NCBI GenBank assembly: GCA_043801445.1
Contig: JAZDMB010000012.1
Coordinates: 714 to 64,713 of the forward strand
DNA: 64,000 nucleotides
Source of the DNA: Planctomycetota bacterium
Lineage (GTDB): Bacteria > Planctomycetota > MHYJ01 > JACQXL01
Direction: 5' to 3'
The first letter of the stretch is position 1. Each line of letters starts with the position of its first letter. This document shows, piece by piece, positions 1 through 64,000 of this stretch. The notes beneath the pieces were generated by a model. That model saw only the letters and a list, made by a program, of their open reading frames with translations. It was not told where the DNA came from and did no database searches. The translations under genes were made by a program, and so were the position numbers.

Positions 1-1
1 A

Positions 2-1105
2 GAAGACGGTTCTGTTATAAAAGGAATCGGTTTTGGTGCCCAAAAAACTGTTTTCGGGGAACTCGTTTTCAATACGGGAATGACCGGCTACCAGGAAAAC
101 CTTACCGACCCATCTTATAAAGGTCAAATCCTCCTGATGACCTATCCTTTGATTGGTAATTACGGCTGTGCCACTGATTCATCAACTTATCTATGGCAAT
201 CGGATAAAATCCAAGCTGAAGGTTTTGCAGTTTCAGAATATTGTCAAATCCCCTATCAATATAATAATAATGATTCAACTATAGATGAATTCTTAAAGAC
301 GCAGGGAATTCCCGGTATCAGTAATATTGATACCCGTGAATTAACAATGAAAATCAGGAAACACGGCACAATAAAATCTATTCTCGCTGTCTGCGAAACC
401 GAAGAATCTATTGATATAAATAAATTACTTAATGAAGTGCGTACCAAACCGTCTCCTGACACGACGAATTTGGTAGCTGAAGTCACATCATTAAAACCCA
501 TAGTAAAATTACCTGATGCTAAAAGGAATGGAAGATTAAAAATAGCACTCATTGACTGTGGGGTGAAAAGAAGTATCATCAGGGAATTATTGAAACGCAA
601 TTGCGAGGTTTATTGTTTCCCTTATAATGTAAACGCTACGGAAATAGAATCCTTAAAACCCAATGGTGTCATAATTTCTAATGGTCCGGGCGACCCTGCT
701 CATCCTGATATTAAGAGATTCACAGTTAATACTATAAAAAAGATAATAACCAAATACCCTGTCTGGGGCATTTGTTTAGGGCATCAGATTCTAAGTCTTG
801 TCTTCGGTGCCAGGACATACAAACTTAAATTCGGACATCGCGGGGTAAACCAGCCCGTTAAGAATCTGCAGACTAATAAATTATATGTTACTTCCCAGAA
901 CCACGGGTTTGCGGTTGCGGCTGAATCCTGTCCGCCGGAAATAGAAATTACCGAGATTAATATTAACGATAGAACAGTAGAAGCAATGCGCCACCGGACT
1001 CTTCCTGTTTATTCGGTTCAGTATCATCCTGAAGCGTCACCAGGTCCACACGATAGCAATAACTTCTTTGATAAATTCTTGGAGGAAGTAAAAAGTAGAC
1101 ACTAA
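2..1105 (+). CDS. carA: carbamoyl-phosphate synthase small (glutaminase) subunit, 5' end cut by window edge
   Basis: Frame is open from nt 2 (EDGSVIKGIGFGAQKTVFGELVFNTGMTGYQE...), so the listed ATG at 80 is internal. Amidotransferase motifs GICLGHQ and QYHPEASPGPHD are present. Lies immediately upstream of carB. Confidence 0.95.
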   Translation, partial: EDGSVIKGIGFGAQKTVFGELVFNTGMTGYQENLTDPSYKGQILLMTYPLIGNYGCATDSSTYLWQSDKIQAEGFAVSEYCQIPYQYNNNDSTIDEFLKTQGIPGISNIDTRELTMKIRKHGTIKSILAVCETEESIDINKLLNEVRTKPSPDTTNLVAEVTSLKPIVKLPDAKRNGRLKIALIDCGVKRSIIRELLKRNCEVYCFPYNVNATEIESLKPNGVIISNGPGDPAHPDIKRFTVNTIKKIITKYPVWGICLGHQILSLVFGARTYKLKFGHRGVNQPVKNLQTNKLYVTSQNHGFAVAAESCPPEIEITEININDRTVEAMRHRTLPVYSVQYHPEASPGPHDSNNFFDKFLEEVKSRH

Positions 1106-1143
1106 ACAGTATGCCAGAATATCAGAAGATAATAAGAAAAAGG

Positions 1144-1241
1144 AACACGAATAGCACGAATGGAAACGAATAATACGAATACTACCAGTTTTATAAGGGT
1201 TTTAATTCGTGTAATTCGCCTTTATTCGTGTGATTCGTGTT
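1144..1241. repeat. CACGAAT-word long hairpin element (empty)
   Basis: The left arm AACACGAATAGCACGAATGGAAACGAATAATACGAAT faces the right arm ATTCGTGTAATTCGCCTTTATTCGTGTGATTCGTGTT. Lies between carA and carB. Confidence 0.85.
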
Positions 1242-1253
1242 TATTAACATCCA

Positions 1254-4200
1254 ATGCCTAAAAGAAAAGACATAAATAAAGTAATGATTATCGGCGCGGG
1301 CCCGATTATTATCGGTCAAGCCGCTGAATTTGATTATTCAGGTTCGCAAGCCTGCCGTTCCTTAAGGGATGAAGGATGCTGGGTTATCCTGCTCAATTCC
1401 AACCCCGCCACCATTCAAACCGATTTGGAAATGGCTGACCGAATCTATATCGAACCTCTTACCGTTGATACCATAGAAAAGATTATTGCCGCAGAAAAAC
1501 CTGATGGAATACTTGCCGGAATGGGCGGGCAAACGGCTTTGAACCTATGCTCTGAATTATCCGAAAAAGGAATTCTCAATAAATATAATATCCAACTGTT
1601 AGGAACTTCAGTTAAAGCCATAGCACTGGCTGAAGACCGTGAACTTTTCCGTTCATTAATGAATAAACTTAATGAACCTATACCCAAGAGTTTTTCCTGC
1701 AGTAGTTTTCCTGAAGTAAAAGAAGCGGTTAATAAAATAGGGAGCCTGCCGGTCATAATCAGGCCGGCTTATACTTTAGGCGGCACCGGAAGCGGTATTG
1801 CCCATAACGATGAAGAATTATCCGAGATTGTTAATAGAGGTTTGTCTTATTCCCGTATCAGACAGGTTTTGGTAGAAGAATGCGTTTCGGGATGGGCTGA
1901 ATTTGAATATGAAGTAATGCGTGATAGTGCTGATAATTGCGTCATTATCTGCAATATGGAAAATCTTGACCCGATGGGAATACATACCGGTGAAAGCATC
2001 GTGATTGCGCCGGCGCAGACCTTAAATGACCCTGAACACCAGAAACTACGCAATGCAAGTTTGAAAATCATTCGGGCGCTCGGCATAGAAGGCGGTTGCA
2101 ATATCCAGTTCGCCCTGAATCGTGCAACCGGTGATTATCGGATAATTGAGGTCAACCCACGTGTCTCCCGTTCTTCAGCACTTGCCTCTAAAGCCACCGG
2201 ATATCCTATTGCCAAAGTCTCTGCCAAGATAGCCATCGGTTTGACTCTTGATGAAATACCCAATCCGATTACCGGCAAAACATATGCCTTCTTTGAACCG
2301 GTATTGGATTATGTCGTTTTAAAAATACCTCGCTGGCCATTTGATAAATTCCGTATGGCTGATAAACGAATCGGTACCCAAATGAAATCCACCGGTGAAG
2401 TAATGGCTATAGGCAGGAATATCGAAGAATCTTTATTCAAAGCGATTCGCAGCCTTGACACGCACCAGATTGCATTTGAGCCGCCCCAGAACAGTTCACC
2501 TGCAGGCATAGTCAGCGAATTGGTTGAACCATCTGATATGCGACTCTATGCCATTGCCGAGGCATTCTGGCAGGGTTACCACCTCACCACCATCGCTGAC
2601 CTGACCAAGTGGAACCCGTTCTTCCTGCAGAAGATAAAGAATATCATGGACTTGGAAAGAAATATCCGCAAGTATTCATTGGAGACTATTGATAAAGAGA
2701 CGCTGATTAAAGCCAAGCAGATGGGATTCTCAGATGAATACCTCGCCCATATCCTATCGGAAGAGACTTATTCAGGACAACCCTGCGCCAAAGACAGACC
2801 CCGACAGAATTCGTCGGGACAAAATGATCCGTTGGGTCAGACACCTGCTGAAAAAGTCAGGCAAAAAGTTCAAGAATGCGGTATCAAAGTAGACTACAAG
2901 ATGGTAGATACCTGCGCCGCTGAATTTGAGGCAAAAACACCGTATTACTATTCCACTTATACCACCGGGACGGCTAAATCCGAACTCCGAACTCCAAACT
3001 CCCTGTCTCGCCAGCAGGCGGGCGCACTCGGCAAAGTCCTTGTCATCGGCTCAGGCCCGATTCGTATCGGTCAGGGCATAGAATTTGATTATGCCAGTGT
3101 TCAGGGAGCTATGGCGATTCGGCAACACGGATTTGAAGCAATTATGGTCAATAACAACCCAGAGACCGTCTCAACTGATTACGATATCTCTGACCGACTC
3201 TATTTTGAGCCAATCACCTTTGAGGATGTGATGAATATAATTGAAGCGGAAAACCCGGACGGAATAATAATCCAGTTCGGAGGCCAGACCGCAATCAATC
3301 TGGCTATTCCACTGCAAAAGGCGATTGCCAGGAACAAGAATCTCAAGACCAAATTCCTCGGGACACAACCAGAATTCGTGGATATGGCATCTGACCGCGA
3401 GAAGTTTGACGCACTCCTTTCACGGCTTAATATCAAACGTCCGCAGGGCAGCACCGGATTCTCCTTCGAAGAAGTCAGGGAAAAATCAGCCCGAATCGGC
3501 TATCCGGTTTTGGTGCGTCCCAGTTATGTCCTCGGCGGTAAGGGTATGGAAATCGTCCATAATGAAAAAGAGTTGGAATTCTATATCACATCCGCTATCA
3601 AAGTCTCCAACGAACATCCTGTGCTCGTGGACAAATATCTCAATAACGCCATTGAAATAGACGTTGATGCCGTTTCTGACGGCAAATCGGTATTCATTGC
3701 CGGCATTATGGAGCATATCGAAGAAGCCGGAGTTCATTCAGGCGATGCCATCTGTGTTATACCTCCGCAAACACTCTCGAAAAATATCATGAAAGAGATA
3801 AGACGGGTTACCAGAGAAATAACATTGGCGCTGAATTGCATCGGCCTGATTAATATCCAGCTTGCTGTCAAGGATGACGAGGTTTATATCATTGAAGCCA
3901 ATCCCCGGGCCAGCCGCACAGTCCCTTATGTTTCGAAAAGTATCGGGATACCGATTGCCAAGATTGCCACCGCCTTGATGCTCTCGCCCCTGATGAAAAA
4001 ACCGGTTAGTCTTTCTGATTTCGGACTACCGGCATTAGACAAAGAACCTGATATTTCTCATATCTCTATCAAGGCGCCTGTCTTCCCTTTCCAGAAATTA
4101 GTCGGTGTCGACCCGATTTTAGGACCCGAGATGAAATCCACCGGTGAAGTAATGGGAATTGCCGATACCTTTGCCGAAGCATATTATAAAGCGGCTCTGG

Positions 4201-4751
4201 CTTCAGGCAATACATTGCCTATAGAAGGAAGTGTCTATATTACGGTGCGTAATGAAGACAAAGATAATATTATTCCAATTGCCCGTAAATTAATTGAAAG
4301 CGGCTTGACAATCAGAGCAACTGCAGGCACAGCCAAGTATCTTTCAATTAATCAGATTCCGGTTGAAACTATTTACCGTATCTCGGAAAGACAATCACCC
4401 AATGCCCTGAGTCTGATGCGTGAAGGTAAAATACGATTAATAATTAACACCCCGACCGAAGGCTCAGGTCCGCGCCGGGATGGCTATCGGATGAGACGGT
4501 TAGCCATTGAATTAGGCATACCATTTATCAGCAACATTGCAGCTGCCCGCGCCGCCGTATCGGCTATCAAACTTATTAAATCGCAGAAAAATAAAACCCT
4601 GTCTGTCAAGGCATTGAATGATTACTTCCCCGCCGGAGGCGGGTCTGCCTCCCCGGCCTCGCCGAGGCGAAGCCGAGGGCGGGCAGGCACAGGTCCCGAT
4701 GGGCTATCCAAGAGGCGACAACGGGATCCCGACAGACTTTGTCGGGAGTAG
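1254..4751 (+). CDS. carB: carbamoyl-phosphate synthase large subunit, with GC-rich in-frame insertions and a GC-rich C-terminal tail
   Basis: Two ATP-grasp halves (GAGPIIIGQAAEFDYSG..., GSGPIRIGQGIEFDY...), NPRVSRSSALASKATG and NPRASRTVPYVSK motifs, and an MGS-like C-terminal domain. About 90 aa longer than typical CarB because of the insertions at ~2763-2845 and ~2965-3030 and the tail from ~4626. Confidence 0.97.
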   Translation: MPKRKDINKVMIIGAGPIIIGQAAEFDYSGSQACRSLRDEGCWVILLNSNPATIQTDLEMADRIYIEPLTVDTIEKIIAAEKPDGILAGMGGQTALNLCSELSEKGILNKYNIQLLGTSVKAIALAEDRELFRSLMNKLNEPIPKSFSCSSFPEVKEAVNKIGSLPVIIRPAYTLGGTGSGIAHNDEELSEIVNRGLSYSRIRQVLVEECVSGWAEFEYEVMRDSADNCVIICNMENLDPMGIHTGESIVIAPAQTLNDPEHQKLRNASLKIIRALGIEGGCNIQFALNRATGDYRIIEVNPRVSRSSALASKATGYPIAKVSAKIAIGLTLDEIPNPITGKTYAFFEPVLDYVVLKIPRWPFDKFRMADKRIGTQMKSTGEVMAIGRNIEESLFKAIRSLDTHQIAFEPPQNSSPAGIVSELVEPSDMRLYAIAEAFWQGYHLTTIADLTKWNPFFLQKIKNIMDLERNIRKYSLETIDKETLIKAKQMGFSDEYLAHILSEETYSGQPCAKDRPRQNSSGQNDPLGQTPAEKVRQKVQECGIKVDYKMVDTCAAEFEAKTPYYYSTYTTGTAKSELRTPNSLSRQQAGALGKVLVIGSGPIRIGQGIEFDYASVQGAMAIRQHGFEAIMVNNNPETVSTDYDISDRLYFEPITFEDVMNIIEAENPDGIIIQFGGQTAINLAIPLQKAIARNKNLKTKFLGTQPEFVDMASDREKFDALLSRLNIKRPQGSTGFSFEEVREKSARIGYPVLVRPSYVLGGKGMEIVHNEKELEFYITSAIKVSNEHPVLVDKYLNNAIEIDVDAVSDGKSVFIAGIMEHIEEAGVHSGDAICVIPPQTLSKNIMKEIRRVTREITLALNCIGLINIQLAVKDDEVYIIEANPRASRTVPYVSKSIGIPIAKIATALMLSPLMKKPVSLSDFGLPALDKEPDISHISIKAPVFPFQKLVGVDPILGPEMKSTGEVMGIADTFAEAYYKAALASGNTLPIEGSVYITVRNEDKDNIIPIARKLIESGLTIRATAGTAKYLSINQIPVETIYRISERQSPNALSLMREGKIRLIINTPTEGSGPRRDGYRMRRLAIELGIPFISNIAAARAAVSAIKLIKSQKNKTLSVKALNDYFPAGGGSASPASPRRSRGRAGTGPDGLSKRRQRDPDRLCRE

Positions 4752-4772
4752 CAAGAAAAAGACTGCATCCGA
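4626..4772 (+). repeat. GC-rich ~62-bp element (expanded by nested insertions) forming the carB 3' tail
   Basis: CTTCCCCGCCGGAGGCGGGTCTGCCT...GGCACAGG...AGCAAGAAAAAGACTGCATCCGAC. The ends match the compact copy at 30212-30273. Confidence 0.8.
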
Positions 4773-4954
4773 CCTATTCCACCTACCCGAATCCAACCCG
4801 ACAAATCTGTTCAAACGGTGATTTAATCTGTGACTGAAAATAATATATAAATAACTTGACAATATTTAATAGGCTGGTAGTCTGCCTCATTAGATATAAA
4901 GATAAGAAATTATTATTCTATTAACTTTAAAATTATAAGAAAGGAAATATAAGT

Positions 4955-7900
4955 ATGAAAAAGATATTATCGCTAAAAGCAAACATCACCAAAAGCGGGG
5001 TGTTAAAGGTCATCATTGGTATATTGTTTATTGGTTGTCTTACTATCTTTACTACCGAAATAACCTATGGGAGTAACTTAACCTTTAATGCTGTTAGGTT
5101 ACCACCGACCTGCATCACTCATCCTGCTACCAATATAAATTCTAATTCAGCTAAATTAAATGGCATGGTCAATCCTAATGGTTCTATCACTACGGCTTAT
5201 TTCCAGTGGGGTATGACTGCTTCATATGGGAATACCACAACTTCACAGTCCATCGGTAACGGGACAAATCATGTCCCGGTTAATACAGATATAAGCGGAT
5301 TATCAGCTAGTACCAGATATAACTTCAGAATTGTTGGAATCAATGCTAATGGAACAAGATATGGTAATAATCTGACCTTTACTACCAGAGGACTACCACC
5401 GACCTGCACTACTAATCCTGCTACAAATGTTACTCATTACTCAGCTAAATTAAATGGTTCTGTTAATTCTAATGGCATTGCTACACTTGCCTATTTCAAT
5501 TACGGCAAAACTATGTCATATGGTATCAATGCCGGTTATCAATTCATCTTTGGCACGACTCCTGTCAATGTTTCTGCTGCCATAAACGGATTATCATTTA
5601 ATACACTATATAATTTCCGGTTGGTTGGGACCAATTCTGCCGGAACAACATATGGGAATAATCTGACCTTTACTACTACTGGAATACCACCGACCTGCAT
5701 CACTACTCCTGCTACCAATATCACTTATAACTCAGCTAAATTAAACGGCATGGTCAATCCCAGGGATTCTATTACCACGACTTATTTTCAATGGGGTACG
5801 ACTGCTTCGTATGGGAATGCCACATCTTCACAGTCCATCGGTAGCGGGACAAGTTATGTTGCGGTTACGGCTAATATAAACGGATTATCAGCCAGCACAC
5901 GGTATAACTTCAGAGTGATTGGAACAAATACTAATGGAACAACCTATGGAAATAATCTGCCCTTTATTACTGCCGGACTACCACCGACCTGCACCACTAA
6001 TCCTGCTACAAATATTACTCATAACTCAGCTAAATTAAATGGTTCTGTCAATCCTAATGGTCCTTTCGCAATTGTCTATTTCAATTACGGTAAAACTATG
6101 TTATATGGCATCAATGCCGGTTATCAATTCATCTTTGGCAGAACTCCTGTCAATGTATCTGCTGCCATAGCAGGATTATCATTAAATACATTATATAATT
6201 TCAGGGTGGTCGGAATCAATGCTAATGGAATAACATATGGGAATAATCTGACCTTTACTACTCATGGAATACCACCAACATGCACTACTTATGCGGCTGA
6301 TAATATTACTTATAATTCAGCCAGATTAAATGGCAGGGTCAATCCTAAGGGTTCTATCACCACGGCTTATTTTCAGTGGGGGACAACTGCTTCATATGGG
6401 AATACCACAGCTTCACAGTCCATAGACAGCGGGACAAGTTATGTTCCGGTGCAGGGAGATATAAGCGGATTATCAGGAACTACACTATATAATTTCAGGG
6501 TGGTGGCAATCAATTCAGGAGGCACGACTAATGGAAATAATCTAACATTTACCACCGCAGTCCCACCACCAAATGCACCAACTAATTTAATCGCGACAAC
6601 AATGTCCAACAATTGCATACATCTTCAATGGACTGACAATTCAGATAACGAACAGGGATTTATAATAGAGCGTATAAATGAGTTAGAAACTGAAACAACA
6701 TGGGAATGGACTGACTATATGCAGGTTGCTGTAGTTGGTCCGAATATCATCTCATATTCTGATTGTAACCTTATATCAGGAGCCTACTATGGATATCGGG
6801 TTAAGGCATATAATGTTAATGGTCATAGTGAATATTCTAATGAGAGTTTTGTTGCTACACTACCTGTTGCGCCGATAAATCTTACCGCAACAACTGTTTC
6901 TTACAAACAAATAGACCTCAAGTGGGTTAATGTATGTAACAACTATAATGTTGGGGTTGGAATAGAACGCTCCACTGATGGAATAAACTATGAAGGTATT
7001 GGAGGATGTACTGCCGGTTTATCTGAGTTTAGTGATACTACTCTTCAACCAAATACCACTTACTATTATAGGGTTACAGCAGTTAATCGTGCTGGTCTAA
7101 GTCAGGATTTCGCTACCACATCAGTAACAACATTACCTCTTACAATTGCATATGCTATTTCAAATGTTAACAATTTATATCAAGCGAACTTGATTACAGA
7201 TGCAGCACTTTATACTTTCCTCATTGTGAACCTTAACGATGCTCAGAACTTCTATAATATTGGCGATATGGGTACAGCAATTGCTATATTGGAAATGGTA
7301 CAGAATCACATATGGCCAGCATTGGGTCAAGGAATTGACCAACAATCTGGCGAGGGACTCTATGACTATGTAGGCGATTTAATTTATTCAACTATGTCAG
7401 CCGCTGGTGAGACGCCTCAAACCACACATAAGAAAGCAATAGATAATGCAGCCAAAGATGCCAATAATAAAATAGACCAAAATGAAAGTTTGACCGACAG
7501 TCAAAAAGCAACACTTAAGCAGAAGATAGAGGAGATTAGCAGAACCGGCAAGGCTCTTATTAATATATATACACCAATGTCACCCCATCTCAATTCGGTC
7601 ATGGATACGATAGGTGAATGGACTATAAATAGAATGTCTCAGGCAGTTAGTAGGACGGATACCTGTCCTGAAGGATACTCTTGTGATGTTGAAATCAGTA
7701 GTATAGATGGTCAGAAACATGTTCCAGATCCAATTACTGGGACAATTGAACTCTCTAAAAAAGACTGGAAGTACACAGGCTCTATTGGTTTCAAGGCTAA
7801 AGGACCTGCCGGCAGTTCAATCGCAGGGACTTTCAATGTACAGCATTCACATCCTCCTCCGGCTACATTTAGATTTTATGATCCAGAACCACCGCACCGG

Positions 7901-8077
7901 ATAAGAACTGGACTTGTTGATAAAGACAAATCGAACTCGGGGATAAGCGATTTGGTACTAACTGACTTCTCATTAGGAGAAGTATGTAATTTAATTTATA
8001 TTAAGTTTGAGATTACAGATGCAGAAACAAAAAAACCAATATGCGGTAAAAAGATTATGATACATCTTGCAGAATAA
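4955..8077 (+). CDS. large secreted/cell-surface repeat protein (5 tandem ~97-aa repeats, 2 fibronectin-III-like domains, unique C-terminal region)
   Basis: N-terminal hydrophobic anchor/signal (VLKVIIGILFIGCLTIFTT). Five 'PPTC..PATN(I/V)...AKLNG.VNPNG...Y(F)(Q/N)(W/Y)G...YNFR.VG.N..G..YGNNLTFTT' repeats. Two 'P.AP.NL.AT......I.L.W.D.S.NE.GF.IER' Fn3-like units. SD-like AAAGGAAA upstream. Confidence 0.85.
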   Translation: MKKILSLKANITKSGVLKVIIGILFIGCLTIFTTEITYGSNLTFNAVRLPPTCITHPATNINSNSAKLNGMVNPNGSITTAYFQWGMTASYGNTTTSQSIGNGTNHVPVNTDISGLSASTRYNFRIVGINANGTRYGNNLTFTTRGLPPTCTTNPATNVTHYSAKLNGSVNSNGIATLAYFNYGKTMSYGINAGYQFIFGTTPVNVSAAINGLSFNTLYNFRLVGTNSAGTTYGNNLTFTTTGIPPTCITTPATNITYNSAKLNGMVNPRDSITTTYFQWGTTASYGNATSSQSIGSGTSYVAVTANINGLSASTRYNFRVIGTNTNGTTYGNNLPFITAGLPPTCTTNPATNITHNSAKLNGSVNPNGPFAIVYFNYGKTMLYGINAGYQFIFGRTPVNVSAAIAGLSLNTLYNFRVVGINANGITYGNNLTFTTHGIPPTCTTYAADNITYNSARLNGRVNPKGSITTAYFQWGTTASYGNTTASQSIDSGTSYVPVQGDISGLSGTTLYNFRVVAINSGGTTNGNNLTFTTAVPPPNAPTNLIATTMSNNCIHLQWTDNSDNEQGFIIERINELETETTWEWTDYMQVAVVGPNIISYSDCNLISGAYYGYRVKAYNVNGHSEYSNESFVATLPVAPINLTATTVSYKQIDLKWVNVCNNYNVGVGIERSTDGINYEGIGGCTAGLSEFSDTTLQPNTTYYYRVTAVNRAGLSQDFATTSVTTLPLTIAYAISNVNNLYQANLITDAALYTFLIVNLNDAQNFYNIGDMGTAIAILEMVQNHIWPALGQGIDQQSGEGLYDYVGDLIYSTMSAAGETPQTTHKKAIDNAAKDANNKIDQNESLTDSQKATLKQKIEEISRTGKALINIYTPMSPHLNSVMDTIGEWTINRMSQAVSRTDTCPEGYSCDVEISSIDGQKHVPDPITGTIELSKKDWKYTGSIGFKAKGPAGSSIAGTFNVQHSHPPPATFRFYDPEPPHRIRTGLVDKDKSNSGISDLVLTDFSLGEVCNLIYIKFEITDAETKKPICGKKIMIHLAE

Positions 8078-8138
8078 CCGACAAAACAATAATATCTTGG
8101 TTAATCTGGCTGTGAAATGGAATGAGGTAGAGGATGAG

Positions 8139-9491
8139 ATGAAGTCTTTTATTATCTTGTTTATTTTGATAATTTTTATAGCAGTGGCAGGCTATTTTAT
8201 TATCAAGTGTTATCATCCTGACTCTTTGATTTCGCCTCCTTTTGAGCAAGACAAACATACTATAGAAAAGCATGTTGCAGATAAGAGGGATTCTAATCAA
8301 ACCAATATCCCAAAAAACATTGTAATAACATCTGATTTATCTGACCGAACAACAGCATCTGGTTCATCCTGCAGTTATACTACGGCAAAAGATTCTACCT
8401 CTGTAGAAGATAATTACTTTGATGATCTTCCCACTCGGATCCGGCAGACTGTTCCCGCTTCCGAACGACCGGCAAAGATTAAAGAATGCATTCGCCGATT
8501 AAAGGAAGAAAAGGCAAAATCACCATCATTCATTGGGGCGTGTGTTACGATTGTTGCACTTGACGCTAAAGAAGCAATCCCTGAATTAATAAACCTTCTG
8601 GATGATGAAGGCAAATGCTATATGGCTATGGTAACCCTTGGCGGGCTCGGCGCTAGAGAAGCAATTCCTAAAATAATGAACCTTCTGGATGATGAACACG
8701 AAGGCCTTACAGCCCTGCAAACCCTTGTCCGGCTTGGCGCCAGAGAGGCAATTCCTAAAATAATGACTTTACTGAATGATAAATATGCGGAAATACGAGC
8801 GGCTGCTGCTCAAAGTCTCAGCACCCTCGGTGCCAAAGAAGCAATTCCTGAAATAATGAACCTGCTGAATGATGAAAGTGGTCAAGTGCGCCTGGTTGCC
8901 GCTTGTGTTCTCGGCGACCTCGGCGTCAAGGAAGTAACAATCCCTGAATTAATAAAACTGCTGAATGATAAAAGTATTTCAGTACGTCTGTCTGCCGCTT
9001 GTGCCCTCGGCGACCTCGGCGCCAAAGATGTAGCAATTCCTGAACTAATAAAACTGCTGAAAACAACTGGAGATATATCTTCCTCTTTGTACATATCCGC
9101 TGCTCGTGCGCTCGGTAGACTTAACGCCAGAGAAGCAATTCCTGAACTAATAAAACTACTGGGTGACGAACGTGGTGATGTACGCCGGGCAGCCGGTGAT
9201 GCACTCGGTCAACTTGATGACATAGAGCCAATCCTTGAATCAACAAATCAGCCGATAGATGATGATTCTTTGTGGGCGTATAAAATAGCATTATCTATTA
9301 ATCCCAAAGACGCCTCAGCTTATCTTAATATGGGGTGCATTTATGAGGGGAGGTTAGATAACCTTTCCAAGGCACTTTTCTACTATACCGAATATCTGGA
9401 ATTGGCGCCACCAGATGCATGTGAGCGTAAGGATGTGGAACGATGGATTAAGGACTACCACAAACACTTTAATCATTCTCGTTCTAAGTAA
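8139..9491 (+). CDS. membrane-anchored HEAT-repeat (PBS-lyase-like) protein with C-terminal TPR-like motif, paralog 1
   Basis: About 9 repeats of 'AKEAIPELI(K/N)LL(N/D)DE...VR..AA.ALG.LG'. N-terminal TM helix MKSFIILFILIIFIAVAGYFII. I prefer the ATG at 8139 (GAGGTAGAGGATGAG upstream) over the track's TTG at 8067, which overlaps the preceding gene. Confidence 0.85.
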   Translation: MKSFIILFILIIFIAVAGYFIIKCYHPDSLISPPFEQDKHTIEKHVADKRDSNQTNIPKNIVITSDLSDRTTASGSSCSYTTAKDSTSVEDNYFDDLPTRIRQTVPASERPAKIKECIRRLKEEKAKSPSFIGACVTIVALDAKEAIPELINLLDDEGKCYMAMVTLGGLGAREAIPKIMNLLDDEHEGLTALQTLVRLGAREAIPKIMTLLNDKYAEIRAAAAQSLSTLGAKEAIPEIMNLLNDESGQVRLVAACVLGDLGVKEVTIPELIKLLNDKSISVRLSAACALGDLGAKDVAIPELIKLLKTTGDISSSLYISAARALGRLNAREAIPELIKLLGDERGDVRRAAGDALGQLDDIEPILESTNQPIDDDSLWAYKIALSINPKDASAYLNMGCIYEGRLDNLSKALFYYTEYLELAPPDACERKDVERWIKDYHKHFNHSRSK

Positions 9492-9587
9492 ATGATATCG
9501 GCAATTCGAGTGAATTCGGGGGGCTCATCGCAATAACCTGCCCGACTGGACCCGGTCAGGCGGGCAGGAAAGTAAACGAGGTTGATT

Positions 9588-10283
9588 ATGATAAAGATAA
9601 GAATAAAATGGTTAATGCTTATCCTGTTGATATGCGTAATGCTCACGGACTGCGGTAATCTCTCTGACAAAAAAGACAAGGACGACAGCAGAAGTATCGC
9701 ACCCCTAACGGGGCAAGGCTCAGTGAAGAAGTCCCGAGAGGGACCGCTTTCCGGTAAACCAACACGAATGGTTTGGTATTATGCTGCAGGGCCAGATGGG
9801 GTCCGGTTCACCGCTGATGATGTGGGTTATTACGATTTCTACACCTATGATGTCCAGGGGAAACTGACACGAGATGTTAGCTATGCTTATGCAGGGGCAG
9901 ATGGGATTTGGTTCACCGCAGATGATGAGGGGGTTTACTACAATTCCTACACCTATGATGCCCAGGGGAAACTGACACGAGAGTCTAGCTATGCCAATGA
10001 CGGGATAGATGGGAGATGTTTCATTGCAACTGCTGTGATATGTGGCTACGATTCCTACACCTATGATGCCGAGGGGAACCTGACACGAAAGGTTTTGTAT
10101 CATGGTGCCGGGCCAGATGGGGTCTTCACTCCAGATGACCTGTTGCCTAGTGGATACTTTTTCTACACCTATGATGCCCAAGGGAGACTGACACGAGATG
10201 TTGAGTATTGTGATGCAGGGCCAGATGGTGTCTGGTTCACCGCTGATGATGATATGCGGTGGTACTCCTACACCTATGATTAA
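9588..10283 (+). CDS. small secreted/lipoprotein-like protein built from 5 YD (RHS-type) repeats
   Basis: Five repeats of 'GPDG(V/I)(W/R)FT.DD.....Y(T)YD.QG(K/R/N)LTR...Y'. N-terminal hydrophobic segment ends in ...VMLTDC. The ATG at 9588 has GAGG 6 nt upstream; the track's TTG at 9582 is an alternative. Confidence 0.8.
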   Translation: MIKIRIKWLMLILLICVMLTDCGNLSDKKDKDDSRSIAPLTGQGSVKKSREGPLSGKPTRMVWYYAAGPDGVRFTADDVGYYDFYTYDVQGKLTRDVSYAYAGADGIWFTADDEGVYYNSYTYDAQGKLTRESSYANDGIDGRCFIATAVICGYDSYTYDAEGNLTRKVLYHGAGPDGVFTPDDLLPSGYFFYTYDAQGRLTRDVEYCDAGPDGVWFTADDDMRWYSYTYD

Positions 10284-10329
10284 AAAAATTCCCGACTTAT
10301 ATTAGTGGGAGGGTCCAATGCCACCTGGA

Positions 10330-10644
10330 ACACGTATTGGTATCAATGCCATATGACCTCAAAACAGTTCAATCTCAGCGACTTTTTCTGCACAGAGTAC
10401 AGGTCCACTTAGATTTGGATTTTATAATCCAGGACCACCGCCGCGGAGAACAACTGGATTAAGTGATAAGGATCCATCGGACTCAAAGATAAGCGGTTTG
10501 CTACTAACCGACTTCTCAGAAGGAGAAGTATGTGATTTGATTTATATTAAGATAGAGATTATAGATGGGAAAACAATAGATGAGAAAACAGGCAAAGGCA
10601 AAGTGATATGTGGTAAAAAAATTATGATACATCTTGCAGAATGA
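10330..10644 (+). pseudogene. 3'-terminal remnant of a paralog of the 4955-8077 surface protein
   Basis: The nucleotide and protein sequence parallels the last ~95 codons of 4955-8077 (…FYNPGPPPRRTTGLSDKDPSDSKISGLLLTDFSEGEVCDLIYIKIEI…ICGKKIMIHLAE* versus …FYDPEPPHRIRTGLVDKDKSNSGISDLVLTDFSLGEVCNLIYIKFEI…ICGKKIMIHLAE*). In-frame TGA at 10354 and no start codon. Same junction to a HEAT-repeat gene as in copy 1. Confidence 0.8.
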
Positions 10645-10705
10645 CCGACAAAACAAGAATATCTTGTTTAATCTGGCGGTGAAATCGAATGAGGTAAAGG
10701 ATGAT

Positions 10706-12055
10706 ATGAAGTCTTTTATTATCTTGTCTATTTTGATAATCTTTATAGTAGTGGCAGGCTATTTTATTATCAAGTGTTATCATCCTGACTCTTTGGTTTC
10801 GCCTCCTTCTAAGCAAGACAAACATACTATAGAAAAACATGTTACAGATAAGAGGGATTCTAATCAAACCAATATCCCCAAAAACATTGTAATAACATCT
10901 GATTTATCTAATCAAACAATAGCATCTGGTTCATCCTGCAGTTATACCACTGCAAAAGATAAGAACTACTCTGAACTTGCCGAACGGCTCCGGCAGACTG
11001 TTCCTGATTCCGAACGACCAGTGAAGATTAAAGAATTCATTCGCCAATTAAAAGAAGCAAAGGCACAATCACCACTATTCATTGGGGCGTGTGTTATGAT
11101 TCGCGCACTTGACGCTAAAGAAGCAATCCCTGAATTAATAAACCTTCTGGATGATGAAGACAAATGCTATATGGCCATGGTAACCCTTGGTGGGCTTGGC
11201 GCCAAAGAGGCAATCCCTAAAATAATAAACCTTCTGGATGATGAACGCGAAGGCCTTACAGCCACAAGAGTTCTTGGTGAACTCGGCGCCAAAGAGGCAA
11301 TTCCTAAATTAATGAATCTGCTGAATCATAAATATGAGGAAATGCGTGTGGCTGCTGTTCAAACTCTCAGCAAACTTGGCGCCAAAGAGGCAATCCCTGA
11401 ATTAACAAATCTGCTGAATGATGAAAGTGGTCAAGTGCGTCTGACTGCCGCTTGTGCTCTCGACAACCTCGGCGTCAGAGATGTAGCAATCCCTGAAATA
11501 ACAAAACTACTGAATGATGAAAGTATTTCAGTGCTACTGTCTGCCGCTTGCGCCCTCGGCGACCTTGGCGCCAAAGATGTAGCAATCACTGAACTAATAA
11601 AACTGCTGAAAACTGGAAAGCTCGCGCCGCCCGTCGCGTCCGTCTTCCGCGCATCCGCCGCTCGTTCACTCGGCAGATTTGACGCCAGAGAATCAATCCC
11701 GGAACTAATAAAACTACTGGATGATGAAGCTTGGGAGGTACGCCAGGCAGCTGGTGATGCACTCGGAGAACTTGATGATAAAGAGATAATCACTGACCCT
11801 AAACCAACGGAACCACTGAGAGATAAAGATTCTTTGTGGGCGTGTAAAATAGCATTGGCTATTAATCCCAAAGATGCCTTAGCTTATCTTTATATGGGAG
11901 TTATTTATCACGATAGATTCGATAACCCTTCCAAGGCAATTTTCTACTATACCAAATATCTGGAATTGGCGTCACCAGATGCACGTGAGCGTGAGGATGT
12001 GGATCGAGGGATTAAGGACTGCAACAAACGCATTAATCATTCTCGTTCTAAGTAA
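10706..12055 (+). CDS. membrane-anchored HEAT-repeat protein, paralog 2
   Basis: Colinear with 8139-9491: same N-terminal TM helix, same HEAT repeats, same C-terminal '...INPKDA.AYL.MG.IY......N.SKA.FYYT.YLELA.PDA.ER.DV.R.IKD......HSRSK'. The ATG at 10706 corresponds to 8139. Confidence 0.85.
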   Translation: MKSFIILSILIIFIVVAGYFIIKCYHPDSLVSPPSKQDKHTIEKHVTDKRDSNQTNIPKNIVITSDLSNQTIASGSSCSYTTAKDKNYSELAERLRQTVPDSERPVKIKEFIRQLKEAKAQSPLFIGACVMIRALDAKEAIPELINLLDDEDKCYMAMVTLGGLGAKEAIPKIINLLDDEREGLTATRVLGELGAKEAIPKLMNLLNHKYEEMRVAAVQTLSKLGAKEAIPELTNLLNDESGQVRLTAACALDNLGVRDVAIPEITKLLNDESISVLLSAACALGDLGAKDVAITELIKLLKTGKLAPPVASVFRASAARSLGRFDARESIPELIKLLDDEAWEVRQAAGDALGELDDKEIITDPKPTEPLRDKDSLWACKIALAINPKDALAYLYMGVIYHDRFDNPSKAIFYYTKYLELASPDAREREDVDRGIKDCNKRINHSRSK

Positions 12056-12142
12056 ATGATATCGGTGTACCTGCGACACACATCTGAACAAGCCAAAAAT
12101 ACCCAAAAACTAACGGGAAATTAATCAACAAAGGATGAATAA

Positions 12143-12437
12143 GTATCCCAAGGGATGACTGGCTTGTTCCAAGGGACGAAGGGTTTGTACTCAAGAACAG
12201 CTGAGTTGTACCAAGGAATAATTGGGCTGTTCCAAAGAACGAACGGTTTGTACTGAGGGACGAAGGGTTTGTACTGAAGAACGACTGAGTTGTACCAAGG
12301 AACAATTGGACTGTTCCAAGGAACGACCGGCTTGTACTGAAGAACGAACGCTGGTACTCAAGAACGAATGGCTTGTACTGAGGAACGAAGGGTTCATCCC
12401 TAGGGCTGAACGGTTTAGACTCAGGGATATCTGAGAT
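12143..12437 (+). repeat. 21-bp tandem repeat array 3 (about 14 units, with an 84-bp higher-order period)
   Basis: Units start at 12166, 12187, 12208, 12229, 12250, 12271, 12292, 12313, 12334 (a 20-bp unit), 12354, 12375, 12396 and 12417. A typical unit is GTACTGAAGAACGACTGAGTT. The 4-unit block 12187-12270 is repeated at 12271-12353. Confidence 0.9.
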
Positions 12438-12532
12438 GTCCTTGTAAAGTTCTAATCAGTGCTATGGCGGTCCCTGACGGAACTGCTTCAGTGAACCTCG
12501 CCCCGTTAGCGGTGGCTTTTACAAGGTTTTCC

Positions 12533-12560
12533 TTGACACAGACTGTTTTTTGATTATAAT
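12533..12560 (+). promoter_or_regulatory. sigma70-like promoter candidate for 12783-14948
   Basis: TTGACA (12533-12538), 16-nt spacer, TATAAT (12555-12560). Implies a ~220-nt structured leader. Confidence 0.4.
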
Positions 12561-12782
12561 AATTAATTAGACGAAGCAAGAAAACTTCGTAACCACAGAC
12601 AAACACAGATTGACACAGATAATTGACGATATTTTATAAGGAATCCATTAGACCAAGATTAATCCTTTCTTGTATTCTTGGTCTCTTTATAGACATATCG
12701 TATTGCTCTGTGAACTCTGTGGCTAATTTTTACCTGTGCCCGTAGGGTATACTTTCCTATACCTTAAAAAAAGGAGTAGTTT

Positions 12783-14948
12783 ATGATTAACATACTGAAA
12801 GGTATCAGCGGATTTATTATAATAGCCATCGTGATAGCATTGGGGTTCGGTATTGTCCGGGCAGTTCCGGTCGGTAAGGAAACGCCAAAGCAGGAGAAAG
12901 CTACACCGGTACAGAGCGAGACCAAAGAAAAAACACCTGCCCGACTGGACACCCAGTCAGGCGGGAAAGAGGAACAAACTCCCCGCGAAAAGGAAATATG
13001 GATTTATAAACTGATTCATAAACTGGAGACTTCGCAAGACCTGTGGGTCAAAGTGGAGGCGGTAAAAAAACTGGGCGAGTTAAAAGACCCCAAGGTAATC
13101 ACGGCACTTGCCAGAGCGCTCAATGACGAAAGTGTTGATATCTGTGTGGAAGCGCTGCGCGCCCTAAAGAAAATAGGCGATGCCGAATCGCTCAAACTAC
13201 TTATGACCGGCACCGTCATCTACGATATGCAGTCACTCCGTTTCTATGCCCTTGAAGCAGCCCTGGCTATCGACCCGGTAAAAACCCGGGAATTCCTTAA
13301 AGCCAATTTCAAAAGCGTATTTCCTAATGTCCGCAATAATGCCGCTGAATCACTGGCGAATCTGGTCACTCTCACCAATAAAAGAGACAAGGAATCTATC
13401 GAACAATTAGTGAGTCTTTTAAGCCATGAACCGAATAAAGACAATCGTGAAAAAATAGCAGAATCACTAAATCTCATTACTCAGGCTGAACTGACCTCTG
13501 CAGAACCCAAAGACTGGCAGGAGTGGTGGCACAAGAATAAAAAAACCATGAGCGAAAATATAAAAACCAAAGAAGTGATTACAGGGACGGAAAAACCGGA
13601 AACAAAACCGAGCCCTGAAAAAAAAGCCAAAGCCATTAAACAGAAAAAAGCGCAGGATGAATTTGATGCGTTCAAAGACAAGACAATCCTGGACAGAAAT
13701 CCCGACGACCCGACCAAATCCTATTTCGCAGGCCGTTCTGAGGAAGGTAAAACGCTCTCAGTAGCCGCATTTGCCAACGGTGACAGCCGCGTCCTGAAAC
13801 TGGTGGAAGACGCCCTTAACTGGCTGCAGCGTCACCAGGAAAAAGAAGGATTCTGGGACTATAACGGCTATGTTAAACACTGCCATTCCAGTCCGCCAGG
13901 GGCAGATATATCTCCGGCACAGGGTAACCCGCCGGAGGTGGGTCTGCCTCAGGCACAGGGCAGCAAGGAAAAAACTGCATCCGACAAGAAGAAGACTGCA
14001 TCCGATAAAACAGACGATACCACCGAGATTAAAGGTGATTATGACGTAGCCGTAACAGGCTTGGCATTACTGGCATTCCTCGGAGCCGGACATACTCATA
14101 TGCCGGGCCAGAAAGTCGGATTACCGGCCGGCGGAAAATATAAACCTACTGTAGAACGCGGACTGCACTGGCTGGTTTCCAATCAGAACGGCGACGGCAG
14201 TTTCCGCAATCCAGTCACAGGCGGTGTCGGCAACAAGGTCAATATGTTTGAACAGGCGATGGCAACACTGGCGATATCCGAGGCATACGGCATGACCGGC
14301 GACGAAACGCTGAAAGTCCCGGCGCAGAAGGCGATGAGCTTTATCAATTATGCCAAGAACCCGGGCAAGGGCTGGCGTTATACGCCTAATTGCAGCGATA
14401 ACGATACCTCTGTTGTCGGCTGGCAGGTCTTTGCACTGAAATCAGGCAAGGTTTCAGGTCTGGACATAAACCGCAACGATTTCGTTGACGCATCCAAATG
14501 GCTGGATGATATGACTAATTTAGAAACTGCCCGGGTCGGTTATAACAAAAAAGGAACCGGCTCTACTGCCATTACTTCTATCGGCATTATCTGCAAGATG
14601 CTTCTGGGCTGGCGTAATGATTCGCCCATTTTACAAAAGGGAGCGGAAATCGTCCTTAAGGATGACTCTTACCAGGGCGAGACACAGGATTTCTATCATA
14701 TCTACCAGACCTCTCTGGCGATGTTCCAGATGGGCGGACGCTACTGGGAAAACTGGAATAGCCAGATGACAAATTTCCTGGGTAATGCAGCCGTCAAAGA
14801 AGGCTGTGAACACGGCAGTTGGTCTGCCCGGATTGAGAAATGGTCTAAAAGCAGGGTTTACACCACAGCACTTGGCGCACTGTCGCTGGAAATCTATTAC
14901 CGATACCTGCCATTTGCCAGAACTGAAAAGTCAGAACAGCCGATGTAG
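12783..14948 (+). CDS. membrane-anchored HEAT-repeat / prenyltransferase-squalene-oxidase-repeat protein
   Basis: N-terminal TM helix. HEAT-like units follow (KVEAVKKLGELKDPKVITALARALNDESVDICVEALRALKKIG). The C-terminal half has terpenoid-cyclase-type repeats (QNGDGSF, GKGWRY, EHGSWS, LGALSLEIYYRY). SD AAAAGGAG. Contains two in-frame GC-rich elements. Confidence 0.85.
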   Translation: MINILKGISGFIIIAIVIALGFGIVRAVPVGKETPKQEKATPVQSETKEKTPARLDTQSGGKEEQTPREKEIWIYKLIHKLETSQDLWVKVEAVKKLGELKDPKVITALARALNDESVDICVEALRALKKIGDAESLKLLMTGTVIYDMQSLRFYALEAALAIDPVKTREFLKANFKSVFPNVRNNAAESLANLVTLTNKRDKESIEQLVSLLSHEPNKDNREKIAESLNLITQAELTSAEPKDWQEWWHKNKKTMSENIKTKEVITGTEKPETKPSPEKKAKAIKQKKAQDEFDAFKDKTILDRNPDDPTKSYFAGRSEEGKTLSVAAFANGDSRVLKLVEDALNWLQRHQEKEGFWDYNGYVKHCHSSPPGADISPAQGNPPEVGLPQAQGSKEKTASDKKKTASDKTDDTTEIKGDYDVAVTGLALLAFLGAGHTHMPGQKVGLPAGGKYKPTVERGLHWLVSNQNGDGSFRNPVTGGVGNKVNMFEQAMATLAISEAYGMTGDETLKVPAQKAMSFINYAKNPGKGWRYTPNCSDNDTSVVGWQVFALKSGKVSGLDINRNDFVDASKWLDDMTNLETARVGYNKKGTGSTAITSIGIICKMLLGWRNDSPILQKGAEIVLKDDSYQGETQDFYHIYQTSLAMFQMGGRYWENWNSQMTNFLGNAAVKEGCEHGSWSARIEKWSKSRVYTTALGALSLEIYYRYLPFARTEKSEQPM
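13927..14006 (+). repeat. GC-rich ~62-bp element, in frame inside CDS 12783-14948
   Basis: ACCCGCCGGAGGTGGGTCTGCCTCAGGCACAGGGCAGCAAGGAAAAAACTGCATCCGACAAGAAGAAGACTGCATCCGATA, translated as NPPEVGLPQAQGSKEKTASDKKKTASD. Confidence 0.8.
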
Positions 14949-14996
14949 CTGTTATATACCAGCAGGCTTTCTCTGTGTACTCTGTGTCTCTGTGGC

Positions 14997-15998
14997 TTAT
15001 CCCCTCAACACGACCACATCAAATGTATTATCCGCTATAGCCGGCTGGTTTAGTAAGATTGAAACACCTGTGCCTTGCGGTAACCCAGGTAACAGGAATA
15101 GTTGCCTGATTAACTGGTCTTGATTCGTGGGAATAGAGTAACCTAAAATCACACCGCCATTCAAATCCGGGTCTCCCAAAGGCGGATATAACCCGCCTAC
15201 TTGTAATGCTGGAATTGTGATGCTGACAATCTTATAACTTAATTTAGTTTTCGATACCGCGCCATCGGCAATTTCACCTGTTGCAACAGGAGGGACTAAC
15301 GGCCTCACCGCTCCACCCGGAACAAAAGACAATTTCTCCGGTGTTACTGCACCGTTACTAATCTTGGCGGTCTCTACTGCGTTCGTGGCAAGTTTAGCAG
15401 CAGTAACTGCGCTGGATGCAATCTTCTGAGCGATTATTGAAGCATCGGCAATCTCATCAGTCGCAACCGGTGGCGTTATCGGGCGGACAATAGACGGCGG
15501 AACAAAAGACAATTTCGCCGGAGTTACCGAGCCATTGGCTATCTTCTCCGTTGTAACCGCACCATTCGCTAACCGAGCACTGCTAACTGCCCCAGATGCA
15601 ATCTTCGCACTCGTTACTGCGCTGGTGGCAATCTTCTCGGTCGTTACTGCGCCATTGATTATCTTCTCGGTGATAACGGTATTCGGTTGTAGGTGAGCGG
15701 TGCTAATTGCGCCATTCGCTAGTCGCTCACCGCTAACCGCTCCAGGGGCAATCTTCAGTGTTGTTACTGCGCCGGTGGCGATTTTCTCAGTTGTGACACA
15801 TGCATCCTTTAACCGGGAACTGCTTACCTGTTTCTCGCCGATTTTATCACGGGTCACCGCTCCATTAGCAATCTTTTCGGTAGTTACACTTGCAACCTGT
15901 AACTTAGAACTTGAAACCTGCAACTCGCCTATTTTAGGCGCTGTCACCGCGCCGTTAGCAATATGCTCGGTCTTTACCTCATTCGGTAATAATGACAT
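14997..15998 (-). CDS. decapeptide-repeat (fibre-like) protein of unknown function, cassette copy 1 gene B
   Basis: About 19 units of 'T(E/D)KIA.GAVT'-type 10-residue repeats, then a C-terminal domain nearly identical to that of 61733-62587. No signal peptide. Confidence 0.8.
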   Translation of the reverse strand: MSLLPNEVKTEHIANGAVTAPKIGELQVSSSKLQVASVTTEKIANGAVTRDKIGEKQVSSSRLKDACVTTEKIATGAVTTLKIAPGAVSGERLANGAISTAHLQPNTVITEKIINGAVTTEKIATSAVTSAKIASGAVSSARLANGAVTTEKIANGSVTPAKLSFVPPSIVRPITPPVATDEIADASIIAQKIASSAVTAAKLATNAVETAKISNGAVTPEKLSFVPGGAVRPLVPPVATGEIADGAVSKTKLSYKIVSITIPALQVGGLYPPLGDPDLNGGVILGYSIPTNQDQLIRQLFLLPGLPQGTGVSILLNQPAIADNTFDVVVLRG

Positions 15999-16010
15999 AA
16001 TATACCTTTC

Positions 16011-16058
16011 AAATCCCCCTCTTCTCCCCCTTTGATAAAGGGGGATGAAGGGGGATTT
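16011..16058 (-). terminator. conserved two-tier G5/C5 hairpin between cassette genes A and B (copy 1)
   Basis: AAATCCCCC-N-CCCCCTTTG..CAAAGGGGG-N-GGGGGATTT. Flanked by an A-tract and a T-tract. Confidence 0.5.
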
Positions 16059-16073
16059 ATCTATTCGTTTTAA

Positions 16074-16733
16074 CTATGGACTGACCGTGCATTTGGCGGT
16101 TTCGCTGAACGGACCCGTGCGTATCTTCTTATCAAACCACTGCGCCCGGTATTCCACATTAGTCGGCTCGGTTATTGCCAGATTGTGTAAATAGGGGCTG
16201 TTGGTGTCATCCGCCACGAATGTCCACGGCCCGCTTTCTATCCGATACGAGATTCTTGCACCGGCAATGTCAGCCGGCTTGGCATTGCGTTTCTCATTGG
16301 ACGGGTTAACGCCGAAATGAACCGTCACCTGTCCGCGCTGTTTCCAGTCCAGAATCAGGTTAGGTGGCGCCAGATTCAGCACATAGTCCGGCGGAATCGG
16401 GGTCGGTTCCCTATCCGGCACGGTAATTGCCAGAATTTCGCGGTTTGCGTCGGTCATCCCCGGATGTTTCTGGAGCATCCCTGCCACAGCCCTGACCGCA
16501 TCTTTAGCAGCATCACGCAATTCATCCTTGTTTTCTGCGGCTGATTGGGCGGTATTTTGTGCCGTCTGGAGCGCCACATAACCAATCAGCCAATCATCAT
16601 AGGCATCGGTTACTGCGGTAATCAAAGCCGGGGCAATCCCCAGCGGAGTCGCAATCACACTGATATTAGTGCTGAAATTACGAAGCCATTCGTCAAACTG
16701 GGCGTCCACCCTTGGTATATAATCTCTTGCCAT
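16074..16733 (-). CDS. hypothetical protein (helical N-terminal half, beta-rich C-terminal half), cassette copy 1 gene A
   Basis: Paralog of 60939-61613 (YIP..DA.F..W..NF..., ...DTNSPY.HN..., ...AQWFD...R.GPF). Strong SD AGGAGGTGAAAT before the ATG. Confidence 0.8.
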   Translation of the reverse strand: MARDYIPRVDAQFDEWLRNFSTNISVIATPLGIAPALITAVTDAYDDWLIGYVALQTAQNTAQSAAENKDELRDAAKDAVRAVAGMLQKHPGMTDANREILAITVPDREPTPIPPDYVLNLAPPNLILDWKQRGQVTVHFGVNPSNEKRNAKPADIAGARISYRIESGPWTFVADDTNSPYLHNLAITEPTNVEYRAQWFDKKIRTGPFSETAKCTVSP

Positions 16734-16796
16734 ATTTCACCTCCTACTTTACCATAAGTTATTACAGTTACAGTTGTTATGCAAATTATCCGGTGC

Positions 16797-17076
16797 CTGA
16801 AACAAACCGGTCGTTGCTCTCTACGAACCGGTCGTTGCCCTCTACGAACCGTTGTTGTCATCTACGAACCGGTCGTTGCCTTCTACGAACTAGTCGTTGC
16901 CCTCTACGAACCAGTCGTCGCTCTCTACGAACCGGTCGTTGCTTTCTACGAACCGGTCGTTGCCCTCTACGAAACATCGTTGCCTTCTACAAACCGGTCG
17001 TTGCCCTCTACGAATCCCTTGTCGCTCTCTACGAACGAGTTGTCGCCCTCTACGAACTTCTCGTAGCTCTCTACAA
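16797..17076 (-). repeat. 21-bp tandem repeat array 1 (about 13 units), upstream of cassette copy 1
   Basis: The plus-strand unit is CTACGAACCGGTCGTTGCCCT (gene orientation TCGTAGAGGGCAACGACCGGT). Two units are 20 bp, which shifts every reading frame. Confidence 0.9.
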
Positions 17077-17089
17077 ATCACCTCCTTTC
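17077..17089 (-). promoter_or_regulatory. 13-nt complement of the 16S rRNA 3' tail (GAAAGGAGGTGAT) at the head of array 1
   Basis: The minus strand reads GGAAAGGAGGTGATTTGTAG, the same motif and TTG as at 60533-60549, but here the TTG is followed immediately by TAG. Confidence 0.6.
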
Positions 17090-17102
17090 CGTATAGTTAA
17101 TA

Positions 17103-18119
17103 TTAAGAAAAGAGCATTACGATTTTAGTAGTCAGATAGGCAATCAATCCGCAACAGGGGAAGGTAAGAATCCAGGCAAAGACCATCTGACCGGAGACGC
17201 CCCAGCGGACTGAGGATAGACGTTTAGTAGCACCCACGCCCATTATTGCCGTATTGATGGTATGGGTGGTGGAAAGGGGTATACCCAGACGCGAGGCTAT
17301 TTCAATGGTCACAGCTGCAGCAGTCTCAGCCGCAAAGCCATTCACCGGCTCCAACCTGGTTATCTTGAATCCCATCGTCTTCATAATTTTCCAGCCTCCG
17401 AAGGCAGTGCCGATAGCCATTGTCATGGCACATAGAATGATAATCCAAATAGGAACATGGAATCCCTGGCTTTTGAATACATCCATTGGAATCACACCAC
17501 CCAAGGCTAGAGCCAGCGCGAACACTCCGATAAATTTTTGGCCGTCGTTAGTGCCGTGGCTGAAAGCCATAAAGGCAGAAGAGAAAATCTGGGCTTTACT
17601 GAATATATTTACGCCGGCGCCCCGCTTGATTCTGGCAAAAAGCAGGTAAATCAGGGACATAAGAATAAATGCTCCGATAAATCCGAGGAAGGTGGAAAAT
17701 GCCAGTCCAATTAGGACCTTTTTCCAGCCAGCCCAGAGAAGAACTGATACACCTGTCTTGGCTATGCCCGCGCCGGCAAGCCCGGCAACCAAGGCATGCG
17801 ATTCACTGGTAGGCAATCCGAAATACCAAGCAACGGTGGAGAATATAATAATACCCAGCATGGCTGATCCGATGGTGGTCAGGTTAATCACCGAGGGATC
17901 AACGATGCCTTTGCCTATGGTCATTGCCACGGCCGTGCCAGCCAGCAGAACTCCCATCAGGTTCAAAATCACGGTCATAAATAAAGCCTGAACTGGCGAG
18001 AGTACACGGGTTGATACTACAGTAGCCATAGCATTGGGCGCATCGGTCCAGCCGTTGACAAACTCTGCCCAGAGAATAAGGAGCATGACTATAATTAATC
18101 CGATTGAGATATCAGGCAT
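17103..18119 (-). CDS. PiT-family inorganic phosphate transporter
   Basis: Polytopic membrane protein with N- and C-terminal PiT signatures (WTDAPNAMATVVSTR; FSHGTNDGQKFIG). Overlaps the upstream PhoU-like DUF47 gene, the usual pairing. Confidence 0.9.
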   Translation of the reverse strand: MPDISIGLIIVMLLILWAEFVNGWTDAPNAMATVVSTRVLSPVQALFMTVILNLMGVLLAGTAVAMTIGKGIVDPSVINLTTIGSAMLGIIIFSTVAWYFGLPTSESHALVAGLAGAGIAKTGVSVLLWAGWKKVLIGLAFSTFLGFIGAFILMSLIYLLFARIKRGAGVNIFSKAQIFSSAFMAFSHGTNDGQKFIGVFALALALGGVIPMDVFKSQGFHVPIWIIILCAMTMAIGTAFGGWKIMKTMGFKITRLEPVNGFAAETAAAVTIEIASRLGIPLSTTHTINTAIMGVGATKRLSSVRWGVSGQMVFAWILTFPCCGLIAYLTTKIVMLFS

Positions 18120-18744
18120 ATTTTAGGATAACCCCCTCAATAACATTAGCCACATCTTCGCAGTAATCAATGGCAGTTTCCAAATCTTCATAGATTTCTT
18201 TCCATTTAATGACATTAATAGGATTATTCTTCTCGCGCTCAAAAAGTGAAGTCATTGCCTTACGCAATAATTGGTCTCCTTCATTTTCAACTGTATGAAT
18301 ATTAACACAATGAGATATTGTTTCTTTAGAATTCTTGATATTTCGTAAGCCGGTAATTGCCTGAGTCACGATATCGGTGGCTTTAATCAACAATTCAGCA
18401 AATGACTTGGCTTCAGGAGTAATCTCATCTATTTTATAAAGCGCTAAACGGCCGCTTGCCCCATCCATCAGGTCAAGAACATCATCTAACTTGGTAATGA
18501 GTTCGTGGATATCTTCGCGGTCAATTGGAGTTATAAATGTCTTATTAAGCATTTCTATAGTTTGATGAGTAAGTTCGTCGCCTTGATGTTCAATATCTTT
18601 AATGATACTTACTTTTTCTCCAAGTGATTCAGGGTAGTTTTTCATCAAGTCATCTAATGCCCGGGCGCCGGCTGAAACATTCGCAGATGATTTTTCAAAC
18701 ATCTCGAAGAACGCCTTGTCCTTGGTTACCAGTGAACTAATCAT
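18112..18744 (-). CDS. DUF47 / PhoU-like phosphate-transport accessory protein
   Basis: Helical-bundle protein with the typical start '...KDKAFFEMFEK' and conserved '..ENEGD.L.R', coupled to the PiT gene. Start is uncertain: ATG at 18744 (AAAGGA 8 nt upstream), 18765 or 18783. Confidence 0.8.
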   Translation of the reverse strand: MISSLVTKDKAFFEMFEKSSANVSAGARALDDLMKNYPESLGEKVSIIKDIEHQGDELTHQTIEMLNKTFITPIDREDIHELITKLDDVLDLMDGASGRLALYKIDEITPEAKSFAELLIKATDIVTQAITGLRNIKNSKETISHCVNIHTVENEGDQLLRKAMTSLFEREKNNPINVIKWKEIYEDLETAIDYCEDVANVIEGVILKYA

Positions 18745-18891
18745 ATTTGTTCCTTTCTTGAACATCTGGCGCCGAAGCGCCATGGCGCCCTTATGGCGCC
18801 ACTTTCTTTTAGTTGCTGGAAGTATAAGAAAGATGTGTTAAGGAATTATAAAGAATTTATTAAATCTTGGTGAACCCCGTTAGAAGTGGTA

Positions 18892-20319
18892 TTACGGAAA
18901 TCTGATAGACAACTTGATAGTAAATGTGCTTCCTTGATTGGGTTTGCTTGTGACAGATACCTCGCCTTTGAGGGTCTGGATGATGTGTTTAACAATGGAC
19001 AAGCCCAGACCGGTGCCGCCCATTTCTCGTGAGCGGGATTTGTCCACCCGATAAAACCTTTCAAATACCCGCGAGAGGTCTTCTTCCGGTATACCGATAC
19101 CGTTATCTTCAACAGAGATGATTACATTACCAGCTTCAGATGTTACACTAATTTCAATACGGCCCCCTTCAGACGTATATTTGATGGCGTTATCCACGAT
19201 ATTGTTTATTGCCTTTCTTAATAATTCCGCATCTGTCTGGATAGACGTCATATCCGCCGGTATTTTCTTTGAAACGGTTTGTTTCTTGAGTATGGCAAAT
19301 GGTTCTAAATTATTAAGAACTGAATGAATTATTTCATTTACATCGCAGGTTTTAATCAAGGCAATGTCTTTTTTGTATTCCAGTCGCGAGAGTTCCAGCA
19401 AGTCTTGGACAAGATTATTTAGTTGGTTGACATTGTGGTCAATAATGGCGAGGAATTCCTGCATCTTATCCCAGTCCTCTTTTTTGCCTTCCTTTATGGT
19501 TTCCACATAACCCTTGATAAGCGCCAGTGGTGTGCGCAGTTCGTGCGAGGCATTAGCCACGAAGTCACGTCTGAGCGTTTCGTATTTGCTCGCTTCACTG
19601 AAGAGTTCCCGGAGTTTACTATTCATCAGGTTAATGGCTTCAGCCAGCGCACCGATTTCATCACCTGTCTTGATGGTTATCCGGCGGCTGAAATCTCCCT
19701 TGCTGATTGATTCGGCTACTGAAACCATTTCCTTAACCGGTCTAACTATCCGGCTGACCAGCCAGAACCCCATAACTAAAGCAATCAGTAACGCAAATAT
19801 AAAAGTGATGCCTACGGCATGATAAACCTTATCGATGATAAGCGAAACCTGCCTTAAGGGCAAAGACACGCGAATAATTACATCATCCGGCTTATTATTA
19901 TCGAACGGGATTGCCAAATATATCATATCAATAGCCATCGTGTGACTGTAGCGGATATTCTGCCCTATCTTTTTCTGTCTGGCGCTAAGTACTTCCGGAC
20001 GGTCATTGTGGTTCTCCATCGTGGTGTGGTCATAACCAGAATCCGCCAACACATTGCCATTCTTATCAATCACGGTTATCCTGGTCTGGATGTCTTTGCC
20101 CAGTTCTGTGATATACTCATTGAGTTTATTTGATTCATGAGAGCAATCCCTGATAAAAGCCCGGACCGTATAGGCAGTATTTTCCAGATGCTGGCTGATT
20201 TCATCCCGGTATGATTGGGAGAATTTCTCTATGGTTACGATAGAAAAAAGTCCCAGCGAGGTAATAATCAGCACCAGATATGTAGCAATAAGTTTACGGA
20301 AGAGGCGGTTCTTGAACAT
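18892..20319 (-). CDS. sensor histidine kinase (TM-sensor-TM, HAMP, HisKA, HATPase_c), PhoR-like by context
   Basis: H-box SHELRTPL; N/G boxes (DNAIKYT, DNGIGIP, GGTGLGLSIVKH). The ATG at 20319 (MFKNRLF) is preferred over the TTG at 20331. Confidence 0.9.
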   Translation of the reverse strand: MFKNRLFRKLIATYLVLIITSLGLFSIVTIEKFSQSYRDEISQHLENTAYTVRAFIRDCSHESNKLNEYITELGKDIQTRITVIDKNGNVLADSGYDHTTMENHNDRPEVLSARQKKIGQNIRYSHTMAIDMIYLAIPFDNNKPDDVIIRVSLPLRQVSLIIDKVYHAVGITFIFALLIALVMGFWLVSRIVRPVKEMVSVAESISKGDFSRRITIKTGDEIGALAEAINLMNSKLRELFSEASKYETLRRDFVANASHELRTPLALIKGYVETIKEGKKEDWDKMQEFLAIIDHNVNQLNNLVQDLLELSRLEYKKDIALIKTCDVNEIIHSVLNNLEPFAILKKQTVSKKIPADMTSIQTDAELLRKAINNIVDNAIKYTSEGGRIEISVTSEAGNVIISVEDNGIGIPEEDLSRVFERFYRVDKSRSREMGGTGLGLSIVKHIIQTLKGEVSVTSKPNQGSTFTIKLSIRFP

Positions 20320-20372
20320 ATTGAATCGCAATAAGTATATCTAAGATTCTACCGATATCATATAATTAATCT
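20320..20372 (-). promoter_or_regulatory. 53-bp duplicated upstream region, copy at the histidine-kinase gene
   Basis: ATTGAATCGCAATAAGTATATCTAAGATTCTACCGATATCATATAATTAATCT differs at 3 positions from 21358-21410. The minus strand contains TAGAAT. Confidence 0.4.
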
Positions 20373-20374
20373 TT

Positions 20375-20656
20375 TTATCTTACGCCGTTGACTTTAGCAC
20401 GACAATCTTCAACTACTTCTTTGGGAATCATCTTTAAGGCGATTATAATAAGCATCGGCACAATAACCAAATCATCAAGTTGGCCAAATATCGGGATGAA
20501 ATCCGGAATAATATCAAAGGGAAGAAAGATATAGCCCAGAGCCAGCCAAAGAAATATCTTCGCACGCATTGGTGTCCGTTTGTCTTTCAGGACCAGCCGG
20601 TAAACATGGATTTCTTGTTTCAGTCGCTTTACCGCAGATTTCCATTTACTAATCAT
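20375..20656 (-). CDS. DUF1232 (YkvA-like) small membrane protein
   Basis: Characteristic 'PFDIIPDFIPIFGQLDDL' motif and two hydrophobic helices. Confidence 0.75.
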   Translation of the reverse strand: MISKWKSAVKRLKQEIHVYRLVLKDKRTPMRAKIFLWLALGYIFLPFDIIPDFIPIFGQLDDLVIVPMLIIIALKMIPKEVVEDCRAKVNGVR

Positions 20657-20670
20657 TTATTTTATCCTGA

Positions 20671-21342
20671 TTATGTGAACTTATATCCAACGCCACGGAC
20701 GGTCTCAATGAACGAGCCGGATTTACCGAGTTTTTTCCTGAGTGATGCGATATGAACGTCAATGGTCCGGTCAATGACCATAGCGTCGTCGCCTCGCCCG
20801 GCTGTAATCAGGTCATCGCGTGAAATGACCTGACCCCGGCGGTTAATCAGATACCAAAGTAAGTTAAATTCGGTCTGGGTAAGTTCTATTTTCTTATTTT
20901 TAACCTCAACAGTTCTGCCATTGTAATCAATAGCGATATCGTCCAATTTGATGATGTCCTTAAATTTAGATGGCTCAAATCGGCGCAGAATCGCCTTGAC
21001 CCGTGCCACCATCTCACGCGGGCTGAAGGGCTTGGTGATGTAATCATCAGCGCCCAATTCAAGTCCGAGTATTTTATCTATTTCCTGTGACTTGGCAGTC
21101 AGCATAACGACCGGAATGCGGACGGTTTCTGGTGCGGCTTTAAGCCGTTTGCAAACATCCCATCCATCCATTTTGGGAAGCATAATGTCAAGCAGAATCA
21201 AGTCCGGCTTGTGCTTCTGGGCAATATCCAGTCCCTCAATACCATTCTTGGCGCCAATCACCAGATATCCTTCCTTAGAAAGATGGTGGTCAACCAGTTT
21301 AATCAGGTCTTTCTCGTCATCTATAACCAGAATGGTTTTCAT
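20671..21342 (-). CDS. OmpR/PhoB-family response regulator
   Basis: Receiver domain (ILVIDDE, ...DLILLDIMLP..DG, ...LTAK) plus a winged-helix output domain (LT.TEF.LL..L, ...VRGVGYKF). The ATG at 21342 (MKTILV) is preferred over the TTG at 21357. Confidence 0.92.
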   Translation of the reverse strand: MKTILVIDDEKDLIKLVDHHLSKEGYLVIGAKNGIEGLDIAQKHKPDLILLDIMLPKMDGWDVCKRLKAAPETVRIPVVMLTAKSQEIDKILGLELGADDYITKPFSPREMVARVKAILRRFEPSKFKDIIKLDDIAIDYNGRTVEVKNKKIELTQTEFNLLWYLINRRGQVISRDDLITAGRGDDAMVIDRTIDVHIASLRKKLGKSGSFIETVRGVGYKFT

Positions 21343-21357
21343 AGTTGGGTTCTCCAA

Positions 21358-21410
21358 TTGAATCGCAATAGGTATATCTAAGATTCTACCAGTATCATAT
21401 AATTAATCCT
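21358..21410 (-). promoter_or_regulatory. 53-bp duplicated upstream region, copy at the response-regulator gene
   Basis: The minus strand reads ...TTAATTATATGATACTGGTAGAATCTTAGATATACCTATTGCGATTCAAT, with an extended -10-like TGGTAGAAT. Confidence 0.4.
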
Positions 21411-21412
21411 TT

Positions 21413-21456
21413 GACAAGGGGGACACTCCGTCACGACAAGGGGGACACTCCGTCGG
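21413..21456 (-). promoter_or_regulatory. two perfect 20-bp direct repeats at 22-bp spacing
   Basis: GACAAGGGGGACACTCCGTC at 21413-21432 and 21435-21454, just upstream (minus strand) of the response-regulator promoter copy. Confidence 0.4.
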
Positions 21457-21640
21457 CTGTAACCTACTATTTTCTTCATATTCAAGATGGTTTTATCTTA
21501 AAATCGCCCTCTAATAGTTTGGATATTTTGTTCTCGCAGGACACATAACACTTCTCAAATTATGTTTGTAATCCCTCCACTTCGTTACGGGATAACTGGC
21601 TGTCCCTACGGGACTCCTGCGGTCGTAACGACCGGAGTTT

Positions 21641-21658
21641 ACCCCGCTTAGGCGGGGT
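21641..21658 (-). terminator. GC hairpin immediately after the NfnB-like stop codon
   Basis: ACCCCGC-TTAG-GCGGGGT. Part of a larger mosaic GC-rich element spanning 21577-21660. No U-tract. Confidence 0.3.
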
Positions 21659-21660
21659 CG

Positions 21661-23052
21661 TTAACTGCCAGTAATAAATTTATCAATAGAGCGAGCGGCG
21701 ATTTTGCCCTGCCCCATCGCTTCAATCACCGTGGCGGCTCCGGTTACTATGTCACCCCCTGCATAGACTCCCTTTTTGGTCGTGGCTAATGTCGCAGGGT
21801 CAGCATTGATATTACCCCATTTGTTAAGTTCTATTTCAGGCGTGGCTCTCAAGAGTAGCGGATTAGGTCCGTTGCCGATTGCCATAATTACAGTATCCAC
21901 TTCTATCTCAAATTCGGAACCTTTGATAGGAATGGGTTTACGTCTGCCCGATTCATCAGGCTCGCCTAACTCCATCCTGATAGATTTTATACCGCAGACA
22001 TTGCTGTCTTTTCCTAAAATCTCTACGGGGTTAGTGAGTAATTGGAAATCAATGCCCTCTTCACGGGCGTGATGGACTTCATCTTTTCTGGCTGGTAATT
22101 CGTCATTAGAACGGCGATAGACGATATAGACCTTCTCGGCGCCGAGTCGCAATGCGGTCCGCGCTGAATCCATCGCTACGTTACCACCGCCCACCACCGC
22201 TACTATGCGGCTCTTGATTATCGGGGTATCGTATTCAGGGAATAGATATGCCTTCATCAGATTTACCCGTGTGAGATATTCATTAGCAGAAAATACTCCG
22301 CAGAGATTCTCACCCGAGATATGCATAAAGAGCGGTAACCCGGCACCGGTCCCAACGAATACTGCTTTGAATCCCTCGTTGAACAAATCATCTATAGTGG
22401 CTATCTTACCAATGAGCATATTGAGTTCCACTTTAACGCCTAACATAGAAAGATAATCTACTTCGGCTTGAACAATTGTCTTCGGCAACCTGAATTCAGG
22501 GATACCGTAAACCAGAACACCGGCAGGTTTATGAAGCGCCTCAAATACGGTTACGTCATATCCTTTAAGAACAAGGTCACCGGCACAGGTCAGCCCGGCC
22601 GGACCTGAACCGACCACTGCTATCTTTCTATTCTTCCTTTCAGGGATATCGGGAATTTTAATAGCGTTATTATTGCGTTCAAAATCACTCACGAATCGTT
22701 CCAATGCGCCGATTGATACCGGTTTATCCTTCTTACCAACGATACATACTTTTTCGCACTGGTCTTCCTGAGGACAAACCCGTCCGCAGATTGCCGGCAA
22801 GGCATTAGTTTGTTTTATCTTACGGGATGCTTCAACGAATTTATTCTCACTGATTAATTTGATGAATTCAGGTATAGCAACCTCTACCGGGCAACCCTTG
22901 ACACAAAGAGGTTTCTTGCATTGCAGGCAACGATTTGCCTCTTTGATGGCAATTTCAGGAGTGTATCCAAAAGGTACTTCATTGAAATTCTTAATCCGCT
23001 CCTGCGGTTTTTGTTCCGGCATCTTCTGACGTTCAATCTTTTCTTTTGGCAT
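21661..23052 (-). CDS. NADPH-dependent glutamate-synthase-small-chain-like oxidoreductase (NfnB/SudA-like)
   Basis: N-terminal Cys clusters (CLQCKKPLCVKGCPV..., CGRVCPQEDQCEKVC) and two dinucleotide folds (VVGSGPAGL; VVGGGNVAMD). Paired with an NfnA/SudB-like gene. Confidence 0.88.
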   Translation of the reverse strand: MPKEKIERQKMPEQKPQERIKNFNEVPFGYTPEIAIKEANRCLQCKKPLCVKGCPVEVAIPEFIKLISENKFVEASRKIKQTNALPAICGRVCPQEDQCEKVCIVGKKDKPVSIGALERFVSDFERNNNAIKIPDIPERKNRKIAVVGSGPAGLTCAGDLVLKGYDVTVFEALHKPAGVLVYGIPEFRLPKTIVQAEVDYLSMLGVKVELNMLIGKIATIDDLFNEGFKAVFVGTGAGLPLFMHISGENLCGVFSANEYLTRVNLMKAYLFPEYDTPIIKSRIVAVVGGGNVAMDSARTALRLGAEKVYIVYRRSNDELPARKDEVHHAREEGIDFQLLTNPVEILGKDSNVCGIKSIRMELGEPDESGRRKPIPIKGSEFEIEVDTVIMAIGNGPNPLLLRATPEIELNKWGNINADPATLATTKKGVYAGGDIVTGAATVIEAMGQGKIAARSIDKFITGS

Positions 23053-23120
23053 ATTTAATTCATTTCAGTAAACTGATTAAGCAGATTAATCTGATAAATC
23101 AGCTAAATCCGCTTACTTAA

Positions 23121-23984
23121 TTATTGTTTTTGTGCTTCAATAGCCACGTCTATACAACTCGGACTATGCTGGAATTTCTCAACCGCTGTTTTCTCCTCTT
23201 TAGAATAGGTTTTCAATCGCTTCTGGAGTTCGTCAAAATCCACCTGATGTCCGTCAAATTCAGGTCCATCAACACAGGCAAATTGGGTTTTGCCGCCAAC
23301 CGTTACCCGGCAAACACCGCACATTCCGGTAGCGTCTAACATTATGGGATTGAGACTTACAAATGTTTTTATGTCGTGTGATTTGGTAATGTTGCAAAGC
23401 ACCTTCATCATAGGCACAGGTCCAATCGCTACGACCAAATCAATCTTCTCACCGCGCTTAATCACCTCATTAAGCAAGTCCGATGTAAATCCTTTTCTGC
23501 AATATGAGCCATCATCTGTAGCTATAAGCAATTCATCAGAGACATTACGCATTTCAGATTCAAGAATAAGCAGATTTTTGGAACGGGCGCCGATAATGGA
23601 AATGACCTTATTACCGGCTGATTTCATTGCCTGAGCAATCGGATAGACCGGAGCAATACCGATACCGCCACCGATGCACAAAACTGTTCCATATTTTTCA
23701 ATGTGAGTTGCCTTGCCTAAAGGACCGATTATATCATGGATTTTTTCTCCCGGTTCCATCTTACCCAATTGCATTGTGGATTTGCCGACTGCCTGAAAAA
23801 CTAATGTCAAAGTCCCCTTGACCGGGTCGGCATCACAGATAGTAAGCGGGATTCTTTCCCCTTTTTCATTCAGCCTTAAGACAACGAATTGTCCGGCGCG
23901 TCTAGTGCGGGCTATCTTCGGGGCTTCTATAACCATCTGATAAACACAATCACTGAAAATATCTTTTTTGAGGATATTAAACAT
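23121..23984 (-). CDS. ferredoxin-NADP reductase-like FAD/NAD-binding [2Fe-2S] subunit (NfnA/SudB-like)
   Basis: FNR-like fold (RAGQFVVLR, GGGIGIAP) with a C-terminal Cys cluster (MCGVCRV...FACVDGPEF). Confidence 0.85.
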   Translation of the reverse strand: MFNILKKDIFSDCVYQMVIEAPKIARTRRAGQFVVLRLNEKGERIPLTICDADPVKGTLTLVFQAVGKSTMQLGKMEPGEKIHDIIGPLGKATHIEKYGTVLCIGGGIGIAPVYPIAQAMKSAGNKVISIIGARSKNLLILESEMRNVSDELLIATDDGSYCRKGFTSDLLNEVIKRGEKIDLVVAIGPVPMMKVLCNITKSHDIKTFVSLNPIMLDATGMCGVCRVTVGGKTQFACVDGPEFDGHQVDFDELQKRLKTYSKEEKTAVEKFQHSPSCIDVAIEAQKQ

Positions 23985-24072
23985 TATTTTTATATCGGTT
24001 AAAATATCTTGTTGATTAAGTTATATCTTTTAGAAAGAAAAATGAGCATTGAACATCTTTCATTGCTCATTG

Positions 24073-25539
24073 TTAATTACTCGTTTTTTCAAATGCCCTT
24101 GCTACGCATAAGATAGTTGATTCATCAAAAGGCTTGCCTAATATTTGTAAACCAATAGGAAGATTATTTTTGGTCATGCCATCCCGACTTTCATCGGAAT
24201 TCACCGCTCCACACGGTATAGAAATACCGGGTATGCCGGCGAGATTAGCCGTTACTGTAAAAATATCACAGAGATACATCTTTAACGGGTCATCTATTTT
24301 TTCGCCTATTTTAAATGGAGAAATCGGTGAGGTTGGTCCCATAATCACATCAACCTTTTTAAATGCCTCATCAAAATCCTGCCTTATCAACCTCCGGATT
24401 TTCAAGGCTCTCAGATAATATGCGTCATAATAACCGCTTGAAAGTGCAAATGTGCCTAATAAGATACGTCTTTTTACCTCTTTCCCAAAACCTTCACTGC
24501 GGCTCTTGCTTATCATATCCCTCAATCCCTGATAATCTTTTGCCTGAGAGGTAAAATGGGTGCCATCATACCGCGCCAGATTGGAAGACGCCTCTGATGG
24601 CGCAACTAAATAATATGTAGCAATACCATACCGGGAATGAGGAAGCGATATATCCATTATTTTTAATCCCATCTTCTCGTATGACTTTATTGCCTGATAA
24701 ACGCTTTCTTTAATCCCAGATTCTATTCCTTCAGAGAAATATTCTTTTGGAACACCAATCCTCAGACCCTTGATATCATTATTAATCTCCGTCAGATATT
24801 CAGGGACAGAAGTATTGATTGATGTAGAGTCCTGGTTATCATAACCGGCGATTGTTTGTAAGAGAAGCGCGCAATCTGAAACATTCCCAGTCAGCGGTCC
24901 TATCTGGTCTAATGATGAAGCAAAAGCAATCAACCCATATCGTGAAATAAGCCCGTAGGTTGGTTTGAGCCCGACAATCCCGCAGAACGAGGCAGGTTGC
25001 CTGATAGAACCGCCTGTATCCGAGCCGAGAGCCATAAATGCCATATCAGAAGCAATCGCTGCAGCAGAACCACCGGACGAACCACCAGGCACACGAGATA
25101 AATCGTGAGGATTATGGGTCGGTCCAAACGCAGAATTCTCGCAGGATGAACCCATTGCAAATTCATCCATATTAGTCTTACCAATAATAATACCATCTTC
25201 CTGTTTAATCCGTTTTATTACATAGGCATCGTAAGGAGGTATAAAATCTTTTAGTATTTTAGAAGCACATGTAGTTTTAATGCCATCGGTACAGATATTA
25301 TCCTTAATAGCAATCGGGATACCGGCAAGTAAACCGAGTTTTTGAGACTTTGCTATTTTCTCGTCTATTGCTTTTGCTTGCAGTAATGCCAAATCTTTAG
25401 TCAGCGTTAGATATGCCTTTATTTGCGGTTCAACCGATTCAATATGACTGAATAAATTTTCTACAACCTCTTTTGCCGTAACCTTCTTCTGTGTAATGAG
25501 GTTTTTGATTTCTAAAGCAGTCTGCTTGTATAGTTCCAT
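24073..25539 (-). CDS. gatA: Asp/Glu-tRNA amidotransferase subunit A
   Basis: Amidase signature [10 protein letters not shown]...[12 protein letters not shown]; length 488 aa. Confidence 0.93.
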
Positions 25540-25546
25540 TATTTAT

Positions 25547-25604
25547 TGTATGGAATTTCAAAGTTAGCCACGAAGACACAAAGAATTCTTAGTGTCTTTG
25601 TGGC
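25547..25604 (+). repeat. ~60-bp repeat with CACAAAG-word hairpin, copy 1 (downstream of radC)
   Basis: TGTATGGAATTTCAAAGTTAGCCACGAAGACACAAAGAATTCTTAGTGTCTTTGTGGC. Confidence 0.85.
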
Positions 25605-25637
25605 AGATATTTATTTAGTTACCCGTAAGGGCTTAAT

Positions 25638-26339
25638 TTATATAATCTTCTCTGCCTTCATACTAAGACATTTTTCACCACCGATAATAATATGGTCAAT
25701 AACTTCAATGTCAACCAATTTGCCAACCTCTATAAGTCGTTTGGTTATTCTGATATCGTCATCAGAAGGAGCAGAATCACCTGAAGGATGGTTATGAACA
25801 AGGATTACAGAAGCCGCGCTAGCAGAAATTGCCTCCTTAAAGACCTCGCGGGGATGAACCAAACTGGCATCAAGAGTCCCGATAGAAATATTGGCATCTC
25901 GTATAAGACGATTGCGCGTATCAAGCATAATAATAGTAAAATATTCCTTTTTCTTATCACGAAGTTTGTTTTTGACCAGTTTTTCCACAAGTATTTTAAC
26001 ATCATCAGGCGTTTTAATAATCGGTCGGTCTTTCACTTCCGGTTGTTCATCCATACGACGACCGAGTTGTAAAGCCGCCTTAATCTGAGTTGACTTGGCT
26101 AATCCGATACCCTTAATATTAGAAAGTTCTTCTACTGAGGCATTGCTGATTGCTCTGAGACTACCAAATTCCTTGAGGAGTTGTTCGGCAATAGTCAATA
26201 CCGGTCGGTTTTTTGTGCCTCTGCCCATAATTACAGCAAGAAGTTCTATATCCGAAAGCACATCAGAACCATATTTCTGTAAACGTTCACGCGGTCTGGC
26301 TGAAGATGGCCAATCACGAATAGTAAATGATTTCTTCAT
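25638..26339 (-). CDS. radC: RadC-family (JAMM-motif) protein
   Basis: HhH-like N-terminal half (ELLAVIMGRGT...) and the JAMM motif HNHPSGDSAPSDDD. Confidence 0.9.
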   Translation of the reverse strand: MKKSFTIRDWPSSARPRERLQKYGSDVLSDIELLAVIMGRGTKNRPVLTIAEQLLKEFGSLRAISNASVEELSNIKGIGLAKSTQIKAALQLGRRMDEQPEVKDRPIIKTPDDVKILVEKLVKNKLRDKKKEYFTIIMLDTRNRLIRDANISIGTLDASLVHPREVFKEAISASAASVILVHNHPSGDSAPSDDDIRITKRLIEVGKLVDIEVIDHIIIGGEKCLSMKAEKII

Positions 26340-26397
26340 ATGAATAATTCGTATAGCATATCTTATGGATACTCGCCATTATTTTATAATAATTAAT

Positions 26398-26464
26398 CGT
26401 ATGGAATTTCAAAGTATAGCCACCAAGGCACGAAGGCACAAAGAATTCTTAGTGTCTTTGTGGC
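26398..26464 (+). repeat. ~60-bp repeat with CACAAAG-word hairpin, copy 2 (upstream of radC)
   Basis: CGTATGGAATTTCAAAGTATAGCCACCAAGGCACGAAGGCACAAAGAATTCTTAGTGTCTTTGTGGC. Same orientation as copy 1. Confidence 0.85.
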
Positions 26465-26533
26465 GAATTATTATAATTTAATTTTATAAACAATGACTAA
26501 AGAGTATTAAATCACCTGCCGATAAACTAAAGC

Positions 26534-27271
26534 ATGAAAACATTAGATTTCTTATTAACACTTGCTACATTTATCACCTTTGTAATAGCCGTATATATAT
26601 TTTCCACTGACCCAACAATTACTAAATCAATTAACTGGGCAGAAGACAGAGTTCCCCAAAACGAAGCGCTGATTAAATCGCAAACCCAAAATATTACTTC
26701 GACGGTCACCACATCACCCAATGCATTATTGAAACAGGGAAACTCTTCTCTTCCGCCAAAGGCGGATCTGCCGAAGGCACAGGGAAGCAAGGAAAAGACT
26801 GCATCCGACAATAAAGATTATCCACCTAATCCTGCATGGAAGTATATTGTTATTCACCATAGCGCCACTAAACAAGGAAATGCCCGTATCTTTGATAATT
26901 ATCATCGTAAAGAAAAAGGTATGAAAGAAGGTTTGGCTTATCATTTTGTAATTGGTAACGGAACAAAATCTAAAGACGGCGAGATTGAGATTGGCAATAG
27001 ATGGAAAAAACAAATCGCTGGTGAGCACTGCTGGAATACCAAAATGAATCAAGAATCTATTGGTATCTGCCTGGTTGGTAATTTTGATGAATCGAAACCT
27101 ACCCCAAAACAGATAGAATCACTTATCAATCTAATAAGTAATCTACAGAAACAATATCACACACCTTCGGAAATGATTTTATCACACAAAGATGTGGATA
27201 AGAAACGAACGGACTGTCCCGGTAAATATTTTCCTGCGAAGGAAATAAAATCACGCCTTAATTCCTTTTAG
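26534..27271 (+). CDS. membrane-anchored N-acetylmuramoyl-L-alanine amidase (Amidase_2/PGRP fold)
   Basis: TM helix, a linker containing a GC-rich element, then 'IVIHHSAT......YH....G..GLAYHFVIGNG....GEIE.G.RW......H......N..SIGICLVGNF......P...Q...L..L...L......I..H.D.....TDCPG..FP'. Confidence 0.88.
   Translation: MKTLDFLLTLATFITFVIAVYIFSTDPTITKSINWAEDRVPQNEALIKSQTQNITSTVTTSPNALLKQGNSSLPPKADLPKAQGSKEKTASDNKDYPPNPAWKYIVIHHSATKQGNARIFDNYHRKEKGMKEGLAYHFVIGNGTKSKDGEIEIGNRWKKQIAGEHCWNTKMNQESIGICLVGNFDESKPTPKQIESLINLISNLQKQYHTPSEMILSHKDVDKKRTDCPGKYFPAKEIKSRLNSF
26748..26810 (+). repeat. GC-rich ~62-bp element, in frame inside the amidase CDS
   Basis: CTCTTCCGCCAAAGGCGGATCTGCCGAAGGCACAGGGAAGCAAGGAAAAGACTGCATCCGACA, translated as LPPKADLPKAQGSKEKTASD. 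Confidence 0.8.
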
Positions 27272-27464
27272 ATATCGTTATAGGTTTAACCGCAGTATTA
27301 ATATCTATCTTATTTTCCCGATATAACCAACCCAATGCCTGATTAAATAATTCTTTGGATAGATGCTTAAGGTCTTTTTGAATCTTCTCTGCAGATGTAG
27401 AACCATTCTTATCCAGATACCTCCAGATTTCCCCTGCCGACTTACCGATTTCATTTTGGTACAT
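27258..27464 (-). CDS. small winged-helix (DUF2582-like) protein
   Basis: 'SAGEIWRYLDKNG..S...I.K.......LF.QALGWL.RENKI'. The ATG at 27464 has GGAGGAGG upstream. The 3' end overlaps the convergent amidase gene by 14 nt. Confidence 0.7.
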   Translation of the reverse strand: MYQNEIGKSAGEIWRYLDKNGSTSAEKIQKDLKHLSKELFNQALGWLYRENKIDINTAVKPITISKRN

Positions 27465-27587
27465 ATTATTTTCCTCCTCCCAGATATACAAACACAATAT
27501 AACTATTTTGTCAAGTAAAGTCTATTAACCCTTTTTTCTTTTTGATTTACTTGACGACTATAAGATATTATATTAGAAAAACTCCTT

Positions 27588-28304
27588 ATGAAATTAGGCG
27601 TAAATATAGACCATGTAGCGACAGTCCGTCAGGCACGTCGGACATTTGAGCCAGCGCCGGTGAGAGCTGCAGTTCTGGCAGAACTCGGTGGCGCTGACAG
27701 TATTGTTATTCATCTACGTGAAGACCGCCGACATATCCAGGACCAAGACCTAAAAATCATCAAAGAAGTAGTTACAACTAAACTTAATTTAGAGATGGGT
27801 TTGTCGGAGGAAATAATCCGGATTGCCCTTACAATCAAACCGCACCAGGTTACTATTGTCCCGGAGCGTCGTGAGGAACTTACCACCGAAGGCGGTTTAG
27901 ATTTGATTAAAGAACGTAAAAAAGCAGAATATGCTATCAAATTATTCAGAGATAATAACATTAATGTCTCGGTTTTTATTGACCCTGAACGTGAACAACT
28001 CCAGATTGCGAAATCAATAGGAACTCAAATTGTTGAATTACATACCGGTCTATACGCCAATGCTACTGATACAGAAACCAAACGAATTGCTTTAGATAAA
28101 CTTAATGAAGCGGCAGTAACAGCGCGAAACATGCACCTAGCAGTAGCAGCCGGACATGGGCTTAATTATATTAATGTCTCACCAATCATTAAAATTATGG
28201 AAATAGAGGAACTTAATATTGGCCATAGTATCATTGGCAGAGCTATTATGGTTGGTATAGAACGCGCGGTTAGAGAAATGAAAGAAATAATGCTCAGAAG
28301 ATAA
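27588..28304 (+). CDS. pdxJ: pyridoxine 5'-phosphate synthase
   Basis: 'LGVNIDHVATVRQAR...EP.PV.AA..AE.GGAD.I..HLREDRRHI.D.D' and 'VELHTG.YA'. Confidence 0.95.
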   Translation: MKLGVNIDHVATVRQARRTFEPAPVRAAVLAELGGADSIVIHLREDRRHIQDQDLKIIKEVVTTKLNLEMGLSEEIIRIALTIKPHQVTIVPERREELTTEGGLDLIKERKKAEYAIKLFRDNNINVSVFIDPEREQLQIAKSIGTQIVELHTGLYANATDTETKRIALDKLNEAAVTARNMHLAVAAGHGLNYINVSPIIKIMEIEELNIGHSIIGRAIMVGIERAVREMKEIMLRR

Positions 28305-28309
28305 TTTGA

Positions 28310-28740
28310 GAAACCACGAATGGACACTAATGAACACAAAATTATTTATAAGGAATTATCTTACAATATTATTGCATCAGCGCTGAAAGTGCATAATATT
28401 TTAGGCGCTGGTTTTCTGGAGAAAGTATACGAAAACGCTCTTATAATACAGTTTAAAAAAGCCGGCATAAAAGCAGAGCAGCAAGTTTCGCTAAAAGTGA
28501 ATTTTGAAGGTGAAATTGTTGGAGATTATTGTGCTGATATTGTAGTTGATAACAAAATAATATTAGAATTGAAGTGTGCTGAATCAATAAATTCTATCCA
28601 TAAGGCACAGATAATTAATTACCTGAAGGCAACCGGCATGAAACTTGGAATCATTATAAATTTTGCTAAGCCAAAATTAGAATATAAAAGAATTGTCTTG
28701 TAGTGTTTATTGGTGTTAATTTGTGTTTATTCGTGGTTTC
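28310..28740 (+). mobile_element. CACGAAT-type hairpin element carrying a GxxExxY ORF in its loop
   Basis: Perfect 12-bp terminal inverted repeat GAAACCACGAAT (28310-28321) / ATTCGTGGTTTC (28729-28740), with longer imperfect arms. The ORF occupies the loop. Mobility is inferred, not shown. Confidence 0.45.
28320..28703 (+). CDS. GxxExxY-family (PD-(D/E)XK-like) protein nested inside a CACGAAT-type hairpin element
   Basis: The literal motif GFLEKVY is present, with downstream 'D..V.....LELK' typical of the family. The start codon and first 7 codons lie inside the left arm of the inverted repeat 28310-28340 / 28704-28740. Confidence 0.85.
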   Translation: MDTNEHKIIYKELSYNIIASALKVHNILGAGFLEKVYENALIIQFKKAGIKAEQQVSLKVNFEGEIVGDYCADIVVDNKIILELKCAESINSIHKAQIINYLKATGMKLGIIINFAKPKLEYKRIVL

Positions 28741-28758
28741 AGTTAAAGGAATTATAAT

Positions 28759-29622
28759 ATGTTTAACGGTTGTATTACAGCTTTAGTAACACCATTTAAG
28801 AATGGTCAAGTAGATTATAAGAAGCTTCTGGAGTTGATTGATTTCCAGATAGAGAATGACGTCAGCGGTCTTGTCTTATGCGGAACAACTGGCGAGGGAT
28901 CGACATTAAATGATGCAGAAAAAGAAAAGATTTTCAGAATCAGTGTAAAACATAACCGTAAACGTATCTCTCTAATAGCCGGCACCGGAACTAATGATAC
29001 GGCTAAAACAATAAAACTGACTCAGATGGCTCAATCAACCGGAATGGATGCAGCTTTAGTAGTTACTCCATATTATAATAAACCAACGCAGGAAGGGTTG
29101 TATCTGCATTATCGGGCAATAAGTAACAAAGTCAGATTTCCGATAATCATCTATAATGTCCCGGGACGCACCGGCATTTCTATTACTCCTGAAACAGTGG
29201 CAAGGCTTGCGATAATAAAAAATATTGTCGCCATCAAAGACGCCAGCGGTGATTTAGACTATGTTTCCCGCCTAAGAAAACTATCAACAATAACCATTCT
29301 CTCTGGTGAGGATGCATTGACATTTCCTATGCTTTGTCTGGGCAGTAAAGGTGTCATTTCAGTTGTTTCAAACATTGCTCCAAAAGACGTGGTCAAAATG
29401 ATAGACGCATTTAATAACGGTCAATTAGAGATAGCCAAAGAATACCATTTAAAACTTTTCCCATTAATAAAGATACTGTTCATAGAATCAAATCCAATAC
29501 CAGTCAAAACCGCCTTGAAAATTATCGGTAAACTCAATGGAGAGATGCGGCTACCTCTTTGTCCAATAACGAAACAAAACGCTGACAAGTTACGCATTGT
29601 TCTTAAGGATTATAAATTATGA
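28759..29622 (+). CDS. dapA: 4-hydroxy-tetrahydrodipicolinate synthase
   Basis: 'TALVTPF..G.VD...L..LI.FQI...V.GLV.CGTTGE' and 'IYNVPGRTG'; active-site Lys context 'VAIKDASGD'. Confidence 0.95.
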
Positions 29623-30188
29623 TAAATAAAAAAAAGATTGTACAATCCATTAGATTATTTTTGGAAGGAATTGGGGAAGATCCTAATAGGAGTGGTCTTA
29701 AGGATACCCCAAACCGGATTGCCAGAATGTGCGAGGAAATCTATGCCGGACTGAATAAATCAATTTCACCAACCGAAATAATAAAACCTCTCATTTCCGA
29801 AGAACACGATGAAATAATCCTAATAAAAGACATACCATTTTATTCTATTTGCGAACATCATCTATTACCCTTTATCGGAAAGGCACACGTTGCTTATCTA
29901 CCTCAAAATGGTCGGATTAGTGGAATCAGTAAACTATCTCGAGTGGTTGATATCTTTTCCAAGATGCCTCAGGTGCAGGAAAGATTAACCGTCTCTATCG
30001 CTGAAACTATTATGAAAGCATTAAAACCCAGAGGAGTAATGGTAATCATTGAAGCAGAACATCTCTGTATGACCATGCGAGGGATAAAGAAACCCGGCTC
30101 AAGGATGACCACTTCAGTAGTACGTGGTGTTTTTAGAAATAACCCGGCTACTCGTGCAGAAACAATGAATCTAATATATAATAGTTAA
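29619..30188 (+). CDS. folE: GTP cyclohydrolase I
   Basis: 'GEDPNR.GL.DTP.R.A.M', '[18 protein letters not shown]', 'EAEHLCM.MRG'. 4-nt overlap with dapA. Confidence 0.95.
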
Positions 30189-30211
30189 TCTTCTTTCTCT
30201 TTCCGATAACT

Positions 30212-30273
30212 TCTTCCCGCCAGAGGCGGGTCTGCCTATGGCACAGGAGAGCAATAAAAAGACTGCATCCGAT
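30212..30273 (+). repeat. GC-rich ~62-bp element, intergenic compact copy
   Basis: CTTCCCGCCAGAGGCGGGTCTGCCTATGGCACAGGAGAGCAATAAAAAGACTGCATCCGATA, between folE and the glycosyltransferase gene. Confidence 0.8.
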
Positions 30274-30348
30274 AATCTTTATTAGCGTTTCTCAACAATA
30301 GTTATAATTTTACAATATTATTAAATTTACTACAAAATATAAGTAATA

Positions 30349-31545
30349 ATGCTTTACCCACAAAATCATAAAATCAAAGTAGTTCATATAATTACCCGTT
30401 TAATTTTAGGAGGAGCGCAGGAAAATACCATCCTTACGGTTGAAGGACTACAAAAACATCCGGAATATCAAGTAATACTCATTTCCGGTCCTGCCTTAGG
30501 TCCTGAAGGAGAACTCGTTAAACGGGTAACCCAAAGCGGTGTTAAACTAATTATCATCCCTGAAATGAGACGTAATATCCATCCCATTCTGGATATAATT
30601 GCATTTATAAAACTATATCTCTTGTTATTACATCTAAAACCAAATATTGTGCATACTCACAGTGCCAAAGCCGGTATACTCGGTCGTTTTACAGCATATC
30701 TTGCCGGAGTAAGAACCATTATTCATACTCTTCACGGATTATCTTTTCATCACTACCAAAATAAAATGGTCAATTATATATATATTGCTATTGAAAAGAT
30801 TGCCTCATTAGCTACTACGCATTTTATTAGCGTAGCTAATGCGATGACCGAACAATCCCTACACGTCAAAATTGGTAATCCTCAAATGTACACCACTATC
30901 TACAGTGCCTTGGAACTGAATAAATTCATACTCAAGGAATCCCAACCGGAGTCTAAGCGAAAATTGGGATTAGAAAATAACAAGGTGGTTGGAACTATTG
31001 CAAGATTAGCACCATTGAAAGGACATAATTATATACTTCAAATAGCAACTCAAATAATTCGCGAGGTTCCTGATGTAAAATTCTTATTTGTCGGCGATGG
31101 TTCTCTAAGTGATAAAATTAAGAGTGAGGTTAAAGGACGAGGACTTGAAAAACGGTTTGTTTTCACCGGTCTGGTTAAACCTGAGGAGATTCCCTTTATA
31201 ATTCAAGCATTAGATGTTCTGGTGCATCCTTCATTACGTGAAGGATTAGCACGCACTATACCACAGTCGTTTGCCTCAGGCAAACCAGTAATTTCGTTTG
31301 ACGTTGATGGAGCTAAAGAATTAGTTATCAATTCTAAAACCGGCTTTCTGATAACACCGCCTAACTCCAATAAAAAACATAATCAGAATTCCCTGGAACA
31401 ATTAGCTAATGCAATAATTTACACACTTAAAAACCCACAGATAGCTAAAAAAATGGGCGAGGCTGGAAAAAAATTAATCACCCCTAATTTTGATGCAAAT
31501 TATATGGTAAAAAGAATTATTGAAATCTATAATAAGTATTATTAA
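30349..31545 (+). CDS. GT4-family (GT-B fold) glycosyltransferase
   Basis: 'KVVHIITRLILGGAQ' N-terminal half and the C-terminal nucleotide-sugar site 'PSLREGLARTIPQSFASGKPVISFDVDGAKELV'. Confidence 0.8.
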   Translation: MLYPQNHKIKVVHIITRLILGGAQENTILTVEGLQKHPEYQVILISGPALGPEGELVKRVTQSGVKLIIIPEMRRNIHPILDIIAFIKLYLLLLHLKPNIVHTHSAKAGILGRFTAYLAGVRTIIHTLHGLSFHHYQNKMVNYIYIAIEKIASLATTHFISVANAMTEQSLHVKIGNPQMYTTIYSALELNKFILKESQPESKRKLGLENNKVVGTIARLAPLKGHNYILQIATQIIREVPDVKFLFVGDGSLSDKIKSEVKGRGLEKRFVFTGLVKPEEIPFIIQALDVLVHPSLREGLARTIPQSFASGKPVISFDVDGAKELVINSKTGFLITPPNSNKKHNQNSLEQLANAIIYTLKNPQIAKKMGEAGKKLITPNFDANYMVKRIIEIYNKYY

Positions 31546-31608
31546 ACTATACTATTCCAAACTTCAACTTATTTAGAAGTTAACTCTTTAGAAAATGGAG
31601 GATAAAAT

Positions 31609-31821
31609 ATGCCTAATGTAATCGCGCCGATAAACGGTAAAGTCGTAAAAATAAATGTCGCTATTGGTGACACTGTAAATGAAAACCAATCACTTCTGAT
31701 ATTTGAAGCGATGAAAATGGAAATGGACCTACCCGCTCCAACAAGCGGACGCATTAAGGAAATAAAAATAAAAGAGGGTCAGCAAATAGATGTTGATACT
31801 ATTCTAATGGTTATAGAATAA
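31609..31821 (+). CDS. stand-alone biotinyl/lipoyl carrier domain protein
   Basis: 70 aa with biotinylation motif 'EAMKME' in the context '...G.V.KI.V..GD.V.....L...EAMKME..L.AP.SG.I.EI....G'. SD GGAGGA. Confidence 0.8.
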   Translation: MPNVIAPINGKVVKINVAIGDTVNENQSLLIFEAMKMEMDLPAPTSGRIKEIKIKEGQQIDVDTILMVIE

Positions 31822-32036
31822 AATCATCTGCTAAGTAATACAACATACCTCTCAATGTTTTATTATAATATTCCTACTAAAATATCATTAATATTAAGCT
31901 ACAAGATATGGTTTCGAAGCATAGACCAACTACATTTAATTATCAATACAGCCATCTCTCTTTTATGATGCTGTTTGATATCAACTATGCCCCCTACAAG
32001 TCATAAAAAAATATTATATAATTTTTATCAGAATAT

Positions 32037-32065
32037 TTGACATTCCGAACAAAATAAAATATACA
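32037..32065 (+). promoter_or_regulatory. sigma70-like promoter candidate for the rplF-led ribosomal operon
   Basis: TTGACA (32037-32042), 17-nt spacer, TATACA (32060-32065). Confidence 0.35.
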
Positions 32066-32099
32066 AATAGGTTTATTATTTAAGAAAGGGTTATAATTT

Positions 32100-32654
32100 A
32101 TGTCTCGTATCGGCAGAAGACCTATTCCTATCCCTGAAAGTATTAAAGTAAGTGTTACTAATGATAGAATAAAAGTTGAGGGACCTAAAGGAGTTTTCGA
32201 ACAAAAAATCCCTTCAACCATAAAAATAACCACGGATACAACAAAGAAACAATTACGTATAGAAACAGCATATAATTCTACTCAAGATAGAATTATGCAT
32301 GGTACAATGAGAAGCCTTATTAATAATATATTAATAGGCGTCTTGAAAGGTCACGAGAAAAAATTGGAGATTAACGGTGTTGGTTATAAGGCACAACTAC
32401 AAGATAAGAATTTACTTATTAGTTTAGGTTTTTCACATCCTGTTAAAATCCCCGTGCCAGATGGGTTAACCATTACTATCCCTAATCCAAACCTCCTTAT
32501 AATACAAGGGGTAAATAAAGAATTGGTTGGTAATTTTGCAGCCAAGATTAGAGGAATAAGAACTGCTGAACCATATAATCTTAAGGGAATTAAATATTTA
32601 GATGAGATTATCCGTCGTAAAGCAGGAAAAACATTCGTATCAGGAACAGCTTAG
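32100..32654 (+). CDS. rplF: 50S ribosomal protein L6
   Basis: 'MSRIG..PI.IP..V.V......I.V.GPKG' and position at the head of the L18-S5-L15-SecY block. Confidence 0.95.
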   Translation: MSRIGRRPIPIPESIKVSVTNDRIKVEGPKGVFEQKIPSTIKITTDTTKKQLRIETAYNSTQDRIMHGTMRSLINNILIGVLKGHEKKLEINGVGYKAQLQDKNLLISLGFSHPVKIPVPDGLTITIPNPNLLIIQGVNKELVGNFAAKIRGIRTAEPYNLKGIKYLDEIIRRKAGKTFVSGTA

Positions 32655-32665
32655 AATTAACTTAT

Positions 32666-33034
32666 ATGAGTAATCAACAAAAAAAATTAGTAAAACGTCA
32701 AAAAAGACATTGGAGAATAAGAAAAATATTAAACGGAACATCTGAACGACCTCGTTTAAGTATCTATCGCAGCCTCAAACATATTTATGCTCAAGTAATA
32801 GATGATACACAAGGCCAGACTTTATGTTCCGTTTCAACTTTATCACCAGAAATTAAAAAGAGTATTAAGGGTGGCGGGAATATTGCCGCGGCAAAAGAAG
32901 TTGGCAAAAAACTATCTGAAATGGCATTGAAGAAAAGTATTCAGAAAGTAGCTTTTGATAGAAGTTGCTTCCCTTATCACGGCCGTATTAAAGCATTAGC
33001 TGAATCAGCTAGAGAATCAGGATTGAAGTTTTAA
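32666..33034 (+). CDS. rplR: 50S ribosomal protein L18
   Basis: 'R.R.....GT.ERPRLS.YRS.KHIYAQ.IDD..G.TL' and 'FDR....YHGR.KALAE.ARE.GL.F'. Confidence 0.95.
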   Translation: MSNQQKKLVKRQKRHWRIRKILNGTSERPRLSIYRSLKHIYAQVIDDTQGQTLCSVSTLSPEIKKSIKGGGNIAAAKEVGKKLSEMALKKSIQKVAFDRSCFPYHGRIKALAESARESGLKF

Positions 33035-33052
33035 TAACACACAAAACATCCC

Positions 33053-33658
33053 GTGTTGGAGGATATGAATTTGGAAGAAAATAATAAGCAACCAGCAAAT
33101 ACAATAGATATAAAAAAAGATACCAATCAAATAGGTACCGAAATTATACCTCAAAGAAGCGGTAGTTATCAATCGGGAAAAACCCCTTCAACTAAATCCA
33201 ATGGTGAATTAGAAGAAATAGTTATCAAAATAAGACGAGTTTGCAAAGTAGTAAAAGGCGGTAAACGATTCAGTTTCTCAGCTTTAGTTGCGGTGGGTGA
33301 TCGTAACGGTAAAGTTGGCTATGGTAAAGGTAATGCTAACGAAGTACCATTTGCTGTAGAAAAAGCTGTTAAGGATGCCAAAAAAAATCTAGTGAAAGTT
33401 CCGACTAAAAACACAACCTTACCTCATCGCACATGGGGTAAATATGGAGCAACTAAAGTTATTATTAGACCCGCATGTCCTGGCACAGGAATAATTGCTG
33501 GTTCCGCAGTCAGAGCTATTTTAGAACTTATCGGTATTAAAGATGTCCTTGCAAAAGTTATGGGGAGTACAAACCCTACTAATGTTGTCAAAGCCACCTT
33601 AAATGCCCTCGGTAATATCAAATCATACCAGGCAAGAAAGTCATTGCTAGAAGGTTAA
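33053..33658 (+). CDS. rpsE: 30S ribosomal protein S5 (with ~45-aa N-terminal extension)
   Basis: 'RV.KVVKGG.RFSF.ALV.VGD.NG.VG.G.G.A.EVP.A..KA' core. Start is uncertain (GTG 33053 or ATG 33065). Confidence 0.92.
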
Positions 33659-33661
33659 AAT

Positions 33662-34117
33662 ATGAATCTTACTCGATTACATCAAGCAGTTAAAAGATAT
33701 CATAAAAAAGTAAAAAGAGTCGGTCGTGGTGACGGTTCAGGACACGGTGGTACTTCTGGTCGTGGTCATAAAGGACAAAAAGCCAGATCCGGTTATCATC
33801 GTAAGGGTTACTTTGAAGGCGGCCAAATGCCTCTTATTAGAAAGACACCCAAAAGAGGTTTTACAAATGTCAGATTTCAAGAAAAAATAGCCATTATTAA
33901 TCTTAGAGACCTGAACCGTTTTGAAAACGGGGAAACCATAAATTTACTAAGCCTTAAAGCAAAAGGCGTGCTTAAGGGAAATATTAATAAAATAAAAGTA
34001 TTGGCAAAAGGTGATTTGCAAAAAGGAAACCTTACTGTCGAAGCTCATTATTTTAGTCAATCCGCGATAAAAAAGATGCAGGATAAAAATTGTAAAATAG
34101 TTACATGCAAAGAATAA
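33662..34117 (+). CDS. rplO: 50S ribosomal protein L15
   Basis: '...R.GRG.GSG.G.TSGRGHKGQKARSG......FEGGQMPL.R..PKRGF'. Follows S5 directly, so there is no L30 gene. Confidence 0.95.
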   Translation: MNLTRLHQAVKRYHKKVKRVGRGDGSGHGGTSGRGHKGQKARSGYHRKGYFEGGQMPLIRKTPKRGFTNVRFQEKIAIINLRDLNRFENGETINLLSLKAKGVLKGNINKIKVLAKGDLQKGNLTVEAHYFSQSAIKKMQDKNCKIVTCKE

Positions 34118-35442
34118 AAGAAGTTATTACTAATATTTTCATGGTTGCGGAATTAAGGAAACGCATCCTTTTTACTTTCGGAATGTTAGTAGTCTTTAGA
34201 TTAGGTTATATTATCACTGTTCCGGGTATTGACAAACAAGTTCTGGCAGATTGGATGAAACAAATATCTCAAGATGCCGGCCGTCTTTATGGATTTATCA
34301 GTTTATTTTCCGGTGGTTCAGTCGCAAACCTTTCTATTTTCTCTCTTGGAATAATGCCTTACATAACAGCATCCATTATATTTTCACTACTGGTAAAAGT
34401 TATTCCTAAATTAGAAGCTCTCAGTAAAGAAGGACCTTCAGGATACCGTAAAATAAGCCAATATACAAGATTAGCAACATTACCAATTTGTATTTTCTGG
34501 TCTTACTTTACTGTTTTGCTATTACAATCACCCAGTTCTAGTATTAATGGTCAACTTTTAGTTACCAATCCAGGGTTTTGGTCATTTGGACTTATAGCAA
34601 TGCTATCACTGACTGCCGGAGCACTATTTGTAATGTGGTTAGGTGAACAAATTACAGAATTTGGAATAGGTAATGGAGCTTCCATTATTATCATGACGGG
34701 AATTATCGCTCGAATGCCTCAGGCGATAGGTGAAATGATTCAGGGAGTTAAATCGGGTTCTATTAGTTCTGACAGACCAATACTGATTTTGATAGTATAC
34801 ATTGCGGTAATTGTTGCAATTGTGTATATGACTCAAGCTCAAAGACGAATTCCCGTTCAATATTCAAAACATATTAAAGGCCAAATGTTCGGGGGACAAA
34901 GACATTTTTTACCGTTAAGAATAAATCAAGCAGGTGTAATGCCGGTTATTTTTGCTGCAACACTAATGGCATTTCCTGATATGTTGGGAAAAGTTTTCAA
35001 ATCTGATTTCCTTATACAGATGTTCAGTCGCGGTGAAAGTGGTTTTTGGTATGTTTTGTTCTATATTGGTCTTATATATTTCTTTACTTATTTCTGGACA
35101 GCTTTATACTTTAGACCAGTTGAAATGGCGGACAATCTCAAGGAATGGGGTAGTTTTGTGCCTGGTATAAGACCGGGCTTTGATACAGCTATCTATTTAG
35201 AGAAAATTATGAATAGAATCGCAATAGTAGGAGCTACATTCTTGACACTAGTCGCTCTTCTACCTAATATGGCATCATATGCATTGGGAGTAGATAGATA
35301 TGTTACATCATTTTTAGGGGGAACTGGTATTTTAATCGTAGTTGGTGTTGGTTTGGATTTAACACAAAAAATAGAATCTCAATTATTAATTAGAGAATAT
35401 GATGGTTTCTTGAAAAAAGGAAGGATAAGGGGTAGACGATAA
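34105..35442 (+). CDS. secY: preprotein translocase subunit SecY
   Basis: 10-TM protein with 'LGIMPYI.ASII..LL' and 'GGTG.LI.VGV..D' motifs, in the canonical position. Confidence 0.95.
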   Translation: MQRIKEVITNIFMVAELRKRILFTFGMLVVFRLGYIITVPGIDKQVLADWMKQISQDAGRLYGFISLFSGGSVANLSIFSLGIMPYITASIIFSLLVKVIPKLEALSKEGPSGYRKISQYTRLATLPICIFWSYFTVLLLQSPSSSINGQLLVTNPGFWSFGLIAMLSLTAGALFVMWLGEQITEFGIGNGASIIIMTGIIARMPQAIGEMIQGVKSGSISSDRPILILIVYIAVIVAIVYMTQAQRRIPVQYSKHIKGQMFGGQRHFLPLRINQAGVMPVIFAATLMAFPDMLGKVFKSDFLIQMFSRGESGFWYVLFYIGLIYFFTYFWTALYFRPVEMADNLKEWGSFVPGIRPGFDTAIYLEKIMNRIAIVGATFLTLVALLPNMASYALGVDRYVTSFLGGTGILIVVGVGLDLTQKIESQLLIREYDGFLKKGRIRGRR

Positions 35443-36093
35443 ATGATTATTGTTTTTTTAGGACCACCTGGTTCTGGTAAAGGGACACAAGTTGTACGAT
35501 TGGCAAAACAACTTAAAATGCCTTCTATCTCTACAGGTGATATGCTTCGTGAAGCTGTTAATCAATCATCTGTTCTTGGTCTTAGAGCTAAATCATTTAT
35601 GGACCAAGGCGGATTGGTACCGGATAATGATGTCATTAGTATGATCAAAGAACGTGTAACACAAAAAGATTGCGTCAACGGATTTATTCTCGATGGATTT
35701 CCACGCAATAGTACTCAAGCAAAAGCGTTAGATAAAGCAATGATAGAAATCAATAAGAAAGTAAATAAAGTGATTTACCTTGATGTTCCTCGTGAGGTAG
35801 TGCTCGATCGTAATTCTCATAGAAGAGTTTGTCGAAATTGTCGAGCCACCTTCCATTTAAAATATGCTCCACCGAAAGTCGCCGATAAATGCGATAATTG
35901 CGGCGGTGAGATTTATCAACGGAGTGACGATCAACCAGAAACGATCACAAAACGTTTTCAGATTTATTTGGAGCAAACTAACAGTCTAAAAGATTATTAT
36001 CAGGATATATTAATAAATATAGATGGCAATCGTCCAATGGAAATTATTGAACAGAGTATTAAGGAGAATTTCAAGTTAACCATCAATGATTAA
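35443..36093 (+). CDS. adk: adenylate kinase (Zn-lid type)
   Basis: P-loop 'GPPGSGKGTQ', 'GFILDGFPR', and a CxxC...CxxC lid (CRNCRATFH...CDNCGGE). Confidence 0.95.
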   Translation: MIIVFLGPPGSGKGTQVVRLAKQLKMPSISTGDMLREAVNQSSVLGLRAKSFMDQGGLVPDNDVISMIKERVTQKDCVNGFILDGFPRNSTQAKALDKAMIEINKKVNKVIYLDVPREVVLDRNSHRRVCRNCRATFHLKYAPPKVADKCDNCGGEIYQRSDDQPETITKRFQIYLEQTNSLKDYYQDILINIDGNRPMEIIEQSIKENFKLTIND

Positions 36094-36859
36094 GTATAAA
36101 TCTCCTCGCGAAATCGAATTAATACATAAGGCCGGACAAATTTTAGGAGAATCTTTAAGGTTAGTAGCTAATTCTATAAAACCTAATATAACAACAAAAT
36201 CGCTTGATGAATTAGTAGCTACCTATATTAAAGGAAAAGGAGGAATACCAGCCTTTAAGGGATATCGTGGTTACCCATCTAATATATGCGTCTCAATTAA
36301 CGAAGAAGTAGTCCATGGTATTCCCAGTAAGCGCCTTTTAAAGGAAAGCGATATTGTCAGTGTTGATATCGGGGTTTGTTATAAAAACTATTATGCTGAC
36401 GCAGCAATTACTTTACCTGTGGCTAAAATTACACGTCAAGCGCAACAACTGATTGATGTAACCAAAGAAGCTCTTGATTTAGCCATAAATAAAGTTGCTG
36501 ATGGCATAAAATTATCAGAGATATCTGCGACTATACAAAACTATGTTGAGTCAAATAATTTCTCTGTAGTAAGAGATTTAGTTGGGCATGGTATTGGTTC
36601 TTCAATACACGAAGAACCACAGATACCTAATTATGTTGACTCTAAAAGAGGAGAGGAAAATAATATTATTCTCAAAGAGGGAATGGTTTTAGCTATTGAA
36701 CCAATGGTAAACGAAGGAACTTATGAGGTTGAAACGCTCCCTAATGGTTGGACCGTAATTACACGAGACCGTAAACTGTCTGCTCATTTTGAGCATACTA
36801 TCTTAGTAGAAAAAAACGGTCGAAAAGTCTTAACTAAAATAGATGCTAATAACAACTAA
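36086..36859 (+). CDS. map: type I methionine aminopeptidase
   Basis: Metal ligands are in context ('VVHGIP', 'DIG......Y..D', 'GHGIG...HE.P', 'AIEPM', 'A.FEHT'). Confidence 0.95.
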   Translation: MIKYKSPREIELIHKAGQILGESLRLVANSIKPNITTKSLDELVATYIKGKGGIPAFKGYRGYPSNICVSINEEVVHGIPSKRLLKESDIVSVDIGVCYKNYYADAAITLPVAKITRQAQQLIDVTKEALDLAINKVADGIKLSEISATIQNYVESNNFSVVRDLVGHGIGSSIHEEPQIPNYVDSKRGEENNIILKEGMVLAIEPMVNEGTYEVETLPNGWTVITRDRKLSAHFEHTILVEKNGRKVLTKIDANNN

Positions 36860-36862
36860 GAT

Positions 36863-37078
36863 ATGTCAAAAGAAGAACCTATTAGAACAGAAGGGATAGT
36901 GTTAGAAGCATTGCCTAATGCCATGTTTAAAGTTGAATTAAAAAATAAACATGTGATTTTAGCACATGTTGCTGGTAAACTCAGAATGCATTTTATTAAA
37001 ATTCTATCGGGTGATAGAGTAACTGTAGAAATTTCTCCTTATGACCTTTCTAAAGGAAGAATTGTGTATAGAGGTTAA
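36863..37078 (+). CDS. infA: translation initiation factor IF-1
   Basis: 'G.V.E.LPNAMF.VEL.N.H.ILAH..GK.R...I.IL.GD.V.VE.SPYDL.KGRI.YR'. Confidence 0.95.
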
Positions 37079-37081
37079 AAT

Positions 37082-37198
37082 ATGAAAGTCCGTGCTTCCG
37101 TTAAGCGAATTTGCGAGAACTGTCAGATAATTATAAGAAAAAAAGTGGTTCGAGTTATTTGCTCTAATCCACGACATAAACAACGTCAAGGAAAATAA
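37082..37198 (+). CDS. rpmJ: 50S ribosomal protein L36
   Basis: Not in the ORF track (38 aa). My translation is [38 protein letters not shown]. Canonical position between infA and rpsM. Confidence 0.93.
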
Positions 37199-37245
37199 CT
37201 AAATACTTATCTGCTGAGATATATTTTGAAAGGGGATTCTAATTT

Positions 37246-37629
37246 ATGGCACGTATTGCTGGAGTTGAATTGCCTGCGAATAAAAGAGTTGAAGTTGGTC
37301 TAATGTATATTTATGGCATTGGCTTAACATCTTCTCGTAAAATACTAAAGGAAATCGGTATTGATGAAAATATCCAGATAAAAAATCTAACGGAAGAACA
37401 AATCAGTAAACTTAATAACGTTATAGATAAACACTATACCGTTGAAGGAGCATTACGCCGACAGATTGCTCAAAATATTCAAAGATTAAAAAGTATAAGC
37501 TCTTATAGAGGTTACAGGCATCGTAAAGGATTACCAGTAAGAGGACAACGAACAAGGTCGAATGCAAGAACGCGTAAAGGTCCTCGTAAAACGGTTGCCG
37601 GCAGAAAAATCGCAGCAGAAAAAACATAA
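37246..37629 (+). CDS. rpsM: 30S ribosomal protein S13
   Basis: 'MARIAGV.LP..KR....L..IYGIG' and '[18 protein letters not shown]'. Confidence 0.95.
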
Positions 37630-37669
37630 AAATTATTTAATGTCTTAAAATAAGAAAGAAGTTAGAAGT

Positions 37670-38125
37670 ATGGGAACTCAAAAAGCTAAGGTGATAGAAG
37701 CAATACCGTCTGATAAAACCACTAAAGAAAAACCAGTATCAACAACACCTAAACCAGCTAAGAAAAAAATAAAAAGAACTGTCACCAAAGCTATTGCCCA
37801 TATAAAAGCAACATTTAATAATACGATTATTTCTATTACTGACGAGAAGGGTTGTGTACTCTGCTGTGCTTCAGGAGGAACAATAGGGTTTAAGGGATCT
37901 CGTAAAAGCACTCCATTTGCAGCGCAGAAAGCAGCTGAAAGTTTAGTTGATAAGGCTCGCAAATTCGGTATTAAAGAAGTAGAGGTCAGGGTTAAAGGTC
38001 CTGGTTCTGGTCGTGAATCAGCTATTAGAGCACTGCAAGCTGCGGGTCTGCATGTGACAACTATTGAAGATGTAACACCATTACCGCATAATGGTTGCCG
38101 CCCTCGTAAAAAACGTCGTGTTTAA
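37670..38125 (+). CDS. rpsK: 30S ribosomal protein S11 (with ~30-aa N-terminal extension)
   Basis: '[16 protein letters not shown]......[19 protein letters not shown]' and 'D.TP.PHNGCRP.K.RR'. Confidence 0.95.
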
Positions 38126-38180
38126 TCTTGATATATATAACTAAATTTAACTGATTAATCACAGAGGAGAAAATAATTTA

Positions 38181-38813
38181 ATGGCAAAATTAAAACAAGC
38201 AAAATGTAGAATCTGCCGACGGGAAAAAGTGAAGTTATTTCTACGTGGCAAAAGATGCGAAACAGTCCGCTGTGCCGTTGAGCGTCGTCCCCAACTTCCC
38301 GGTCAACACGGTGTAAAGAAAAGAAGATCACGCCTTACAGATTATGGCCTGCATCTTAGAGAAAAACAAAAGATTAAACGAATATATGGCATAGGAGAAC
38401 GTCAATTTAAAAACTATTTCCAAAAAGCACAGCAGCAAACAGGTAATACAGGAGAAAACTTATTAGTCTTATTAGAAACACGATTGGATAACATTCTTTA
38501 TAACGCTGGCTGGGCGACATCTAGAGTACAGGGAAGACAATTCATAACGCATGGACATATTGTAGTTAATAACGAAAGAGTTAATATCCCCTCTTTTAAT
38601 GTTAAAGCCGGAAATATAATTACACCCAACAAACACGAATCTAGTCAAAAATTAGTAGCAAGTTGGCGGGATATTGCTAAAAAAGAACAGATACCAAGCT
38701 GGTTAAAAACAAAGGAAGGTGTTCAACAAATAGAAGTTATTCAATTACCTAAACGAATTGATATTGCTGTTCCAATTAATGAACAGTTAATTGTAGAATT
38801 TGCTTCCAGATAA
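38181..38813 (+). CDS. rpsD: 30S ribosomal protein S4
   Basis: 'CR.CRRE..KLFL.G.RC', 'Y...LREKQK.K..YG..E.QF', and S4 domain 'RLDN.....G.A.SR..ARQ...HGHI.VN'. Confidence 0.95.
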   Translation: MAKLKQAKCRICRREKVKLFLRGKRCETVRCAVERRPQLPGQHGVKKRRSRLTDYGLHLREKQKIKRIYGIGERQFKNYFQKAQQQTGNTGENLLVLLETRLDNILYNAGWATSRVQGRQFITHGHIVVNNERVNIPSFNVKAGNIITPNKHESSQKLVASWRDIAKKEQIPSWLKTKEGVQQIEVIQLPKRIDIAVPINEQLIVEFASR

Positions 38814-38831
38814 AAATGTAGGAGGTATTTT

Positions 38832-39857
38832 ATGAGGGCAAAATGGCGAGAATTTGAGATGCCCGCGCGAGTAATTCAAGATGAAAAAACTTGCAGTGGC
38901 TCATATGGACTGTTTATAGCAGAACCATTTGAACGAGGATTTGCTAATACTATTGGAAACGGTTTGAGACGAGTTCTTCTCAGCTCTATCGAAGGTTGCG
39001 CACCTATTTCAGCGAAAATTAAAGGAGTTGAGCATGAATTCTCTACAATGGATGACGTTTTAGAAGATGTCGTTGAAATAATCTTGAATCTGAAAAAACT
39101 TGTTATTCATATCAAGTCCAGCGGAAATGAACCAAAAAAATTATACATGGAAGTAAAACACAAAGGACCTGTAACTGCTGCTGATTTTAAGCCAGACCCA
39201 ACAATAGAAATTATTAACCCAGAATTACATATTGCTACTTTAGTAGAGGAACGGGAATTTATCGTTGAAGTAACCGTGCAAAAAGGTCGCGGCTATGTCT
39301 CCAGCGAAGAACATATCTCTTCTGAAGAAAACCATGAAATAGGTGTTATATTGATGGATTCTATATTTTCACCTGTTACACGTGTCAGCTACCGAGTAGA
39401 AAGTACACGTTTAGGTAAACGTACTGATTACGAACGGTTAATCATAGAGATATGGACCAATGGTTCTGTTACTCCTGAAATGGCTTTGGTAGAAGCGTCT
39501 AAAATATATCGTAAACATCTTAATCCATTCATTTATTATTATGAGTTAGGTAAAGAGATGCAGGTGGATGACCGTAAGGAAAAAGAAGCAATTAAAAAGG
39601 AAGAATATCTTGCAGCGCTTAAGCATAAACTTTCCTTATCTTTATCAGAACTAGACCTTTCTACTCGCGCTACCCGTTGTCTTAGCAAACAAAAAATCCA
39701 GACTATTAAAGATTTAATCATATGCTCTGAAATGGATTTACTTAAGATACCAAATTTCGGCAAGACTTCACTAAAAGAAATTAAGAAGAAATTATCTGAA
39801 GGAATGGGCTTAACATTAGGAATGGATATCTCTACTATTTTAGCAGAGAGCGAGTAG
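38832..39857 (+). CDS. rpoA: DNA-directed RNA polymerase alpha subunit
   Basis: N-terminal domain 'EP.ERGF..T.GN.LRR.LLSS..G' and C-terminal domain 'L.LS.R..NCL....I.TI.DL......L..I.N.GK.SL.EI...L'. Confidence 0.95.
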   Translation: MRAKWREFEMPARVIQDEKTCSGSYGLFIAEPFERGFANTIGNGLRRVLLSSIEGCAPISAKIKGVEHEFSTMDDVLEDVVEIILNLKKLVIHIKSSGNEPKKLYMEVKHKGPVTAADFKPDPTIEIINPELHIATLVEEREFIVEVTVQKGRGYVSSEEHISSEENHEIGVILMDSIFSPVTRVSYRVESTRLGKRTDYERLIIEIWTNGSVTPEMALVEASKIYRKHLNPFIYYYELGKEMQVDDRKEKEAIKKEEYLAALKHKLSLSLSELDLSTRATRCLSKQKIQTIKDLIICSEMDLLKIPNFGKTSLKEIKKKLSEGMGLTLGMDISTILAESE

Positions 39858-39902
39858 TTCACAATTGTCATTAGTTTGAGAATGCGAAGGGAGAATCTCT
39901 AA

Positions 39903-40442
39903 ATGAGACATGCTAGAAAATGGCGTAAATTAGGACGTCCCAGTACACAGTATAAATTATTAGGAAGAAATCTTGTTGCCAGCCTGTTTAAGCATGAACG
40001 TATTATAACAACCGAGCAAAAAGCAAAAGAATTTAGAAGTATGGCTGAAAAACTTATTACCATGGCAAAAAAAACATCGCTTCATCATATCAGATTGGTA
40101 CTCTCAAGATTACAAGATAAGGATATGACCAATAAACTTTTTAAAGAAATAGCACCACGGTTTCAAGATCGACCAGGTGGTTATACACGAATTATCAAAT
40201 TAGGTGGTTCCCGATGGGAGAAAGTTAAAAAACCAGGCCGTTTTGCATGGAATAGACTCGGCGATAATGGTAGTCGGGTAATATGGGAGTTGGTAGTAAA
40301 AAAGGAACCTGAAAAACCACAAAAAAAAGGTAAAGGTAAGGAAAAAACTGAAGATAAAACCAAGATTGAAACTGAAGAAAAAACTAAAACTACAACGAAA
40401 ACTAAAGAACCGATAAACACCACTTCAGATACAAAAAAGTAG
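39903..40442 (+). CDS. rplQ: 50S ribosomal protein L17 (with K/E/T-rich C-terminal extension)
   Basis: 'MRH.....KLGR...........L...L...E.I.TT..KAKE.R...EKLIT.AK' and 'GGYTRI.KLG.R'. About 50 extra low-complexity residues. Confidence 0.93.
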   Translation: MRHARKWRKLGRPSTQYKLLGRNLVASLFKHERIITTEQKAKEFRSMAEKLITMAKKTSLHHIRLVLSRLQDKDMTNKLFKEIAPRFQDRPGGYTRIIKLGGSRWEKVKKPGRFAWNRLGDNGSRVIWELVVKKEPEKPQKKGKGKEKTEDKTKIETEEKTKTTTKTKEPINTTSDTKK

Positions 40443-40515
40443 CCACTCCACTTAATTCATGGTGGATATCATATATAAATTTCATAGTGTTAGATTCTGA
40501 AGTTTAAGCTAAACA

Positions 40516-40935
40516 ATGATAGATTGCATTTTTTGTAAGATAGTTGAAGGTAAAATATCATCTAACAAAATATTTGAAGACAAGCATAATATTGCCATAT
40601 TTGATATCAACCCCATTGCCAAAGCACATACCCTTTTTATAACCAAAGAACATTATCCTAATTTACTTGATGTCCCTGCGGGAAAAATACCATTGCTTTT
40701 TGTCAATCTTCCCCGTTTAGTTTCTACCATTCTTAAAGCAACCGGTTGCGAGGGATTTAATATTGTGCAAAATAATCAACGTTGTGCCGGACAGTTAATC
40801 CCTCATTTACATTTACATATTATCCCGCGCCGACCAGGCGACCAAATTAATTTCAATTGGTGTCCCCAACCTTATCAAAAAGACGAGATGACAAAACTTG
40901 CTAAAATTATCAGTAAGGAACTTAATGGAAAATGA
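40516..40935 (+). CDS. HIT-family (histidine triad) hydrolase
   Basis: 'C.FCKI..G......I.ED' and the triad 'HLHLHIIPR'. Confidence 0.9.
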   Translation: MIDCIFCKIVEGKISSNKIFEDKHNIAIFDINPIAKAHTLFITKEHYPNLLDVPAGKIPLLFVNLPRLVSTILKATGCEGFNIVQNNQRCAGQLIPHLHLHIIPRRPGDQINFNWCPQPYQKDEMTKLAKIISKELNGK

Positions 40936-42413
40936 ATAAACATTACGAAATCCGTTTAGATAAACTCGCAAAACTAAAAGAATTAGGTGTTAATCCCTTT
41001 GCTTACGAATTCAAACAAAATACTCCAATTAAAACAATCATAACTAATTTTCGTGATGATAGTACAGAACCACAAATAACCTCAACAGCTGGACGGATTA
41101 TCTCTATCCGCGGACATGGGAAAGTCACCTTCTTGGATATACGCGACATGACCGATAAAATCCAACTCTACATCAAAAAAGACAAAATCAGCGAACTACA
41201 ATATCAAATATTTGAACTACTTGATATCGGTGATATTATCGGTGTAAAAGGTCCATTGTTCAAGACTAAAACAGGTGAAATTACTATCATTGTAGAAGAA
41301 CTCACTTTATTAACCAAATCACTCTTACCTCTACCTGAAAAATGGCACGGGCTACAAGACGTAAACCTGCGTTATCGCCAGCGGTATTTAGACCTTCTCT
41401 CAAATTCTGATGTTCAGAAAACATTTATCATACGCAGTTCCATTATCCAATCAATCCGCCAATATCTTGATGAACATGGATTTATTGAAGTGGAAACACC
41501 GATGATGCACCCTATTCCAGGTGGTGCCACAGCTAAACCTTTCATTACCCATCATAATACCCTTGATATGGATTTATATCTCCGTATTGCTCCTGAATTG
41601 TATCTTAAACGACTCCTAGTCGGTGGATTAGAACGCGTCTATGAAATCAACCGCAACTTCCGCAATGAAGGAATATCTGTCCATCATAACCCTGAATTTA
41701 CTATGGTAGAAGCCTATCAGGCATATGCTGATTATAATGATATGATGAATTTAACAGAAGGTATTATTACCACTACTGCAAAAAAAATACATCCATCATT
41801 GAAAATAACCTATGGTTCGAAAAATTCCTGTCTTTCCCATCCCGAATCCGTTCTGGATGAAAAAGAACAATTAGACCTAACTCCACCCTGGCAAAGAAAA
41901 TCATATATGGAACTATTCAAACAATACTGCCAGATAGACTGGCATAACCAAAAAGAAGTAGTCGCCAAAGCTAAATCATCAAATATTCCCACAGATAAAA
42001 AACATTATGAATCCATTGCTGGTGATTTATTTGAGAAGTATGTAGAACCTAATCTCGTTGGACCGATATTCGTTACGGATTATCCTCTTGCTATCTGCCC
42101 ATTAGCCAAAGCAAAAAGGAATAATTCTGAATTAGCCGAACGATTTGAACTATTCATTGCCCGGATGGAGATTGCCAATGCCTTCAGCGAATTAAACAAC
42201 CCTTTAGACCAAAAAGAACGATTTGAGACACAACTAAAAAGCAAGGCAGAAGGAATGGTATCTATTGACGATGATTATATAAATGCCCTCTTACACGGAA
42301 TGCCACCAGCTGGAGGTCTAGGTATCGGTATTGACCGTCTGGTAATGATTCTTACCAACAACCCTTCGATCCGTGATGTTATCCTATTCCCTACACTTCG
42401 TCTTGTAGAATAA
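40932..42413 (+). CDS. lysS: lysyl-tRNA synthetase (class II)
   Basis: OB anticodon-binding domain plus class II motifs ('FIEVETPMM', 'YEINRNFRNEG.S..HNPEFTM.E.Y.AY.DY', 'GMPP.GGLGIGIDRLVM'). Confidence 0.95.
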   Translation: MNKHYEIRLDKLAKLKELGVNPFAYEFKQNTPIKTIITNFRDDSTEPQITSTAGRIISIRGHGKVTFLDIRDMTDKIQLYIKKDKISELQYQIFELLDIGDIIGVKGPLFKTKTGEITIIVEELTLLTKSLLPLPEKWHGLQDVNLRYRQRYLDLLSNSDVQKTFIIRSSIIQSIRQYLDEHGFIEVETPMMHPIPGGATAKPFITHHNTLDMDLYLRIAPELYLKRLLVGGLERVYEINRNFRNEGISVHHNPEFTMVEAYQAYADYNDMMNLTEGIITTTAKKIHPSLKITYGSKNSCLSHPESVLDEKEQLDLTPPWQRKSYMELFKQYCQIDWHNQKEVVAKAKSSNIPTDKKHYESIAGDLFEKYVEPNLVGPIFVTDYPLAICPLAKAKRNNSELAERFELFIARMEIANAFSELNNPLDQKERFETQLKSKAEGMVSIDDDYINALLHGMPPAGGLGIGIDRLVMILTNNPSIRDVILFPTLRLVE

Positions 42414-42456
42414 AAAAAGCATCACGCATAAAATTATTGTAGGTATTAACCAGAAG

Positions 42457-45042
42457 TTATCTAATCTTTTCCTCGAGAATTTTCACACTTTTAACAGCTA
42501 ATTCCCATTGTTTACTTAGATGTGCATAGCCAAATATGCCTATAAGATACGTAGTATCTTTGGTATTTCCGAACAAATTACCCTTAATTGGAATCGTTCC
42601 ACAAAGGACATCATCTATGAAACAACGAAATTCCGTTAGACGTTCCTTCGATACACCCAGTTCCAGTGTTATTTTAAAATCTTCTGCAGGGGTAATCTGT
42701 TTCTGAAAAGATAACCATTCGACTGGCGGTGCATCTGGTTTATCAGAAAATCCATAAACAAATTGTTGCTTGTTACGAGCAATAAAAAAAGAATTGTCTT
42801 TTGATGAATTAGAGAGATGAATTCCACCAATAGTATCACTTGCCAAATCAATCTTTATTCTTGCTTCCAATTTAATAAAAGATACTTTGGAAACTGTTTT
42901 TTCAATAACAGTTAATCCTGTTTCGTTCAATGATTGAACGCCTTTAAATAAACACTGTTTATTAATAATGGCAATTTCAACACCATATTTTTCCGTTTCA
43001 GTCCAACCGCGCCCAAGAACATTGCTGTCAATTCTTTCAAAATTATCCAACCAAATAGACTGATTAGAAGCTCGGCTAATACTTTCTAAACTATCACGCG
43101 CATAAGCATTAGCATTCGATTTATCTATAGAAATAGACTCTTCTAATCTTTTTATGGCTGGTTCCACATTAAGTTCAGTATAATCAATATAAGCCAATAA
43201 ATTAAGGGAAGGAGCATAATTCTTAAGGCGATTATTTTCAGTTAATATTTTCCTTGCTTGTTTTATATCACCATTCCCCACAAAAGTAAGAGCCAAATTA
43301 AAATCATCCATCCCACTTATCAGATTAGAAGGCATCTGATTTAAGTAGGCTTTATAATACTGAATAGCCTGTTTATAATCTTTTTGATAAAGTGAAATCA
43401 TCGACAGATAGTAAAGTGTTTCGGTAAATGATGGTAAATTTGTCAGACACCATGTAAAGTTTTGCTGGGCATCTTGAAAATTCTGCTGACTAAAATATAA
43501 TTGCCCCATCACATAATGAGCAGCAAAACTATCCGGCATCATCTTAAGTGCGGAATTAAATAAAACCAATGCTTCATCTGTCTTATTATTTATCCATTTA
43601 AGATAACCTAATCCAATAAAAGATACTTCATCAGTAGGATTCAGGTTGCCATATCCATTAAATAGCATCTCAGCCTCAGGATAAAGATTTGCTGCAATAT
43701 AAAGAAAACCTAAATTATTCCATGCTGAAGTACAATCAGGCTTATTCGATATAGATTTAATGAAATACTGGCTGGCTTTAGAGTAATCGGCATCTAGAAC
43801 AAAAAGCATCCCCAAAATATTCATGGTATGAGCAGATATATCTGGCCGTTCCGCAATCTTTAAAAGAATCTCTCGCGCTTTACCTAAATTACCCCGCTGA
43901 TACTCCATTAATCCAAGTCCTTCAAAAACTTTTACTTCTGCCGGGCTAAGACCTTTTAATCGTTCATATATCTTTAATGCCGAATCGTAATCACGAGTCA
44001 AACAATATAGATTAGCTAAGTTAAACAATGCTTCAACATAATTGGAGTTGACGCCTACAGATTTTTCGTACGAATCTAAAGCTTCCCCGAATAATCTTAA
44101 TGTTTCGTAAGCCTCACCTAATCTGAAATAAATTACTTCCTTATTAACCAGGTCTGATTGAAGTGCTTTTTGATAAAGAGCAAATCCATTATCAAAGTCT
44201 TTTTTCTCAAGATAATAATCAGCAAGTTTAAGATAGAATTTAAGTTCATGATTATTAATTTTAATGGCATTTTGTAATGCCATAGCTGCCTTATCTTCTA
44301 ACCCTTTTTCAAAACACCACGCTGACAATCTCCACCAAGAATGAGCATCATCAACAGAAATCTTTTTCAGTTCAATTTCGTATAATTCATCGTTAGTATA
44401 AGTACGTTTTATATCTGTTAGATTCTGTCTTTTGTAACTAGCAACAGTATTACGCCCAGCCGGAACAAACCATATCACATCGTTATCTTCACCTATATAC
44501 TTACCTCTTACCTCTGTTCCATTTTGTAAAATAAGTACGTCTTCATCTATCAATGGTTCAGAAGTAGAAGTTTTCTTATCAGGAGAAGAATTCAGATTTC
44601 GATTCGTTTCAGCAATAAGTGTCTTCAGTGTTTCGGCAGTTGGCAAAGAACTTATAGCAGGTGAACTAAGCTTTATAGAATTATCATAAGAGTAATTTTT
44701 ACCAGTTTGTACTTTTAAATTACCTTTATCACTATAACAACTATCAGGAAAAGGTTTAAATCCGACCAAAGTAAATTGTCTCTGTATTGGTTCAGGCAAG
44801 GAAAGATCAATGAAATTTCCGCCTTTTTGAGTTTGAGAAACAAATGGGTTCCTACCAGTGTTCAGTCGAACAGCAGAAGAAATAGATTCTTTAGGCGGCA
44901 TGCCATAATAGGTTCGTGGTTTCTGATTTAATATCCATTCTTCTGATGTTTCATTTTTCTCGAAAACTAACATCCATAAAATCAGCCCTAAAAATATGAT
45001 GGCTATGATAATAATAAATTTTTCTTTAGTTAACCCAAACAT
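42457..45042 (-). CDS. membrane-anchored TPR-repeat protein with C-terminal jelly-roll-like domain
   Basis: N-terminal TM helix (FIIIIAIIFLGLILWMLVF), about 10 TPR units, and a beta-rich C-terminal ~200 aa. The ATG at 45042 is preceded by a G-rich SD (AGGGGGGGG); the track start at 45069 overlaps the upstream gene. Confidence 0.8.
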   Translation of the reverse strand: MFGLTKEKFIIIIAIIFLGLILWMLVFEKNETSEEWILNQKPRTYYGMPPKESISSAVRLNTGRNPFVSQTQKGGNFIDLSLPEPIQRQFTLVGFKPFPDSCYSDKGNLKVQTGKNYSYDNSIKLSSPAISSLPTAETLKTLIAETNRNLNSSPDKKTSTSEPLIDEDVLILQNGTEVRGKYIGEDNDVIWFVPAGRNTVASYKRQNLTDIKRTYTNDELYEIELKKISVDDAHSWWRLSAWCFEKGLEDKAAMALQNAIKINNHELKFYLKLADYYLEKKDFDNGFALYQKALQSDLVNKEVIYFRLGEAYETLRLFGEALDSYEKSVGVNSNYVEALFNLANLYCLTRDYDSALKIYERLKGLSPAEVKVFEGLGLMEYQRGNLGKAREILLKIAERPDISAHTMNILGMLFVLDADYSKASQYFIKSISNKPDCTSAWNNLGFLYIAANLYPEAEMLFNGYGNLNPTDEVSFIGLGYLKWINNKTDEALVLFNSALKMMPDSFAAHYVMGQLYFSQQNFQDAQQNFTWCLTNLPSFTETLYYLSMISLYQKDYKQAIQYYKAYLNQMPSNLISGMDDFNLALTFVGNGDIKQARKILTENNRLKNYAPSLNLLAYIDYTELNVEPAIKRLEESISIDKSNANAYARDSLESISRASNQSIWLDNFERIDSNVLGRGWTETEKYGVEIAIINKQCLFKGVQSLNETGLTVIEKTVSKVSFIKLEARIKIDLASDTIGGIHLSNSSKDNSFFIARNKQQFVYGFSDKPDAPPVEWLSFQKQITPAEDFKITLELGVSKERLTEFRCFIDDVLCGTIPIKGNLFGNTKDTTYLIGIFGYAHLSKQWELAVKSVKILEEKIR

Positions 45043-45052
45043 AATCCCCCCC

Positions 45053-45844
45053 CTATTTAGCAGGTACATCTGCTAATTTAACACCAGCAATAATTAAAGT
45101 AGCCGTAATGTTATCCGAATCAGGATTTGCATTTTCTATAATTGCTTTCTCTAAAGCAATGAATCTTTCAGCATTTCGAAGCAGATTAATAAATTTCATT
45201 ATCGAATCGAAACTCCCATTTATTTTGATGAAAACTAAATTTTTAGTGCCTAAGTTAGTCTTGATTACTGTTTCTTTGATATCCTTGAACTCCTTAAAAT
45301 CGCTTTCGGTAGCACCAAAAGATATTACTTTTTGACAATTACACTCCATCGCTAAATTTACTAATTGTTCAATCATGTCCAATTTTTCATAGTATAAAGA
45401 AATCTTATCAGAAGATGCATTAGTTAGTGGAAACTCAAATTTAGAAGGTATCGGAATACCTTTTTGCGCGGCTTTTTTTTCCATCCGCTTCTGAGCCTCT
45501 TTCACTAATGTTTGGAAATTTAAGATTAACTCACCTGGTTGTTTATTAATGTCCGGTAATTGATAACCGGCTAATGACTTGAATTTTATTTTATTCTTCA
45601 ATGTGGAATATCTACTTTCCATAAATTTCAATTCTTCTTCGGCATTCTGGATGCTCTTCTCGGCGATAAAATCTCCCTTTTTCACTTTATTCTCTATATC
45701 AAGACGAATCTTAGATTGTTCTTGCTTTAATCTAAGGATTTCCTGTTGATTTGGAATAATAAACAAATAATATCCACCAAGCACTAAAATTAAGGTGCCT
45801 ATAATCAATAACACAAATTTCTTTTCTTTAATTAACCAATACAT
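45053..45844 (-). CDS. PilO-like type IV pilus assembly protein
   Basis: Single N-terminal TM helix, a coiled coil, then an alpha/beta C-terminal domain. Positioned directly after a PilM/PilN-like gene. Weak assignment, from architecture and context. Confidence 0.6.
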   Translation of the reverse strand: MYWLIKEKKFVLLIIGTLILVLGGYYLFIIPNQQEILRLKQEQSKIRLDIENKVKKGDFIAEKSIQNAEEELKFMESRYSTLKNKIKFKSLAGYQLPDINKQPGELILNFQTLVKEAQKRMEKKAAQKGIPIPSKFEFPLTNASSDKISLYYEKLDMIEQLVNLAMECNCQKVISFGATESDFKEFKDIKETVIKTNLGTKNLVFIKINGSFDSIMKFINLLRNAERFIALEKAIIENANPDSDNITATLIIAGVKLADVPAK

Positions 45845-45846
45845 AA

Positions 45847-47535
45847 TTATTTAGTGTTTATAATTTTATCTTTTGTTCTGATGACTATTTCAAATTCTTT
45901 TTTTCCTCGCGGTGTAGCTTTGGGAGTATCAAGTCTTTTCAGGGAAGCCTCAATCGACAAATAATCATTGTTTTGATTCAGCTCATCCACAAAACCTTTT
46001 AGTTTTTCCAAACTAGGAGGATTATCATCCTCCAGATATCCGTTAATCGAAATTTCCTTTAAGTCCTCCGAATCAACACCTTTTGGCGTTTGACGTAAAT
46101 CACGTGTAAGAGTTAGTTGAGAAATCCATGCTTCAGAAGAAAGATATTGAGCTATTAATCTCACCGTCACGTCTAACAAATTTGTCGCCTGTGTAATATT
46201 ACTCAGTTTTTGATAATTATTCTCTATTGACTTTTTACGGTCCTGCAATTCGCTGACACGCTTTAGCGTATTAATAAATTTTTGTTGCTCAGATTTCATA
46301 CGCTTCATGTTTTCCGCTTCTTGACTGCTATAACCATAGATATTTACTATCCAAATAATCATCCCTACCAGTATCATAATTCCAGATGCAATTAAGGGAA
46401 TGGTAGCTTTATAAAAAGCTCTTTTCTTTTTCAGATGCGGTGGTAAAAAAGAAATATGTGTGTTTTTATCATGTGATGTCCCGCTTAATGCTAATCCCAG
46501 TGCTACGGAAAAATCACAAGCAAACTCTGGAATTTTCTGCTTGGTTTCCGAAGAAACGCTATCCAATCTGATATTCTTAAAAGGCTCAAAAACTTCCACA
46601 TGTTTATTCAACATTTCACCTAAATATCCGGCTAATCCCTTCAGTCTTGCACTACCACCGGAAATCAAGATACGATCAGGCGATAATTTTTCTATTTTTA
46701 ATTGTGCTAAAGCAAAAGATATAGCTGATTCTATAGCTGACTGAAATTGTCCGACACCGCTACGAAGTGCCTCTTGTAATAATTGGTCTTCGCCGGTTAT
46801 TTTCGTCTCACGTGGTAAAATCTTAGCGTGACTTGTTTTTAATGATTCAGCCTGTTCTTGTGAAATACCAAGTCTATTATGAATAGCCTCTGTTAAATCC
46901 TGTCCCCCAACAGCAATATTGCGAGCAAAGATTAAGTTAGCACCTTGATGTATAACTATTTCCGTATTGACCAACCCAAAATCAGCTAATAATACCGTTT
47001 CTGTCGGCAGCACTATCTCATTTTTTCTCAAAGTATGAGATAACGCTATTGCATTTGGAGAGATATCCTCTACTCTAATACCGCATCTCGTTAGTCTTTT
47101 TATCTCCTCATCAATAAAAGTATTTTTAGCCATTCCAACCAATACAGGGATTTCCGGATAGCTTTTATCAGCAAGATTTAACTTGCAATAATCAGAATAA
47201 AGATTTTCGCCGCTTTTCCCGCCAAGTTGCACCAATTCGTACCCTATCATTTTCTCGAAACGGATTGCCGATTGAATCGGCGGCATCTGAATAATCCGTA
47301 AGTTAATATCCTTTCCGGTCACCCCGATAATACATTCCGATGGAATTAATTTATTCTCGCTAAAAATGCGTTGGAACTGCACTCTTAGAATCTGATTCAT
47401 TCTTGGACTATATTTAGCCTGAAGCGGTAGCATATTTCTTACTTTTGCAATACCAACCAGTTTGAAACCGCCCAATGACGATATTATCTGGATAATTTTT
47501 ATGTATGAATGACCTATATCAATACCAGTCCACAT
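45847..47535 (-). CDS. PilM-like actin-fold ATPase fused to a PilN-like TM/coiled-coil module
   Basis: 'GIDIG...IK' start and actin-like phosphate motifs ('LLADFGLVNTEIVI', 'ILISGGSARLKGL'), then a TM helix (IPLIASGIMILVGMIIWIV) and a coiled coil. SD AAGAGG. Confidence 0.75.
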   Translation of the reverse strand: MWTGIDIGHSYIKIIQIISSLGGFKLVGIAKVRNMLPLQAKYSPRMNQILRVQFQRIFSENKLIPSECIIGVTGKDINLRIIQMPPIQSAIRFEKMIGYELVQLGGKSGENLYSDYCKLNLADKSYPEIPVLVGMAKNTFIDEEIKRLTRCGIRVEDISPNAIALSHTLRKNEIVLPTETVLLADFGLVNTEIVIHQGANLIFARNIAVGGQDLTEAIHNRLGISQEQAESLKTSHAKILPRETKITGEDQLLQEALRSGVGQFQSAIESAISFALAQLKIEKLSPDRILISGGSARLKGLAGYLGEMLNKHVEVFEPFKNIRLDSVSSETKQKIPEFACDFSVALGLALSGTSHDKNTHISFLPPHLKKKRAFYKATIPLIASGIMILVGMIIWIVNIYGYSSQEAENMKRMKSEQQKFINTLKRVSELQDRKKSIENNYQKLSNITQATNLLDVTVRLIAQYLSSEAWISQLTLTRDLRQTPKGVDSEDLKEISINGYLEDDNPPSLEKLKGFVDELNQNNDYLSIEASLKRLDTPKATPRGKKEFEIVIRTKDKIINTK

Positions 47536-47590
47536 AATCAGTTACCTCTTAAGTTTTTCAGAAGCCCTATTAATTTAATTCCCCTTATTA

Positions 47591-50572
47591 TTATTTATTT
47601 TGAGAATTATCGCTTGGCAATTCCTTTTTTATTTTCTCTATATTTTGTTTAGCTTGTTGCGCAGCCGGAGTTTCCCCGTATTTCTGGATTATTTGCTGAT
47701 AAAGCCAAAGCGCCATATTTAATTGTTTCTCTTTCAAGTAGCCATCAGCAACTACCATCACTTTTTCGGATTTTTGTTTATCATCGGAAACCTTTGCCTG
47801 CTGGGTTTCCGTTTTTATCGTCTGGATAATATTCTTAGCGCGCTCGGAGTATTCAGTATCCTTATACAAATTGACAATACTCTGAAACATTTTTAATGTC
47901 TTATCATATAAGGAAAAGTCTCTCATTATCCGTGCGGTTGACAATGAATCAAAAGCGTTTTGAACGCTTTCTTTAGCCTTATTTTCTAATGCATTTAATT
48001 TATCTTGAACTGCAGGAACATCATTAGGCTTTTTGTTCGACCCGGATGTAATCAAACGATATAATTTTATAGCTTCACCAAAGTTATTATTTCTCTCTGC
48101 TTCCTCAGCTTTACTCAATATCCGCTCCCAATCAGTTTGACCTGGTATTGTTGATTGCAACCCAAATTCTATCTCAAAACTTAAAGGATTCTTGGTCTTG
48201 GATGAAGGTAACGCCTTCTCGTCTTTAGGTGCCACTGCTGATGGTTGAAAAGAGTGAGCAAAATACAGCATATCTGAATCACGTGTAATCACAATGTCTA
48301 CCGGTTGTGAATATTTCAAGATAGCAATATTACTGATTAATCCGAGGTCCATTTCAGTTATCATTTTTTCACTAATCTTCTCATATAAAGATTTTTCTAT
48401 GGTTTCTCCGGCAGTGTTTAATAATCTTACATATTTTACATCTCCTATTGGCAATGAACAAACCAAGGAAAAATGTTTAGCCATAAGGGAATTATAAAGA
48501 TTAGAAGGGAAATTGTAATTTATCCCAAGTGCCGGACTGATATACGATTCCATTGAAATGTCCATTACATCCAAGGAACCCGGGTGAACTATCTGGTTTG
48601 TAAGATTAATATTCTCATTTTGCGTATGGCTTACTATTTTCCCGAGACCATAAAAACTCTGGCGTGATTCTGTGTTCTCAGGCTTAAAAACCAATTCGCC
48701 TTTCAAGTGCATTAAACGCTCTGTATCCTGTAATCTCCAGATACCTGAAGGAGCAATCGTAAGTTTATATGATTGATTAGTTAAAGTTAACTTGTCTGTT
48801 ATTATTTGAGGCAATACCCTATCCGAATAGATTTGTAATAATGAAATGTTATCGAAATAAACTTTGGCGTTTGCTCCTAAAACTACACAAGAAACCCTGA
48901 GATATTCAGTCTCTAAGGTAGGTTTAGTATTTATCTTGCAATAACGCCACTCATTAGAACTCGATATAAAATCAGAGTAATCCTCCCTAATCACTTGATA
49001 CTCATCATCAAGCCAGGTAATCTTATAGCCTGATAACGATTTCTTAAACTGGTCTGATTTTATCCATCCGCCAAAATTATATATTTCGCTAGGATTAGTT
49101 TTTGCTTTTGCCGGCACTCTGAAAATGGAATTATAGGTTAACTCGGTATAGAATTCCTTGCTATTATCCTTTTCTATCATAAGTGAATGCTGGCCATCCT
49201 GATATTCCCTATCGGTAACGATTGCTTTAATAGTGCTATCTGAAAGAGGCTGCCAGCCATTGGGGAACATTGCCGGACGACTGAATTGTTCAAACGATGC
49301 CCCATCCGCAACAAGATTCACCTTTTGATTCATCCCTTCTTTCATCTTGATATAACCATACACCAATATTGCACCGCTTATCAATATTATAATAGCGGCT
49401 TTTGATAATAACGCGAAAATATTTCTGTAAGGAGTACTGATAAATTCCTCAGCCGGTGATGATGCGTAAATTACCATCGGCTTTTCCTTAACCAATTCTT
49501 TCCCGAAGATTATTACGGCATCACCGATTTCTATCTCATCGCCGATTTCCAATTTCCTCTCTTTAATTCTGTTATCATGGAAATAGATACCGTTATGGCT
49601 GTCTAAATCAACGATAACATAACCATCAGGAGTTTTTCTTATCTGGGCATGCGAACGCGAAACACCTTTATCGTCTAAAACCACCTCATTTTTCTTGTCC
49701 CGCCCGATTGAAATGACATCCTTGTCCAATTGAAGTGTTTTGGTTGCATCACCTTCTTTTATAATTATTTGTGCCTCGGAAGTTGAAACCGGTCTTTCTT
49801 CGAGTTTCTCTTTACCTTTCTCTTTCTCTAATTCTTTCCCAAAGATAATTGTCGCCTTACCGATTTTTATCTCATCGCCGATTTCCAATTTTCTCTCTTT
49901 AATTCTGCTATCATGGAAATAGATACCGTTATGGCTATCCAAATCAACGATAACATAACCATCAGGAGTTTTTCTTATCTGGGCATGTACACGCGACACA
50001 CCTTTATCCTCTAAAACAGCCTCGTTTTTGCTGCTCCGCCCGATGGATATGCTATCCTTATCCAATTTAATTGTTTTAGAAGAAGTGCCTTCTTTTATGA
50101 TTATTTGTGCCACAGGACCAGGACCCGAAGATGGCTGTCCGTCACCACTCGGCTGTTCTTCGCCCTTACGGGACTGCTCCGCCGCCGCCTGTGGCGAGCC
50201 TAGCCCATCGGGGCTGGAAGATAGTCCGTCAGGAATGCCACTCTGCCGCTCCGGAACAGCGGAGGATGACTTTCCTTCGGCTGTCTCCGAGCCTTTCTCA
50301 AAGATAATTGTCGCCTTACCGATTTTTATTTCATCGCCGGCTTCTAATTTCCTTTCCTTAATCTTGTTATCATGAAAATAGATGCCATCAGGACTATCCA
50401 AATCAACGATAACGTAACCATCAATAGTTTTTATTATCCGGGCGTGGACATCCGAAACACCGCTATCTCCCAAAACCACTTCATTTTTGCTGTCTCGCCC
50501 GATTGAAATGACATCCTTATCCAGTTGAAGTGTTTTGGTTGCGTCACCTTCTTTTATAATTATCTGTGCCAT
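47591..50572 (-). CDS. triple-FHA-domain transmembrane protein with periplasmic jelly-roll-like and TPR-like regions
   Basis: Three ~95-aa near-identical FHA units ('AQIIIKEG...K...L.KD.ISIGR..KNE.VL.D.GVSR.HA.I.KT.DGYVIVDLDS.NGIYFHD..IKERKLE.GDEI.IG.A.IIF'). One TM helix. The C-terminal ~570 aa is extracytoplasmic. Start is uncertain (ATG 50572 or TTG 50587; neither has an SD). Confidence 0.85.
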   Translation of the reverse strand: MAQIIIKEGDATKTLQLDKDVISIGRDSKNEVVLGDSGVSDVHARIIKTIDGYVIVDLDSPDGIYFHDNKIKERKLEAGDEIKIGKATIIFEKGSETAEGKSSSAVPERQSGIPDGLSSSPDGLGSPQAAAEQSRKGEEQPSGDGQPSSGPGPVAQIIIKEGTSSKTIKLDKDSISIGRSSKNEAVLEDKGVSRVHAQIRKTPDGYVIVDLDSHNGIYFHDSRIKERKLEIGDEIKIGKATIIFGKELEKEKGKEKLEERPVSTSEAQIIIKEGDATKTLQLDKDVISIGRDKKNEVVLDDKGVSRSHAQIRKTPDGYVIVDLDSHNGIYFHDNRIKERKLEIGDEIEIGDAVIIFGKELVKEKPMVIYASSPAEEFISTPYRNIFALLSKAAIIILISGAILVYGYIKMKEGMNQKVNLVADGASFEQFSRPAMFPNGWQPLSDSTIKAIVTDREYQDGQHSLMIEKDNSKEFYTELTYNSIFRVPAKAKTNPSEIYNFGGWIKSDQFKKSLSGYKITWLDDEYQVIREDYSDFISSSNEWRYCKINTKPTLETEYLRVSCVVLGANAKVYFDNISLLQIYSDRVLPQIITDKLTLTNQSYKLTIAPSGIWRLQDTERLMHLKGELVFKPENTESRQSFYGLGKIVSHTQNENINLTNQIVHPGSLDVMDISMESYISPALGINYNFPSNLYNSLMAKHFSLVCSLPIGDVKYVRLLNTAGETIEKSLYEKISEKMITEMDLGLISNIAILKYSQPVDIVITRDSDMLYFAHSFQPSAVAPKDEKALPSSKTKNPLSFEIEFGLQSTIPGQTDWERILSKAEEAERNNNFGEAIKLYRLITSGSNKKPNDVPAVQDKLNALENKAKESVQNAFDSLSTARIMRDFSLYDKTLKMFQSIVNLYKDTEYSERAKNIIQTIKTETQQAKVSDDKQKSEKVMVVADGYLKEKQLNMALWLYQQIIQKYGETPAAQQAKQNIEKIKKELPSDNSQNK

Positions 50573-50761
50573 AAAAAATAATTGCAATTACCCTATTCTT
50601 TGTCCACTTGTTCTAAGGATATAATAGCTTTTATTGTATGATTTATATTTATTTTGCCAAGAAAAACATTATTTTTTATATTATTATATTCTTGAAAACA
50701 CTGCCTGATTTTTATATACTTCTATGAATATTTATTAACCAAGTAATGAAAGGAGTTAGTT

Positions 50762-51766
50762 ATGACAGGAAAAAACATAGTCAAAATCGGCGCAATCTTA
50801 ATGGTCGCACTTATGTTAAATATCTCTCAACTAACTTATAGCAAGGAGGAAAAACAAATGCCTAACCCACCGCTCAAACTGACTATATCTTCTCCTCAAA
50901 CAGAAGTGGTTATCGGCGATTGGATTCAGATTGACTTAACACTTGCCAATACGACCGATATGGATATGAGGGTGGTAAAACCGGTTATTGATATTGATTC
51001 TATTTCATTCCAAATAAAAAATACTCCCCTATCGGATAAAGAAAAAGCTTGGAGTTTTATTTATTCCACCATTACGCCATCGGTTTATGAGCATAAAAAG
51101 GATACTATGGAGAAAATCACCATTGCAACTAAATCGGAATTCAAAACCAAGTTTAATATACCGGCTTTAGTCCTTGCCTCATGGCAGATTAAGGCTTCTT
51201 ATCAGGGTGGCTCAGGAATAGTTTCATCCGAACTATTGGATTTCAAAATCATACCGCCTAAATCGGAAAAAGCCGATGAGGTTATTAATGACGGAGAATT
51301 AACCGCAACTATAGAAACATCAAAAGGCACAATGTCCTGCAGATTCTTCTTTAATGCCGCGCCCAATACTATGCTTAATTTCGTAAAATCAGCCAAAGAT
51401 GGATTTTACAATAATCTTATCTTCCACAGGATTATTAAAGGGTTTATGATTCAGGGCGGATGCCCTCAAGGAACCGGAACGGGCGGACCGGGTTATTCCA
51501 TTAAAGCTGAATTTAATAAGAATAAGCATCTGAAGGGAATCCTATCTATGGCGCGAAGTACCAGCAATGACAGCGCCGGCAGCCAATTCTTCATCTGTTT
51601 AGCGCCCGCACCATCATTAGATAATCAATACACTGCCTTTGGAGAACTATTGGAAGGTAAAGATGTTTTAGATGCTATCGGCTCTGTGAAAACCGGAGCC
51701 AGCGACAGACCTGTAGAAAATGTTACAATAAAAAAGATATCCGTCGGCTTTAAAGCAAAGAAGTAA
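50762..51766 (+). CDS. secreted cyclophilin-type peptidyl-prolyl isomerase with N-terminal beta-rich domain
   Basis: Signal/anchor, then a ~160-aa unknown domain, then the cyclophilin core 'FHRII.GFMIQGG.P.GTGTGGPGY.I..EF......H..G.LSMAR.....SAGSQFFI'. Confidence 0.9.
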   Translation: MTGKNIVKIGAILMVALMLNISQLTYSKEEKQMPNPPLKLTISSPQTEVVIGDWIQIDLTLANTTDMDMRVVKPVIDIDSISFQIKNTPLSDKEKAWSFIYSTITPSVYEHKKDTMEKITIATKSEFKTKFNIPALVLASWQIKASYQGGSGIVSSELLDFKIIPPKSEKADEVINDGELTATIETSKGTMSCRFFFNAAPNTMLNFVKSAKDGFYNNLIFHRIIKGFMIQGGCPQGTGTGGPGYSIKAEFNKNKHLKGILSMARSTSNDSAGSQFFICLAPAPSLDNQYTAFGELLEGKDVLDAIGSVKTGASDRPVENVTIKKISVGFKAKK

Positions 51767-51856
51767 AACACGAATGGCACGAATGCGACGAATAGCACGA
51801 ATATTAAAATATAATCTCTTATTCGTGAGATTCGTTTTATTCGTGTGATTCGTGTT
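51767..51856. repeat. CACGAAT-word long hairpin element (empty)
   Basis: AACACGAATGGCACGAATGCGACGAATAGCACGAAT ... ATTCGTGAGATTCGTTTTATTCGTGTGATTCGTGTT. The termini are shared with the copy at 1144-1241. Confidence 0.85.
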
Positions 51857-51876
51857 CTTATGGAGCATTCCCCAAG

Positions 51877-52803
51877 ATGACCAAATTAAAGATATGGGCT
51901 AAGGCAATCCGGGCGCCTTTTTATACAGCCACCATTATCCCTATCGTCTTGGGCGCGGTTATCGGCTGGTCTGAAATCGGCATCTTCCACTGGGGCTATT
52001 TCCTGCTAGCTTTTATCGGCGGCATTCTCATCCATACCGGTGTCAATTTAGGCAACGACTATTTTGACCACGTCTCGCGTAACGATTGGAACAACCAAAC
52101 CCCGACCCCATTTTCCGGAGGCAGCCGCTTTATCCAGAATAATATACTCAAACCATACCAATACCTGGTCGCCTCGCTGATTTGCTTCGCATCAGGCTCC
52201 CTAATCGGACTATATCTTAACTATGTTCTGGCTGGAAATATGATACTTTATCTCGGAATCATCGGCGTATTCCTCGGATTCTTCTACACTGCCACGCCTA
52301 TAAAGATTGGCTACAGAGGATTCGGGCTGGGTGAATTAGCCGTCGGCTTAGGATTCGGTCCGATAATGGTTTTAGGCAGTTATTATGTCCAGACCCAGCA
52401 TCTATCACTAATCCCGTTATTGGCATCCATACCGGTAATGATTCTGATTGCCTTAGTCGTCTATATAAACGAATTCCCGGATTATGAAGCGGATAAATCG
52501 GTCAACAAAATAACCATCCCGGTAATGTTAGGCAAAGAAAGAGCATCCTACATATTTTACGGATTACTTCTGACAACCTATTTGTATACGACAATATTTG
52601 TTATCCTGGGCATATTCCCGTTATTTGCATTAATCACCCTATTAACACTGCCATTAGCCATAAAAGCCATCAAGGTAACCGAAGCGAATAAAGACAAGGT
52701 ATACGAATTACTCCCGGCCAACGCATCAACTATTATGACCCATTTTGCCTTTGGCGCCTGCCTTATCATTGCCTATATCATAGATAAATTAGTTTTATTA
52801 TAA
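51877..52803 (+). CDS. UbiA-family prenyltransferase, MenA-like (1,4-dihydroxy-2-naphthoate prenyltransferase)
   Basis: 8-9 TM helices, first Asp-rich motif 'NLGNDYFD', second 'N.FPDYEAD'. The MenA versus other UbiA subfamily call is inference. Confidence 0.75.
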   Translation: MTKLKIWAKAIRAPFYTATIIPIVLGAVIGWSEIGIFHWGYFLLAFIGGILIHTGVNLGNDYFDHVSRNDWNNQTPTPFSGGSRFIQNNILKPYQYLVASLICFASGSLIGLYLNYVLAGNMILYLGIIGVFLGFFYTATPIKIGYRGFGLGELAVGLGFGPIMVLGSYYVQTQHLSLIPLLASIPVMILIALVVYINEFPDYEADKSVNKITIPVMLGKERASYIFYGLLLTTYLYTTIFVILGIFPLFALITLLTLPLAIKAIKVTEANKDKVYELLPANASTIMTHFAFGACLIIAYIIDKLVLL

Positions 52804-52842
52804 TGGTGGATTTTATTAATTCTCTACGAGAGTATAACCTAA

Positions 52843-54324
52843 TTAAATATCAATCTGCGCTTTTTGGAGCCTGCCGCTGAAATCAACGTATATGACTTTC
52901 CATTCCGAGAAAACGTCTAATGCGGCATTACCGGCTTCTCGATGCCCGTTCCCGGTTTGATTCGTCCCGCCGAAAGGCAGATGAACCTCTGCTCCGATAG
53001 TCGGCGCATTAACGTAAAAAAGACCGGTATAAACATCCCTCATCGCCACAAAGGCTTTATTTACATCCTGCGTATAGATTGAAGCGGAAAGACCATAAAT
53101 AGTATCATTGCAGATTTCTATGGCATTCTGCAGATTATCGCATGGAATTATCGAAACGATTGGACCGAATATCTCTTCCTGCGCAACTCTCATTTTCGGA
53201 TGGACATCCCCAAAAATAGTAGGTTCGTGGAAAAATCCGTATTTATAACTTCCCAAAATCAAACAGTTACCGCCGGCCAATAATTTGGCGCCTTCTGCCT
53301 TTCCGATTTTAACGTAATTCATTACGGTATTAAGCTGGTCTTCATTTACCGATGGCCCCATTTCGGTTGTTGGATTAAGCCCATCGCCGACCTTTAATGC
53401 CTTTGCGCGGGCAACAAACTTCCGGGTAAACTCTTTCAGGACTTTTTTATGGACAATAATGCGTGAAGCAGCCGTGCATCTCTGGCCGGTCGTGCCGAAT
53501 CCGCCCCAGATTGCCCCATCCACTGCTAAATCTATATTAGCATCATCCATCACCATAATAGCGTTTTTGCCGCCCATCTCCAGATTGGTATGCTTGAATG
53601 TCGGGGCACAGGTTTCCACTATAGTTTTTCCTATTTCGGTTGAACCTGTAAAAGAAACCAGTTTTACATCAGAAGATTCCATTAACGGCATTCCGACTTC
53701 TCCGCCTGAACCGGTTACAAAATTCACTACGCCTTTAGGTATTCCGGCTTCTTCGCATGCCTTGACTAAATTATAAGATGAAAGCGGCGTATCCGTTGCC
53801 GGTTTAAGAACCACTGTATTCCCGCAGACCAATGCCGGCATAAGTTTCCATGACGGAATTGCCATAGGAAAATTCCAGGGCGTTATCAGGGCGCAAACGC
53901 CCATCGGCATCCTGACCGACATAGCAAATTTATTCTCTAATTCAGATGGCGTTGTCTGCCCGAACTGCCGCCTGCCCTCGCCAGCCATATAATAAGTCAT
54001 ATCAATGGCTTCCTGCACGTCGCCTCTCGTTTCCTTTAAGACCTTGCCCATTTCCCGGGTCATTTCGCGGGCATACTCTTCTTTCCGCTTGATTAATATC
54101 TCACCTGCCTTGAAAAGCAGTTCTGCCCGGCGTGGTGCGGGAACCAAACGCCACTTTTTATATGCCTCTCTGGCACTGGCGATTGCCATCCGGACATCTG
54201 CTTCCGATGACTTCTGGAAAACGCCTAAAACCTCTCTGGTATCTGCCGGATTCCTATTCTCAAAAGTCCGCCCTGATTTTGATTCAATCCATTCGCCGTT
54301 AATATAGTTTTTATAGGTCTTCAT
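52843..54324 (-). CDS. NAD(P)-dependent aldehyde dehydrogenase
   Basis: 'FTGSTEIGK', 'LEMGGKNA', 'GQRCTAASR', 'EEIFGPI'. The ATG at 54324 ([12 protein letters not shown]) is preferred over the track start at 54363. Confidence 0.9.
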
Positions 54325-54839
54325 ATGCGCACACTCCATTTTTCGGTTACTTAAAACTGTCAATATGCACCATTATGCATACAGTATAACAATTGTCAAG
54401 ATATTGAGAATTATTACTTATGTCCCCCGAACCCCGCTGAATTCGCCGAATTACGAACAATGAATGGCTAAATCTGGAGATGGTGGAATAATAAATCTTC
54501 CTAAAAATTAGATATTTTTCTTGACTGATAAATATTTTTGCTATATTAATCGTGTAGAAATAAGAAAAGGGAATCCGTTTGGTTTAATATAATTCCGAAT
54601 AAATAAATGCTACATCTACAATCATCACTATCTTTTTATCAATTCAAGGAAGGATTCACCTGAGCACCCTACCTACAATTATAGCCGGCGGTTATAATGC
54701 AACCCTGATTCGCAGATTTATTTTCTAAAATATTATCCGTCCTAAAGATTATCGCCGTATCTTACCTGCCCGAATGAATCGGTCAGGCGGGTCGGTAACT
54801 ATGCTTTTTAATGATATCTAAATAAAAGGAGTTGATTTT

Positions 54840-55913
54840 ATGAGAAAAGAACTAAATTTAATCATTTTTACGGGCATCTTTATTGGAATAGCTGCGATAA
54901 CCTTAGTATTACTTGGGAATCCTCAAAATATGGGATTTTGTATTGCGTGTTTCCAGCGGGATATTGTAGGAGCAATTGGCTTGAACGATTTTCGTGAGAT
55001 GGCTTGGATTCGTCCGGAAATATTAGGTATTTTACTGGGGGCTTTTCTTGCTGCTTTTTTTACTAAAGAGTTCAAACCCGAAGGCGGTTCATCGCCGATA
55101 TCTCGTTTTCTATTAGGTATGTTTGTGATGATAGGCGCCTTAGTATTCCTGGGATGTCCACTTCGTATGATTCTCCGACTCGGTGGTGGTGACCTCAATG
55201 CAGTAGTGGCGTTGTTCGGGTTTACAGGAGGAATTATTGTCGGTGTGATTCTCCTCAAAAAGGGTTTCCATTTAGGAAAAACGCAGAAACAATGGGAAGT
55301 AGAGTCATTAGTTATGCCCGCAATTATGTTGGGGTTATTGGCACTTCTAATTTTCCTTCCTGTTTTCAAGACGGGCGGGCCTATTTTCGTGGGAACCAAA
55401 GGACATCCGGGTTGCTCTGGGACACCCATCAGCCAGAGTATCGGAATTGTGATTTCACTGGCAATTGGTCTTGTCGTGGGAGGACTTGCCCAACGGTCAC
55501 GTTTATGCCTGGCCGGCGGTATCAGGGATTTGATATTGGTTCGTAGCGGACTTTTAATATCAGGTTTTATCGCTATTTTGCTGGTAACCCTTATCGGTAA
55601 CATCATCTTCGGAAGTTTCCATCTTGGTTTTGAGAATCAGCCGATTGCCAATACAGCGCATCTGTGGAATTTTCTGGGGATGGCACTCGTTGGAGTAGGC
55701 TCAACATTACTGGGTGGTTGCCCACTAAGACAACTTATTCTGGCAGGCAATGGGAATACCGATTCCGCCCTGACAATTATAGGTATGTTCGCTGGTGCCG
55801 CAATCGCGCATAATTTTGGATTGGTAAAAGCCGTATCAGTCTATGGTCAAGGCGCGGTAATTTTGGGGTTATTAGCGGTTATCGTTATCGGGTTCGTAAA
55901 TCGAGAAAAATGA
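54840..55913 (+). CDS. YedE/YeeE-family membrane protein (putative S/Se transporter)
   Basis: Polytopic, with the paired conserved Cys motifs of this family ('MGFCIACFQRD' and 'RSRLCLAGGIRD'). Followed by TusA-like, cysteine desulfurase and DUF3343 genes. Confidence 0.8.
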   Translation: MRKELNLIIFTGIFIGIAAITLVLLGNPQNMGFCIACFQRDIVGAIGLNDFREMAWIRPEILGILLGAFLAAFFTKEFKPEGGSSPISRFLLGMFVMIGALVFLGCPLRMILRLGGGDLNAVVALFGFTGGIIVGVILLKKGFHLGKTQKQWEVESLVMPAIMLGLLALLIFLPVFKTGGPIFVGTKGHPGCSGTPISQSIGIVISLAIGLVVGGLAQRSRLCLAGGIRDLILVRSGLLISGFIAILLVTLIGNIIFGSFHLGFENQPIANTAHLWNFLGMALVGVGSTLLGGCPLRQLILAGNGNTDSALTIIGMFAGAAIAHNFGLVKAVSVYGQGAVILGLLAVIVIGFVNREK

Positions 55914-55959
55914 CAGTATGAAATGGTTTTTACTACTCTAAAAATAGGAGGTATTAAAG

Positions 55960-56181
55960 ATGATAGAAGTTGATGCTCGTGGTTTATCCTGTCCTATTCC
56001 CGTTGTGAAAACCTTGAAAGCTATTAATAAAAACCCTGAGTCTGAAATTATTGTTTTGCTAAACGACACGGTTGCTAAAGAAAATGTATTAAGATTAGCT
56101 AAAAGTAAAGGATACTCAGTTAAATTAGAACATGTTAATGACGAGTTTCGTTTAATATTGAAACCTATAAAAATAGCATGA
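55960..56181 (+). CDS. TusA/SirA/YedF-like sulfur(selenium)-carrier protein
   Basis: 73 aa with 'DARGLSCPIPVVKT' (CPxP active-site motif). Confidence 0.85.
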   Translation: MIEVDARGLSCPIPVVKTLKAINKNPESEIIVLLNDTVAKENVLRLAKSKGYSVKLEHVNDEFRLILKPIKIA

Positions 56182-57326
56182 AAAAGGCAGTCTATTTTGA
56201 TAATGCGGCAACTTCCTGGCCTAAACCGGATTGTGTTTATGAAGCAATGAACTACTTTATGAAAGAAGTAGGAGCCAATCCGGGAAGGTCCGGTCATTCG
56301 AAATCAATTGAAGCTGCCCGTACTGTTCATAATACACGCGAGACTATTGCCCGATTGTTTAATGTCAAAGATTCGTCTCAGGTAATCTTTACACTGAACG
56401 CCACTCACGCCCTTAATCTTGTATTTAAAGGTATACTTCATACGGGAGACCATGTTCTGACTACCTCAATGGAACATAATTCGGTAATGAGACCTTTACG
56501 CTATCTGGAAAAGACTATCGGGATAGAAATAACCACTCTGCAATGTTTACCGGACGGTCATTTACCGTTAGAATCACTTGAGAAAAATATTAAAGGAAAT
56601 ACCAAGCTTATCGCGGTTACTCATGCCTCTAATGTTACCGGCACATTGATGCCTATCCGTGAGATAGGAGAAATCAGCCGTCGTTATGGTGCATTATTTC
56701 TTGTTGATGCGGCACAGACCGCCGGAGTTATTCCTTTAGATATGGTGGAGCAAAACATTGACTTGCTTATCTTCACCGGCCACAAATCGTTAATGGGGCC
56801 AACAGGAACCGGTGGAGTTTGTATGGGCAAGCCGGTAGAAATGGCTCCTTTAATACACGGAGGAACGGGAAGTAACTCCGAGTTTGATATTCAGCCTGAA
56901 TGGCTGCCGGATAAATTTGAGAGCGGAACGCTGAATACGGTAGGTATTGCCGGGCTCGGCGCGGGTATAAAATTTATACAGGAAACCGGAATAAATAAAA
57001 TCAGAGAACGCGAAAAAGCGCTGACTAAACGGTTACTTGAAGGATTGTCAATTATCAAAGGAATAAAACTTTATGGACCATCTGATGCCAAGAAACAGAT
57101 AGCCGTAGTTTCTTTTAATATTGAAACTTCAAGTCTCAGCGATGTTGGATATGTCCTGGATAGAGAATATGGTATTATGGCGCGGATAGGATTACAATGC
57201 GCGCCTATCGCACATAAAACTATCGGAACATTCCCAAAAGGGACAATCAGGTTTAGTTTAAATTATTTTAATAGTTTTGATGAAGTGGATTATGCGATTG
57301 ATGTTATTAGAAAAATAATAGCGTAG
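56178..57326 (+). CDS. class-V aminotransferase, cysteine desulfurase / selenocysteine-lyase-like
   Basis: PLP-Lys context 'FTGHKSLMGPTGTGG', 'THASNVTG', and a C-terminal Cys 'GLQCAP'. Confidence 0.88.
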   Translation: MKKAVYFDNAATSWPKPDCVYEAMNYFMKEVGANPGRSGHSKSIEAARTVHNTRETIARLFNVKDSSQVIFTLNATHALNLVFKGILHTGDHVLTTSMEHNSVMRPLRYLEKTIGIEITTLQCLPDGHLPLESLEKNIKGNTKLIAVTHASNVTGTLMPIREIGEISRRYGALFLVDAAQTAGVIPLDMVEQNIDLLIFTGHKSLMGPTGTGGVCMGKPVEMAPLIHGGTGSNSEFDIQPEWLPDKFESGTLNTVGIAGLGAGIKFIQETGINKIREREKALTKRLLEGLSIIKGIKLYGPSDAKKQIAVVSFNIETSSLSDVGYVLDREYGIMARIGLQCAPIAHKTIGTFPKGTIRFSLNYFNSFDEVDYAIDVIRKIIA

Positions 57327-57343
57327 ACAAGGAGATATTTAAG

Positions 57344-57574
57344 TTGAAATCATTTTGCCTGATAACTTTTTATACCACACACGATGTCTTAAAGGCAGAA
57401 AAGGTTCTTATGAATAGTAACCTTAAAATAGAACTGATTCCGGTTCCCAGGGAATTCAGCGCTAATTGCGGAATCTCAATGTCCTTATCCTGGGAAAAGA
57501 AAGATACTGCCGTAGATATTCTTAAGAATAATAGCATTCAAATAGAAAATGTTTACCAGTGGAATAGAGATTAA
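57344..57574 (+). CDS. DUF3343-like putative Se/S carrier protein
   Basis: 76 aa with '...F.....A..AEK.L.........PVPRE.S..CG.S', the typical partner of YedE/YedF-type operons. TTG start with AAGGAG upstream. Confidence 0.7.
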   Translation: MKSFCLITFYTTHDVLKAEKVLMNSNLKIELIPVPREFSANCGISMSLSWEKKDTAVDILKNNSIQIENVYQWNRD

Positions 57575-57875
57575 AACAGTCCTGTACAATGAAGTGATGA
57601 CGCACCACCCGGATGGGAAATCTTATTATTTCGGATTTTGATGAAAATATTTATGGGCTAAATAAGATGACAGGTATGAATGCCTAATAATTATTTTCAA
57701 ATAATTCTCAAAAATAATAAACCACCCTGCCCTTTTTTCGTTTATATATGATAATAACTATCGCCCCCGACATTCGTCGGGATAACTGGCTGTAACAACC
57801 ATAGGTCTAACAGCCAGATAAGAAAGGAGGTGTGTAATTAACAACACGAAGAACAACGAATCCCTACGGGAGGCA

Positions 57876-58082
57876 GTGCTCTGGCTAAACCTGGAGATGG
57901 TAGAATCCAAACTTATTACTTTGTTCAGGGAACTGATTAACCATCCCGGCTTTGGCGAACTTCGGGTGGATGTAAAGATATTGAGAAAAGGTAAAAAGGA
58001 AGTGGTATTGTCATCCGGTAAACAATACCGCTTTATCCTTAAACCGGCAGTGGTCAGGACAGACGAAAGAAAAATCGTCTAA
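57876..58082 (+). CDS. small DUF2292(YezD)-like protein
   Basis: '...L..LI.HPGFGEL.V.V.........VVLSSGKQYRF' resembles the YezD-type small beta protein. Start is uncertain: GTG 57876, ATG 57897, or a non-canonical ATT at 57837 placed 6 nt after a 12-nt SD. Confidence 0.55.
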   Translation: MLWLNLEMVESKLITLFRELINHPGFGELRVDVKILRKGKKEVVLSSGKQYRFILKPAVVRTDERKIV

Positions 58083-58194
58083 AACCAATCAATCAGCCTG
58101 CGACGCAGGTCTTCACGGGGCATATTTCGGCATATCGAAAATCCCCTCATTGCTTTAATTTTGTATGTCATCCTAATCATAGAAAGGAATATAT

Positions 58195-60390
58195 ATGAAG
58201 CGATGGGATTTGTTTCTACTAATCATTTTATTATTAGTTTGGGAATTTGGCGTTTCAGCAGTTCTGGGAGATGACAAGCCCGCCCGCCCGAACGCCGAAG
58301 GCGGGCAGGCAGGCAGTCCCGGTGCGGAGCCTCCCGTAGGGGCTAATAGGGACAAACCGATAACCCCAACCAAGACCGAAGAAATCATTGTCACGGCAAC
58401 GCGTTCTGAGATGAAACCGTTTGAGACGGCGTATATCGCCGATGTCATCACGACAGAAGATATCCGGAACCAAAAGATGAGCCGGAGTATGCCTGATATA
58501 TTCTCATCCGACCCATCGGTTACCGTCCAGAAGACTTCACAGGGCCAGGGCTCACCGTTTATCCGCGGCTTTACCGGATTTCGTAACCTGCTCCTGATAG
58601 ACGGCATCCGCCTGAATAATTCGGTCTTCCGCGATGGGCCTAATGAATATTGGAATACGGTTGACTCATTCACCATCGGGCGATTAGAAATAGTCAAAGG
58701 ACATTCCTCTGTCCTTTATGGAAGTGACGCGATTGGCGGAACGGTCAATGTCATAACTATTTCTCCGGAACAGGAAAAAGGATTCTCCGCTCGTGCCTCA
58801 GAACGGTATGCCACGGCTGATAACTCAAGTGTTGCCAGAACCGAAATCAGCGGTGCGTTCAATAAATCTATCAGGATACTTGTGGGCGTTTCAGGGAAGA
58901 ATTTTAATGAACTGCGCGGCGGCGAACATACCGGCGAACAACCCAAGACCGGCTACAAAGAGATGGACTATGACTTAAAAATGGAATATCTTATAGGAGG
59001 TCATGATAAACTCGTTATAGCCCATCAGCGGGTGAACCAACCCGATGTCTGGCGAACTCACGCGACTATCTACGGCATCTCATGGCAGGATACCGCGATT
59101 GGCACTGACAAAGCGCGCTACTATAATCACCAGCGTCAATTAACATATTTACAATATTACAAAGATGATGCCGGTTTTCTGGGCGATAAGGCGAAATTCT
59201 CGCTCTCATATCAAAGTCAAGATGAACAGTTGTTTCGTAAGAGAAGTAATAACAAAATGGAGCGTTCAGGTTTTGATGTCAACACACTTGGTCTTTCAGC
59301 CCAGATGGAACGGACGACTTCATTAGGACGCTTTGTTTATGGCACAGAATTCTACCGTGATAATGTGGACTCTTTCTCGAAAAAGTATTTAGCCAGCGGC
59401 GCCATTGATACTATTGAAATTCAGGGACCGGTGGCTGATGATGCGGTTTACGATTTGGTTGGCGTATTTATCCAGGATGAATATCCGTTAAAACCATCAT
59501 TGAATCTAACATCAGGTGTCCGTTATAACCAGGCATCAATTGATGCGGATAAGGTCAAAGACCCCACGATTATTACACCCACAACTATAGCCATTTCTGA
59601 CAGTTGGAGTAACCTATCCGGTAACCTGCGGCTATCATATATGCCAACCGAGAAGTGGAATATCTTTGGCGGTGTCTCGCAGGGGTTTCGGGCGCCGAAT
59701 CTTTCCGACCTCTCACGGCTTGACATTGCACTCTCCAATGAAATAGAAACACCATCGCCGAACCTAAAACCAGAGAATTATTTATCCATAGAAGCCGGAG
59801 CCAAGACCGGTTCAGGAAAACTGAACAGCCAATGCGCCTTCTTCTACACCATCATAAATGATATAATTGTCCGTTACCCGACCGGTATCACCATCACCGG
59901 CTTGAACGAGGTGCAGAAGGCAAATGTGGGTGATGGAAATATCTATGGCTTTGAATTGAAAGTCAACTACTTGTTGAATAATACATGGTCGGTCTTTGGA
60001 GGCGGGAGTAGCCAGCGTGGTCAAGTGGATACTTATATTTCCGCTGGTGTTAAAGAACGCTGTCCAATGTCCAAGATTCCGCCGGCAATGGCTATCCTCG
60101 GTATCCGCAGAACTGATGTTTCAGGCAAATGGTGGGCAGAATTAGAAACGAAAATGGCTAACAACCAGAACCGGCTCTCACCCTTAGATAAACTTGATAC
60201 CCAAAGAATTCCGCCGGATGGCACACCCGGCTACACAATCTATAACATCAGGGGAGGAATAAATATCAGCAAGAACTTTAAGGCATCTTTAGGTATAGAA
60301 AACATCAGCAACCGGGACTACCGGATTCACGGCTCAGGCAATAATGAGCTAGGCAGGAATGTTATACTATCAGTCGGCGGAGCTTTTTAG
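58195..60390 (+). CDS. TonB-dependent outer-membrane receptor
   Basis: Signal peptide; plug motifs ('IIVTATRSE', 'SPFIRGF', 'IDG.R.N', 'IEIVKG..SVLYGSDAIGG.VN.IT'); beta-barrel ending in a terminal aromatic residue ('GRNVILSVGGAF'). A GC-rich insertion follows the signal peptide. Confidence 0.92.
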   Translation: MKRWDLFLLIILLLVWEFGVSAVLGDDKPARPNAEGGQAGSPGAEPPVGANRDKPITPTKTEEIIVTATRSEMKPFETAYIADVITTEDIRNQKMSRSMPDIFSSDPSVTVQKTSQGQGSPFIRGFTGFRNLLLIDGIRLNNSVFRDGPNEYWNTVDSFTIGRLEIVKGHSSVLYGSDAIGGTVNVITISPEQEKGFSARASERYATADNSSVARTEISGAFNKSIRILVGVSGKNFNELRGGEHTGEQPKTGYKEMDYDLKMEYLIGGHDKLVIAHQRVNQPDVWRTHATIYGISWQDTAIGTDKARYYNHQRQLTYLQYYKDDAGFLGDKAKFSLSYQSQDEQLFRKRSNNKMERSGFDVNTLGLSAQMERTTSLGRFVYGTEFYRDNVDSFSKKYLASGAIDTIEIQGPVADDAVYDLVGVFIQDEYPLKPSLNLTSGVRYNQASIDADKVKDPTIITPTTIAISDSWSNLSGNLRLSYMPTEKWNIFGGVSQGFRAPNLSDLSRLDIALSNEIETPSPNLKPENYLSIEAGAKTGSGKLNSQCAFFYTIINDIIVRYPTGITITGLNEVQKANVGDGNIYGFELKVNYLLNNTWSVFGGGSSQRGQVDTYISAGVKERCPMSKIPPAMAILGIRRTDVSGKWWAELETKMANNQNRLSPLDKLDTQRIPPDGTPGYTIYNIRGGINISKNFKASLGIENISNRDYRIHGSGNNELGRNVILSVGGAF

Positions 60391-60420
60391 AGCCAGTAGG
60401 AACGAAGTGACGTACTGGCT
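60391..60420 (+). terminator. hairpin immediately after the TonB-receptor stop codon
   Basis: AGCCAGTA-N14-TACTGGCT (8-bp stem). No clear U-tract. Confidence 0.3.
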
Positions 60421-60444
60421 CTTATCCCGATGAGTCCCAGAGGG

Positions 60445-60540
60445 ACGACATCGGGGTTAGAACCGGTTTGAGCGTGGCGACATCGGGGTTAGAACCGATT
60501 TGAACGTAGCGACATCAGAGCTAGACCCGGTTAGAAAGGA
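60445..60540 (+). repeat. three tandem 32-bp repeats
   Basis: ACGACATCGGGGTTAGAACCGGTTTGAGCGTG / GCGACATCGGGGTTAGAACCGATTTGAACGTA / GCGACATCAGAGCTAGACCCGGTTAGAAAGGA. The third unit runs into the SD-like motif. Confidence 0.85.
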
Positions 60541-60546
60541 GGTGAT
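60532..60546 (+). promoter_or_regulatory. 15-nt complement of the 16S rRNA 3' tail (TAGAAAGGAGGTGAT) at the head of array 2
   Basis: Perfect complement of a Bacillus-type 16S 3' end ...AUCACCUCCUUUCUA. Followed by TTG at 60547. Confidence 0.6.
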
Positions 60547-60557
60547 TTGATACAAAG

Positions 60558-60725
60558 GGCAGGGAAGGTTTTTCAGACGTCTGGAATAGTTTTCCAGATA
60601 TCTGGAACAGTTTCCCATATGTCTGGAATTATTTTCCAGATGTCTGGAATGATTTCCCAGATGTCTAGAATAGTTTTCCAGATGTATGGGAAAGTTTTCT
60701 GGATGTTCGTGAAAGTCCTACGAAT
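60558..60725 (+). repeat. 21-bp tandem repeat array 2 (8 units), upstream of cassette copy 2
   Basis: Units fall exactly at 60558, 60579, 60600, 60621, 60642, 60663, 60684 and 60705. The consensus GTCTGGAATAGTTTTCCAGAT carries the internal dyad TCTGGAA-N5-TTCCAGA. Confidence 0.9.
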
Positions 60726-60938
60726 GTCCATAACCCCGATGGTTATCGGGATAAGAGGTTGTCCCTAACGGGACTCCCTGCGGTCGTAACGACCATAGGT
60801 CTAACAGCCTCTAATGCTATACAATATAAGGACTTAGAAGCCCCGATGTCGCTGACGCTCATCGGGATAAGACCCAGTAACGCCCTTACCCGATTAGCAT
60901 CGGGTAATTGCTAACTGGCTCTAAAAAGGAGATGTAAG

Positions 60939-61613
60939 ATGGGAAAAAATTATATACCGACAACAGACGCTGATTTTGAGCTCTGGCAGGTGAATTTTGT
61001 GACCAAGGTAGTGGCAACCCCAGCCGCTTATGGGCTTTTGCCGGCTGATGTGATTGATGTCGGAATTGATTCAACTGACTGGCAGACGGCTCTGGCGGCA
61101 TTAGTTGTCGCCCAAAACGCGGCTAAAGGCGCGGCTGAGACTAAGGATGAAGCCCGCGATACCCTGGAATCAGAGGTCCGCAGTTTAGCCAAAAGGATTC
61201 AAGCCAGACCAGCCACGACCGATGCCCAGAGAGAAGAATTGGGTATTACCGTGCCTGACCTGACCCGGACGCCGCTTTCGGAGCAGATTGTCCTGACCAC
61301 GCCGCCGCCGATAGTTGAAGCCAAGTGCACCGGCGCCAAAACCGTCCGGATTGACTGGTATCCAACTCAGGCCCCCGGAGAAAGCGAGGCATTACCCCAG
61401 GGCATTAACGGCGTGTCTATTTTCTACGCCGAAGGCGGGATTCCCAGCGATGAGAGTCAATGGCGTTTCTTAGCACTGGATACCAATTCGCCCTATGTCC
61501 ATAATGTTGCCAATGATGCTACCGTTACCGTGGCATATAAGGCGCAATGGTTTGACCGGCGTAAGCGGTTGGGACCGTTCGGCAATCCGGTAGTCGTGGC
61601 TGTAACCGCGTAA
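60939..61613 (+). CDS. hypothetical protein, cassette copy 2 gene A
   Basis: Paralog of 16074-16733. SD AAAAGGAG. Confidence 0.8.
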   Translation: MGKNYIPTTDADFELWQVNFVTKVVATPAAYGLLPADVIDVGIDSTDWQTALAALVVAQNAAKGAAETKDEARDTLESEVRSLAKRIQARPATTDAQREELGITVPDLTRTPLSEQIVLTTPPPIVEAKCTGAKTVRIDWYPTQAPGESEALPQGINGVSIFYAEGGIPSDESQWRFLALDTNSPYVHNVANDATVTVAYKAQWFDRRKRLGPFGNPVVVAVTA

Positions 61614-61646
61614 AAAAATAAGTAACTTGCCACAGAGGCACTAAGT

Positions 61647-61691
61647 AAATCCCCCCTTCCCCCTTTGTCAAAGGGGGAGTGAGGGGGATTT
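61647..61691 (+). terminator. conserved two-tier G5/C5 hairpin between cassette genes A and B (copy 2)
   Basis: AAATCCCCCCTTCCCCCTTTGTCAAAGGGGGAGTGAGGGGGATTT followed by AATT. Same architecture as 16011-16058. Confidence 0.5.
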
Positions 61692-61732
61692 AATTCCTTC
61701 GTGTCTTCGTGTCAGAAAGGTAATTTAATTTT

Positions 61733-62587
61733 ATGCCATTGAAACCGAATGAAGTAAAGACCGAGCATATTGCTGACCGCGCAGTGATAACATCAAAGAT
61801 TGCGCCTCTGTCAGTAGGCAGTAGTCAGTTGGCACCGGGTAGTGTAATTACGGAGAAGATTGCAGATGCGTCAGTGACCCGTGATAAAATCGGAGATGCA
61901 CAGGTGACCGGCTCTCGCCTGCGGGATGCCAGTATCACCACTCCGAAAATCGCTAATAATGCCATCACCACAGATAAAATCGGCGTTGGGCAGGTGACCG
62001 GCGCCAAGATGGCAGACAAGACGATAACTGCAGAGAAGATTGCCACCAGCGCGGTGACCACATCCAAAATCGGAGAGTTACAAGTCACGCAAGCCAAGTT
62101 GCAGGATGCCAGTGTCAGCACGCCGAAAATAGCCAATAATGCTGTGACAACACAGAAGATTGTCCTTGGGGCGGTTAACGGTGAGCGGTTAGCGAATGGC
62201 GCAGTTAGCACCGAGAAAATAGTCAATGGCGCAGTGACGCCTGAGAAATTGTCGTTTGTGCCGGGCGGAGCGGTGAGACCATTAGTCCCGCCGGTGGCTA
62301 CAGGTGAAATAGCAGATGGCGCGGTGACGAAATCTAAATTGAGTTATAAAGTTATTAGCATCACAATTTCAGCCCAACAAGTAGGCGGGTTATATCCTCC
62401 TTTAGGAGACCCTGATTTGGATGGCGGTGTGATTTTGGGTTACTCTATACCCACAAATCAAGACCAGTTAATTAGGCAACTGTTCCTGTTACCGGGGTTA
62501 CCGCAAGGCACCGGTGTTTCAATCTTGCTTAACCAGCCAGCTATAGCGGATAATACATTTGATGTGGTGGTACTAAAAAGTTTATAG
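61733..62587 (+). CDS. decapeptide-repeat (fibre-like) protein, cassette copy 2 gene B
   Basis: About 15 units of 10-residue repeats ('TEKIADASVT RDKIGDAQVT GSRLRDASIT TPKIANNAIT ...'), then a C-terminal domain nearly identical to that of 14997-15998. Confidence 0.8.
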   Translation: MPLKPNEVKTEHIADRAVITSKIAPLSVGSSQLAPGSVITEKIADASVTRDKIGDAQVTGSRLRDASITTPKIANNAITTDKIGVGQVTGAKMADKTITAEKIATSAVTTSKIGELQVTQAKLQDASVSTPKIANNAVTTQKIVLGAVNGERLANGAVSTEKIVNGAVTPEKLSFVPGGAVRPLVPPVATGEIADGAVTKSKLSYKVISITISAQQVGGLYPPLGDPDLDGGVILGYSIPTNQDQLIRQLFLLPGLPQGTGVSILLNQPAIADNTFDVVVLKSL

Positions 62588-62672
62588 AGTCTATAGAATT
62601 CGTATTGGTTCTTTCTGTGTTTATCCGTGGTTTCGTTTCGCCGAGTAGTATTGTTTTGTTGTAGTAATGATT

Positions 62673-63674
62673 TTAATATTCCCGTGTTGTAATCATAGTA
62701 AACGCTTCAGTGGAAAATAGAGATTGGTTTATGCTAGTATAATATGCAAAAACAATACGCACCATAATTTGTCTGGCACTGGTTGGTCCTATTATTTGCA
62801 CCTCAAAACCATTAGGGAAACCGTCTCCTGAAGTACTGGCGTTTGCATATTTAGGAACTATATCAGGAGTATGGAATTGAGCAGAGGTATTCCAGGCAAC
62901 AGATGCAATACCGGTGCCTAAACTCTGAATGACAGAATGAACTTCATTTTTCTCTATGGTATAACCTGCACTTGCTGAGCCGGCAATACCACCTGTTGCA
63001 TCAATCGAATAAAAAGCAGTACTGACTGTATTACGAGGTATCCAGAGATATCTGATTCCGCGATTTGCGTATAGATTGCTTACAAAGGTAGAGCGAGCCG
63101 AGCCGACAACAGGAATTGACATAACCTGGTTATAATCCACAAATTCTATACTCGTCCATTTGGCTAATCGCAGGCTTTTTGGCTTAGTCGCGATAGTACA
63201 AGTAATCGGTGAAAGATAGTAATAAACAAAGGTATAAATGTCCGCCCGGCGTGTTGAACCGCCGGCATTACCAATAAAAGGAGGCGATTCCTTGACGAAA
63301 AGTAATGCGTTGCCTGTTCGGCTCGTTGTAGTGTCATGATGTAAAGTGCCGGTAGAATCAATTAAAGCCAGAGTGGTCGTAGAAAGTGCCGGGTAAGTGG
63401 TATCGCTTTGCAATTTAGCAAGATACGCCTGACCTAAAGCATCATTTTGCAATAGTATACGTGCCTGAGTGGCATCAATGTTTATTTCGTCTGTTGCACT
63501 CTGTCCCCACTGGGTTAATGAATTCCATGCGTTCATTGAAAAATTAGAGATTTGTGATTGCAAAACAATTTGGTAGGTGCCAACAGCCACAACTGAAAGA
63601 CAAGCCATTACCATCATTAATTCAATAAAAGTCGTCCCTTTTATGCACTTATTATTTGGCATATTGTTTTTCAT
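62673..63674 (-). CDS. prepilin-type N-terminal domain protein (type IV pilin / pseudopilin-like)
   Basis: 'KGTTFIELMMVMACLSVVAVGTY' matches the G|(F/T)T(L/F)IE cleavage/methylation motif followed by a hydrophobic helix. ATGA overlap with the upstream gene. Confidence 0.7.
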   Translation of the reverse strand: MKNNMPNNKCIKGTTFIELMMVMACLSVVAVGTYQIVLQSQISNFSMNAWNSLTQWGQSATDEINIDATQARILLQNDALGQAYLAKLQSDTTYPALSTTTLALIDSTGTLHHDTTTSRTGNALLFVKESPPFIGNAGGSTRRADIYTFVYYYLSPITCTIATKPKSLRLAKWTSIEFVDYNQVMSIPVVGSARSTFVSNLYANRGIRYLWIPRNTVSTAFYSIDATGGIAGSASAGYTIEKNEVHSVIQSLGTGIASVAWNTSAQFHTPDIVPKYANASTSGDGFPNGFEVQIIGPTSARQIMVRIVFAYYTSINQSLFSTEAFTMITTREY

Positions 63675-64000
63675 CTATTAATAAATATTTTTTGTTGGTG
63701 ATACGAATAATGGCAGGTTTGACTATTTCTATACGCTTCCACCATAACGACATAACTGCCTTCTATAAAATAACCGGTGTTAGAAACATCCCAATTGTAG
63801 GTCTCGTTTTCTTCTGTAGTTAGGTCATTAAGCCAGAGTGATTGATTGGGTATACCCGGTGTTGCGGCCGAATTGTCAATAATGTGTTTCCATGACACGC
63901 CATTATCACTGGAATAAAGCAATGCATATTTCAAATCGCTTTCTGTTTCAGTAAACCCTGCAGGATAAGCCGTAGTATATTTTAGTTTGTCCCACCGTGT
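63671..64000 (-). CDS. hypothetical protein with a BNR/Asp-box motif, 5' end outside window
   Basis: By my translation the frame stays open to nt 64000 (…TRWDKLKYTTAYPAGFTETESDLKYALLYSSDNGVSWKH…), so the track's TTG at 63934 is probably internal. 'SSDNGVSW' fits S-x-D-x-G-x-(T/S)-W. Confidence 0.6.
   Translation of the reverse strand, partial: TRWDKLKYTTAYPAGFTETESDLKYALLYSSDNGVSWKHIIDNSAATPGIPNQSLWLNDLTTEENETYNWDVSNTGYFIEGSYVVMVEAYRNSQTCHYSYHQQKIFINR

Follow-up and report, generated by a model that had tools for sequence, protein, structure and literature searches.

The window, a 64,000-nt stretch of a contig from an uncultured groundwater planctomycete, contains four recent plus-strand copies of a short repeat, [C/T]CCGCC...GCATCCGA, all of them at the positions given in the original prediction. 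The 14-mer AAGACTGCATCCGA, allowing up to 2 mismatches, occurs five times against 0.45 expected, a count attained in 0 of 100 shuffles. With a covariance model (R1) derived from 13 units, the three short copies of the window score 80-86 bits (E ~1e-17 to 1e-19), and both halves of the expanded copy are also detected. Weak minus-strand matches at 14951 and 22701 are gapped and at noise level, and were rejected. In its ORF, the amidase copy separates the N-terminal membrane anchor from the Amidase_2 domain (Pfam). Translation bears out the claim that this copy and the one in the HEAT/prenyltransferase-like protein are read in the same frame. The folE copy begins 28 nt past folE (29619-30188), ahead of a glycosyltransferase gene (30349-31545), and is co-directional with both.

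Table 1. Repeat units and nested modules located in the window, with predicted junction peptides.
Feature	Position	Strand	Context and score
Intact unit (HEAT site)	13928-13984	+	Frame A (NPPEVGLPQAQGSKEKTASD); linker of HEAT/prenyltransferase-like ORF 12783-14948; R1 80.1 bits
Older decayed copy, left 36 nt (columns 1-36)	13892-13927	+	Split by the unit at 13928
Older decayed copy, right 21 nt (columns 37-57)	13985-14005	+	CAAGAAGAAGACTGCATCCGA
Intact unit (amidase site)	26752-26808	+	Frame A (LPPKADLPKAQGSKEKTASD); ORF 26534-27271; R1 84.5 bits
Intact unit (folE site)	30216-30272	+	Intergenic; R1 86 bits
Expanded unit, 144 nt	4629-4772	+	carB 3' end, frame B
Nested GC-rich hairpin module, 36 nt	4650-4685	+	Takes the place of the 3-nt P2 loop
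Nested two-hairpin module, 56 nt	4694-4749	+	Includes CCCGACAGACTTTGTCGGG; between GGCACAGG and AGCAAG
Diverged antisense copy	2757-2818	-	Inside carB; peptide SEETYSGQPCAKDRPRQNSSG; R1 20.7 bits, E 0.0026
Host-insert junction peptides, predicted			...SSLPPKADLPK..., ...AQGSKEKTASDNK...

The carB copy is indeed expanded, as had been noted, but rather than lying within or just after the gene it replaces the gene's end, in a different frame from the other two coding copies. The last 18 carB codons are swapped for 41 element-encoded codons, with the TAG stop at 4749-4751 supplied by the element; the reconstructed ancestral carB end reads ...NDYFPIPPTRIQPDKSVQTVI followed by a stop. Both modules nested in this copy were delimited by alignment, fold and word depth, a depth that for the 36-nt module exceeds the flanking depth manyfold in X5-X8, and for the 56-nt module reaches 638 versus 24 at the flank in X5.

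The interval 13927-14006, originally assigned to a single copy, does hold an intact unit, but it also holds the 3' third of an older, decayed copy. When the flanks 13892-13927 and 13985-14005 are joined, they give an ungapped 56-nt alignment to the consensus with a score of 80.5, against a shuffle maximum of 36. On this alignment, the 13928 unit inserted into an older 57-nt copy and split it. The count of four was therefore too low: besides the split copy, there is a sixth, the diverged antisense copy inside carB, in which hairpin P1 is exchanged for CCCGAC-GAATTCT-GTCGGG. Its local alignment score is 45, compared with a mean of 17.7 (sd 3.3, maximum 31) for shuffles.

Metagenome DNA contigs from public groundwater data sets, belonging to strains 94-99% identical to the window, precisely lack each of the four recent copies. 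At the HEAT site, an X2 contig skips 57 nt (13927-13983 or 13928-13984, a 2-nt ambiguity). At the amidase site, the block missing from contigs of X1 (1167 nt) and X2 is exactly 26752-26808, no letters being shared, and at the folE site an X1 contig (2132 nt) skips exactly 30216-30272, again with no shared letters, while the X2 contig retains the unit. The X5 contig at carB (1773 nt) runs from 4630 straight into the sequence after 4774, giving an exact empty site. These sites set the unit length at exactly 57 nt (19 codons), not the ~62 bp first proposed, the extra 4 nt on the left (CTTC/CTCT) being flank. There is no target-site duplication: two loci have empty sites with 0 shared letters, and the other two leave 2 letters ambiguous. 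These comparisons show that the unit is gained or lost precisely, as a single block. The exact absence from close strains indicates that the four copies are recent insertions and not ancestral sequence, and the expectation of a small element inserting into coding DNA thus holds, with 57 nt missing elsewhere, or 144 nt at carB.

The strains form a patchwork, in which X1 has the HEAT copy and lacks the amidase and folE copies, and X2 shows the opposite for HEAT and folE. Gain versus precise loss is a direction that cannot be assigned to each of these strain differences. The ortholog comparison, which had been put forward as the refuting test, gave the same answer as the strain contigs: solved TsaD and iPGM homologues (PDB) align up to the insert and resume directly after it. 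Pfam domain matches are interrupted or lengthened where the inserts lie.

Fourteen further copies were found in two other Planctomycetota MAGs (JAGUXD01 and JAZDFP01) and two freshwater metagenomes. The census drew on the window, one genome-contig scan, one metagenome-contig scan and Logan contigs, and surveyed 20 copies at 19 distinct sites (L005 and L023a are one site). Matches score 74-89 bits with R1. The new hosts include nadC, rdgB, nadE, tsaD, gpmI and the gene of an M54 peptidase; the last carries two copies in direct orientation, ~130 nt apart. Overall, the host proteins (a HEAT protein, Amidase_2, CarB, NadC, RdgB, NadE, an M19 peptidase, TsaD, iPGM, a DUF2851 protein and an M54 peptidase, among others) comprise cytoplasmic enzymes as well as exported proteins and have no function in common. 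All copies are single units, with inverted doublets absent. Four are expanded (66, 102, 108 and 144 nt), with modules in the P2 loop and before AGCAAG. Among the metagenome pattern matches, 21 of 29 were chance hits in conserved marine or gut genes, without the upstream hairpins, and L013, L028 and L030 were also discarded. A scan of viral contigs for the 5' half of the unit gave 0 matches. A protein homologue search with the 43 residues around the insert, using an index blind to the 19-residue shared segment, returned the query alone (4 candidates).

The 13 full units (from the window, the two MAGs and the two metagenomes) are all exactly 57 nt long, with 92% identity per column and the consensus 5'-[C/T]CCGCC-NNN-GGCGG[G/A]-TC-TGCC-NNN-GGCA-CAGGGN-AGCAAGAAAAAGACTGCATCCGA-3'. 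Fold and pairing analysis shows three small hairpins, of which P1 (bases 1-15) abuts the left end of the unit and P3 spans bases 31-55; P1 and P3 are mutually unlike, and the 23-nt 3' tail is conserved and non-palindromic. Stem cells are paired in 99% of cases, compared with 27-41% for slid controls. Columns 1 and 15 covary, being C-G in 7 sequences and T-A in 5. This is the one covarying pair, and it partly tracks subfamilies. No terminal inverted repeats are present, as CCCGCCAGAGG at the 5' end shows no complementarity to GACTGCATCCGA at the 3' end. A GTAG tag occurs solely where column 34 is T (5 of 13 units), and CGTC is absent. We do not claim the open reading frames of the unit as a designed feature, because 57 nt at ~60% GC are mostly open by chance; most units have one or two stops among the six frames.

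Copies within genes are mostly sense (14:2 sense to antisense). The 14 sense copies use frame A in 7 cases, B in 5 and C in 2, which does not differ from equal use (chi-square ~2.7, p ~0.26). The two antisense copies, in iPGM and carB, are also in frame, and two copies are clearly intergenic (w30216 and L003a). The suggestion that one frame is tolerated or selected does not survive these counts. All frame-B copies are without the T34 and T40 variants, which would create stops. Open frames alone predict a sense share of ~0.52, giving a one-sided p of ~0.004 for 14:2. The sense bias thus exceeds what stop codons alone would produce and could point to an RNA- or transcription-linked step. The intergenic copies are co-directional with neighbouring genes. 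Several copies come after signal peptides or lipobox cysteines.

A metatranscriptome contig crosses from a gene 25 nt into a unit and another RNA contig carries a unit, both being assembled contigs at very low coverage with DNA carry-over possible. The contig over the 5' junction indicates that transcripts include the unit and that it stays in place at that junction. Splicing or intron-like removal was rejected on the same evidence, with no RNA joint seen at any unit. In the further RNA runs checked, the locus was found in X3 alone.

Insertions show a loose target bias. Of 17 independent sites, 12 have C at -4 and 12 have A at +2, and 11 of 16 have A at +3. Positions -3 to -1 are variable, and C at -4 is the only left-side enrichment, with no fixed tetra- or pentanucleotide before the insertions.

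Activity of the element is current or very recent, in a population of Brocadiia-group Planctomycetota from groundwater and sediment. On balance, we think it probable that the unit is a non-autonomous mobile 57-nt DNA element moved in trans, whose insertions are filtered by selection for in-frame tolerance. An enzyme encoded by the host or by an element would act in trans on one strand folded into hairpins and so mobilise the unit. The likeliest type would be an HUH/Y1 single-strand transposase, IS200/IS605- or RAYT-like, or a functional equivalent, with a loose target preference for C at -4 and A at +2 and +3. Selection would then filter the insertions. Copies within genes may survive because 57 is divisible by three, stops are largely missing from the sense frames and the peptides are hydrophilic and disordered; such copies are located in linkers, surface loops and C-terminal tails. 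The unit may also be a favoured landing site for smaller hairpin modules and for more copies of itself. A scan of 44 window ORFs, which make up nearly the whole window, found no transposase domain, and this absence fits mobilisation in trans. Against this explanation, a mobilising enzyme was not found among the window ORFs, the geometry is unlike that of IS608, and the REP tags GTAG/CGTC are absent as conserved features.

There is some room for two other accounts of movement, each of which we consider unlikely. The unit may be mobile by another route, either captured at DNA breaks or nicks in the form of a discrete, short nucleic acid whose ends are fixed (an msDNA-like product, an excised single-strand circle or a small RNA after reverse transcription), or moved by an unrecognised nuclease, for which the PD-(D/E)XK GxxExxY cassettes abundant in this genome are candidates; orientation would then track transcription or RNA templating. 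Exact ends lacking terminal inverted repeats, a target-site duplication or a strict target word are consistent with such a route, as are the sense bias and the absence of a Y1 transposase domain from the scanned ORFs, and a PDDEXK_3 cassette in the window is polymorphic between strains. However, no reverse transcriptase or retron was seen, poly-A and other retro-signatures are absent, C at -4 suggests sequence-guided cleavage and not random breaks, and no link between the nuclease cassettes and the unit was found.

The second account, for which we would likewise claim only a small chance, is that the unit belongs to an undescribed class of coding-sequence-adapted mobile DNA, which would insert in a strand-specific, transcription-coupled manner using machinery unrelated to known transposases. 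A folded single strand would enter the exposed non-template strand, or an RNA-templated step would be involved, and the unit would be one layer in a hierarchy of nested micro-elements in Brocadiia-group Planctomycetota. Transcription coupling would explain the 14:2 bias, the co-directional intergenic copies and the absent terminal inverted repeats, target-site duplications and fixed target word.

We judge it improbable to a greater degree that the unit is a structured RNA module acting in mRNAs (for instance by stabilising them, by serving as a processing site or by binding a protein or sRNA) and for that reason retained in the sense orientation, with mobility secondary. The three well-paired hairpins with their covarying pair, four G-U wobbles on the plus strand, the orientation of genic and intergenic copies and the two RNA contigs are in its favour. 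However, the wobbles compare with 2 mismatches that would wobble on the minus strand, an asymmetry that is not significant and was dropped as an RNA signal, and the short copies fold no better than shuffles (z -0.2 to -1.5). Rfam 15 gave 0 matches over the window at gathering score; the lone weak one at permissive thresholds, STnc490, is sub-threshold (30 bits versus a threshold of 56), covers no more than two GC hairpins, lies opposite to the strand of copy 1 and was discarded. Strains that are 97-99% identical can dispense with copies, the host genes share no function, and antisense copies persist in iPGM and carB.

It is very unlikely that the shared peptide LPxAQGSxKKTASD is itself selected, as a functional linker, sorting or cleavage motif delivered by the element. 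Frame A is the commonest, and the copies behind signal peptides or lipobox cysteines would suit such a role. However, enzymes that are just as conserved carry unrelated peptides from frames B and C and from an antisense frame, frame use is statistically even, intergenic copies exist and the hosts are cytoplasmic as well as exported. The peptide would more simply be a by-product of frame A than a selected module. An ancestral segment, lost from some strains by precise deletion without ongoing mobility, is scarcely credible: no DNA-level outgroup polarises each difference, but the same block sits in unrelated genes, frames and genomes, deletions would have to end exactly where the unit ends at four sites, on 0-2 nt of microhomology, distant homologues with solved structures lack the inserts, and one unit interrupts an older one.

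REPs carry GTAG/CGTC tags (PMC3733652) and are mobilised by RAYT Y1 transposases (PMC3116915); some lie inside genes, and they have been reported in Planctomycetes (PMC3116915, PMC3733652). Like REPs and REPINs, the unit is a short GC-rich hairpin repeat with G-T pairs in its stems, presumably mobilised in trans by a single-strand-specific HUH enzyme. Unlike them, it has no conserved tag, since column 34 is variable; its copies are singlets in one orientation and not inverted doublets, it has three different hairpins and the non-palindromic tail, and no RAYT was found among the 44 window ORFs. The unit shares with IS200/IS605 elements the absence of terminal inverted repeats and target-site duplications, precise excision and insertion, hairpins near the ends and strand-asymmetric sequence (PMC7290912, PMC3201880, PMC6006769). 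IS608-type elements target the position 3' of a fixed tetra- or pentanucleotide and are cleaved at a distance from end hairpins that resemble each other (PMC7290912, PMC3201880, PMC6006769), whereas the unit shows only C at -4 on the left, and has its 5' hairpin at base 1 and dissimilar end hairpins. No tnpA was seen for it among the window ORFs. The cyanobacterial small dispersed repeats of Elhai et al. 2008 (Genome Res 18:1484) are said to be tens of nt long and to have been found by comparing close strains; they are reportedly nested in one another and sometimes intragenic, with machinery unassigned. Those repeats and the unit would be alike in very small size, mobility, nesting and discovery by strain comparison. 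The unit differs in phylum and sequence, and its 57-nt three-hairpin build and its strongly intragenic, sense-biased placement are not known features of those repeats.

MITEs have terminal inverted repeats, make short direct repeats at insertion and measure 150-400 bp (PMC5896051, PMC10969869). Coxiella QMITE1 and QMITE2 and other MITEs that form in-frame fusions, like the unit, can lengthen protein C-termini or take their place, and can contribute internal peptides (PMC5896051, PMC10969869); at 57 nt, the unit has neither terminal inverted repeats nor a target-site duplication. By analogy, the unit seems closest to the Rickettsia palindromic elements (RPEs), yet smaller and differently built. 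RPEs are ~150 bp palindromic repeats of obligate intracellular Alphaproteobacteria (Ogata et al. 2000; PMC10969869, PMC3733652), and the passages cited describe each family as encoding one conserved peptide (PMC10969869, PMC3733652). As far as those accounts go, both are dispersed hairpin-forming selfish repeats found in frame in unrelated housekeeping genes, both add a peptide where the protein fold allows, and no enzyme is assigned to either. Compared by description and not by sequence, RPEs are ~100-150 bp, whereas the unit has 57 nt and occurs in free-living Planctomycetota, and it uses three sense frames and an antisense frame in place of the one peptide per family described for RPEs. Exact empty sites in co-occurring strains, in addition, show current activity of the unit.

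To our knowledge, small selfish repeats in working genes are known mainly from Rickettsia, and their movement has never been worked out. The unit is far shorter than those repeats, has sharply defined ends, segregates among near-identical groundwater strains of a free-living phylum and is present in essential enzymes (TsaD, iPGM, NadE and CarB). Co-occurrence analysis over MAGs and an excision/insertion assay make the question of mobilisation approachable. The inserts also affect annotation and assembly: they lengthen and re-terminate predicted proteins, the C-terminus of CarB being element-encoded, they can imitate a motif common to unrelated proteins, and short-read contigs break at every copy.

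The original prediction's four copies were all found on the plus strand of the window. With at most two mismatches allowed, the 3′ word AAGACTGCATCCGA has five occurrences in the window where 0.45 would be expected, a count that 0 of 100 shuffles reached. The repeat unit is 57 nt rather than the ~62 bp first proposed, the first four bases of that estimate being flank. It has sharp ends (5′ [C/T]CCGCC, 3′ GCATCCGA) and a GC content of 54–63% vs. 35–50% for the window.

Logan contigs from public groundwater and sediment metagenomes, representing strains 94–99% identical to the window, were compared with it. The amidase copy is skipped exactly by a 1167-nt contig from run X1 and by a contig from run X2, and the copy after folE by a 2132-nt X1 contig; in both cases 57 nt are skipped and the two sides share zero letters. 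The folE copy is present in an X2 contig. At the HEAT site, 57 nt (13927–13983) are missing from an X2 contig, with a 2-nt ambiguity that makes 13928–13984 an equally good fit, and a 999-nt X1 contig retains the copy. At carB, a 1773-nt contig from run X5 (94% identical over carB) goes from 4630 directly to TATTCCACCT..., the sequence following 4774, giving an exact empty site for the expanded copy, with 2 nt ambiguity. Since these strain contigs lack the exact blocks, all four recent copies in the window are presence/absence polymorphisms. No target-site duplication was found at the four empty sites, and no terminal inverted repeats in 13 aligned full units. The unit is gained or lost as an exact block, without duplication or inverted ends.

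A nested insertion is seen at the HEAT locus. With the recent unit taken out, the locus aligns ungapped to the consensus over 56 nt (score 80.5; the best of 500 shuffles scored 36). The joined flanks thus represent an older, decayed copy, into which a unit with matching orientation and frame inserted after column 36. That split accounts for the seeming duplication of ...ACTGCATCCGA noticed in the original prediction.

Coordinates of the unit's hairpins, its copies and other segments
Feature	Position	Remark
Hairpin P1	columns 1-6 with 10-15	13-unit alignment
Hairpin P2	columns 18-21 with 25-28	13-unit alignment
Hairpin P3	columns 31-33 + 36-38 with 49-51 + 53-55	13-unit alignment
Expanded copy, carB 3′ end	4629-4772 (+)	144 nt
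Its nested modules	4650-4685, 4694-4749	word depth up to ~640 vs. 24 in flanking carB (X5)
Recent copy, HEAT/prenyltransferase-like ORF	13928-13984 (+)	
Older decayed copy, HEAT locus	13892-13927 + 13985-14005	57 nt
Recent copy, Amidase_2 ORF	26752-26808 (+)	
Recent copy, after folE	30216-30272 (+)	
carB extra segment	2757-2845	GC-rich; diverged antisense unit copy
Second carB extra segment	~2940-3030	GC-rich; peptide TGTAKSELRTPNSLSRQQAGALG
carB exchanged segment	3996-4058	63 nt exchanged for 90 other letters in X1 contig
carB raised-depth segment	4125-4160	loose ends both sides
Hairpin element upstream of amidase gene	26389-26472	84 nt; CACGAA/GCCACAAAG words
Cassette between pdxJ and dapA	28289-28757	469 nt
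Cassette ORF	28320-28703	127 aa; Pfam PDDEXK_3, E 6e-41
Unit between tRNA gene and nadE	L003 2300-2436	
Double hairpin near tsaD 3′ end	L011 3823-3861 (+)	CCCGCCAGAGGCGGG then TCCGCCTTTGGCGGA
Module GAGAACCCGTCAGGGTTCGTGGAG inside unit, M54 peptidase gene	L027 1686-1790 (-)	
Module GAGAACCCGTCAGGGTTCGTGGAG immediately after unit, 3′ of Wzz/tyrosine-kinase gene	L029 1290-1316 (-)	

A gap-free alignment of the 13 full units (from the window, two MAGs and two metagenomes) has a mean column identity of 92%. Three hairpins pair in 99% of cells, vs. 27–41% in controls with the 3′ partners shifted one to three columns. Only the outermost P1 pair covaries (C-G in seven sequences, T-A in five), in part tracking subfamilies; P3 is invariant among the 13 units and thus uninformative on covariation. 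Short copies did not fold significantly better than shuffles (z –0.2 to –1.5). Rfam gave zero matches at gathering thresholds. The sole permissive hit, STnc490, was rejected: its 30 bits fall short of the threshold of 56, and the match lies on the strand opposite the expanded copy, in two GC hairpins.

Scanning genome contigs with a strand-neutral pattern yielded a single copy in a MAG of Candidatus Brocadiia and four copies in a second, unclassified MAG of the Planctomycetota. The scan of metagenome contigs gave 29 hits, of which eight are true loci, in two JGI metagenomes; the remainder are chance matches in unrelated conserved genes. Searching those loci with R1, a covariance model built from the 13 units, revealed additional copies. 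The hosts identified by Pfam are quinolinate phosphoribosyltransferase, Ham1/RdgB, NAD synthetase (in a domain linker), M19 dipeptidase, iPGM, TsaD, DUF2851, an M54 peptidase with two copies, and lipoprotein-like proteins of unknown kind, alongside the HEAT/prenyltransferase-like protein, the Amidase_2 protein and CarB of the window. Against solved structures, TsaD query residues 153 and 177 match chain residues 146 and 151; in iPGM, chain residue 474 is matched by query residues 480 and 502 alike. The alignments are interrupted exactly at the inserts, which marks these as derived and as added to loops of conserved enzymes. The tsaD gene bearing a full sense unit also has the antisense double hairpin, with P1 in common with the unit and without its tail. 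The unit directly between the tRNA gene and the nadE start codon ends 4 nt before the ATG, and would therefore belong to the nadE leader and ribosome-binding region.

Sixteen intragenic insertion sites were counted for strand and frame. Fourteen are sense and two antisense (iPGM and the diverged carB copy), a significant bias (two-sided binomial p 0.004) that persists when the sense share predicted from open frames, 0.52, is taken as the reference (one-sided p ~0.004). Selection of one frame had been proposed, and was not borne out: all three sense frames occur, A at 7/14 sites (PPxxGLPxAQGSxKKTASD), B at five (SAKGGSASGTGKQEKDCIR) and C at two (RQRRVCLRxRVARKRLHP; chi-square ~2.7), no single frame being selected. 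Every frame-B copy lacks the T34 and T40 variants, which give TAG or TAA in frame B, a signature of a selection filter. The expanded copies measure 66, 102, 108 and 144 nt, all divisible by three. Removing the units restores plausible proteins, the amidase linker becoming ...KQGNSSLNKDYPP... and the CarB end ...NDYFPIPPTRIQPDKSVQTVI followed by its stop; the window CarB ends in 41 element-encoded residues and a TAG stop provided by the element. Copies are retained only where an in-frame insertion is tolerated. Two copies are clearly intergenic, one after folE and one between the tRNA gene and nadE, and run in the direction of the neighbouring genes. Antisense peptides are more hydrophobic (e.g. 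FRMQSFSCSPVPETDPSLAG), so selection could add to the sense bias; a strand-specific insertion step could also contribute.

The locus was found in one metatranscriptome run, X3, in assembled contigs of very low coverage. A 200-nt X3 contig, identical to the window, spans 13753–13952 (gene, then 25 nt of unit), and another RNA contig bears a unit from a different locus. No joint skipping a unit occurs among the assembled RNA contigs at this very low coverage. At most, with DNA carry-over possible, the unit is transcribed and not removed at the 13928 junction.

Seventeen independent left flanks show a loose target bias, with C at –4 in 12 of 17 (binomial p ~1e-5 with background C near 0.2), and A at +2 in 12/17 and at +3 in 11/16. 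At three unrelated insertions AATCACC directly precedes the unit or lies at most 2 nt away, and no fixed tetranucleotide precedes the unit among the 17 flanks.

The unit is very probably mobile, non-autonomous DNA filtered by selection, which a single-strand-specific enzyme supplied in trans would move. A scan of 44 window ORFs revealed no transposase domain. IS200/IS605 elements employ hairpins at their ends and, like the unit, have neither inverted repeats nor duplications (PMC7290912, PMC3201880, PMC6006769), and REPs/REPINs are thought to be mobilised by RAYTs, relatives of IS200/IS605 enzymes (PMC3116915). The unit fits imperfectly: unlike IS200/IS605 elements, it has no fixed target word, its end hairpins are dissimilar and its 5′ hairpin abuts the end; unlike REPs, it has no GTAG or CGTC tag (PMC3733652). 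A HUH-type route is a tentative proposal, its main rival being mobilisation by a different, possibly new route. The unit fails the defining tests of MITEs, REPs/REPINs and strict IS200/IS605 derivatives. Rickettsia palindromic elements have the same lifestyle (PMC10969869), but the unit is far smaller; intragenic REPs (PMC3733652) and MITE-derived fusions (PMC5896051) resemble it. Full-text literature searches turned up no account of elements of this kind in Planctomycetota of the anammox group.

In expanded copies, smaller GC-rich hairpin modules occupy the P2 loop and also separate GGCACAGG from AGCAAG. In runs X5–X8 the word depth of these modules is up to ~25x that of flanking carB sequence, so they form separate, very high-copy hairpin families in these aquifer communities. 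The unit itself reaches ~24x its flank in X1, a depth ratio that does not equal copy number. One module sequence recurs both inside and next to units.

The diverged antisense carB copy has a different first hairpin (CCCGAC-GAATTCT-GTCGGG). The exchanged and raised-depth carB segments may be a further variable insert, or conserved carB sequence that also matches other organisms. An X1 contig skips the 84-nt element, whose word depth is raised in three runs; the element is apparently one more small repeat that segregates. The cassette encoding a PD-(D/E)XK nuclease is replaced by 19 other letters in a 945-nt X1 contig (11 differences/926 aligned nt); this close strain shows that the cassette is polymorphic too.

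Follow-up and report, generated by a model that had tools for sequence, protein, structure and literature searches.

Ten-residue repeats of the kind described here are common in phage fibres. They occur in the fibres of the T7-like cyanophages NATL2A-133, P-SSP2 and S-TIP37, in the tail fibre of S-TIM5, and in the 'host specificity protein J' of DSS3 phages. The phage fibres grouped in phrog_892, phrog_28766, and phrog_21412 have the ten-residue unit in common with the protein studied here. Phage fibre proteins are 500-2300 aa long, carry N-terminal virion-attachment domains, and are encoded within structural modules. In the literature, we found no account of the ten-residue repeat or its fold, and nothing relevant on DUF5907 (PF19264), a repeat of unknown function that some distant homologs carry according to precomputed annotation.

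The only solved entry whose sequence has decapeptide repeats (about five units) is chain H of 9EG4, from Legionella phage LME-1. It was deposited as 'orf16' and is presumably the LME-1 decoration protein. This head decoration protein is trimeric and projects from the capsid, and the map lacks a model of its distal part (PMC12407071). On the cellular side, Bdellovibrio bacteriovorus encodes the mosaic adhesive trimer (MAT) fibres. MAT proteins are about 1000 aa long and combine an invariant N-terminal domain with regions of trimeric beta-helix, and one of them was expressed from residue 21, behind a leader sequence (PMC10769870).

Here we analysed a 64-kb window –the whole stretch of 64,000 nucleotides– from an uncultivated Planctomycetota, which contains the paralogous genes B1 and B2. 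Our main reading, to which we give a probability of about 0.6, is that gene B encodes a phage-type fibre (docking peptide, spacer, and knob) within a chromosomal, multi-copy, transcribed cassette. The 9-residue N-terminal peptide would dock the fibre to the product of the upstream gene A, and the ten-residue units would form a spacer shaft, broken by one or two proline-rich hinges of 20 residues that keep the phase. A beta-sandwich knob of ~82 residues would occupy the far end, and a homotrimeric fibre would hold it out, the number of units setting the distance. The features of gene B are as follows.

14997-15998, minus strand: gene B1, candidate fibre protein, 333 aa plus stop (open reading frame, periodicity, PHROG tail-fibre matches)
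15972-15998, minus strand: B1 N-terminal peptide MSLLPNEVK, residues 1-9, proposed partner-specific docking end
15522-15971, minus strand: B1 shaft part 1, residues 10-159, 15 ten-residue units
15462-15521, minus strand: B1 linker 1, PAKLSFVPPSIVRPITPPVA, residues 160-179, proline-rich, exactly two units long, an arm of DNA repeat D18
15342-15461, minus strand: B1 shaft part 2, residues 180-219, 4 units
15282-15341, minus strand: B1 linker 2, PEKLSFVPGGAVRPLVPPVA, residues 220-239, a duplicate of linker 1
15000-15245, minus strand: B1 C-terminal knob, residues 252-333, predicted six-strand beta-sandwich
61733-62587, plus strand: gene B2, the paralogous candidate fibre, 284 aa, 20 units, one linker, and a knob of the B1 type

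At the repeat level, the first-pass annotation of this DNA had described a strict ten-residue phase, and the autocorrelation (BLOSUM scores against 200 shuffles) bore it out in both paralogs: lag 10 reached z = 13.1 in B1 and 13.3 in B2, lag 30 reached 18.4 and 15.0, and the adjoining lags were negative. Its count of 15-19 repeats was slightly too low. With residue 10 as the start, 25 units are in phase in B1 (21 canonical and four within the two 20-residue proline-rich linkers), and 20 in B2 (18 canonical and two in the linker). The consensus of the shaft unit is x-x-K/R-I/L-A-x-G-A-V/I-T/S, in agreement with the one first proposed. Over the 45 units of both proteins, position 3 is K/R in 38, position 4 is I/L in 41, position 9 is V/I in 42, and position 10 is T/S in 33.

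An 11-residue period, and a 30-residue one as a structural necessity, were rejected on 119 homologs. For the former, lag 11 was strongly negative and lag 10 positive. A 30-residue super-period exceeded the ten-residue signal in just 25% of the homologs, so it looks like a trace of duplication history rather than a requirement of the fold.

The duplicated linker of B1 is real: it occupies units 16-17 and 22-23, and it is also seen at the DNA level as repeat D18 (15318-15365 and 15498-15545, 79% identity). The paralogs differ in the number of repeats and also in their order, as had been noticed from the sequence, with units 8-9 of B1 corresponding to units 14-15 of B2. The linker and C-terminal domain are 92% identical between B1 and B2 in protein and 87% in DNA, and the first 70 residues are 63% identical.

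The repeat region, and only this region, links gene B to phage fibres. It matched phrog_892 (E = 1.4e-42) and phrog_28766 (E = 3e-32), and the repeat is present in tail-fibre or host-specificity genes of 113 phage records. The fold matches of B in BFVD were predicted fibres of T7-like cyanophages (best E = 7e-8), and B and the phage fibres are alike in the local geometry of their predicted structures. A profile search against the PDB gave a sole match, 9eg4_H, the LME-1 capsid entry (E = 6.7e-9); a PDB sequence search with B1 alone gave just chance-level matches to penicillin-binding proteins. Altogether, this supports the fibre shaft that had been one of the two structures first suggested.

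No Pfam or NCBIfam model reached its threshold on B1, B2, A1, or A2. The faint match of B2 to DUF5907 scored 13.4 bits against a gathering threshold of 27, and B1 had no match to it. A match to a characterised repeat family with a defined role had been named as grounds against the first-pass reading, and the repeats go halfway there: they fall within a class annotated as phage fibres, but we found neither a named model nor a structural description of the repeat as such.

Unlike the phage fibres, B proteins are 243-460 aa long, have just nine residues before the first repeat, and lie in the core chromosome behind gene A. The N-terminus of B, MSLLPNEVKTEH, continues directly into the repeats; no N-terminal virion-attachment domain such as PF03906 was matched in Pfam, and the gene is not placed in a phage or prophage structural module. 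Unlike B, the LME-1 decoration protein has an N-terminal capsid-binding base, and the C-terminal domain of 9eg4_H shows no detectable kinship to the B knob (profile against PDB, E = 0.11). As a kind, the ten-residue repeat is not new, being widespread in phage fibres, and what stands out is just its setting in a cell and next to a partner gene.

The knob was modelled by AlphaFold2 as a six-strand beta-sandwich (~82 residues, pLDDT 85, pTM 0.69). Taken alone, it matched no Pfam or PHROG family, and it had only 22 relatives among 1.84 billion representative proteins. Two of these 22 lie in phage head-gene modules, a further likeness to LME-1. In some relatives the knob is joined to a structural domain of phage heads (phrog_1731, E = 1e-34 and 3e-43), and in one viral contig (L016) the knob gene stands between those for the major head protein and for head closure. 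Scanning a genome collection with the knob returned one other species only. The knob may serve in binding. Foldseek gave nothing significant against the PDB, the best match being the C-terminal domain of the AP22 tailspike (E = 0.09). Its further non-significant matches were a lectin and R2 pyocin fibre domains, which are leads only.

Each cassette has the same order: a 21-nt tandem array, gene A, a strong hairpin, and gene B. The remaining features of the two cassettes are the following.

16074-16733, minus strand: gene A1, partner protein, 219 aa
60939-61613, plus strand: gene A2, partner protein, 224 aa
16015-16060, minus strand: hairpin between A1 and B1, -33.4 kcal/mol, z = -5.1
61646-61692, plus strand: hairpin between A2 and B2, -32.1 kcal/mol
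16805-17057, minus strand: 21-nt tandem array at the head of cassette 1, 12 copies by TRF
60562-60716, plus strand: 21-nt tandem array at the head of cassette 2

The hairpin core is conserved. It recurs in the A-B interval of copy 2 and of two further loci (L002 and L008), and in another one (L003) it closely precedes B. An Rfam search of the cassette found no family.

The N-terminus of the fibre tracks the upstream partner gene, as observed in 13 loci. The motif M.L.P.EVKT was present in 44 of the 120 best homologs. Fibres with this N-terminus (N1-type) had an A-family gene directly upstream in 10 of 10 loci, and the motif was found only behind genes of this family. Fibres with other N-termini were preceded by a homologous gene of 264-267 aa in all three loci of this type, and one of them (L010) bears a knob of the B1 type. 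Shaft and knob are exchanged between cassette classes, and the N-terminus follows the partner gene. From this pattern, we infer that B docks to A through its N-terminal peptide.

The cassette is transcribed in groundwater. Perfect metatranscriptome contigs covered B1 at 14910-15061 and 15508-15708, and A1 at 16047-16395. Moreover, a perfect RNA contig of 384 nt covered 16674-17057, including the 21-nt array of cassette 1, and another RNA contig was found at 60688-60877 in cassette 2. In this groundwater metatranscriptome, the RNA depth was gene-specific, and some neighbouring genes had no RNA at all. RNA contigs of A had a depth of about 18-25, and those of B about 4.

The cassette belongs to the core chromosome and is not part of a prophage. 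Its neighbours are a phosphate transporter, a PhoU-like gene, a HEAT-repeat protein, a TonB-dependent receptor, ribosomal proteins, SecY, and RpoA, and no phage genes were found within the 64-kb window. The neighbour genes of the window showed no synteny with other fibre loci. In a related MAG, we counted at least eight fibre genes and at least five partner genes. Phage fibre modules have been taken into a multi-copy, transcribed, non-prophage setting.

This setting brings B close to the MAT fibres of B. bacteriovorus. Both are cell-encoded, multi-copy, phage-like fibres with a conserved proximal end and swapped C-terminal tips, and B belongs to a multi-copy chromosomal family in which these tips are exchangeable. 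Unlike MAT, B has neither a leader sequence nor an invariant N-terminal anchoring domain, and it depends on a partner gene; no sequence relation between them appeared in the PDB searches. Reading the sequences directly, no signal peptide or membrane segment was seen in either A or B, which leaves a surface-binding fibre without an evident export route. The fibre would sit somewhere in or on the cell. If displayed, it would be the second cellular repertoire of shuffled fibres after the Bdellovibrio MAT, and would belong to a phylum with little-known surface biology.

Among the wider interpretations, one is possible and we put it forward tentatively: the A-B cassettes and those with the 264-aa partner could together be a cell-owned, phage-independent, and previously undescribed fibre apparatus. 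The partner protein would grip a short trimeric fibre by its N-terminal peptide, and shaft lengths and phage-derived knobs would be shuffled among about a dozen chromosomal copies. Together with the intergenic hairpin, the leader arrays of 21 nt may decide which copies are made and how much fibre is produced per partner. The outcome would be a MAT-like repertoire in a non-predatory phylum, with new anchoring and export, or else the decoration of an intracellular protein shell.

Alternatively, the fibre could serve a particle of phage origin whose genes lie elsewhere in the genome –a tailocin, gene transfer agent, injection system, or prophage–, with the A-B cassettes providing alternative or head fibres. 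We consider this unlikely. Phage structural proteins are the only relatives of the shaft and the knob, and the absence of signal peptides would fit cytoplasmic assembly. There is also a precedent in the gene transfer agent of Rhodobacter, which has some fibre genes outside its main cluster. However, the window is free of phage genes, gene A had no relative among 2.9 million viral contigs, the fibre and partner genes are multiplied in the related MAG, and the cassette is transcribed in situ alongside housekeeping genes.

Returning to the phage-type fibre in a cellular cassette, its shaft is most likely homotrimeric. This reading is in line with a remote knob relative (P0236) that is fused to collagen triple-helix repeats (PF01391, 2.4e-10). 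Collagen triple-helix repeats form obligate trimers. The AlphaFold2 monomer model of B had only moderate confidence (pLDDT 64, pTM 0.30) and no strands, each unit being a helical turn of three residues followed by seven extended residues, and Foldseek found no match for the full-length model in the PDB. The beta-solenoid that had been suggested at first was not shown. The B proteins of Planctomycetota are the shortest and cleanest examples of the repeat that we found (nine residues, the repeats, and an 82-residue knob), which makes them good material for solving the fold of the shaft.

A monomeric beta-solenoid, pentapeptide-repeat-like or triangular with 30 residues per turn, instead of an intertwined trimer, seems quite improbable to us. 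Such a fold would suit the hydrophobic residue found every five positions (lag-5 z = 5.1) and the strong 30-residue super-period of B1 and B2. Homologs also matched the pentapeptide protein HetL (E = 0.002) and DotG (E = 0.0018), but faintly and far below the cut-off. AlphaFold2 is generally good at modelling solenoids, and yet it returned the strandless model described above. Besides, no pentapeptide Pfam family was matched, the super-period prevails in a minority of homologs only, and knob relatives are joined to trimeric collagen repeats. The pentapeptide-repeat fold itself was rejected, given the lack of a Pfam match, the dominant lags of 10 and 30, the absence of strands, and a HetL match that came from one homolog and was below threshold.

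As for variation, the canonical units number between 12 and 21 in paralogs with the same knob. Wherever the linkers are canonical, the phase is exact, with the knob tyrosine at residue 165, 205, or 255. A variable shaft on a constant distal domain had been proposed from the two paralogs, and it held for the knob type of B, which some 20 proteins of 243-367 aa have in common at 88-96% identity. It did not hold across the family, in which the tips are swapped. The N1-type fibres carry many unrelated C-terminal domains; inspection by eye distinguished at least three tip types, and C-terminal motifs many more.

The first-pass annotation had further suggested length or antigenic variation by repeat recombination, which we found unsupported. 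The 30-nt units of B share a mean DNA identity of 44%, and TRF recovered only 2.3 weak copies of the unit within the gene; the long, near-identical tandem DNA repeats of a contingency locus are missing. The longest exact direct repeats, 19 nt in B1 and 12 nt in B2, are too short, and exact repeats too sparse, for recombination or slippage to work efficiently. Five related alleles from four metagenome samples were all exactly 243 aa long and differed by substitutions only. Regarding strain heterogeneity of B1, no DNA run contained more than 5% of its sampled words (10% for the whole cassette).

Contingency variation, with frequent copy-number change by slippage or homologous recombination leading to ongoing length or antigenic variation, is thus highly improbable, even if the unit number varies among same-knob paralogs and the contigs of relatives aligned to B1 omit in-phase blocks (one omits 544 nt and has 34 different letters instead, for a net loss of 510 nt, or 17 units), as these joints come from single short contigs of 90% likeness and are of a kind that the tool flags as unreliable.

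Shaft variation looks like slow modular evolution rather than active repeat recombination. The differences among paralogs in shaft length, hinges, inserted modules, and knobs would have arisen by in-phase gain and loss of units together with module exchange over evolutionary time, and rapid slippage would not be their source. The conservation of the knob would fit a folding or registration domain, or a conserved ligand, equally well. Within the knob class of B, the knob is the most conserved part of the protein, the opposite of a typical fast-evolving receptor-binding tip.

At the architectural level, gene B is best read as a phage-type fibre in which a docking peptide leads into a spacer of ten-residue repeats with hinges and then a small beta-sandwich knob, and which has been taken up by a cassette that is chromosomal, transcribed and present in several copies. 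Its trimer state, its docking to the partner A, the knob ligand and the fibre location are what we infer. Two copies were present, and tblastn found no third copy or fragment in the 64-kb window:

14997-15998, minus strand: gene B1, open reading frame of 333 aa
61733-62587, plus strand: gene B2, paralog of B1, open reading frame of 284 aa

The first-pass annotation had described a strict ten-residue repeat, and BLOSUM62 autocorrelation of the repeat region (against 200 shuffles) bore this out: z-scores for B1 and B2 were 13.1 and 13.3 at lag 10, 18.4 and 15.0 at lag 30, and 5.1 and 3.8 at lag 5, with negative values at the lags adjoining the peaks. Counted from residue 10, there are 25 in-phase units in B1 (residues 10-259) and 20 in B2; the layout confirms the repeat, and the 15-19 units first proposed were slightly too few. 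Among these 45 units, position 3 is K/R in 38, position 4 is I/L in 41, position 9 is V/I in 42 and position 10 is T/S in 33. The Pro-rich linkers (KLSFVP..RP..PPVA) occupy two unit pairs in B1 (160-179 and 220-239) and one in B2, each of exactly 20 residues, so that the repeat phase is kept. The linker duplication already noticed in copy 1 is also seen in the DNA (15318-15365 and 15498-15545, 79% identity). Across 119 homologs, lag 10 was positive throughout and lag 11 strongly negative, and lag 30 exceeded lag 10 in only 25%. We read the 30-residue super-period as a lineage-specific trace of three-unit block duplications and not as a property of the fold.

Neither Pfam nor NCBIfam has a model that matched B at threshold (DUF5907 reached 13.4 bits, below its cut-off of 27). 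PHROGs tail-fibre families matched the repeat region only (phrog_892, E = 1.4e-42; phrog_28766, 3e-32; phrog_21412, 1e-23), and tblastn found the repeat in 113 of 50,697 phage records, annotated as tail fibre, host specificity protein J or hypothetical protein, with hosts including cyanobacteria (T7-like and T4-like cyanophages), Gordonia, Lactobacillus and Marinitoga. Among all PDB sequences, the family profile matched a single chain, 9eg4_H ("orf16", E = 6.7e-9), from the capsid of Legionella phage LME-1 (PMC12407071). The head decoration protein of this phage is described as trimeric and projecting from the capsid, with its distal part left unmodelled (PMC12407071); we infer that orf16 is this protein. 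Together, these matches make the repeat a known kind of phage-fibre element, one that is common in the shafts but has no name. A literature search found no structural description of it.

The AlphaFold2 model of the B1 monomer (53-sequence alignment; pLDDT 64, pTM 0.30, about 80 pLDDT in the first eight units) gave units of a three-residue helical turn followed by seven extended residues. It contained no strands and gave no support to a beta-solenoid, one of the two forms first suggested. One would expect such a model from a single chain of an intertwined oligomer modelled alone, which is no proof of a trimer. Foldseek found no PDB neighbours of the model; against BFVD it matched predicted fibres of T7-like cyanophages (E3SP39, 7e-8; M1UH48, 3e-7) and crAss-like tail fibres, in every case with the low TM score that extended chains would be expected to give.

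The knob (the last ~82 residues) is 88-96% identical across about 20 proteins, and phmmer found only 22 relatives among 1.84 billion representative proteins. B1 and B2 knobs share 91% protein identity, and where their residues agree, about 25% of the codons do not; thus, selection and not a very recent copy event explains the conservation. No Pfam or PHROG family matched the knob. The remote relatives are small proteins, where it follows a small number of decapeptide units, collagen repeats or a phage head domain. In P0236 it is preceded by collagen triple-helix repeats (PF01391, 2.4e-10), from which we argue that the knob would work in a trimer, and in P0234 and P0240 by a complete phage head structural domain (phrog_1731, 1e-34 and 3e-43). 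Four viral contigs encode the knob, and on two of them, from IMG/VR, a relative of the B knob ends small phage proteins of 165-167 aa:

L016, 9773-10270: knob gene between a major head protein gene (phrog_1357, 1.6e-49) and a head-closure gene (phrog_8040, 8.6e-51)
L018, 9761-10264: knob gene directly after a 353-aa gene

The first position is where genes for head decoration or head fibres usually lie. The 353-aa gene had no PHROG match, and we take it for a capsid gene from its position only. The knob itself, modelled from the alignment of its relatives, is a six-strand beta-sandwich (pLDDT 85, pTM 0.69) with no significant PDB neighbour; the best matches (E = 0.09-0.2) were a tailspike C-terminal domain, a lectin and R2 pyocin fibre domains.

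Proteins sharing this knob range from 243 to 367 aa, with 10-20 canonical units (regular-expression count) and 0-3 linkers.

Lengths of proteins with the same knob as B1 (L, loci or contigs; P, homologous proteins)
243 aa: L004-L008
284 aa: B2
288 aa: L009
290-310 aa: P0010, P0011, P0005, P0006, P0007, P0009
333 aa: B1
347 aa: P0003
351 aa: L003
357 aa: P0001, P0002, L010
367 aa: L011

About half of them carry an extra module of ~50 residues (SNSVGYLEIINGS...FEWIAPGGGG). In those with canonical linkers and without this module, the knob Tyr falls at residue 165, 205 or 255, so the length differences are exact multiples of ten. The idea of a variable shaft on a constant end therefore holds for this knob class. 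Active repeat recombination, suggested as its source, is not supported: the 30-nt units of B1 average 44% identity (maximum 83%), the longest exact direct repeats are 19 nt in B1 and 12 nt in B2, TRF scarcely detects the tract, and substitutions are the only differences among five alleles from four metagenome samples, each 243 aa long (shafts 75-98% and knobs 88-96% identical). The module lies between shaft and knob as SNSVGY(L/S)EIINGS.EP..IRA.D.P.NGE.PSYN....FEWIAPGGGG in P0001, P0002, P0005-P0011, L010, L011 and L001 (8001-9380). It resembles "G-Q-V-L...W" motifs of phage tail fibres, and a "WIAG tail domain protein" is the annotation beneath the repeat match in one phage record.

The B-type N-terminus (M.L.P.EVKT) was found in 44 of the best 120 homologs, ending in the B knob in six, in two other recognisable tips in two each and in further endings in 34. 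Judged from these sequences, the variable end at family level is the tip.

In all ten cassette copies with enough upstream sequence (the two window copies, L001, L002, L005-L009 and L011), the gene immediately before the fibre gene belongs to the A family; at five loci, gene A is conserved in its N-terminal half only. A second partner of 264-267 aa immediately precedes fibres with other N-termini (MAYRRTYFDGQVTT..., MTYNPRYF..., MARILYDR...) in L010, L021 and L022 (3/3). These partners are 32-66% identical among themselves, without Pfam or PHROG match:

L010, 592-1395: second partner gene
L021, 2469-3263: second partner gene
L022, 1560-2354: second partner gene
L019, 5773-6567: second partner gene

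The N-terminus thus tracks the partner (10/0 vs. 0/3; Fisher exact p about 0.004, our own arithmetic). Shaft units and knobs, in contrast, pass from one cassette class to the other: the L010 fibre has the same repeats and knob as B1 on a different N-terminus. On these grounds, we propose that B may dock to A through its N-terminus. No relative of gene A was found in IMG/VR. One related MAG has at least eight fibre genes and at least five A genes, by the names in its source.

In both window copies, and in L001 and L005, the two loci checked, gene A is headed by a tandem array of 21-nt units; the window has a third array of this kind:

16805-17057: array of copy 1
60562-60716: array of copy 2
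12164-12394: third window array
L001, 7128-7243: array
L005, 1448-1636: array, unit GCGGACATCCGCAAGAGTTGT, nine copies, 92% matches

Unit sequences are unrelated between cassettes. No array was detected in L010 or seen in the stretches upstream in L021 and L022. The third window array lies upstream of a HEAT/prenyltransferase-like gene, unrelated to the cassettes. A groundwater metatranscriptome (X1) contained perfect contigs over several cassette parts, their depth being a poor measure of expression:

16674-17057: array and start of A1, depth 8, perfect 384-nt contig
16047-16395: A1, depth 18-25
15508-15708: B1, depth 4.4
14910-15061: B1 3' end, depth 2.6

Depth was zero at 17068-17200 and over several neighbouring genes, and 13-17 in the phosphate-transport genes. 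Such uneven depth, differing from gene to gene, speaks for RNA and not for contaminating DNA. In a second metatranscriptome, a stretch of 192 nt within B1 was matched perfectly; of copy 2, the leader (60688-60877) was the one part found in RNA. Within 11000-21000, the phosphate transporter and PhoU-like genes (17103-18783) and A1 were best represented in X1, and the adjacent histidine kinase and response regulator genes (18892-21357) had no X1 contigs.

A conserved, very stable hairpin of about 45 nt (AAAUCCCCC..CCCCCUUUNUCAAAGGGGG..GGGGGAUUU) lies just upstream of B, and between A and B wherever the contig includes A:

16015-16060, minus strand: hairpin of copy 1, A1-B1, -33.4 kcal/mol, z = -5.1
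61646-61692, plus strand: hairpin of copy 2, A2-B2, -32.1 kcal/mol, z = -4.0
L002, 3014-3032, and L008, 2442-2460: core CCCCCTTTNTCAAAGGGGG between A and B
L003, 64-82: core CCCCCTTTNTCAAAGGGGG just upstream of B

It has no Rfam match and persists even at loci with a diverged gene A. Many different sequences flank its core, which is strongly over-represented among metagenome and metatranscriptome contigs (summed depth up to 1869). Partial termination here would agree with A having greater depth than B, and the hairpin may act as a partial terminator or stabiliser setting the A:B ratio.

The cassettes sit in core chromosome: the window also has genes for a phosphate transporter, a PhoU-like protein, a HEAT-repeat protein, a TonB-dependent receptor, ribosomal protein S5, SecY, RpoA, LysRS and DapA; none of these neighbours was found near cassettes at other loci. 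Among cellular systems, the nearest analogue in principle is the mosaic adhesive trimer (MAT) fibre family of Bdellovibrio bacteriovorus, defined by a leader sequence and an invariant N-terminal domain (PMC10769870). However, B has neither, and direct reading of A and B found no signal peptide or hydrophobic segment. Minimal architecture, a partner-linked N-terminus, a knob akin to phage head-module proteins and the cellular context set this fibre apart from known systems. Elsewhere in the window, a minus-strand gene string (42457-50587) codes for a TPR protein of 870 aa, a PilM/FtsA-like protein of 562 aa and a protein of 998 aa that has three FHA/YscD-like cytoplasmic domains, and a pseudopilin-like gene with an N-terminal methylation motif (62673-63674) adjoins cassette 2.

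Follow-up and report, generated by a model that had tools for sequence, protein, structure and literature searches.

RNAs of the CsrB/RsmZ type carry many short hairpins with GGA loops at irregular spacing, and the spacing of plasmid iterons resembles that of direct repeats of ~20-22 bp. Contiguous direct repeats of ~20-22 bp lie upstream of the operon in the ParR/parC systems of pSK41 and R1, where cooperative binding takes place along one DNA face (PMC5016525). Within a family of type III toxin-antitoxin (TA) loci the length of the repeat unit is conserved while its sequence and the number of repeats diverge, and the loci are found in multiple copies and in variable contexts (PMC5086642). 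A further precedent is STAB-SD, an SD sequence in the leader that lies far from the true start codon and pairs with the 3' end of 16S rRNA, not initiating translation (PMC4113751).

The window analysed here is a stretch of 64,000 nucleotides of Planctomycetota DNA, whose minus strand carries the PhoU_div and PiT genes and the two genes that we call gene A and gene B alike (Table 1). Between the PiT stop codon and gene A lies array 1, running from 17076 to 16806. As the original prediction had it, the array is composed of 13 head-to-tail units; split at the unit start, 11 of them are 21 bp long and two (TTGTAGAAGGCAACGATGTT and TCGTAGATGACAACAACGGT) 20 bp. The spacings from one GTAGA to the next are 21, 21, 21, 21, 20, 21, 21, 21, 21, 21, 20 and 21, and TRF calls the repeat at 16805-17057 with a period of 21 bp, 12.1 copies, 82% matches and a score of 310. 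The core of the consensus, read in gene orientation, is CGAC-CGG-TTCG, and eight copies with at most three mismatches to the consensus are observed against none expected. The array had also been described as filling the whole gap between PiT and gene A. It occupies only 271 of the 369 nt, with a header on its 5' side and, on its 3' side, a 72-nt non-repeat spacer that includes the ribosome-binding site of gene A. The recurring block of the spacer might possibly act as a promoter or at the RNA level, and similar blocks are found 3' of arrays in related loci (L053, L001/L054, L002, L055, L056). On the minus strand a sigma-70 match was found neither in the spacer nor upstream of array 1, and 16734-16805 holds no site resembling a terminator. 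Array 1 may be co-transcribed with PiT.

Table 1. Positions of the repeat arrays and neighbouring features in the window.
Feature	Position	Strand	Description
PhoU_div	18112-18783	-	
PiT	17103-18119	-	PF01384, E 7e-90
Header	17074-17088	-	AAAGGAGGTGATTTG; last 3 bases are the first 3 of unit 1
Array 1	16806-17076	-	13 tandem units, consensus TCGTAGAGGGCAACGACCGGT
Non-repeat spacer	16745-16805	-	block at ~16752-16785, TTTGCATAAC..TAACTGTAATAACTTATGG, recurring in relatives
Gene A ribosome-binding site	16737-16744	-	GGAGGTGA, 3 nt 5' of ATG
Gene A	16074-16733	-	219 aa, helical hairpin and FN3-like sandwich
Gene B	14997-15998	-	333 aa, phage-tail-fibre-like 11-residue repeats
Array 2	12148-12422	+	family-type 21-nt array, unit TTGTACYRAGGRACGAAGGGT, not followed by gene A
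Header and array 3	60535-60727	+	~8 units, GTTTTCCAGATGTCTGGAATA, 7-bp arms; heads cassette copy 2
Cassette copy 2	60939-62587	+	gene A' 60939-61613, gene B' 61733-62587

That array 1 stands at the head of a cassette is borne out by the recurrence of the two-gene cassette at 60535-62587, where gene A' and gene B' are 41% and 56% identical to their counterparts in copy 1. REP-like hairpins (CCCGATG...CATCGGG, several copies in 60400-60900) stand on either side of array 3, which is also flanked by a 32-bp tandem repeat of 2.8 copies (60446-60536). The unit of array 2 is identical to that of array 1 in 13 of 21 positions, the covariance model matches array 2 on the plus strand up to 12422, and units of the same type head gene A in two related loci (L056, L012). 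Array 2 comes after the second copy of a segmental duplication of a HEAT-repeat gene block (7864-9501 and 10410-12065, 80-94% identity).

In its architecture the locus is closest to type III TA loci. As in ToxI/ToxN, AbiQ, CptIN and TenpIN, tandem direct repeats lie directly upstream of the gene for a protein of ~200 aa, on the same strand and in the same orientation. However, the unit here is 21 nt long and found in 5-15 copies, compared with 34-45 nt in 2-5.5 copies. The Rho-independent terminator between array and gene is missing at array 1; some relatives have GC-rich spacer hairpins without U-runs. The protein differs as well, since the AF2 model of gene A shows an N-terminal helical hairpin (H10-28, H35-89) and a C-terminal FN3-like sandwich (overall pLDDT 86, N-terminal part 94; FN3 fold matches were obtained) and not an endoribonuclease of the ToxN, AbiQ, CptN or TenpN type, nor is there a PADLOC match. 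With both the terminator and a ToxN-type toxin missing, the locus does not belong to this class. The reading that we favour, tentatively and with somewhat less than even confidence, is that array 1 is a non-coding, transcribed 5' leader of hairpin repeats in the mRNA of gene A and gene B.

For an analysis beyond the window we fetched 57 loci (318 kb in total), of which 42 have a full-length gene A preceded by 200 nt of DNA or more. In every one of these 42 loci, no further than 450 nt upstream of gene A, there is an array whose period is 21 or a multiple of this number. Conversely, none of the 42 TRF rows with period 21 and at least 4 copies in the 318 kb falls anywhere but upstream of gene A. 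Of the 43 arrays with periods of 12-36 nt, 42 have a period of exactly 21. The positional bias relative to genes proposed earlier therefore holds, and we can reject the view that the arrays are random expansions. The MAGs with arrays are labelled Planctomycetota, WOR-3, Stahlbacteria, KSB1, Elusimicrobia, Bacteroidia and others, and the association reaches Bacteroidia homologues of gene A with only 24-26% identity. Gene A is the sole conserved partner of the arrays; the other neighbours vary. In at least 14 arrays fewer than 45 nt separate the last unit from the ATG of gene A. Higher-order periods of 42, 63 and 84 are present, and 20-bp units are found in four other arrays besides array 1 (L055, L056, L033, L014).

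The unit sequences are almost wholly different between loci, even within one genome. The gene A protein of L053 is 93% identical to that of the window, yet its units are very different, whereas units of the array 1 type are found in L055 (gene A 79% identical) and in L064-L068 (68%). Unit type thus does not track gene A identity, which points to turnover or exchange of the arrays independent of gene A; co-variation of gene A with unit type was rejected on the same grounds. Replicate Hainich assemblies were available for two loci, with identical arrays in one pair (L061, L062) and one unit-level difference in the other (L058, L059). The exact array 1 unit was not found in metagenomes. In a WOR-3 MAG (L021, 2700-2862) the unit is the reverse complement, in 20 of 21 positions, of the unit in an Elusimicrobia MAG (L040, 207-433), so the same repeat can occur in both orientations relative to gene A. 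Contigs often end inside the array upstream of gene A (L059, L060, L063-L068, L019, L032, L050, L053), and the array of L068 holds an N-gap. Of 11 contigs examined, 9 end in an array. The arrays evidently break short-read assemblies, so that true unit numbers are under-reported and gene A loci are systematically truncated in MAGs.

No Rfam 15 family was found in the window at gathering score, or at E values up to 1 in 16650-17150, and in eight related loci Rfam 15 found tRNA only. Our literature search gave no matching description of 21-bp tandem arrays of this kind. We conclude that the 21-mer arrays are a conserved and apparently undescribed class of element.

The exact header 15-mer has two sites in the window, one at the 5' border of array 1 and one at that of array 3; none of 100 shuffles reach this count. 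Part of it, AAAGGAGGTGAT, is a perfect 12-nt complement (14 nt in array 3) to what we take to be the conserved 3' end of 16S rRNA. The gene A ribosome-binding site sequence has just three sites in the 64 kb, namely the two headers and the binding site itself. Related loci carry the header at the 5' edge of their arrays too (L001, L002, L004, L034, L033, L068), and the 13-mer has a single site in each of L001, L002, L004 and L034, invariably right before the array, and is present in L068 as well. The header is restricted to about half of the Planctomycetota arrays and is missing from L055 despite array-1-type units. In array 1 a TTG stands 3 nt past the complementary stretch and is directly followed by TAG, giving TTG-TAG. 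By its spacing, the header SD is predicted to be too close to this TTG for efficient translation start. Strong SD sequences with mini-ORFs of 1-3 codons (TTG-TAG, TTG-GTA-TAG, GTG-GCG-CCA-TAA) are found at the 5' edge of several Planctomycetota arrays (window 17074-17076, L002, L033, L058).

The header resembles the STAB-SD of Bacillus thuringiensis cry3A: an SD-like leader sequence, matching 12-14 nt of the anti-SD, stands 3 nt from a TTG and then a TAG, and judging from its complementarity it would pair with 16S rRNA and not start productive initiation. In contrast to the header, STAB-SD is a single element without a repeat array and its mechanism relies on RNase J1, while the header is limited to about half of the Planctomycetota arrays. 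A ~60-nt element, GTGGGAGAGACCTCTGGTCTCGATTCTCAAGGTCAGGAGACCTTTCCCAC, was seen just 5' of arrays in loci of the CSMAG/WOR-3 type (L016 1050-1110, L018 3510-3570, L039 ~3640-3700), with variants in L010 and L035. It resembles two hairpins closed by GTGGGA/TCCCAC, and in L018 it sits between a ATGAATGATTT header and the array.

The header also raises the question whether the arrays are translated. An upstream ORF of 7-codon repeats could run, or could until recently have run, from the header to the gene A ribosome-binding site and act by coupling, not by its peptide, array 1 being a decayed example. The period equals seven codons, a strong SD and a TTG mark the 5' edge, and in array 3 this TTG opens a frame of 73 codons through the array. 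Among the WOR-3/CSMAG-type arrays that begin with ATGAAKGATTTRGGGAGG, 10 of 11 are open in that frame, and none has an indel unit. In L027 an SD, a 6-nt gap and a TTG are followed by an ORF across the array that stops in the gene A ribosome-binding site, and several ORFs of this kind also stop within that site, several of them 2-5 nt before the gene A ATG. In comparison with L068, a stretch of 13 nt after the TTG and ahead of unit 1 is missing from array 1.

However, in array 1 itself all gene-sense frames are closed, with 3, 6 and 5 stops (0, 0 and 1 on the plus strand). The four long ORFs that the original prediction had noted across the region do exist, and their repeat phase shifts at the 20-bp units, which break the frame; the earlier view that array 1 is non-coding is upheld. 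Units of 20 nt are also present in the four other arrays named above. Across the family, open frames are no more frequent on the sense than on the antisense strand (44 versus 55 of 102), and the frame with SD and start is open in 12 of 22 arrays compared with 23 of 44 for other frames. A 3-nt periodicity is insignificant in conservation (p 0.16) and in polymorphism (p 0.25-0.38). The core is read in different frames, for example as E-W-F in L057 and N-D-S in L010, the predicted peptides share no pattern, and a fusion of array and gene A is found in none of the 100 homologues listed. We therefore consider translated repeats decidedly unlikely, and a gene for a heptad-repeat (coiled-coil) protein was rejected because of the closed frames, the missing enrichment of open frames and of periodicity, and the unrelated peptides. 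A role of translation that is independent of the sequence is possible in some relatives.

We aligned 38 consensus units by sequence alone. Their oriented shared core has an information content of 7.3, compared with 4.5 in column-shuffled controls, and one orientation relative to gene A is shared by 29 of 34 arrays. The inner pairs of this core, CGAA-YGR-TTCG, are conserved in identity around a single dyad axis that is fixed relative to the core, and no other axis is comparable. Positions 1-9 on each side of the axis are Watson-Crick complementary in 47-79% of the arrays, against ~25% about every other axis. The outer pairs are complementary although each draws on 3-4 pair types, and their counts are matched by 0-1 of 2000 shuffles. 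Paired cells make up 70.5% compared with 51.6% in shuffles (0/500), and the covariation score is 0.524 compared with 0.215 (0/500), falling to 0.09-0.17 when the partner column is slid. On the gene-sense strand the central base is G in 29 of the 38 arrays, A in five, T in three and C in one. The junction dinucleotide is self-complementary in none of the 38, where 9.3 would be expected. The ACGA-N5-TCGT dyad noted earlier in array 1 is present and coincides with the family axis, but taken alone it does not rise above chance, as 5 of 40 column shuffles reach it.

Folded as RNA, the arrays have a mean z of -4.7 relative to dinucleotide shuffles, and array 3 reaches -10.7. The string of small hairpins that had been predicted is therefore supported for most family members but not for array 1, whose folding is on a par with that of shuffles (z -0.02 and -0.29); L034 and L035 lack a fold signal as well. 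Array 1 retains 6 of 9 pairs about the family axis and is a weak family member, in which the core is kept, most of the outer-arm pairing is lost and 20-nt units are tolerated. The 1-nt deletions of its units sit in the apex region, where they would be tolerable to a hairpin. The two strands fold with the same stability (-4.74 and -4.79), and G-U is not more frequent than A-C in stems (135 versus 140, 244 versus 231 and 29 versus 23), a comparison of low power since the non-paired cells look random.

Palindromes could also arise by template switching, without selection. A functionless satellite, that is a hairpin-prone repeat persisting beside gene A by slippage and template switching, would account for the very fast turnover that leaves different units beside 93% identical genes, for the periods of 42, 63 and 84 that are typical of unequal exchange, and for mismatches that resemble neutral mutational noise. 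It is difficult to reconcile with an association that holds in 42 of 42 loci, down to the 24-26% identical Bacteroidia proteins and across variable neighbourhoods. The orientation, the core motif and the strand-specific centre are all conserved and the junction dinucleotide is never self-complementary, and we regard a mere satellite as very unlikely.

The same symmetry could reflect binding sites in DNA. The original prediction had suggested cooperative binding of a dimeric protein, and in such an arrangement the arrays would be phased dyad operators, occupied every two helical turns on one DNA face and controlling the cassette. The exact 21-bp period throughout the arrays, the conserved dyad axis and the inner half-sites CGAA/TTCG, conserved in identity, fit this proposal. 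The equivalence of the two strands, with equal fold z and no G-U excess, and the reverse-complement units of L021 and L040 are likewise in keeping with it. A likely promoter region separates array 2, and also the array of L021, from the next gene, and the ribbon-helix-helix protein ParR on its tandem-repeat centromeres is a precedent (PMC5016525). Left unexplained are the outer arms, which swap identity yet stay complementary although a shared protein would not need that, the strand-specific central base (G in 29 arrays against C in one), the many arrays that come within 45 nt of the start codon and reach up to the ribosome-binding site, and the 20-bp units of array 1 and of the four arrays mentioned before. 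As a recognition site only the inner core is conserved, and the rest changes between loci while staying complementary. No DNA-binding partner was found for the arrays: there is no conserved neighbour besides gene A, gene A has no DNA-binding fold or family, and 93% identical copies of it stand beside very different units. The DNA-binding mechanism is not favoured by our results, and we think it rather unlikely.

The locus shares with ParR/parC and the iterons the contiguous direct repeats of about 20-22 bp upstream of an operon, but there is no ParM, ParA or Rep partner, the neighbours being PiT, gene A with its FN3 domain and gene B. Each chromosome carries at least 10 different arrays, searches of phage, plasmid and IMG/VR collections did not find gene A, and the outer arms covary and are not conserved. 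A Pho-box (PhoB/OmpR) array, suggested by the adjacent PiT and PhoU genes, was rejected because the adjacency to PiT is not conserved; the array of L055 follows a gene for a Gly-rich protein, and other neighbours are unrelated.

The hairpin-leader reading rests on the constant position upstream of gene A, the missing coding capacity of array 1, the fold signal of most arrays, the fixed orientation, the strand-specific centre, the covarying outer arms, the SD header and the arrays close to the start codon. Each family unit would be a small palindrome with the conserved apex CGAA-YGR-TTCG, a G in the centre of the sense strand and freely covarying outer arms, and the leader would fold into a row of short hairpins with linkers of ~2 nt. 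In the clade of the window the long SD header, which in array 1 leads to no more than TTG-TAG, may dock the 30S subunit in a STAB-SD-like manner, and header and repeat leader together may set the stability or the translational yield of the cassette mRNA. The array is probably a control element, and we infer that it is transcribed and acts on expression at the RNA level. Transcription is supported by the purine and anti-SD bias of the sense strand, which is mRNA-like and equals that of the gene A coding sequence, and by the arrays that end close to the start codon and by near-consensus promoters immediately before the array in L009 (TTGACA-17-TATCAT) and in L057. Several observations speak against the leader reading, namely the arrays that show no fold signal (array 1, L034, L035), the equality of the two strands, the missing G-U excess, the missing sigma-70 match upstream of array 1 and a header that roughly half of the Planctomycetota arrays lack. 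Furthermore, the hairpin model accounts for the strict 21-nt period only via inheritance and the cost of unpaired indels.

The conserved apical motif in many similar short hairpins is reminiscent of CsrB/RsmZ sponge RNAs. These, however, are stand-alone sRNAs with GGA loops at irregular spacing, whereas the arrays have an exact 21-nt period and a YGR apex, and their hairpins would belong to an mRNA leader. We also looked at the array as a ribosome sponge of SD-like motifs. Complementarity to the anti-SD is higher on the sense than on the antisense strand in 28 of 34 arrays, but the excess equals that of the gene A coding sequence and so reflects a mere mRNA-like purine bias; the sponge was rejected.

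The family of gene A is uncharacterised. Its ~100 homologues (52 genomic loci) all come from uncultured bacteria, and many MAGs carry at least 10 copies in variable contexts. No database record was found for the gene A proteins of the window. Gene A has no match in Pfam, NCBIfam or PHROG, relaxed Pfam scans and a PDB profile search gave nothing, and no fold match better than E 6 was obtained for the N-terminal model; a DNA-binding or ribbon-helix-helix protein was rejected on these grounds. Gene B matches phrog_892, tail fiber (E 1e-42), and T7 tail-fibre or Peptidase_S74 domains are present in its homologues. Its place behind gene A is specific to Planctomycetota; in the other lineages gene A is a lone gene amid unrelated neighbours. 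The two gene B copies of the window differ by blocks of the 11-residue repeat (333 and 284 aa), are nearly identical in their C-terminal ~110 aa and both show a weak match to the PADLOC model PD-Lambda-5_A (E 1e-7 to 1e-9).

The constant pairing of array and gene A raises the question whether the protein acts on the repeats. In such an RNA-protein module the transcript would be cut or read as 21-nt hairpins bound by the gene A protein, and the geometry of the complex would fix the unit length, as in type III TA pairs. Gene A as the sole conserved partner, its strongly conserved basic motif NEKRNAKP and the presence of at least 10 modules per MAG in variable contexts all fit this, as does a unit of fixed length with varying sequence and copy number, known from ToxI-type antitoxins (PMC5086642). 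Gene A is not ToxN-like, though, and has no match to a defence family, array 1 has no terminator between array and gene, and the gene A sequence does not track the unit type. We give this possibility little credence. A broader proposal, which we also hold to be fairly unlikely, is that array and gene A form a new self-contained RNA-protein module, present in many copies per genome in several uncultured phyla, whose transcript is read or processed in 21-nt hairpins either by the FN3 protein or by the ribosome via the header. The assembly of protein and RNA may in that event fix the unit length, and the module may be a system for the control of expression or assembly that is unrelated to known riboregulators and to type III TA.

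If the hairpin-leader reading is true, the arrays would be a large class of cis-elements, absent from Rfam and from the literature found, with a fixed 21-nt unit, a conserved apex and covarying arms. This class would be tied one-to-one to an uncharacterised gene family with at least 10 copies per genome, in groundwater and sediment lineages without cultured members. It would offer ~40 independent natural variants for testing how a repeat leader tunes expression, and it would flag gene A, and in Planctomycetota also gene B, as products under unusual dosage regulation.

Some further sequence features were seen in the course of this work. A sigma-70 consensus, TTGACA-16-TATAAT, lies at 12533-12560 on the plus strand, ~140 nt downstream of array 2 and ~220 nt upstream of a HEAT/prenyltransferase-like gene (12783-14948). 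Intergenic clusters of the short repeats CACGAAT/CACAGAT are found at 1142-1245, 12590-12640 and 51769-51855 in the window and at 2915-3075 in L021, where a cluster of the ACACAGAT type stands between array and gene A; these clusters may be the binding motif of another regulator. Finally, a 62-nt sequence is present three times with 79-85% identity (13929-13990, 26753-26814 and 30217-30278), inside or near different ORFs.

Follow-up and report, generated by a model that had tools for sequence, protein, structure and literature searches.

Orphan Shine-Dalgarno sequences and three long 16S-tail complements

Stabilising orphan Shine-Dalgarno (SD) sequences are known from a handful of Firmicute genes. 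Among them is the STAB-SD of cry3A, reportedly treated by Agaisse and Lereclus in 1996 and by Mathy et al. in 2007. A standby site, in turn, must lie near the structured ribosome-binding site that it serves. The STAB-SD of cry3A from B. thuringiensis, GAAAGGAGG, is located in the 5' leader and directs no initiation; it binds the 30S subunit and blocks RNase J1, and the long transcript is trimmed to a stable species that starts at the SD, the -558 species being converted in this way to the -129 species (PMC4113751). Ribosomes also bind to the start-stop ORFs of E. coli yecJ and hslR, detected by Ribo-RET, where they modestly tune expression, and plant AUG-stop uORFs have been cited alongside these examples (bioRxiv 10.1101/520783).

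The window, by which we mean the whole 64-kb stretch of planctomycete DNA that was analysed, had been described beforehand as carrying three unusually long complements of the 16S rRNA 3' tail. All three are present, as matches of 12-14 nt to the canonical tail:

60532-60549, plus strand: anti-16S site TAGAAAGGAGGTGAT-TTG, with AGAAAGGAGGTGAT-TTG at 60533-60549
17089-17071, minus strand: anti-16S site GAAAGGAGGTGAT-TTG-TAG, with GGAAAGGAGGTGAT-TTG-TAG at 17090-17071
57821-57832, plus strand: site 3, AGAAAGGAGGTG, with GGAGG at 57826-57830, the evident SD of a small gene

The sequence of the third site was given correctly, although its coordinates (57822-57833) were one base off, and the GTG-TAA reported there does exist, at 57832-57837 instead of 57829. 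The descriptions of the other two sites hold, in that TTG-TAG lies directly 3' of the minus-strand site and the TTG at 60547 opens a frame of 73 codons running across the repeats. In the 64-kb window the sequence AAGGAGGTG occurs three times, at these three sites only, compared with an expected count of 0.37, and at least three copies were reached in one of 100 shuffles. Ordinary genes do use short SD cores, as had been noted: the longest stretch complementary to the 16S tail is typically 4 nt (median over 51 ORF starts) and nowhere exceeds 9 nt, a value reached by AGGAGGTGA, the SD of the gene that starts at 16733. The duplexes predicted with GGAUCACCUCCUUUCU amount to -24.9 kcal/mol for 60533, -25.0 kcal/mol for 17090, and -20.2 kcal/mol for 57821, compared with a median of -5.7 kcal/mol at the 51 ordinary gene starts, where the strongest duplex reaches -17.8 kcal/mol.

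All of these pairing figures assume the canonical 16S tail ending in ...GAUCACCUCCUUUCU, which we take to be the host's own, since no rRNA was found in the window or in any of the fetched loci. The canonical tail is also supported by real genes in related loci, which carry 13-nt matches to it (e.g., AGAAAGGAGGTGA). A survey of related sequence amounting to 734 kb (the window together with the loci) yielded 18 anti-16S matches of at least 12 nt, ten of them at array edges, six at real gene starts, one at site 3, and one unassigned. All six matches at ordinary starts have an ATG 6-12 nt after GGAGG. Long matches at ordinary starts, which had been named as an observation that would speak against a special role, are thus a part of the picture (six of 18), although array edges are strongly enriched nonetheless. 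As matches of 12-13 nt are found at ordinary starts of related genomes, the length of the match is not unique by itself. Such ordinary strong SDs (L114, L016, L101, L095, and site 3 of the window) share with the two remaining sites both the sequence and the upstream hairpin-TAAG module; they differ in that an ATG (ATT at site 3) lies 6-12 nt after GGAGG and is followed by a conserved ORF, whereas the two other sites have neither. The grouping of the three sites into a single class is therefore not supported. Site 57821 is an ordinary strong SD, and the other two represent a conserved box; the suggestion of ribosome docking can be retained for 60533 (+) and 17090 (-), where an SD-like box is conserved at the 5' edge of an array, and has to be abandoned for 57821.

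The conserved box, the period-21 arrays, and their operons

Judged by their sequence, the sites at 60533 (+) and 17090 (-) represent a single conserved element, gAAAGGAGGTGATTtg, in two copies. They are called here box C and box B, and each of them heads the leader of a two-gene operon:

60533-60549, plus strand: box C, AGAAAGGAGGTGATTTG, an orphan, full-length SD-like sequence with a 14-nt perfect anti-16S match, at the 5' edge of array C
60562-60716, plus strand: array C, about seven units with a period of 21 (GTTTTCCAGATGTCTGGAATA), each unit palindromic
60717-60938, plus strand: rest of leader C, structured, with an AAAGTCCT...AGGACTT stem and hairpin-TAAG modules at 60841-60922, ending in the operon SD AAAGGAG
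60939-61613, plus strand: gene A, 224 aa, with a predicted N-terminal helical hairpin and C-terminal FN3 domain
61733-62587, plus strand: gene B, 284 aa, with tail-fibre-like repeats
17074-17090, minus strand: box B, GGAAAGGAGGTGATTTG, with TAG directly after it, starting 12 nt past the stop codon of a PHO4 transporter gene
16805-17073, minus strand: array B, about 12 units with a period of 21 (GTTCGTAGAGGGCAACGACCG)
16074-16733, minus strand: paralogue of gene A, 219 aa, 41% identical to 60939-61613, with its own SD AGGAGGTGA
14997-15998, minus strand: paralogue of gene B, 333 aa, 61% identical to gene B

The distance from the box to the ATG of gene A is 406 nt in operon C and 357 nt in operon B, and gene A has an SD of its own. 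In both operons of the window a further 70-220 nt of leader, rich in hairpins, separates the array from gene A. The predicted fold of gene A consists of a long helical hairpin followed by an FN3 domain; neither gene A nor gene B matches any family in Pfam or NCBIfam, no DNA-binding family was matched by them in Pfam, PHROGs, or NCBIfam, and none was matched by the model of gene A in structure searches. Homologues of gene A number 110 and are found in Planctomycetota, Stahlbacteria, WOR-3, Sumerlaeota, and other MAGs. The comparison is based on 129 related loci that were fetched, the closest relatives being Planctomycetota and Brocadiia MAGs.

Twenty-four distinct loci, 22 of them beyond the window in Planctomycetota-type MAGs and metagenomes, carry the box at the 5' edge of their period-21 array, and it reads on the gene strand in every case. 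When these 24 loci are aligned on GGAGG, high information content is found over gAAAGGAGGTGATTtg only, a stretch that coincides with the 16S-tail complement AGAAAGGAGGTGAT plus a run of T. Conservation is absent 5' of the box, and neither flanks nor arrays of different loci can be aligned with one another. GGAGGT is essentially invariant in the 24 loci, with the identity of gene A down to 35-40%. GGAGGT is retained in the variants of the box, whose pairing is shorter to one or the other side of it, and this fits selection on the strength of pairing and not on one fixed motif. The T-run and the TAGAGGGC tract that follow the box on its 3' side are partly conserved, and neither of them complements 16S rRNA. 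Among 78 non-redundant arrays, a duplex of -18 kcal/mol or stronger is predicted in 26% of the 5' edge windows, in none of the upstream controls, and in 2% of the array interiors (Mann-Whitney p = 4e-7); roughly two out of three arrays, among them array A at 12164, have no strong SD at the edge. The box is predicted to be accessible: its unpaired probability of 0.54 comes close to that of the SD of gene A (0.58) and exceeds the 0.37 of the remaining leader (p = 2e-4). Pairing of the box as an anti-anti-SD with a CCUCC of its own leader was considered and rejected, as CCTCC is absent from both leaders in the window and the best duplex between box and leader is weaker than that formed by shuffled boxes. 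Similarly, a known RNA family could be dismissed for the box and its leader, because Rfam 15 gave no match at the gathering score in the window, where only sub-threshold hits, resembling miRNA precursors, fall on the palindromic array.

In most loci with enough upstream sequence a period-21 array lies directly 5' of gene A. No other repeat period comes near 21 in frequency, and every locus has a unit sequence of its own. The arrays comprise 4-14 units (12164-12394, 16805-17073, and 60562-60716 in the window; L001-L129), and they are hosted by MAGs of Planctomycetota, WOR-3, Stahlbacteria, Elusimicrobia, Sumerlaeota, Verrucomicrobiota, and Acidobacteria, with many contigs ending at arrays. Palindromic units are enriched without being universal (mean z = -0.97 for 80 arrays). 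A search of the literature on 21-nt arrays returned no relevant description. The third period-21 array of the window, array A (12164-12394), has neither an SD box nor a gene A. In L131-L133, at about 1925-2100, the unit itself, GATTTAATGACTAAAGGGAGA, consists of an SD-like sequence and an ATG and is present in about seven copies, which gene callers read as an ORF encoding (MTKGRDL)n. A related box, ATGAATGATTTAGGGAGGTCTGTGAA, is located at the 5' array edge in WOR-3 and CSMAG loci (L008, L010, L011, L014, L016, L017, L028, L032, and L034) and can be aligned to the GGAGGTGATTTGTAGAGGGCGGTGAA of Planctomycetota. The SD-like part of this related box is positioned elsewhere, and in nine of ten loci the ATG frame of the box (MNDLGRSVKES...) runs through the array without a stop.

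What follows the box is much more variable than the box itself. An ATG within 13 nt of GGAGG is found in none of the 24 loci; TTG lies 3-4 nt past GGAGG in 14 of them, and GTG overlaps the SD itself. The ORFs that begin at the TTG or GTG of the box extend over 1-94 codons in differing frames and encode unrelated peptides, and two of the 24 loci have no start codon. An SD-TTG-TAG start-stop is present at box B, L056, and L124, and TTG-GTA-TAG in L002 and L029. The preliminary description had seen in the null ORF a part of the design, an idea not borne out by this range of lengths; since the start-stop occurs in only these three cases, and not at box C or at most of the 24 boxes, it does not define the element. 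Real initiation, or abortive or short translation, may take place from the TTG at +3/+4 in the 14 boxes that have it. The boxes resemble leader-peptide uORFs and attenuators in that an SD heads a long, hairpin-bearing leader; no start codon, frame, length, or peptide is conserved among them. All forward frames are closed in 17 of the 78 arrays, and the mean number of open frames is lower in the forward direction (1.40) than in reverse (1.72) or in shuffled units (2.06). As a class the arrays are therefore not coding, and their interpretation as coding heptad repeats begun by the box was rejected on account of these missing and stop-rich forward frames and of the unrelated peptides.

On its 5' side the box can be part of a larger module. 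In L031, L052, L077, L080, and L102 it lies directly 3' of a stem followed by (C/T)TAAG(A), and the same module is found 5' of the genuine gene A SD in L052, L066, L119, L124, and L125, as well as in the window at 60841-60922, in a gene-proximal position, and before site 3. The box thus shares its module with real starts and has the make-up of a genuine ribosome-binding site, the normal translation-start cassette of the lineage set where no gene follows. The full order of elements in this leader module is a GC hairpin, (A/T)CTAAG, a stem with inner GTAAC...CTAAC, TAAGA, and the SD, with covarying stems; it can be traced at 57766-57817, 60390-60421, and 60841-60922 and in L029, L031, L052, L066, L070, L077, L080, L101, L102, and L119, precedes real gene starts and orphan boxes alike, and is without an Rfam entry. 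Upstream of box C, 32-nt repeats (CGACATCGGGGTTAGAACCGGTTTGAACGTAG, 2.8 copies, 60446-60536) run straight into the box, and the third copy gives the impression of an insertion of AAGGAGGT ahead of GATTTGA. On the other side of the array, a conserved tract (16734-16805; L029, L080, L111, L119, L124, and L127) forms a covarying hairpin that ends in ATAAC and is followed by TTTAAC-N-TAATAACTTATGGTAAA just ahead of the SD of gene A. A promoter or an attenuator function is conceivable for this hairpin/TTTAAC tract, whose place in C-type leaders is taken by an AAAGTCCT...AAGGACTT stem.

Promoter-like hexamers end upstream of the box in L002, at a distance of 47 nt, and in L124, at 18 nt; a promoter-like site lies directly before the array in L030, and consensus promoters are located 3' of the array in L009, L012, and array A of the window. 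The last of these, a perfect TTGACA-N17-TATAAT at about 12545-12573, is found some 150 nt past array A and ahead of a HEAT-repeat gene (12783-14948). Taken over all loci, neither side of the arrays is enriched in promoter-like sites, and no sigma-70-like promoter was found on the gene strand at or near the boxes of the window; a sigma-70 promoter was consequently rejected as an explanation of these boxes. Since box B begins 12 nt past the PHO4 stop codon, with no promoter-like site on that strand, it would be reachable by read-through only.

Site 3 and the small gene starting at ATT

The third site differs from boxes B and C in serving a gene, and its surroundings include the following elements:

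57766-57817, plus strand: two-hairpin module, CCCGAC..GTCGGG and then CTGGCTGT..ACAGCCAG, directly 5' of the SD at site 3
57837-58082, plus strand: small gene, 81 codons, conserved, starting at ATT

The ATT at 57837 lies 6 nt after the GGAGG of site 3. Seven homologues of the small gene were found, and their N-terminal Met-Asn-Asn/Lys aligns with Ile-Asn-Asn in the window. As the ATT of the window is thereby aligned with the ATG of the homologues, ATT is read as the start codon, and the 61-aa gene call P0111, which begins at an internal ATG, is consequently too short. The SDs of the orthologues are also strong (GAAAGGAGGTGT-ATG in L130 and AAAGGAGGTGATATAG-ATG in L095). On the strength of this alignment, site 57821 serves as the genuine SD of the small gene with its ATT start: SD, 6-nt gap, and conserved ORF are all in place, and the start codon alone is non-canonical. 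Perhaps the strong SD compensates for the weak ATT start codon. The small protein matches nothing in Pfam or PDB, and its AlphaFold2 model has a pLDDT of 52, too low for a confident fold. Homologues of the small gene adjoin arrays and gene A in L095, L130, and L131-133.

A hairpin, TTTCGGCATATCGAAA, and then an anti-SD-like tract, ATC(A/C)CC(T)CC, are present 3' of every small-gene homologue, at 58124-58150 in the window and at about 2735-2760 in L095, 350-380 in L130, 1795-1825 in L131, and 1790-1815 in L134. The hairpin of L130 shows a compensatory change in its stem (CTTCG..CGAAG), and hairpin and tract together resemble the 3' end of 16S rRNA. The tract pairs with the local SD or box beyond shuffled expectation in L095 (z = -3.3), L130 (z = -2.3), and L134 (z = -2.1). 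In the window its pairing with box B, box C, and the SD of site 3 is at chance level (z from -0.3 to +0.5), and the box was for this reason rejected as the pairing partner of the tract there, despite the significant values in the three other loci.

Function of the box and alternative explanations

Comparison of boxes B and C with the described systems points most directly to the STAB-SD of cry3A. Both are perfect complements of the 16S 3' end, placed in a long 5' leader far upstream of the SD of the gene; the cry3A element serves no gene, the boxes probably serve none either, and both precede a structural, probably abundant product. The likeness extends to transcription, as box B would be reached by read-through, comparable with the long cry3A transcript that is trimmed to the STAB-SD. 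Of the features of a STAB-SD, the boxes have the 16S complementarity (to the canonical tail) and a position in a putative leader that is separate from the gene's own SD. The differences are that the complementarity is 13-14 nt in the boxes and 9 nt in cry3A, that the lineage is Planctomycetota and not Firmicutes, and that a period-21 array, and often a TTG, comes after the box. The box thus resembles a STAB-SD at the level of sequence, without being a proven member of that class. The likeness to start-stop ORFs is confined to the SD-TTG-TAG of box B, L056, and L124; this feature is not conserved in the box family (box C opens 73 codons), uses TTG at a short spacing, and is situated in a 5' leader and not within a gene. 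The boxes are also similar to standby sites in being accessible and, by prediction, strongly ribosome-binding upstream of a structured region. A standby function, which the preliminary description had offered, is nevertheless unlikely, because the operon SD is located 357-406 nt downstream, past the array and several hairpins.

We consider it the best-supported reading, still tentative, with a probability of roughly 0.4, that boxes B and C are orphan SDs that dock the 30S subunit on the leader of geneA-geneB and act as stabilisers in the manner of a STAB-SD. The sequence of the box, its conservation and position, the absence of a conserved ORF, and its predicted accessibility stand as observations; we infer that the box binds 30S and stabilises the RNA, and that one transcript covers box and array, the latter from a small number of consensus promoter matches. 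The free 3' tail of 16S rRNA would pair with 13-14 nt of the box, with up to 16 pairs if U-G wobbles are included, and the paired 30S subunit would dock at the 5' edge of the array. There it would initiate poorly, for want of a proper start codon at suitable spacing, or would yield only a start-stop or a short, meaningless peptide. The parked ribosome would form a 5' barrier, shielding the structured leader and the mRNA of the operon from 5'-end-dependent decay. Several observations speak against docking: only RNase E/G homologues are on record for Planctomycetes; promoter-like sites favour neither side of the arrays; most array edges lack a strong SD; the box of WOR-3 type has its SD-like part elsewhere and an ATG frame open in nine of ten loci; the partly conserved T-run and TAGAGGGC tract do not complement 16S rRNA; TTG closely follows GGAGG in 14 of the 24 loci; and in L131-133 an SD-like sequence with ATG is itself the repeat unit.

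Part of what has been described would be expected as well if the box were a working start, with ribosomes entering the array from the TTG or GTG and the act of translating the leader being what matters, for example by unfolding hairpins or by keeping Rho off the 350-400 nt leader, with no role for the peptide. The TTG found 3-4 nt after GGAGG in more than half of the boxes, the module of real starts, and a constant period of 21 nt, equal to seven codons, all agree with such a function, as do the GTG/TTG ORFs that cover at least 65% of the array in seven loci (L002, L003, L029, L058, L124, window C, and window B) and the conserved ATG/GTG frame of WOR-3 type. However, most ORFs of the box stop within 1-23 codons, two boxes lack a start codon altogether, forward stops in the arrays exceed those in reverse or shuffled units, with no forward frame open in 17 of the 78, and the start codons are weak and too near to, or inside, the SD duplex, with no peptide conserved. 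We regard this explanation as doubtful. A decidedly less probable one makes the box the target of a complementary regulator, either an anti-SD-like RNA or an RNA-binding protein, that would control the paralogous leaders jointly. The box is indeed the one sequence common to otherwise unique paralogous leaders, and a candidate RNA exists in the conserved hairpin and AUC(A/C)CCUCC tract that follow every small-gene homologue, given the compensatory change in L130, the pairing beyond shuffled in L095, L130, and L134, and the proximity of the small gene to arrays and gene A in L095, L130, and L131-133; moreover, the conserved TTT after GAT suits AAAAUC better than the GG of 16S rRNA. Against it stand the chance-level pairing of the window's tract with either box and with site 3, the exact match of the 5' part of the box, gAAAGGAGG, to the 16S tail, and the variation of the tracts from locus to locus.

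An action of the box on DNA, as part of a promoter or as the first and most conserved site for a factor that recognises the 21-bp arrays, with its likeness to an SD being secondary, would make sense of the exact period of 21 bp (two helical turns) in unrelated units, which fits helical phasing, and of the many palindromic units. It would also accommodate the consensus promoters that follow the array in L009, L012, and array A, and the resemblance of the box to the GG-N4-G-TTT pattern of many units. Yet the conserved 14-nt block is the complement of the 16S tail, a coincidence very unlikely for an unrelated function on DNA; the box is strictly strand-specific and non-palindromic, no sigma-70-like promoter overlaps the boxes of the window, and genes A and B match no DNA-binding family, so that we hold this explanation to be very unlikely. 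More improbable still is a functionless relic, the left-over translation start of a lost upstream small gene or a duplicate of the operon's own start region, moved together with the arrays when paralogues recombined. Box and upstream hairpin module do form the same cassette as is found before real genes, in L095 and L131 a small gene with an SD of this kind directly precedes the array, and arrays have been swapped among close relatives (the gene A sequences of L001 and L050 are 90-94% identical, and their arrays differ). A relic would hardly have kept GGAGGT near-invariant in 24 loci despite divergent genes A and unalignable flanks, the leaders of the window avoid complementarity to the box, and the relic explanation is weakened further by L130, which has the small gene with its own SD plus a separate box before the array.

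If the docking of 30S by the boxes is true, they would constitute a conserved stabilising orphan SD, with a longer complementarity, in genomes of the Planctomycetota type. The box is tied to striking leaders of an undescribed kind, in which period-21 arrays precede multi-copy fibre operons in many uncultured phyla, and the larger novelty is these cross-phylum arrays. We can speculate, although we think it unlikely to be correct in full, that box and array together make up an undescribed class of cis-acting leader common to several uncultured phyla, in which a full-length SD loads or parks ribosomes and each fibre operon is given a locus-specific, addressable control, possibly with the 81-aa protein and the hairpin resembling the 16S tail. 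For annotation, the strongest SDs of such genomes may mark no gene, and a real gene (57837-58082) has been called too short, as its start codon is ATT. For the biology of the arrays, one 14-nt box offers a testable handle on how their leaders work.
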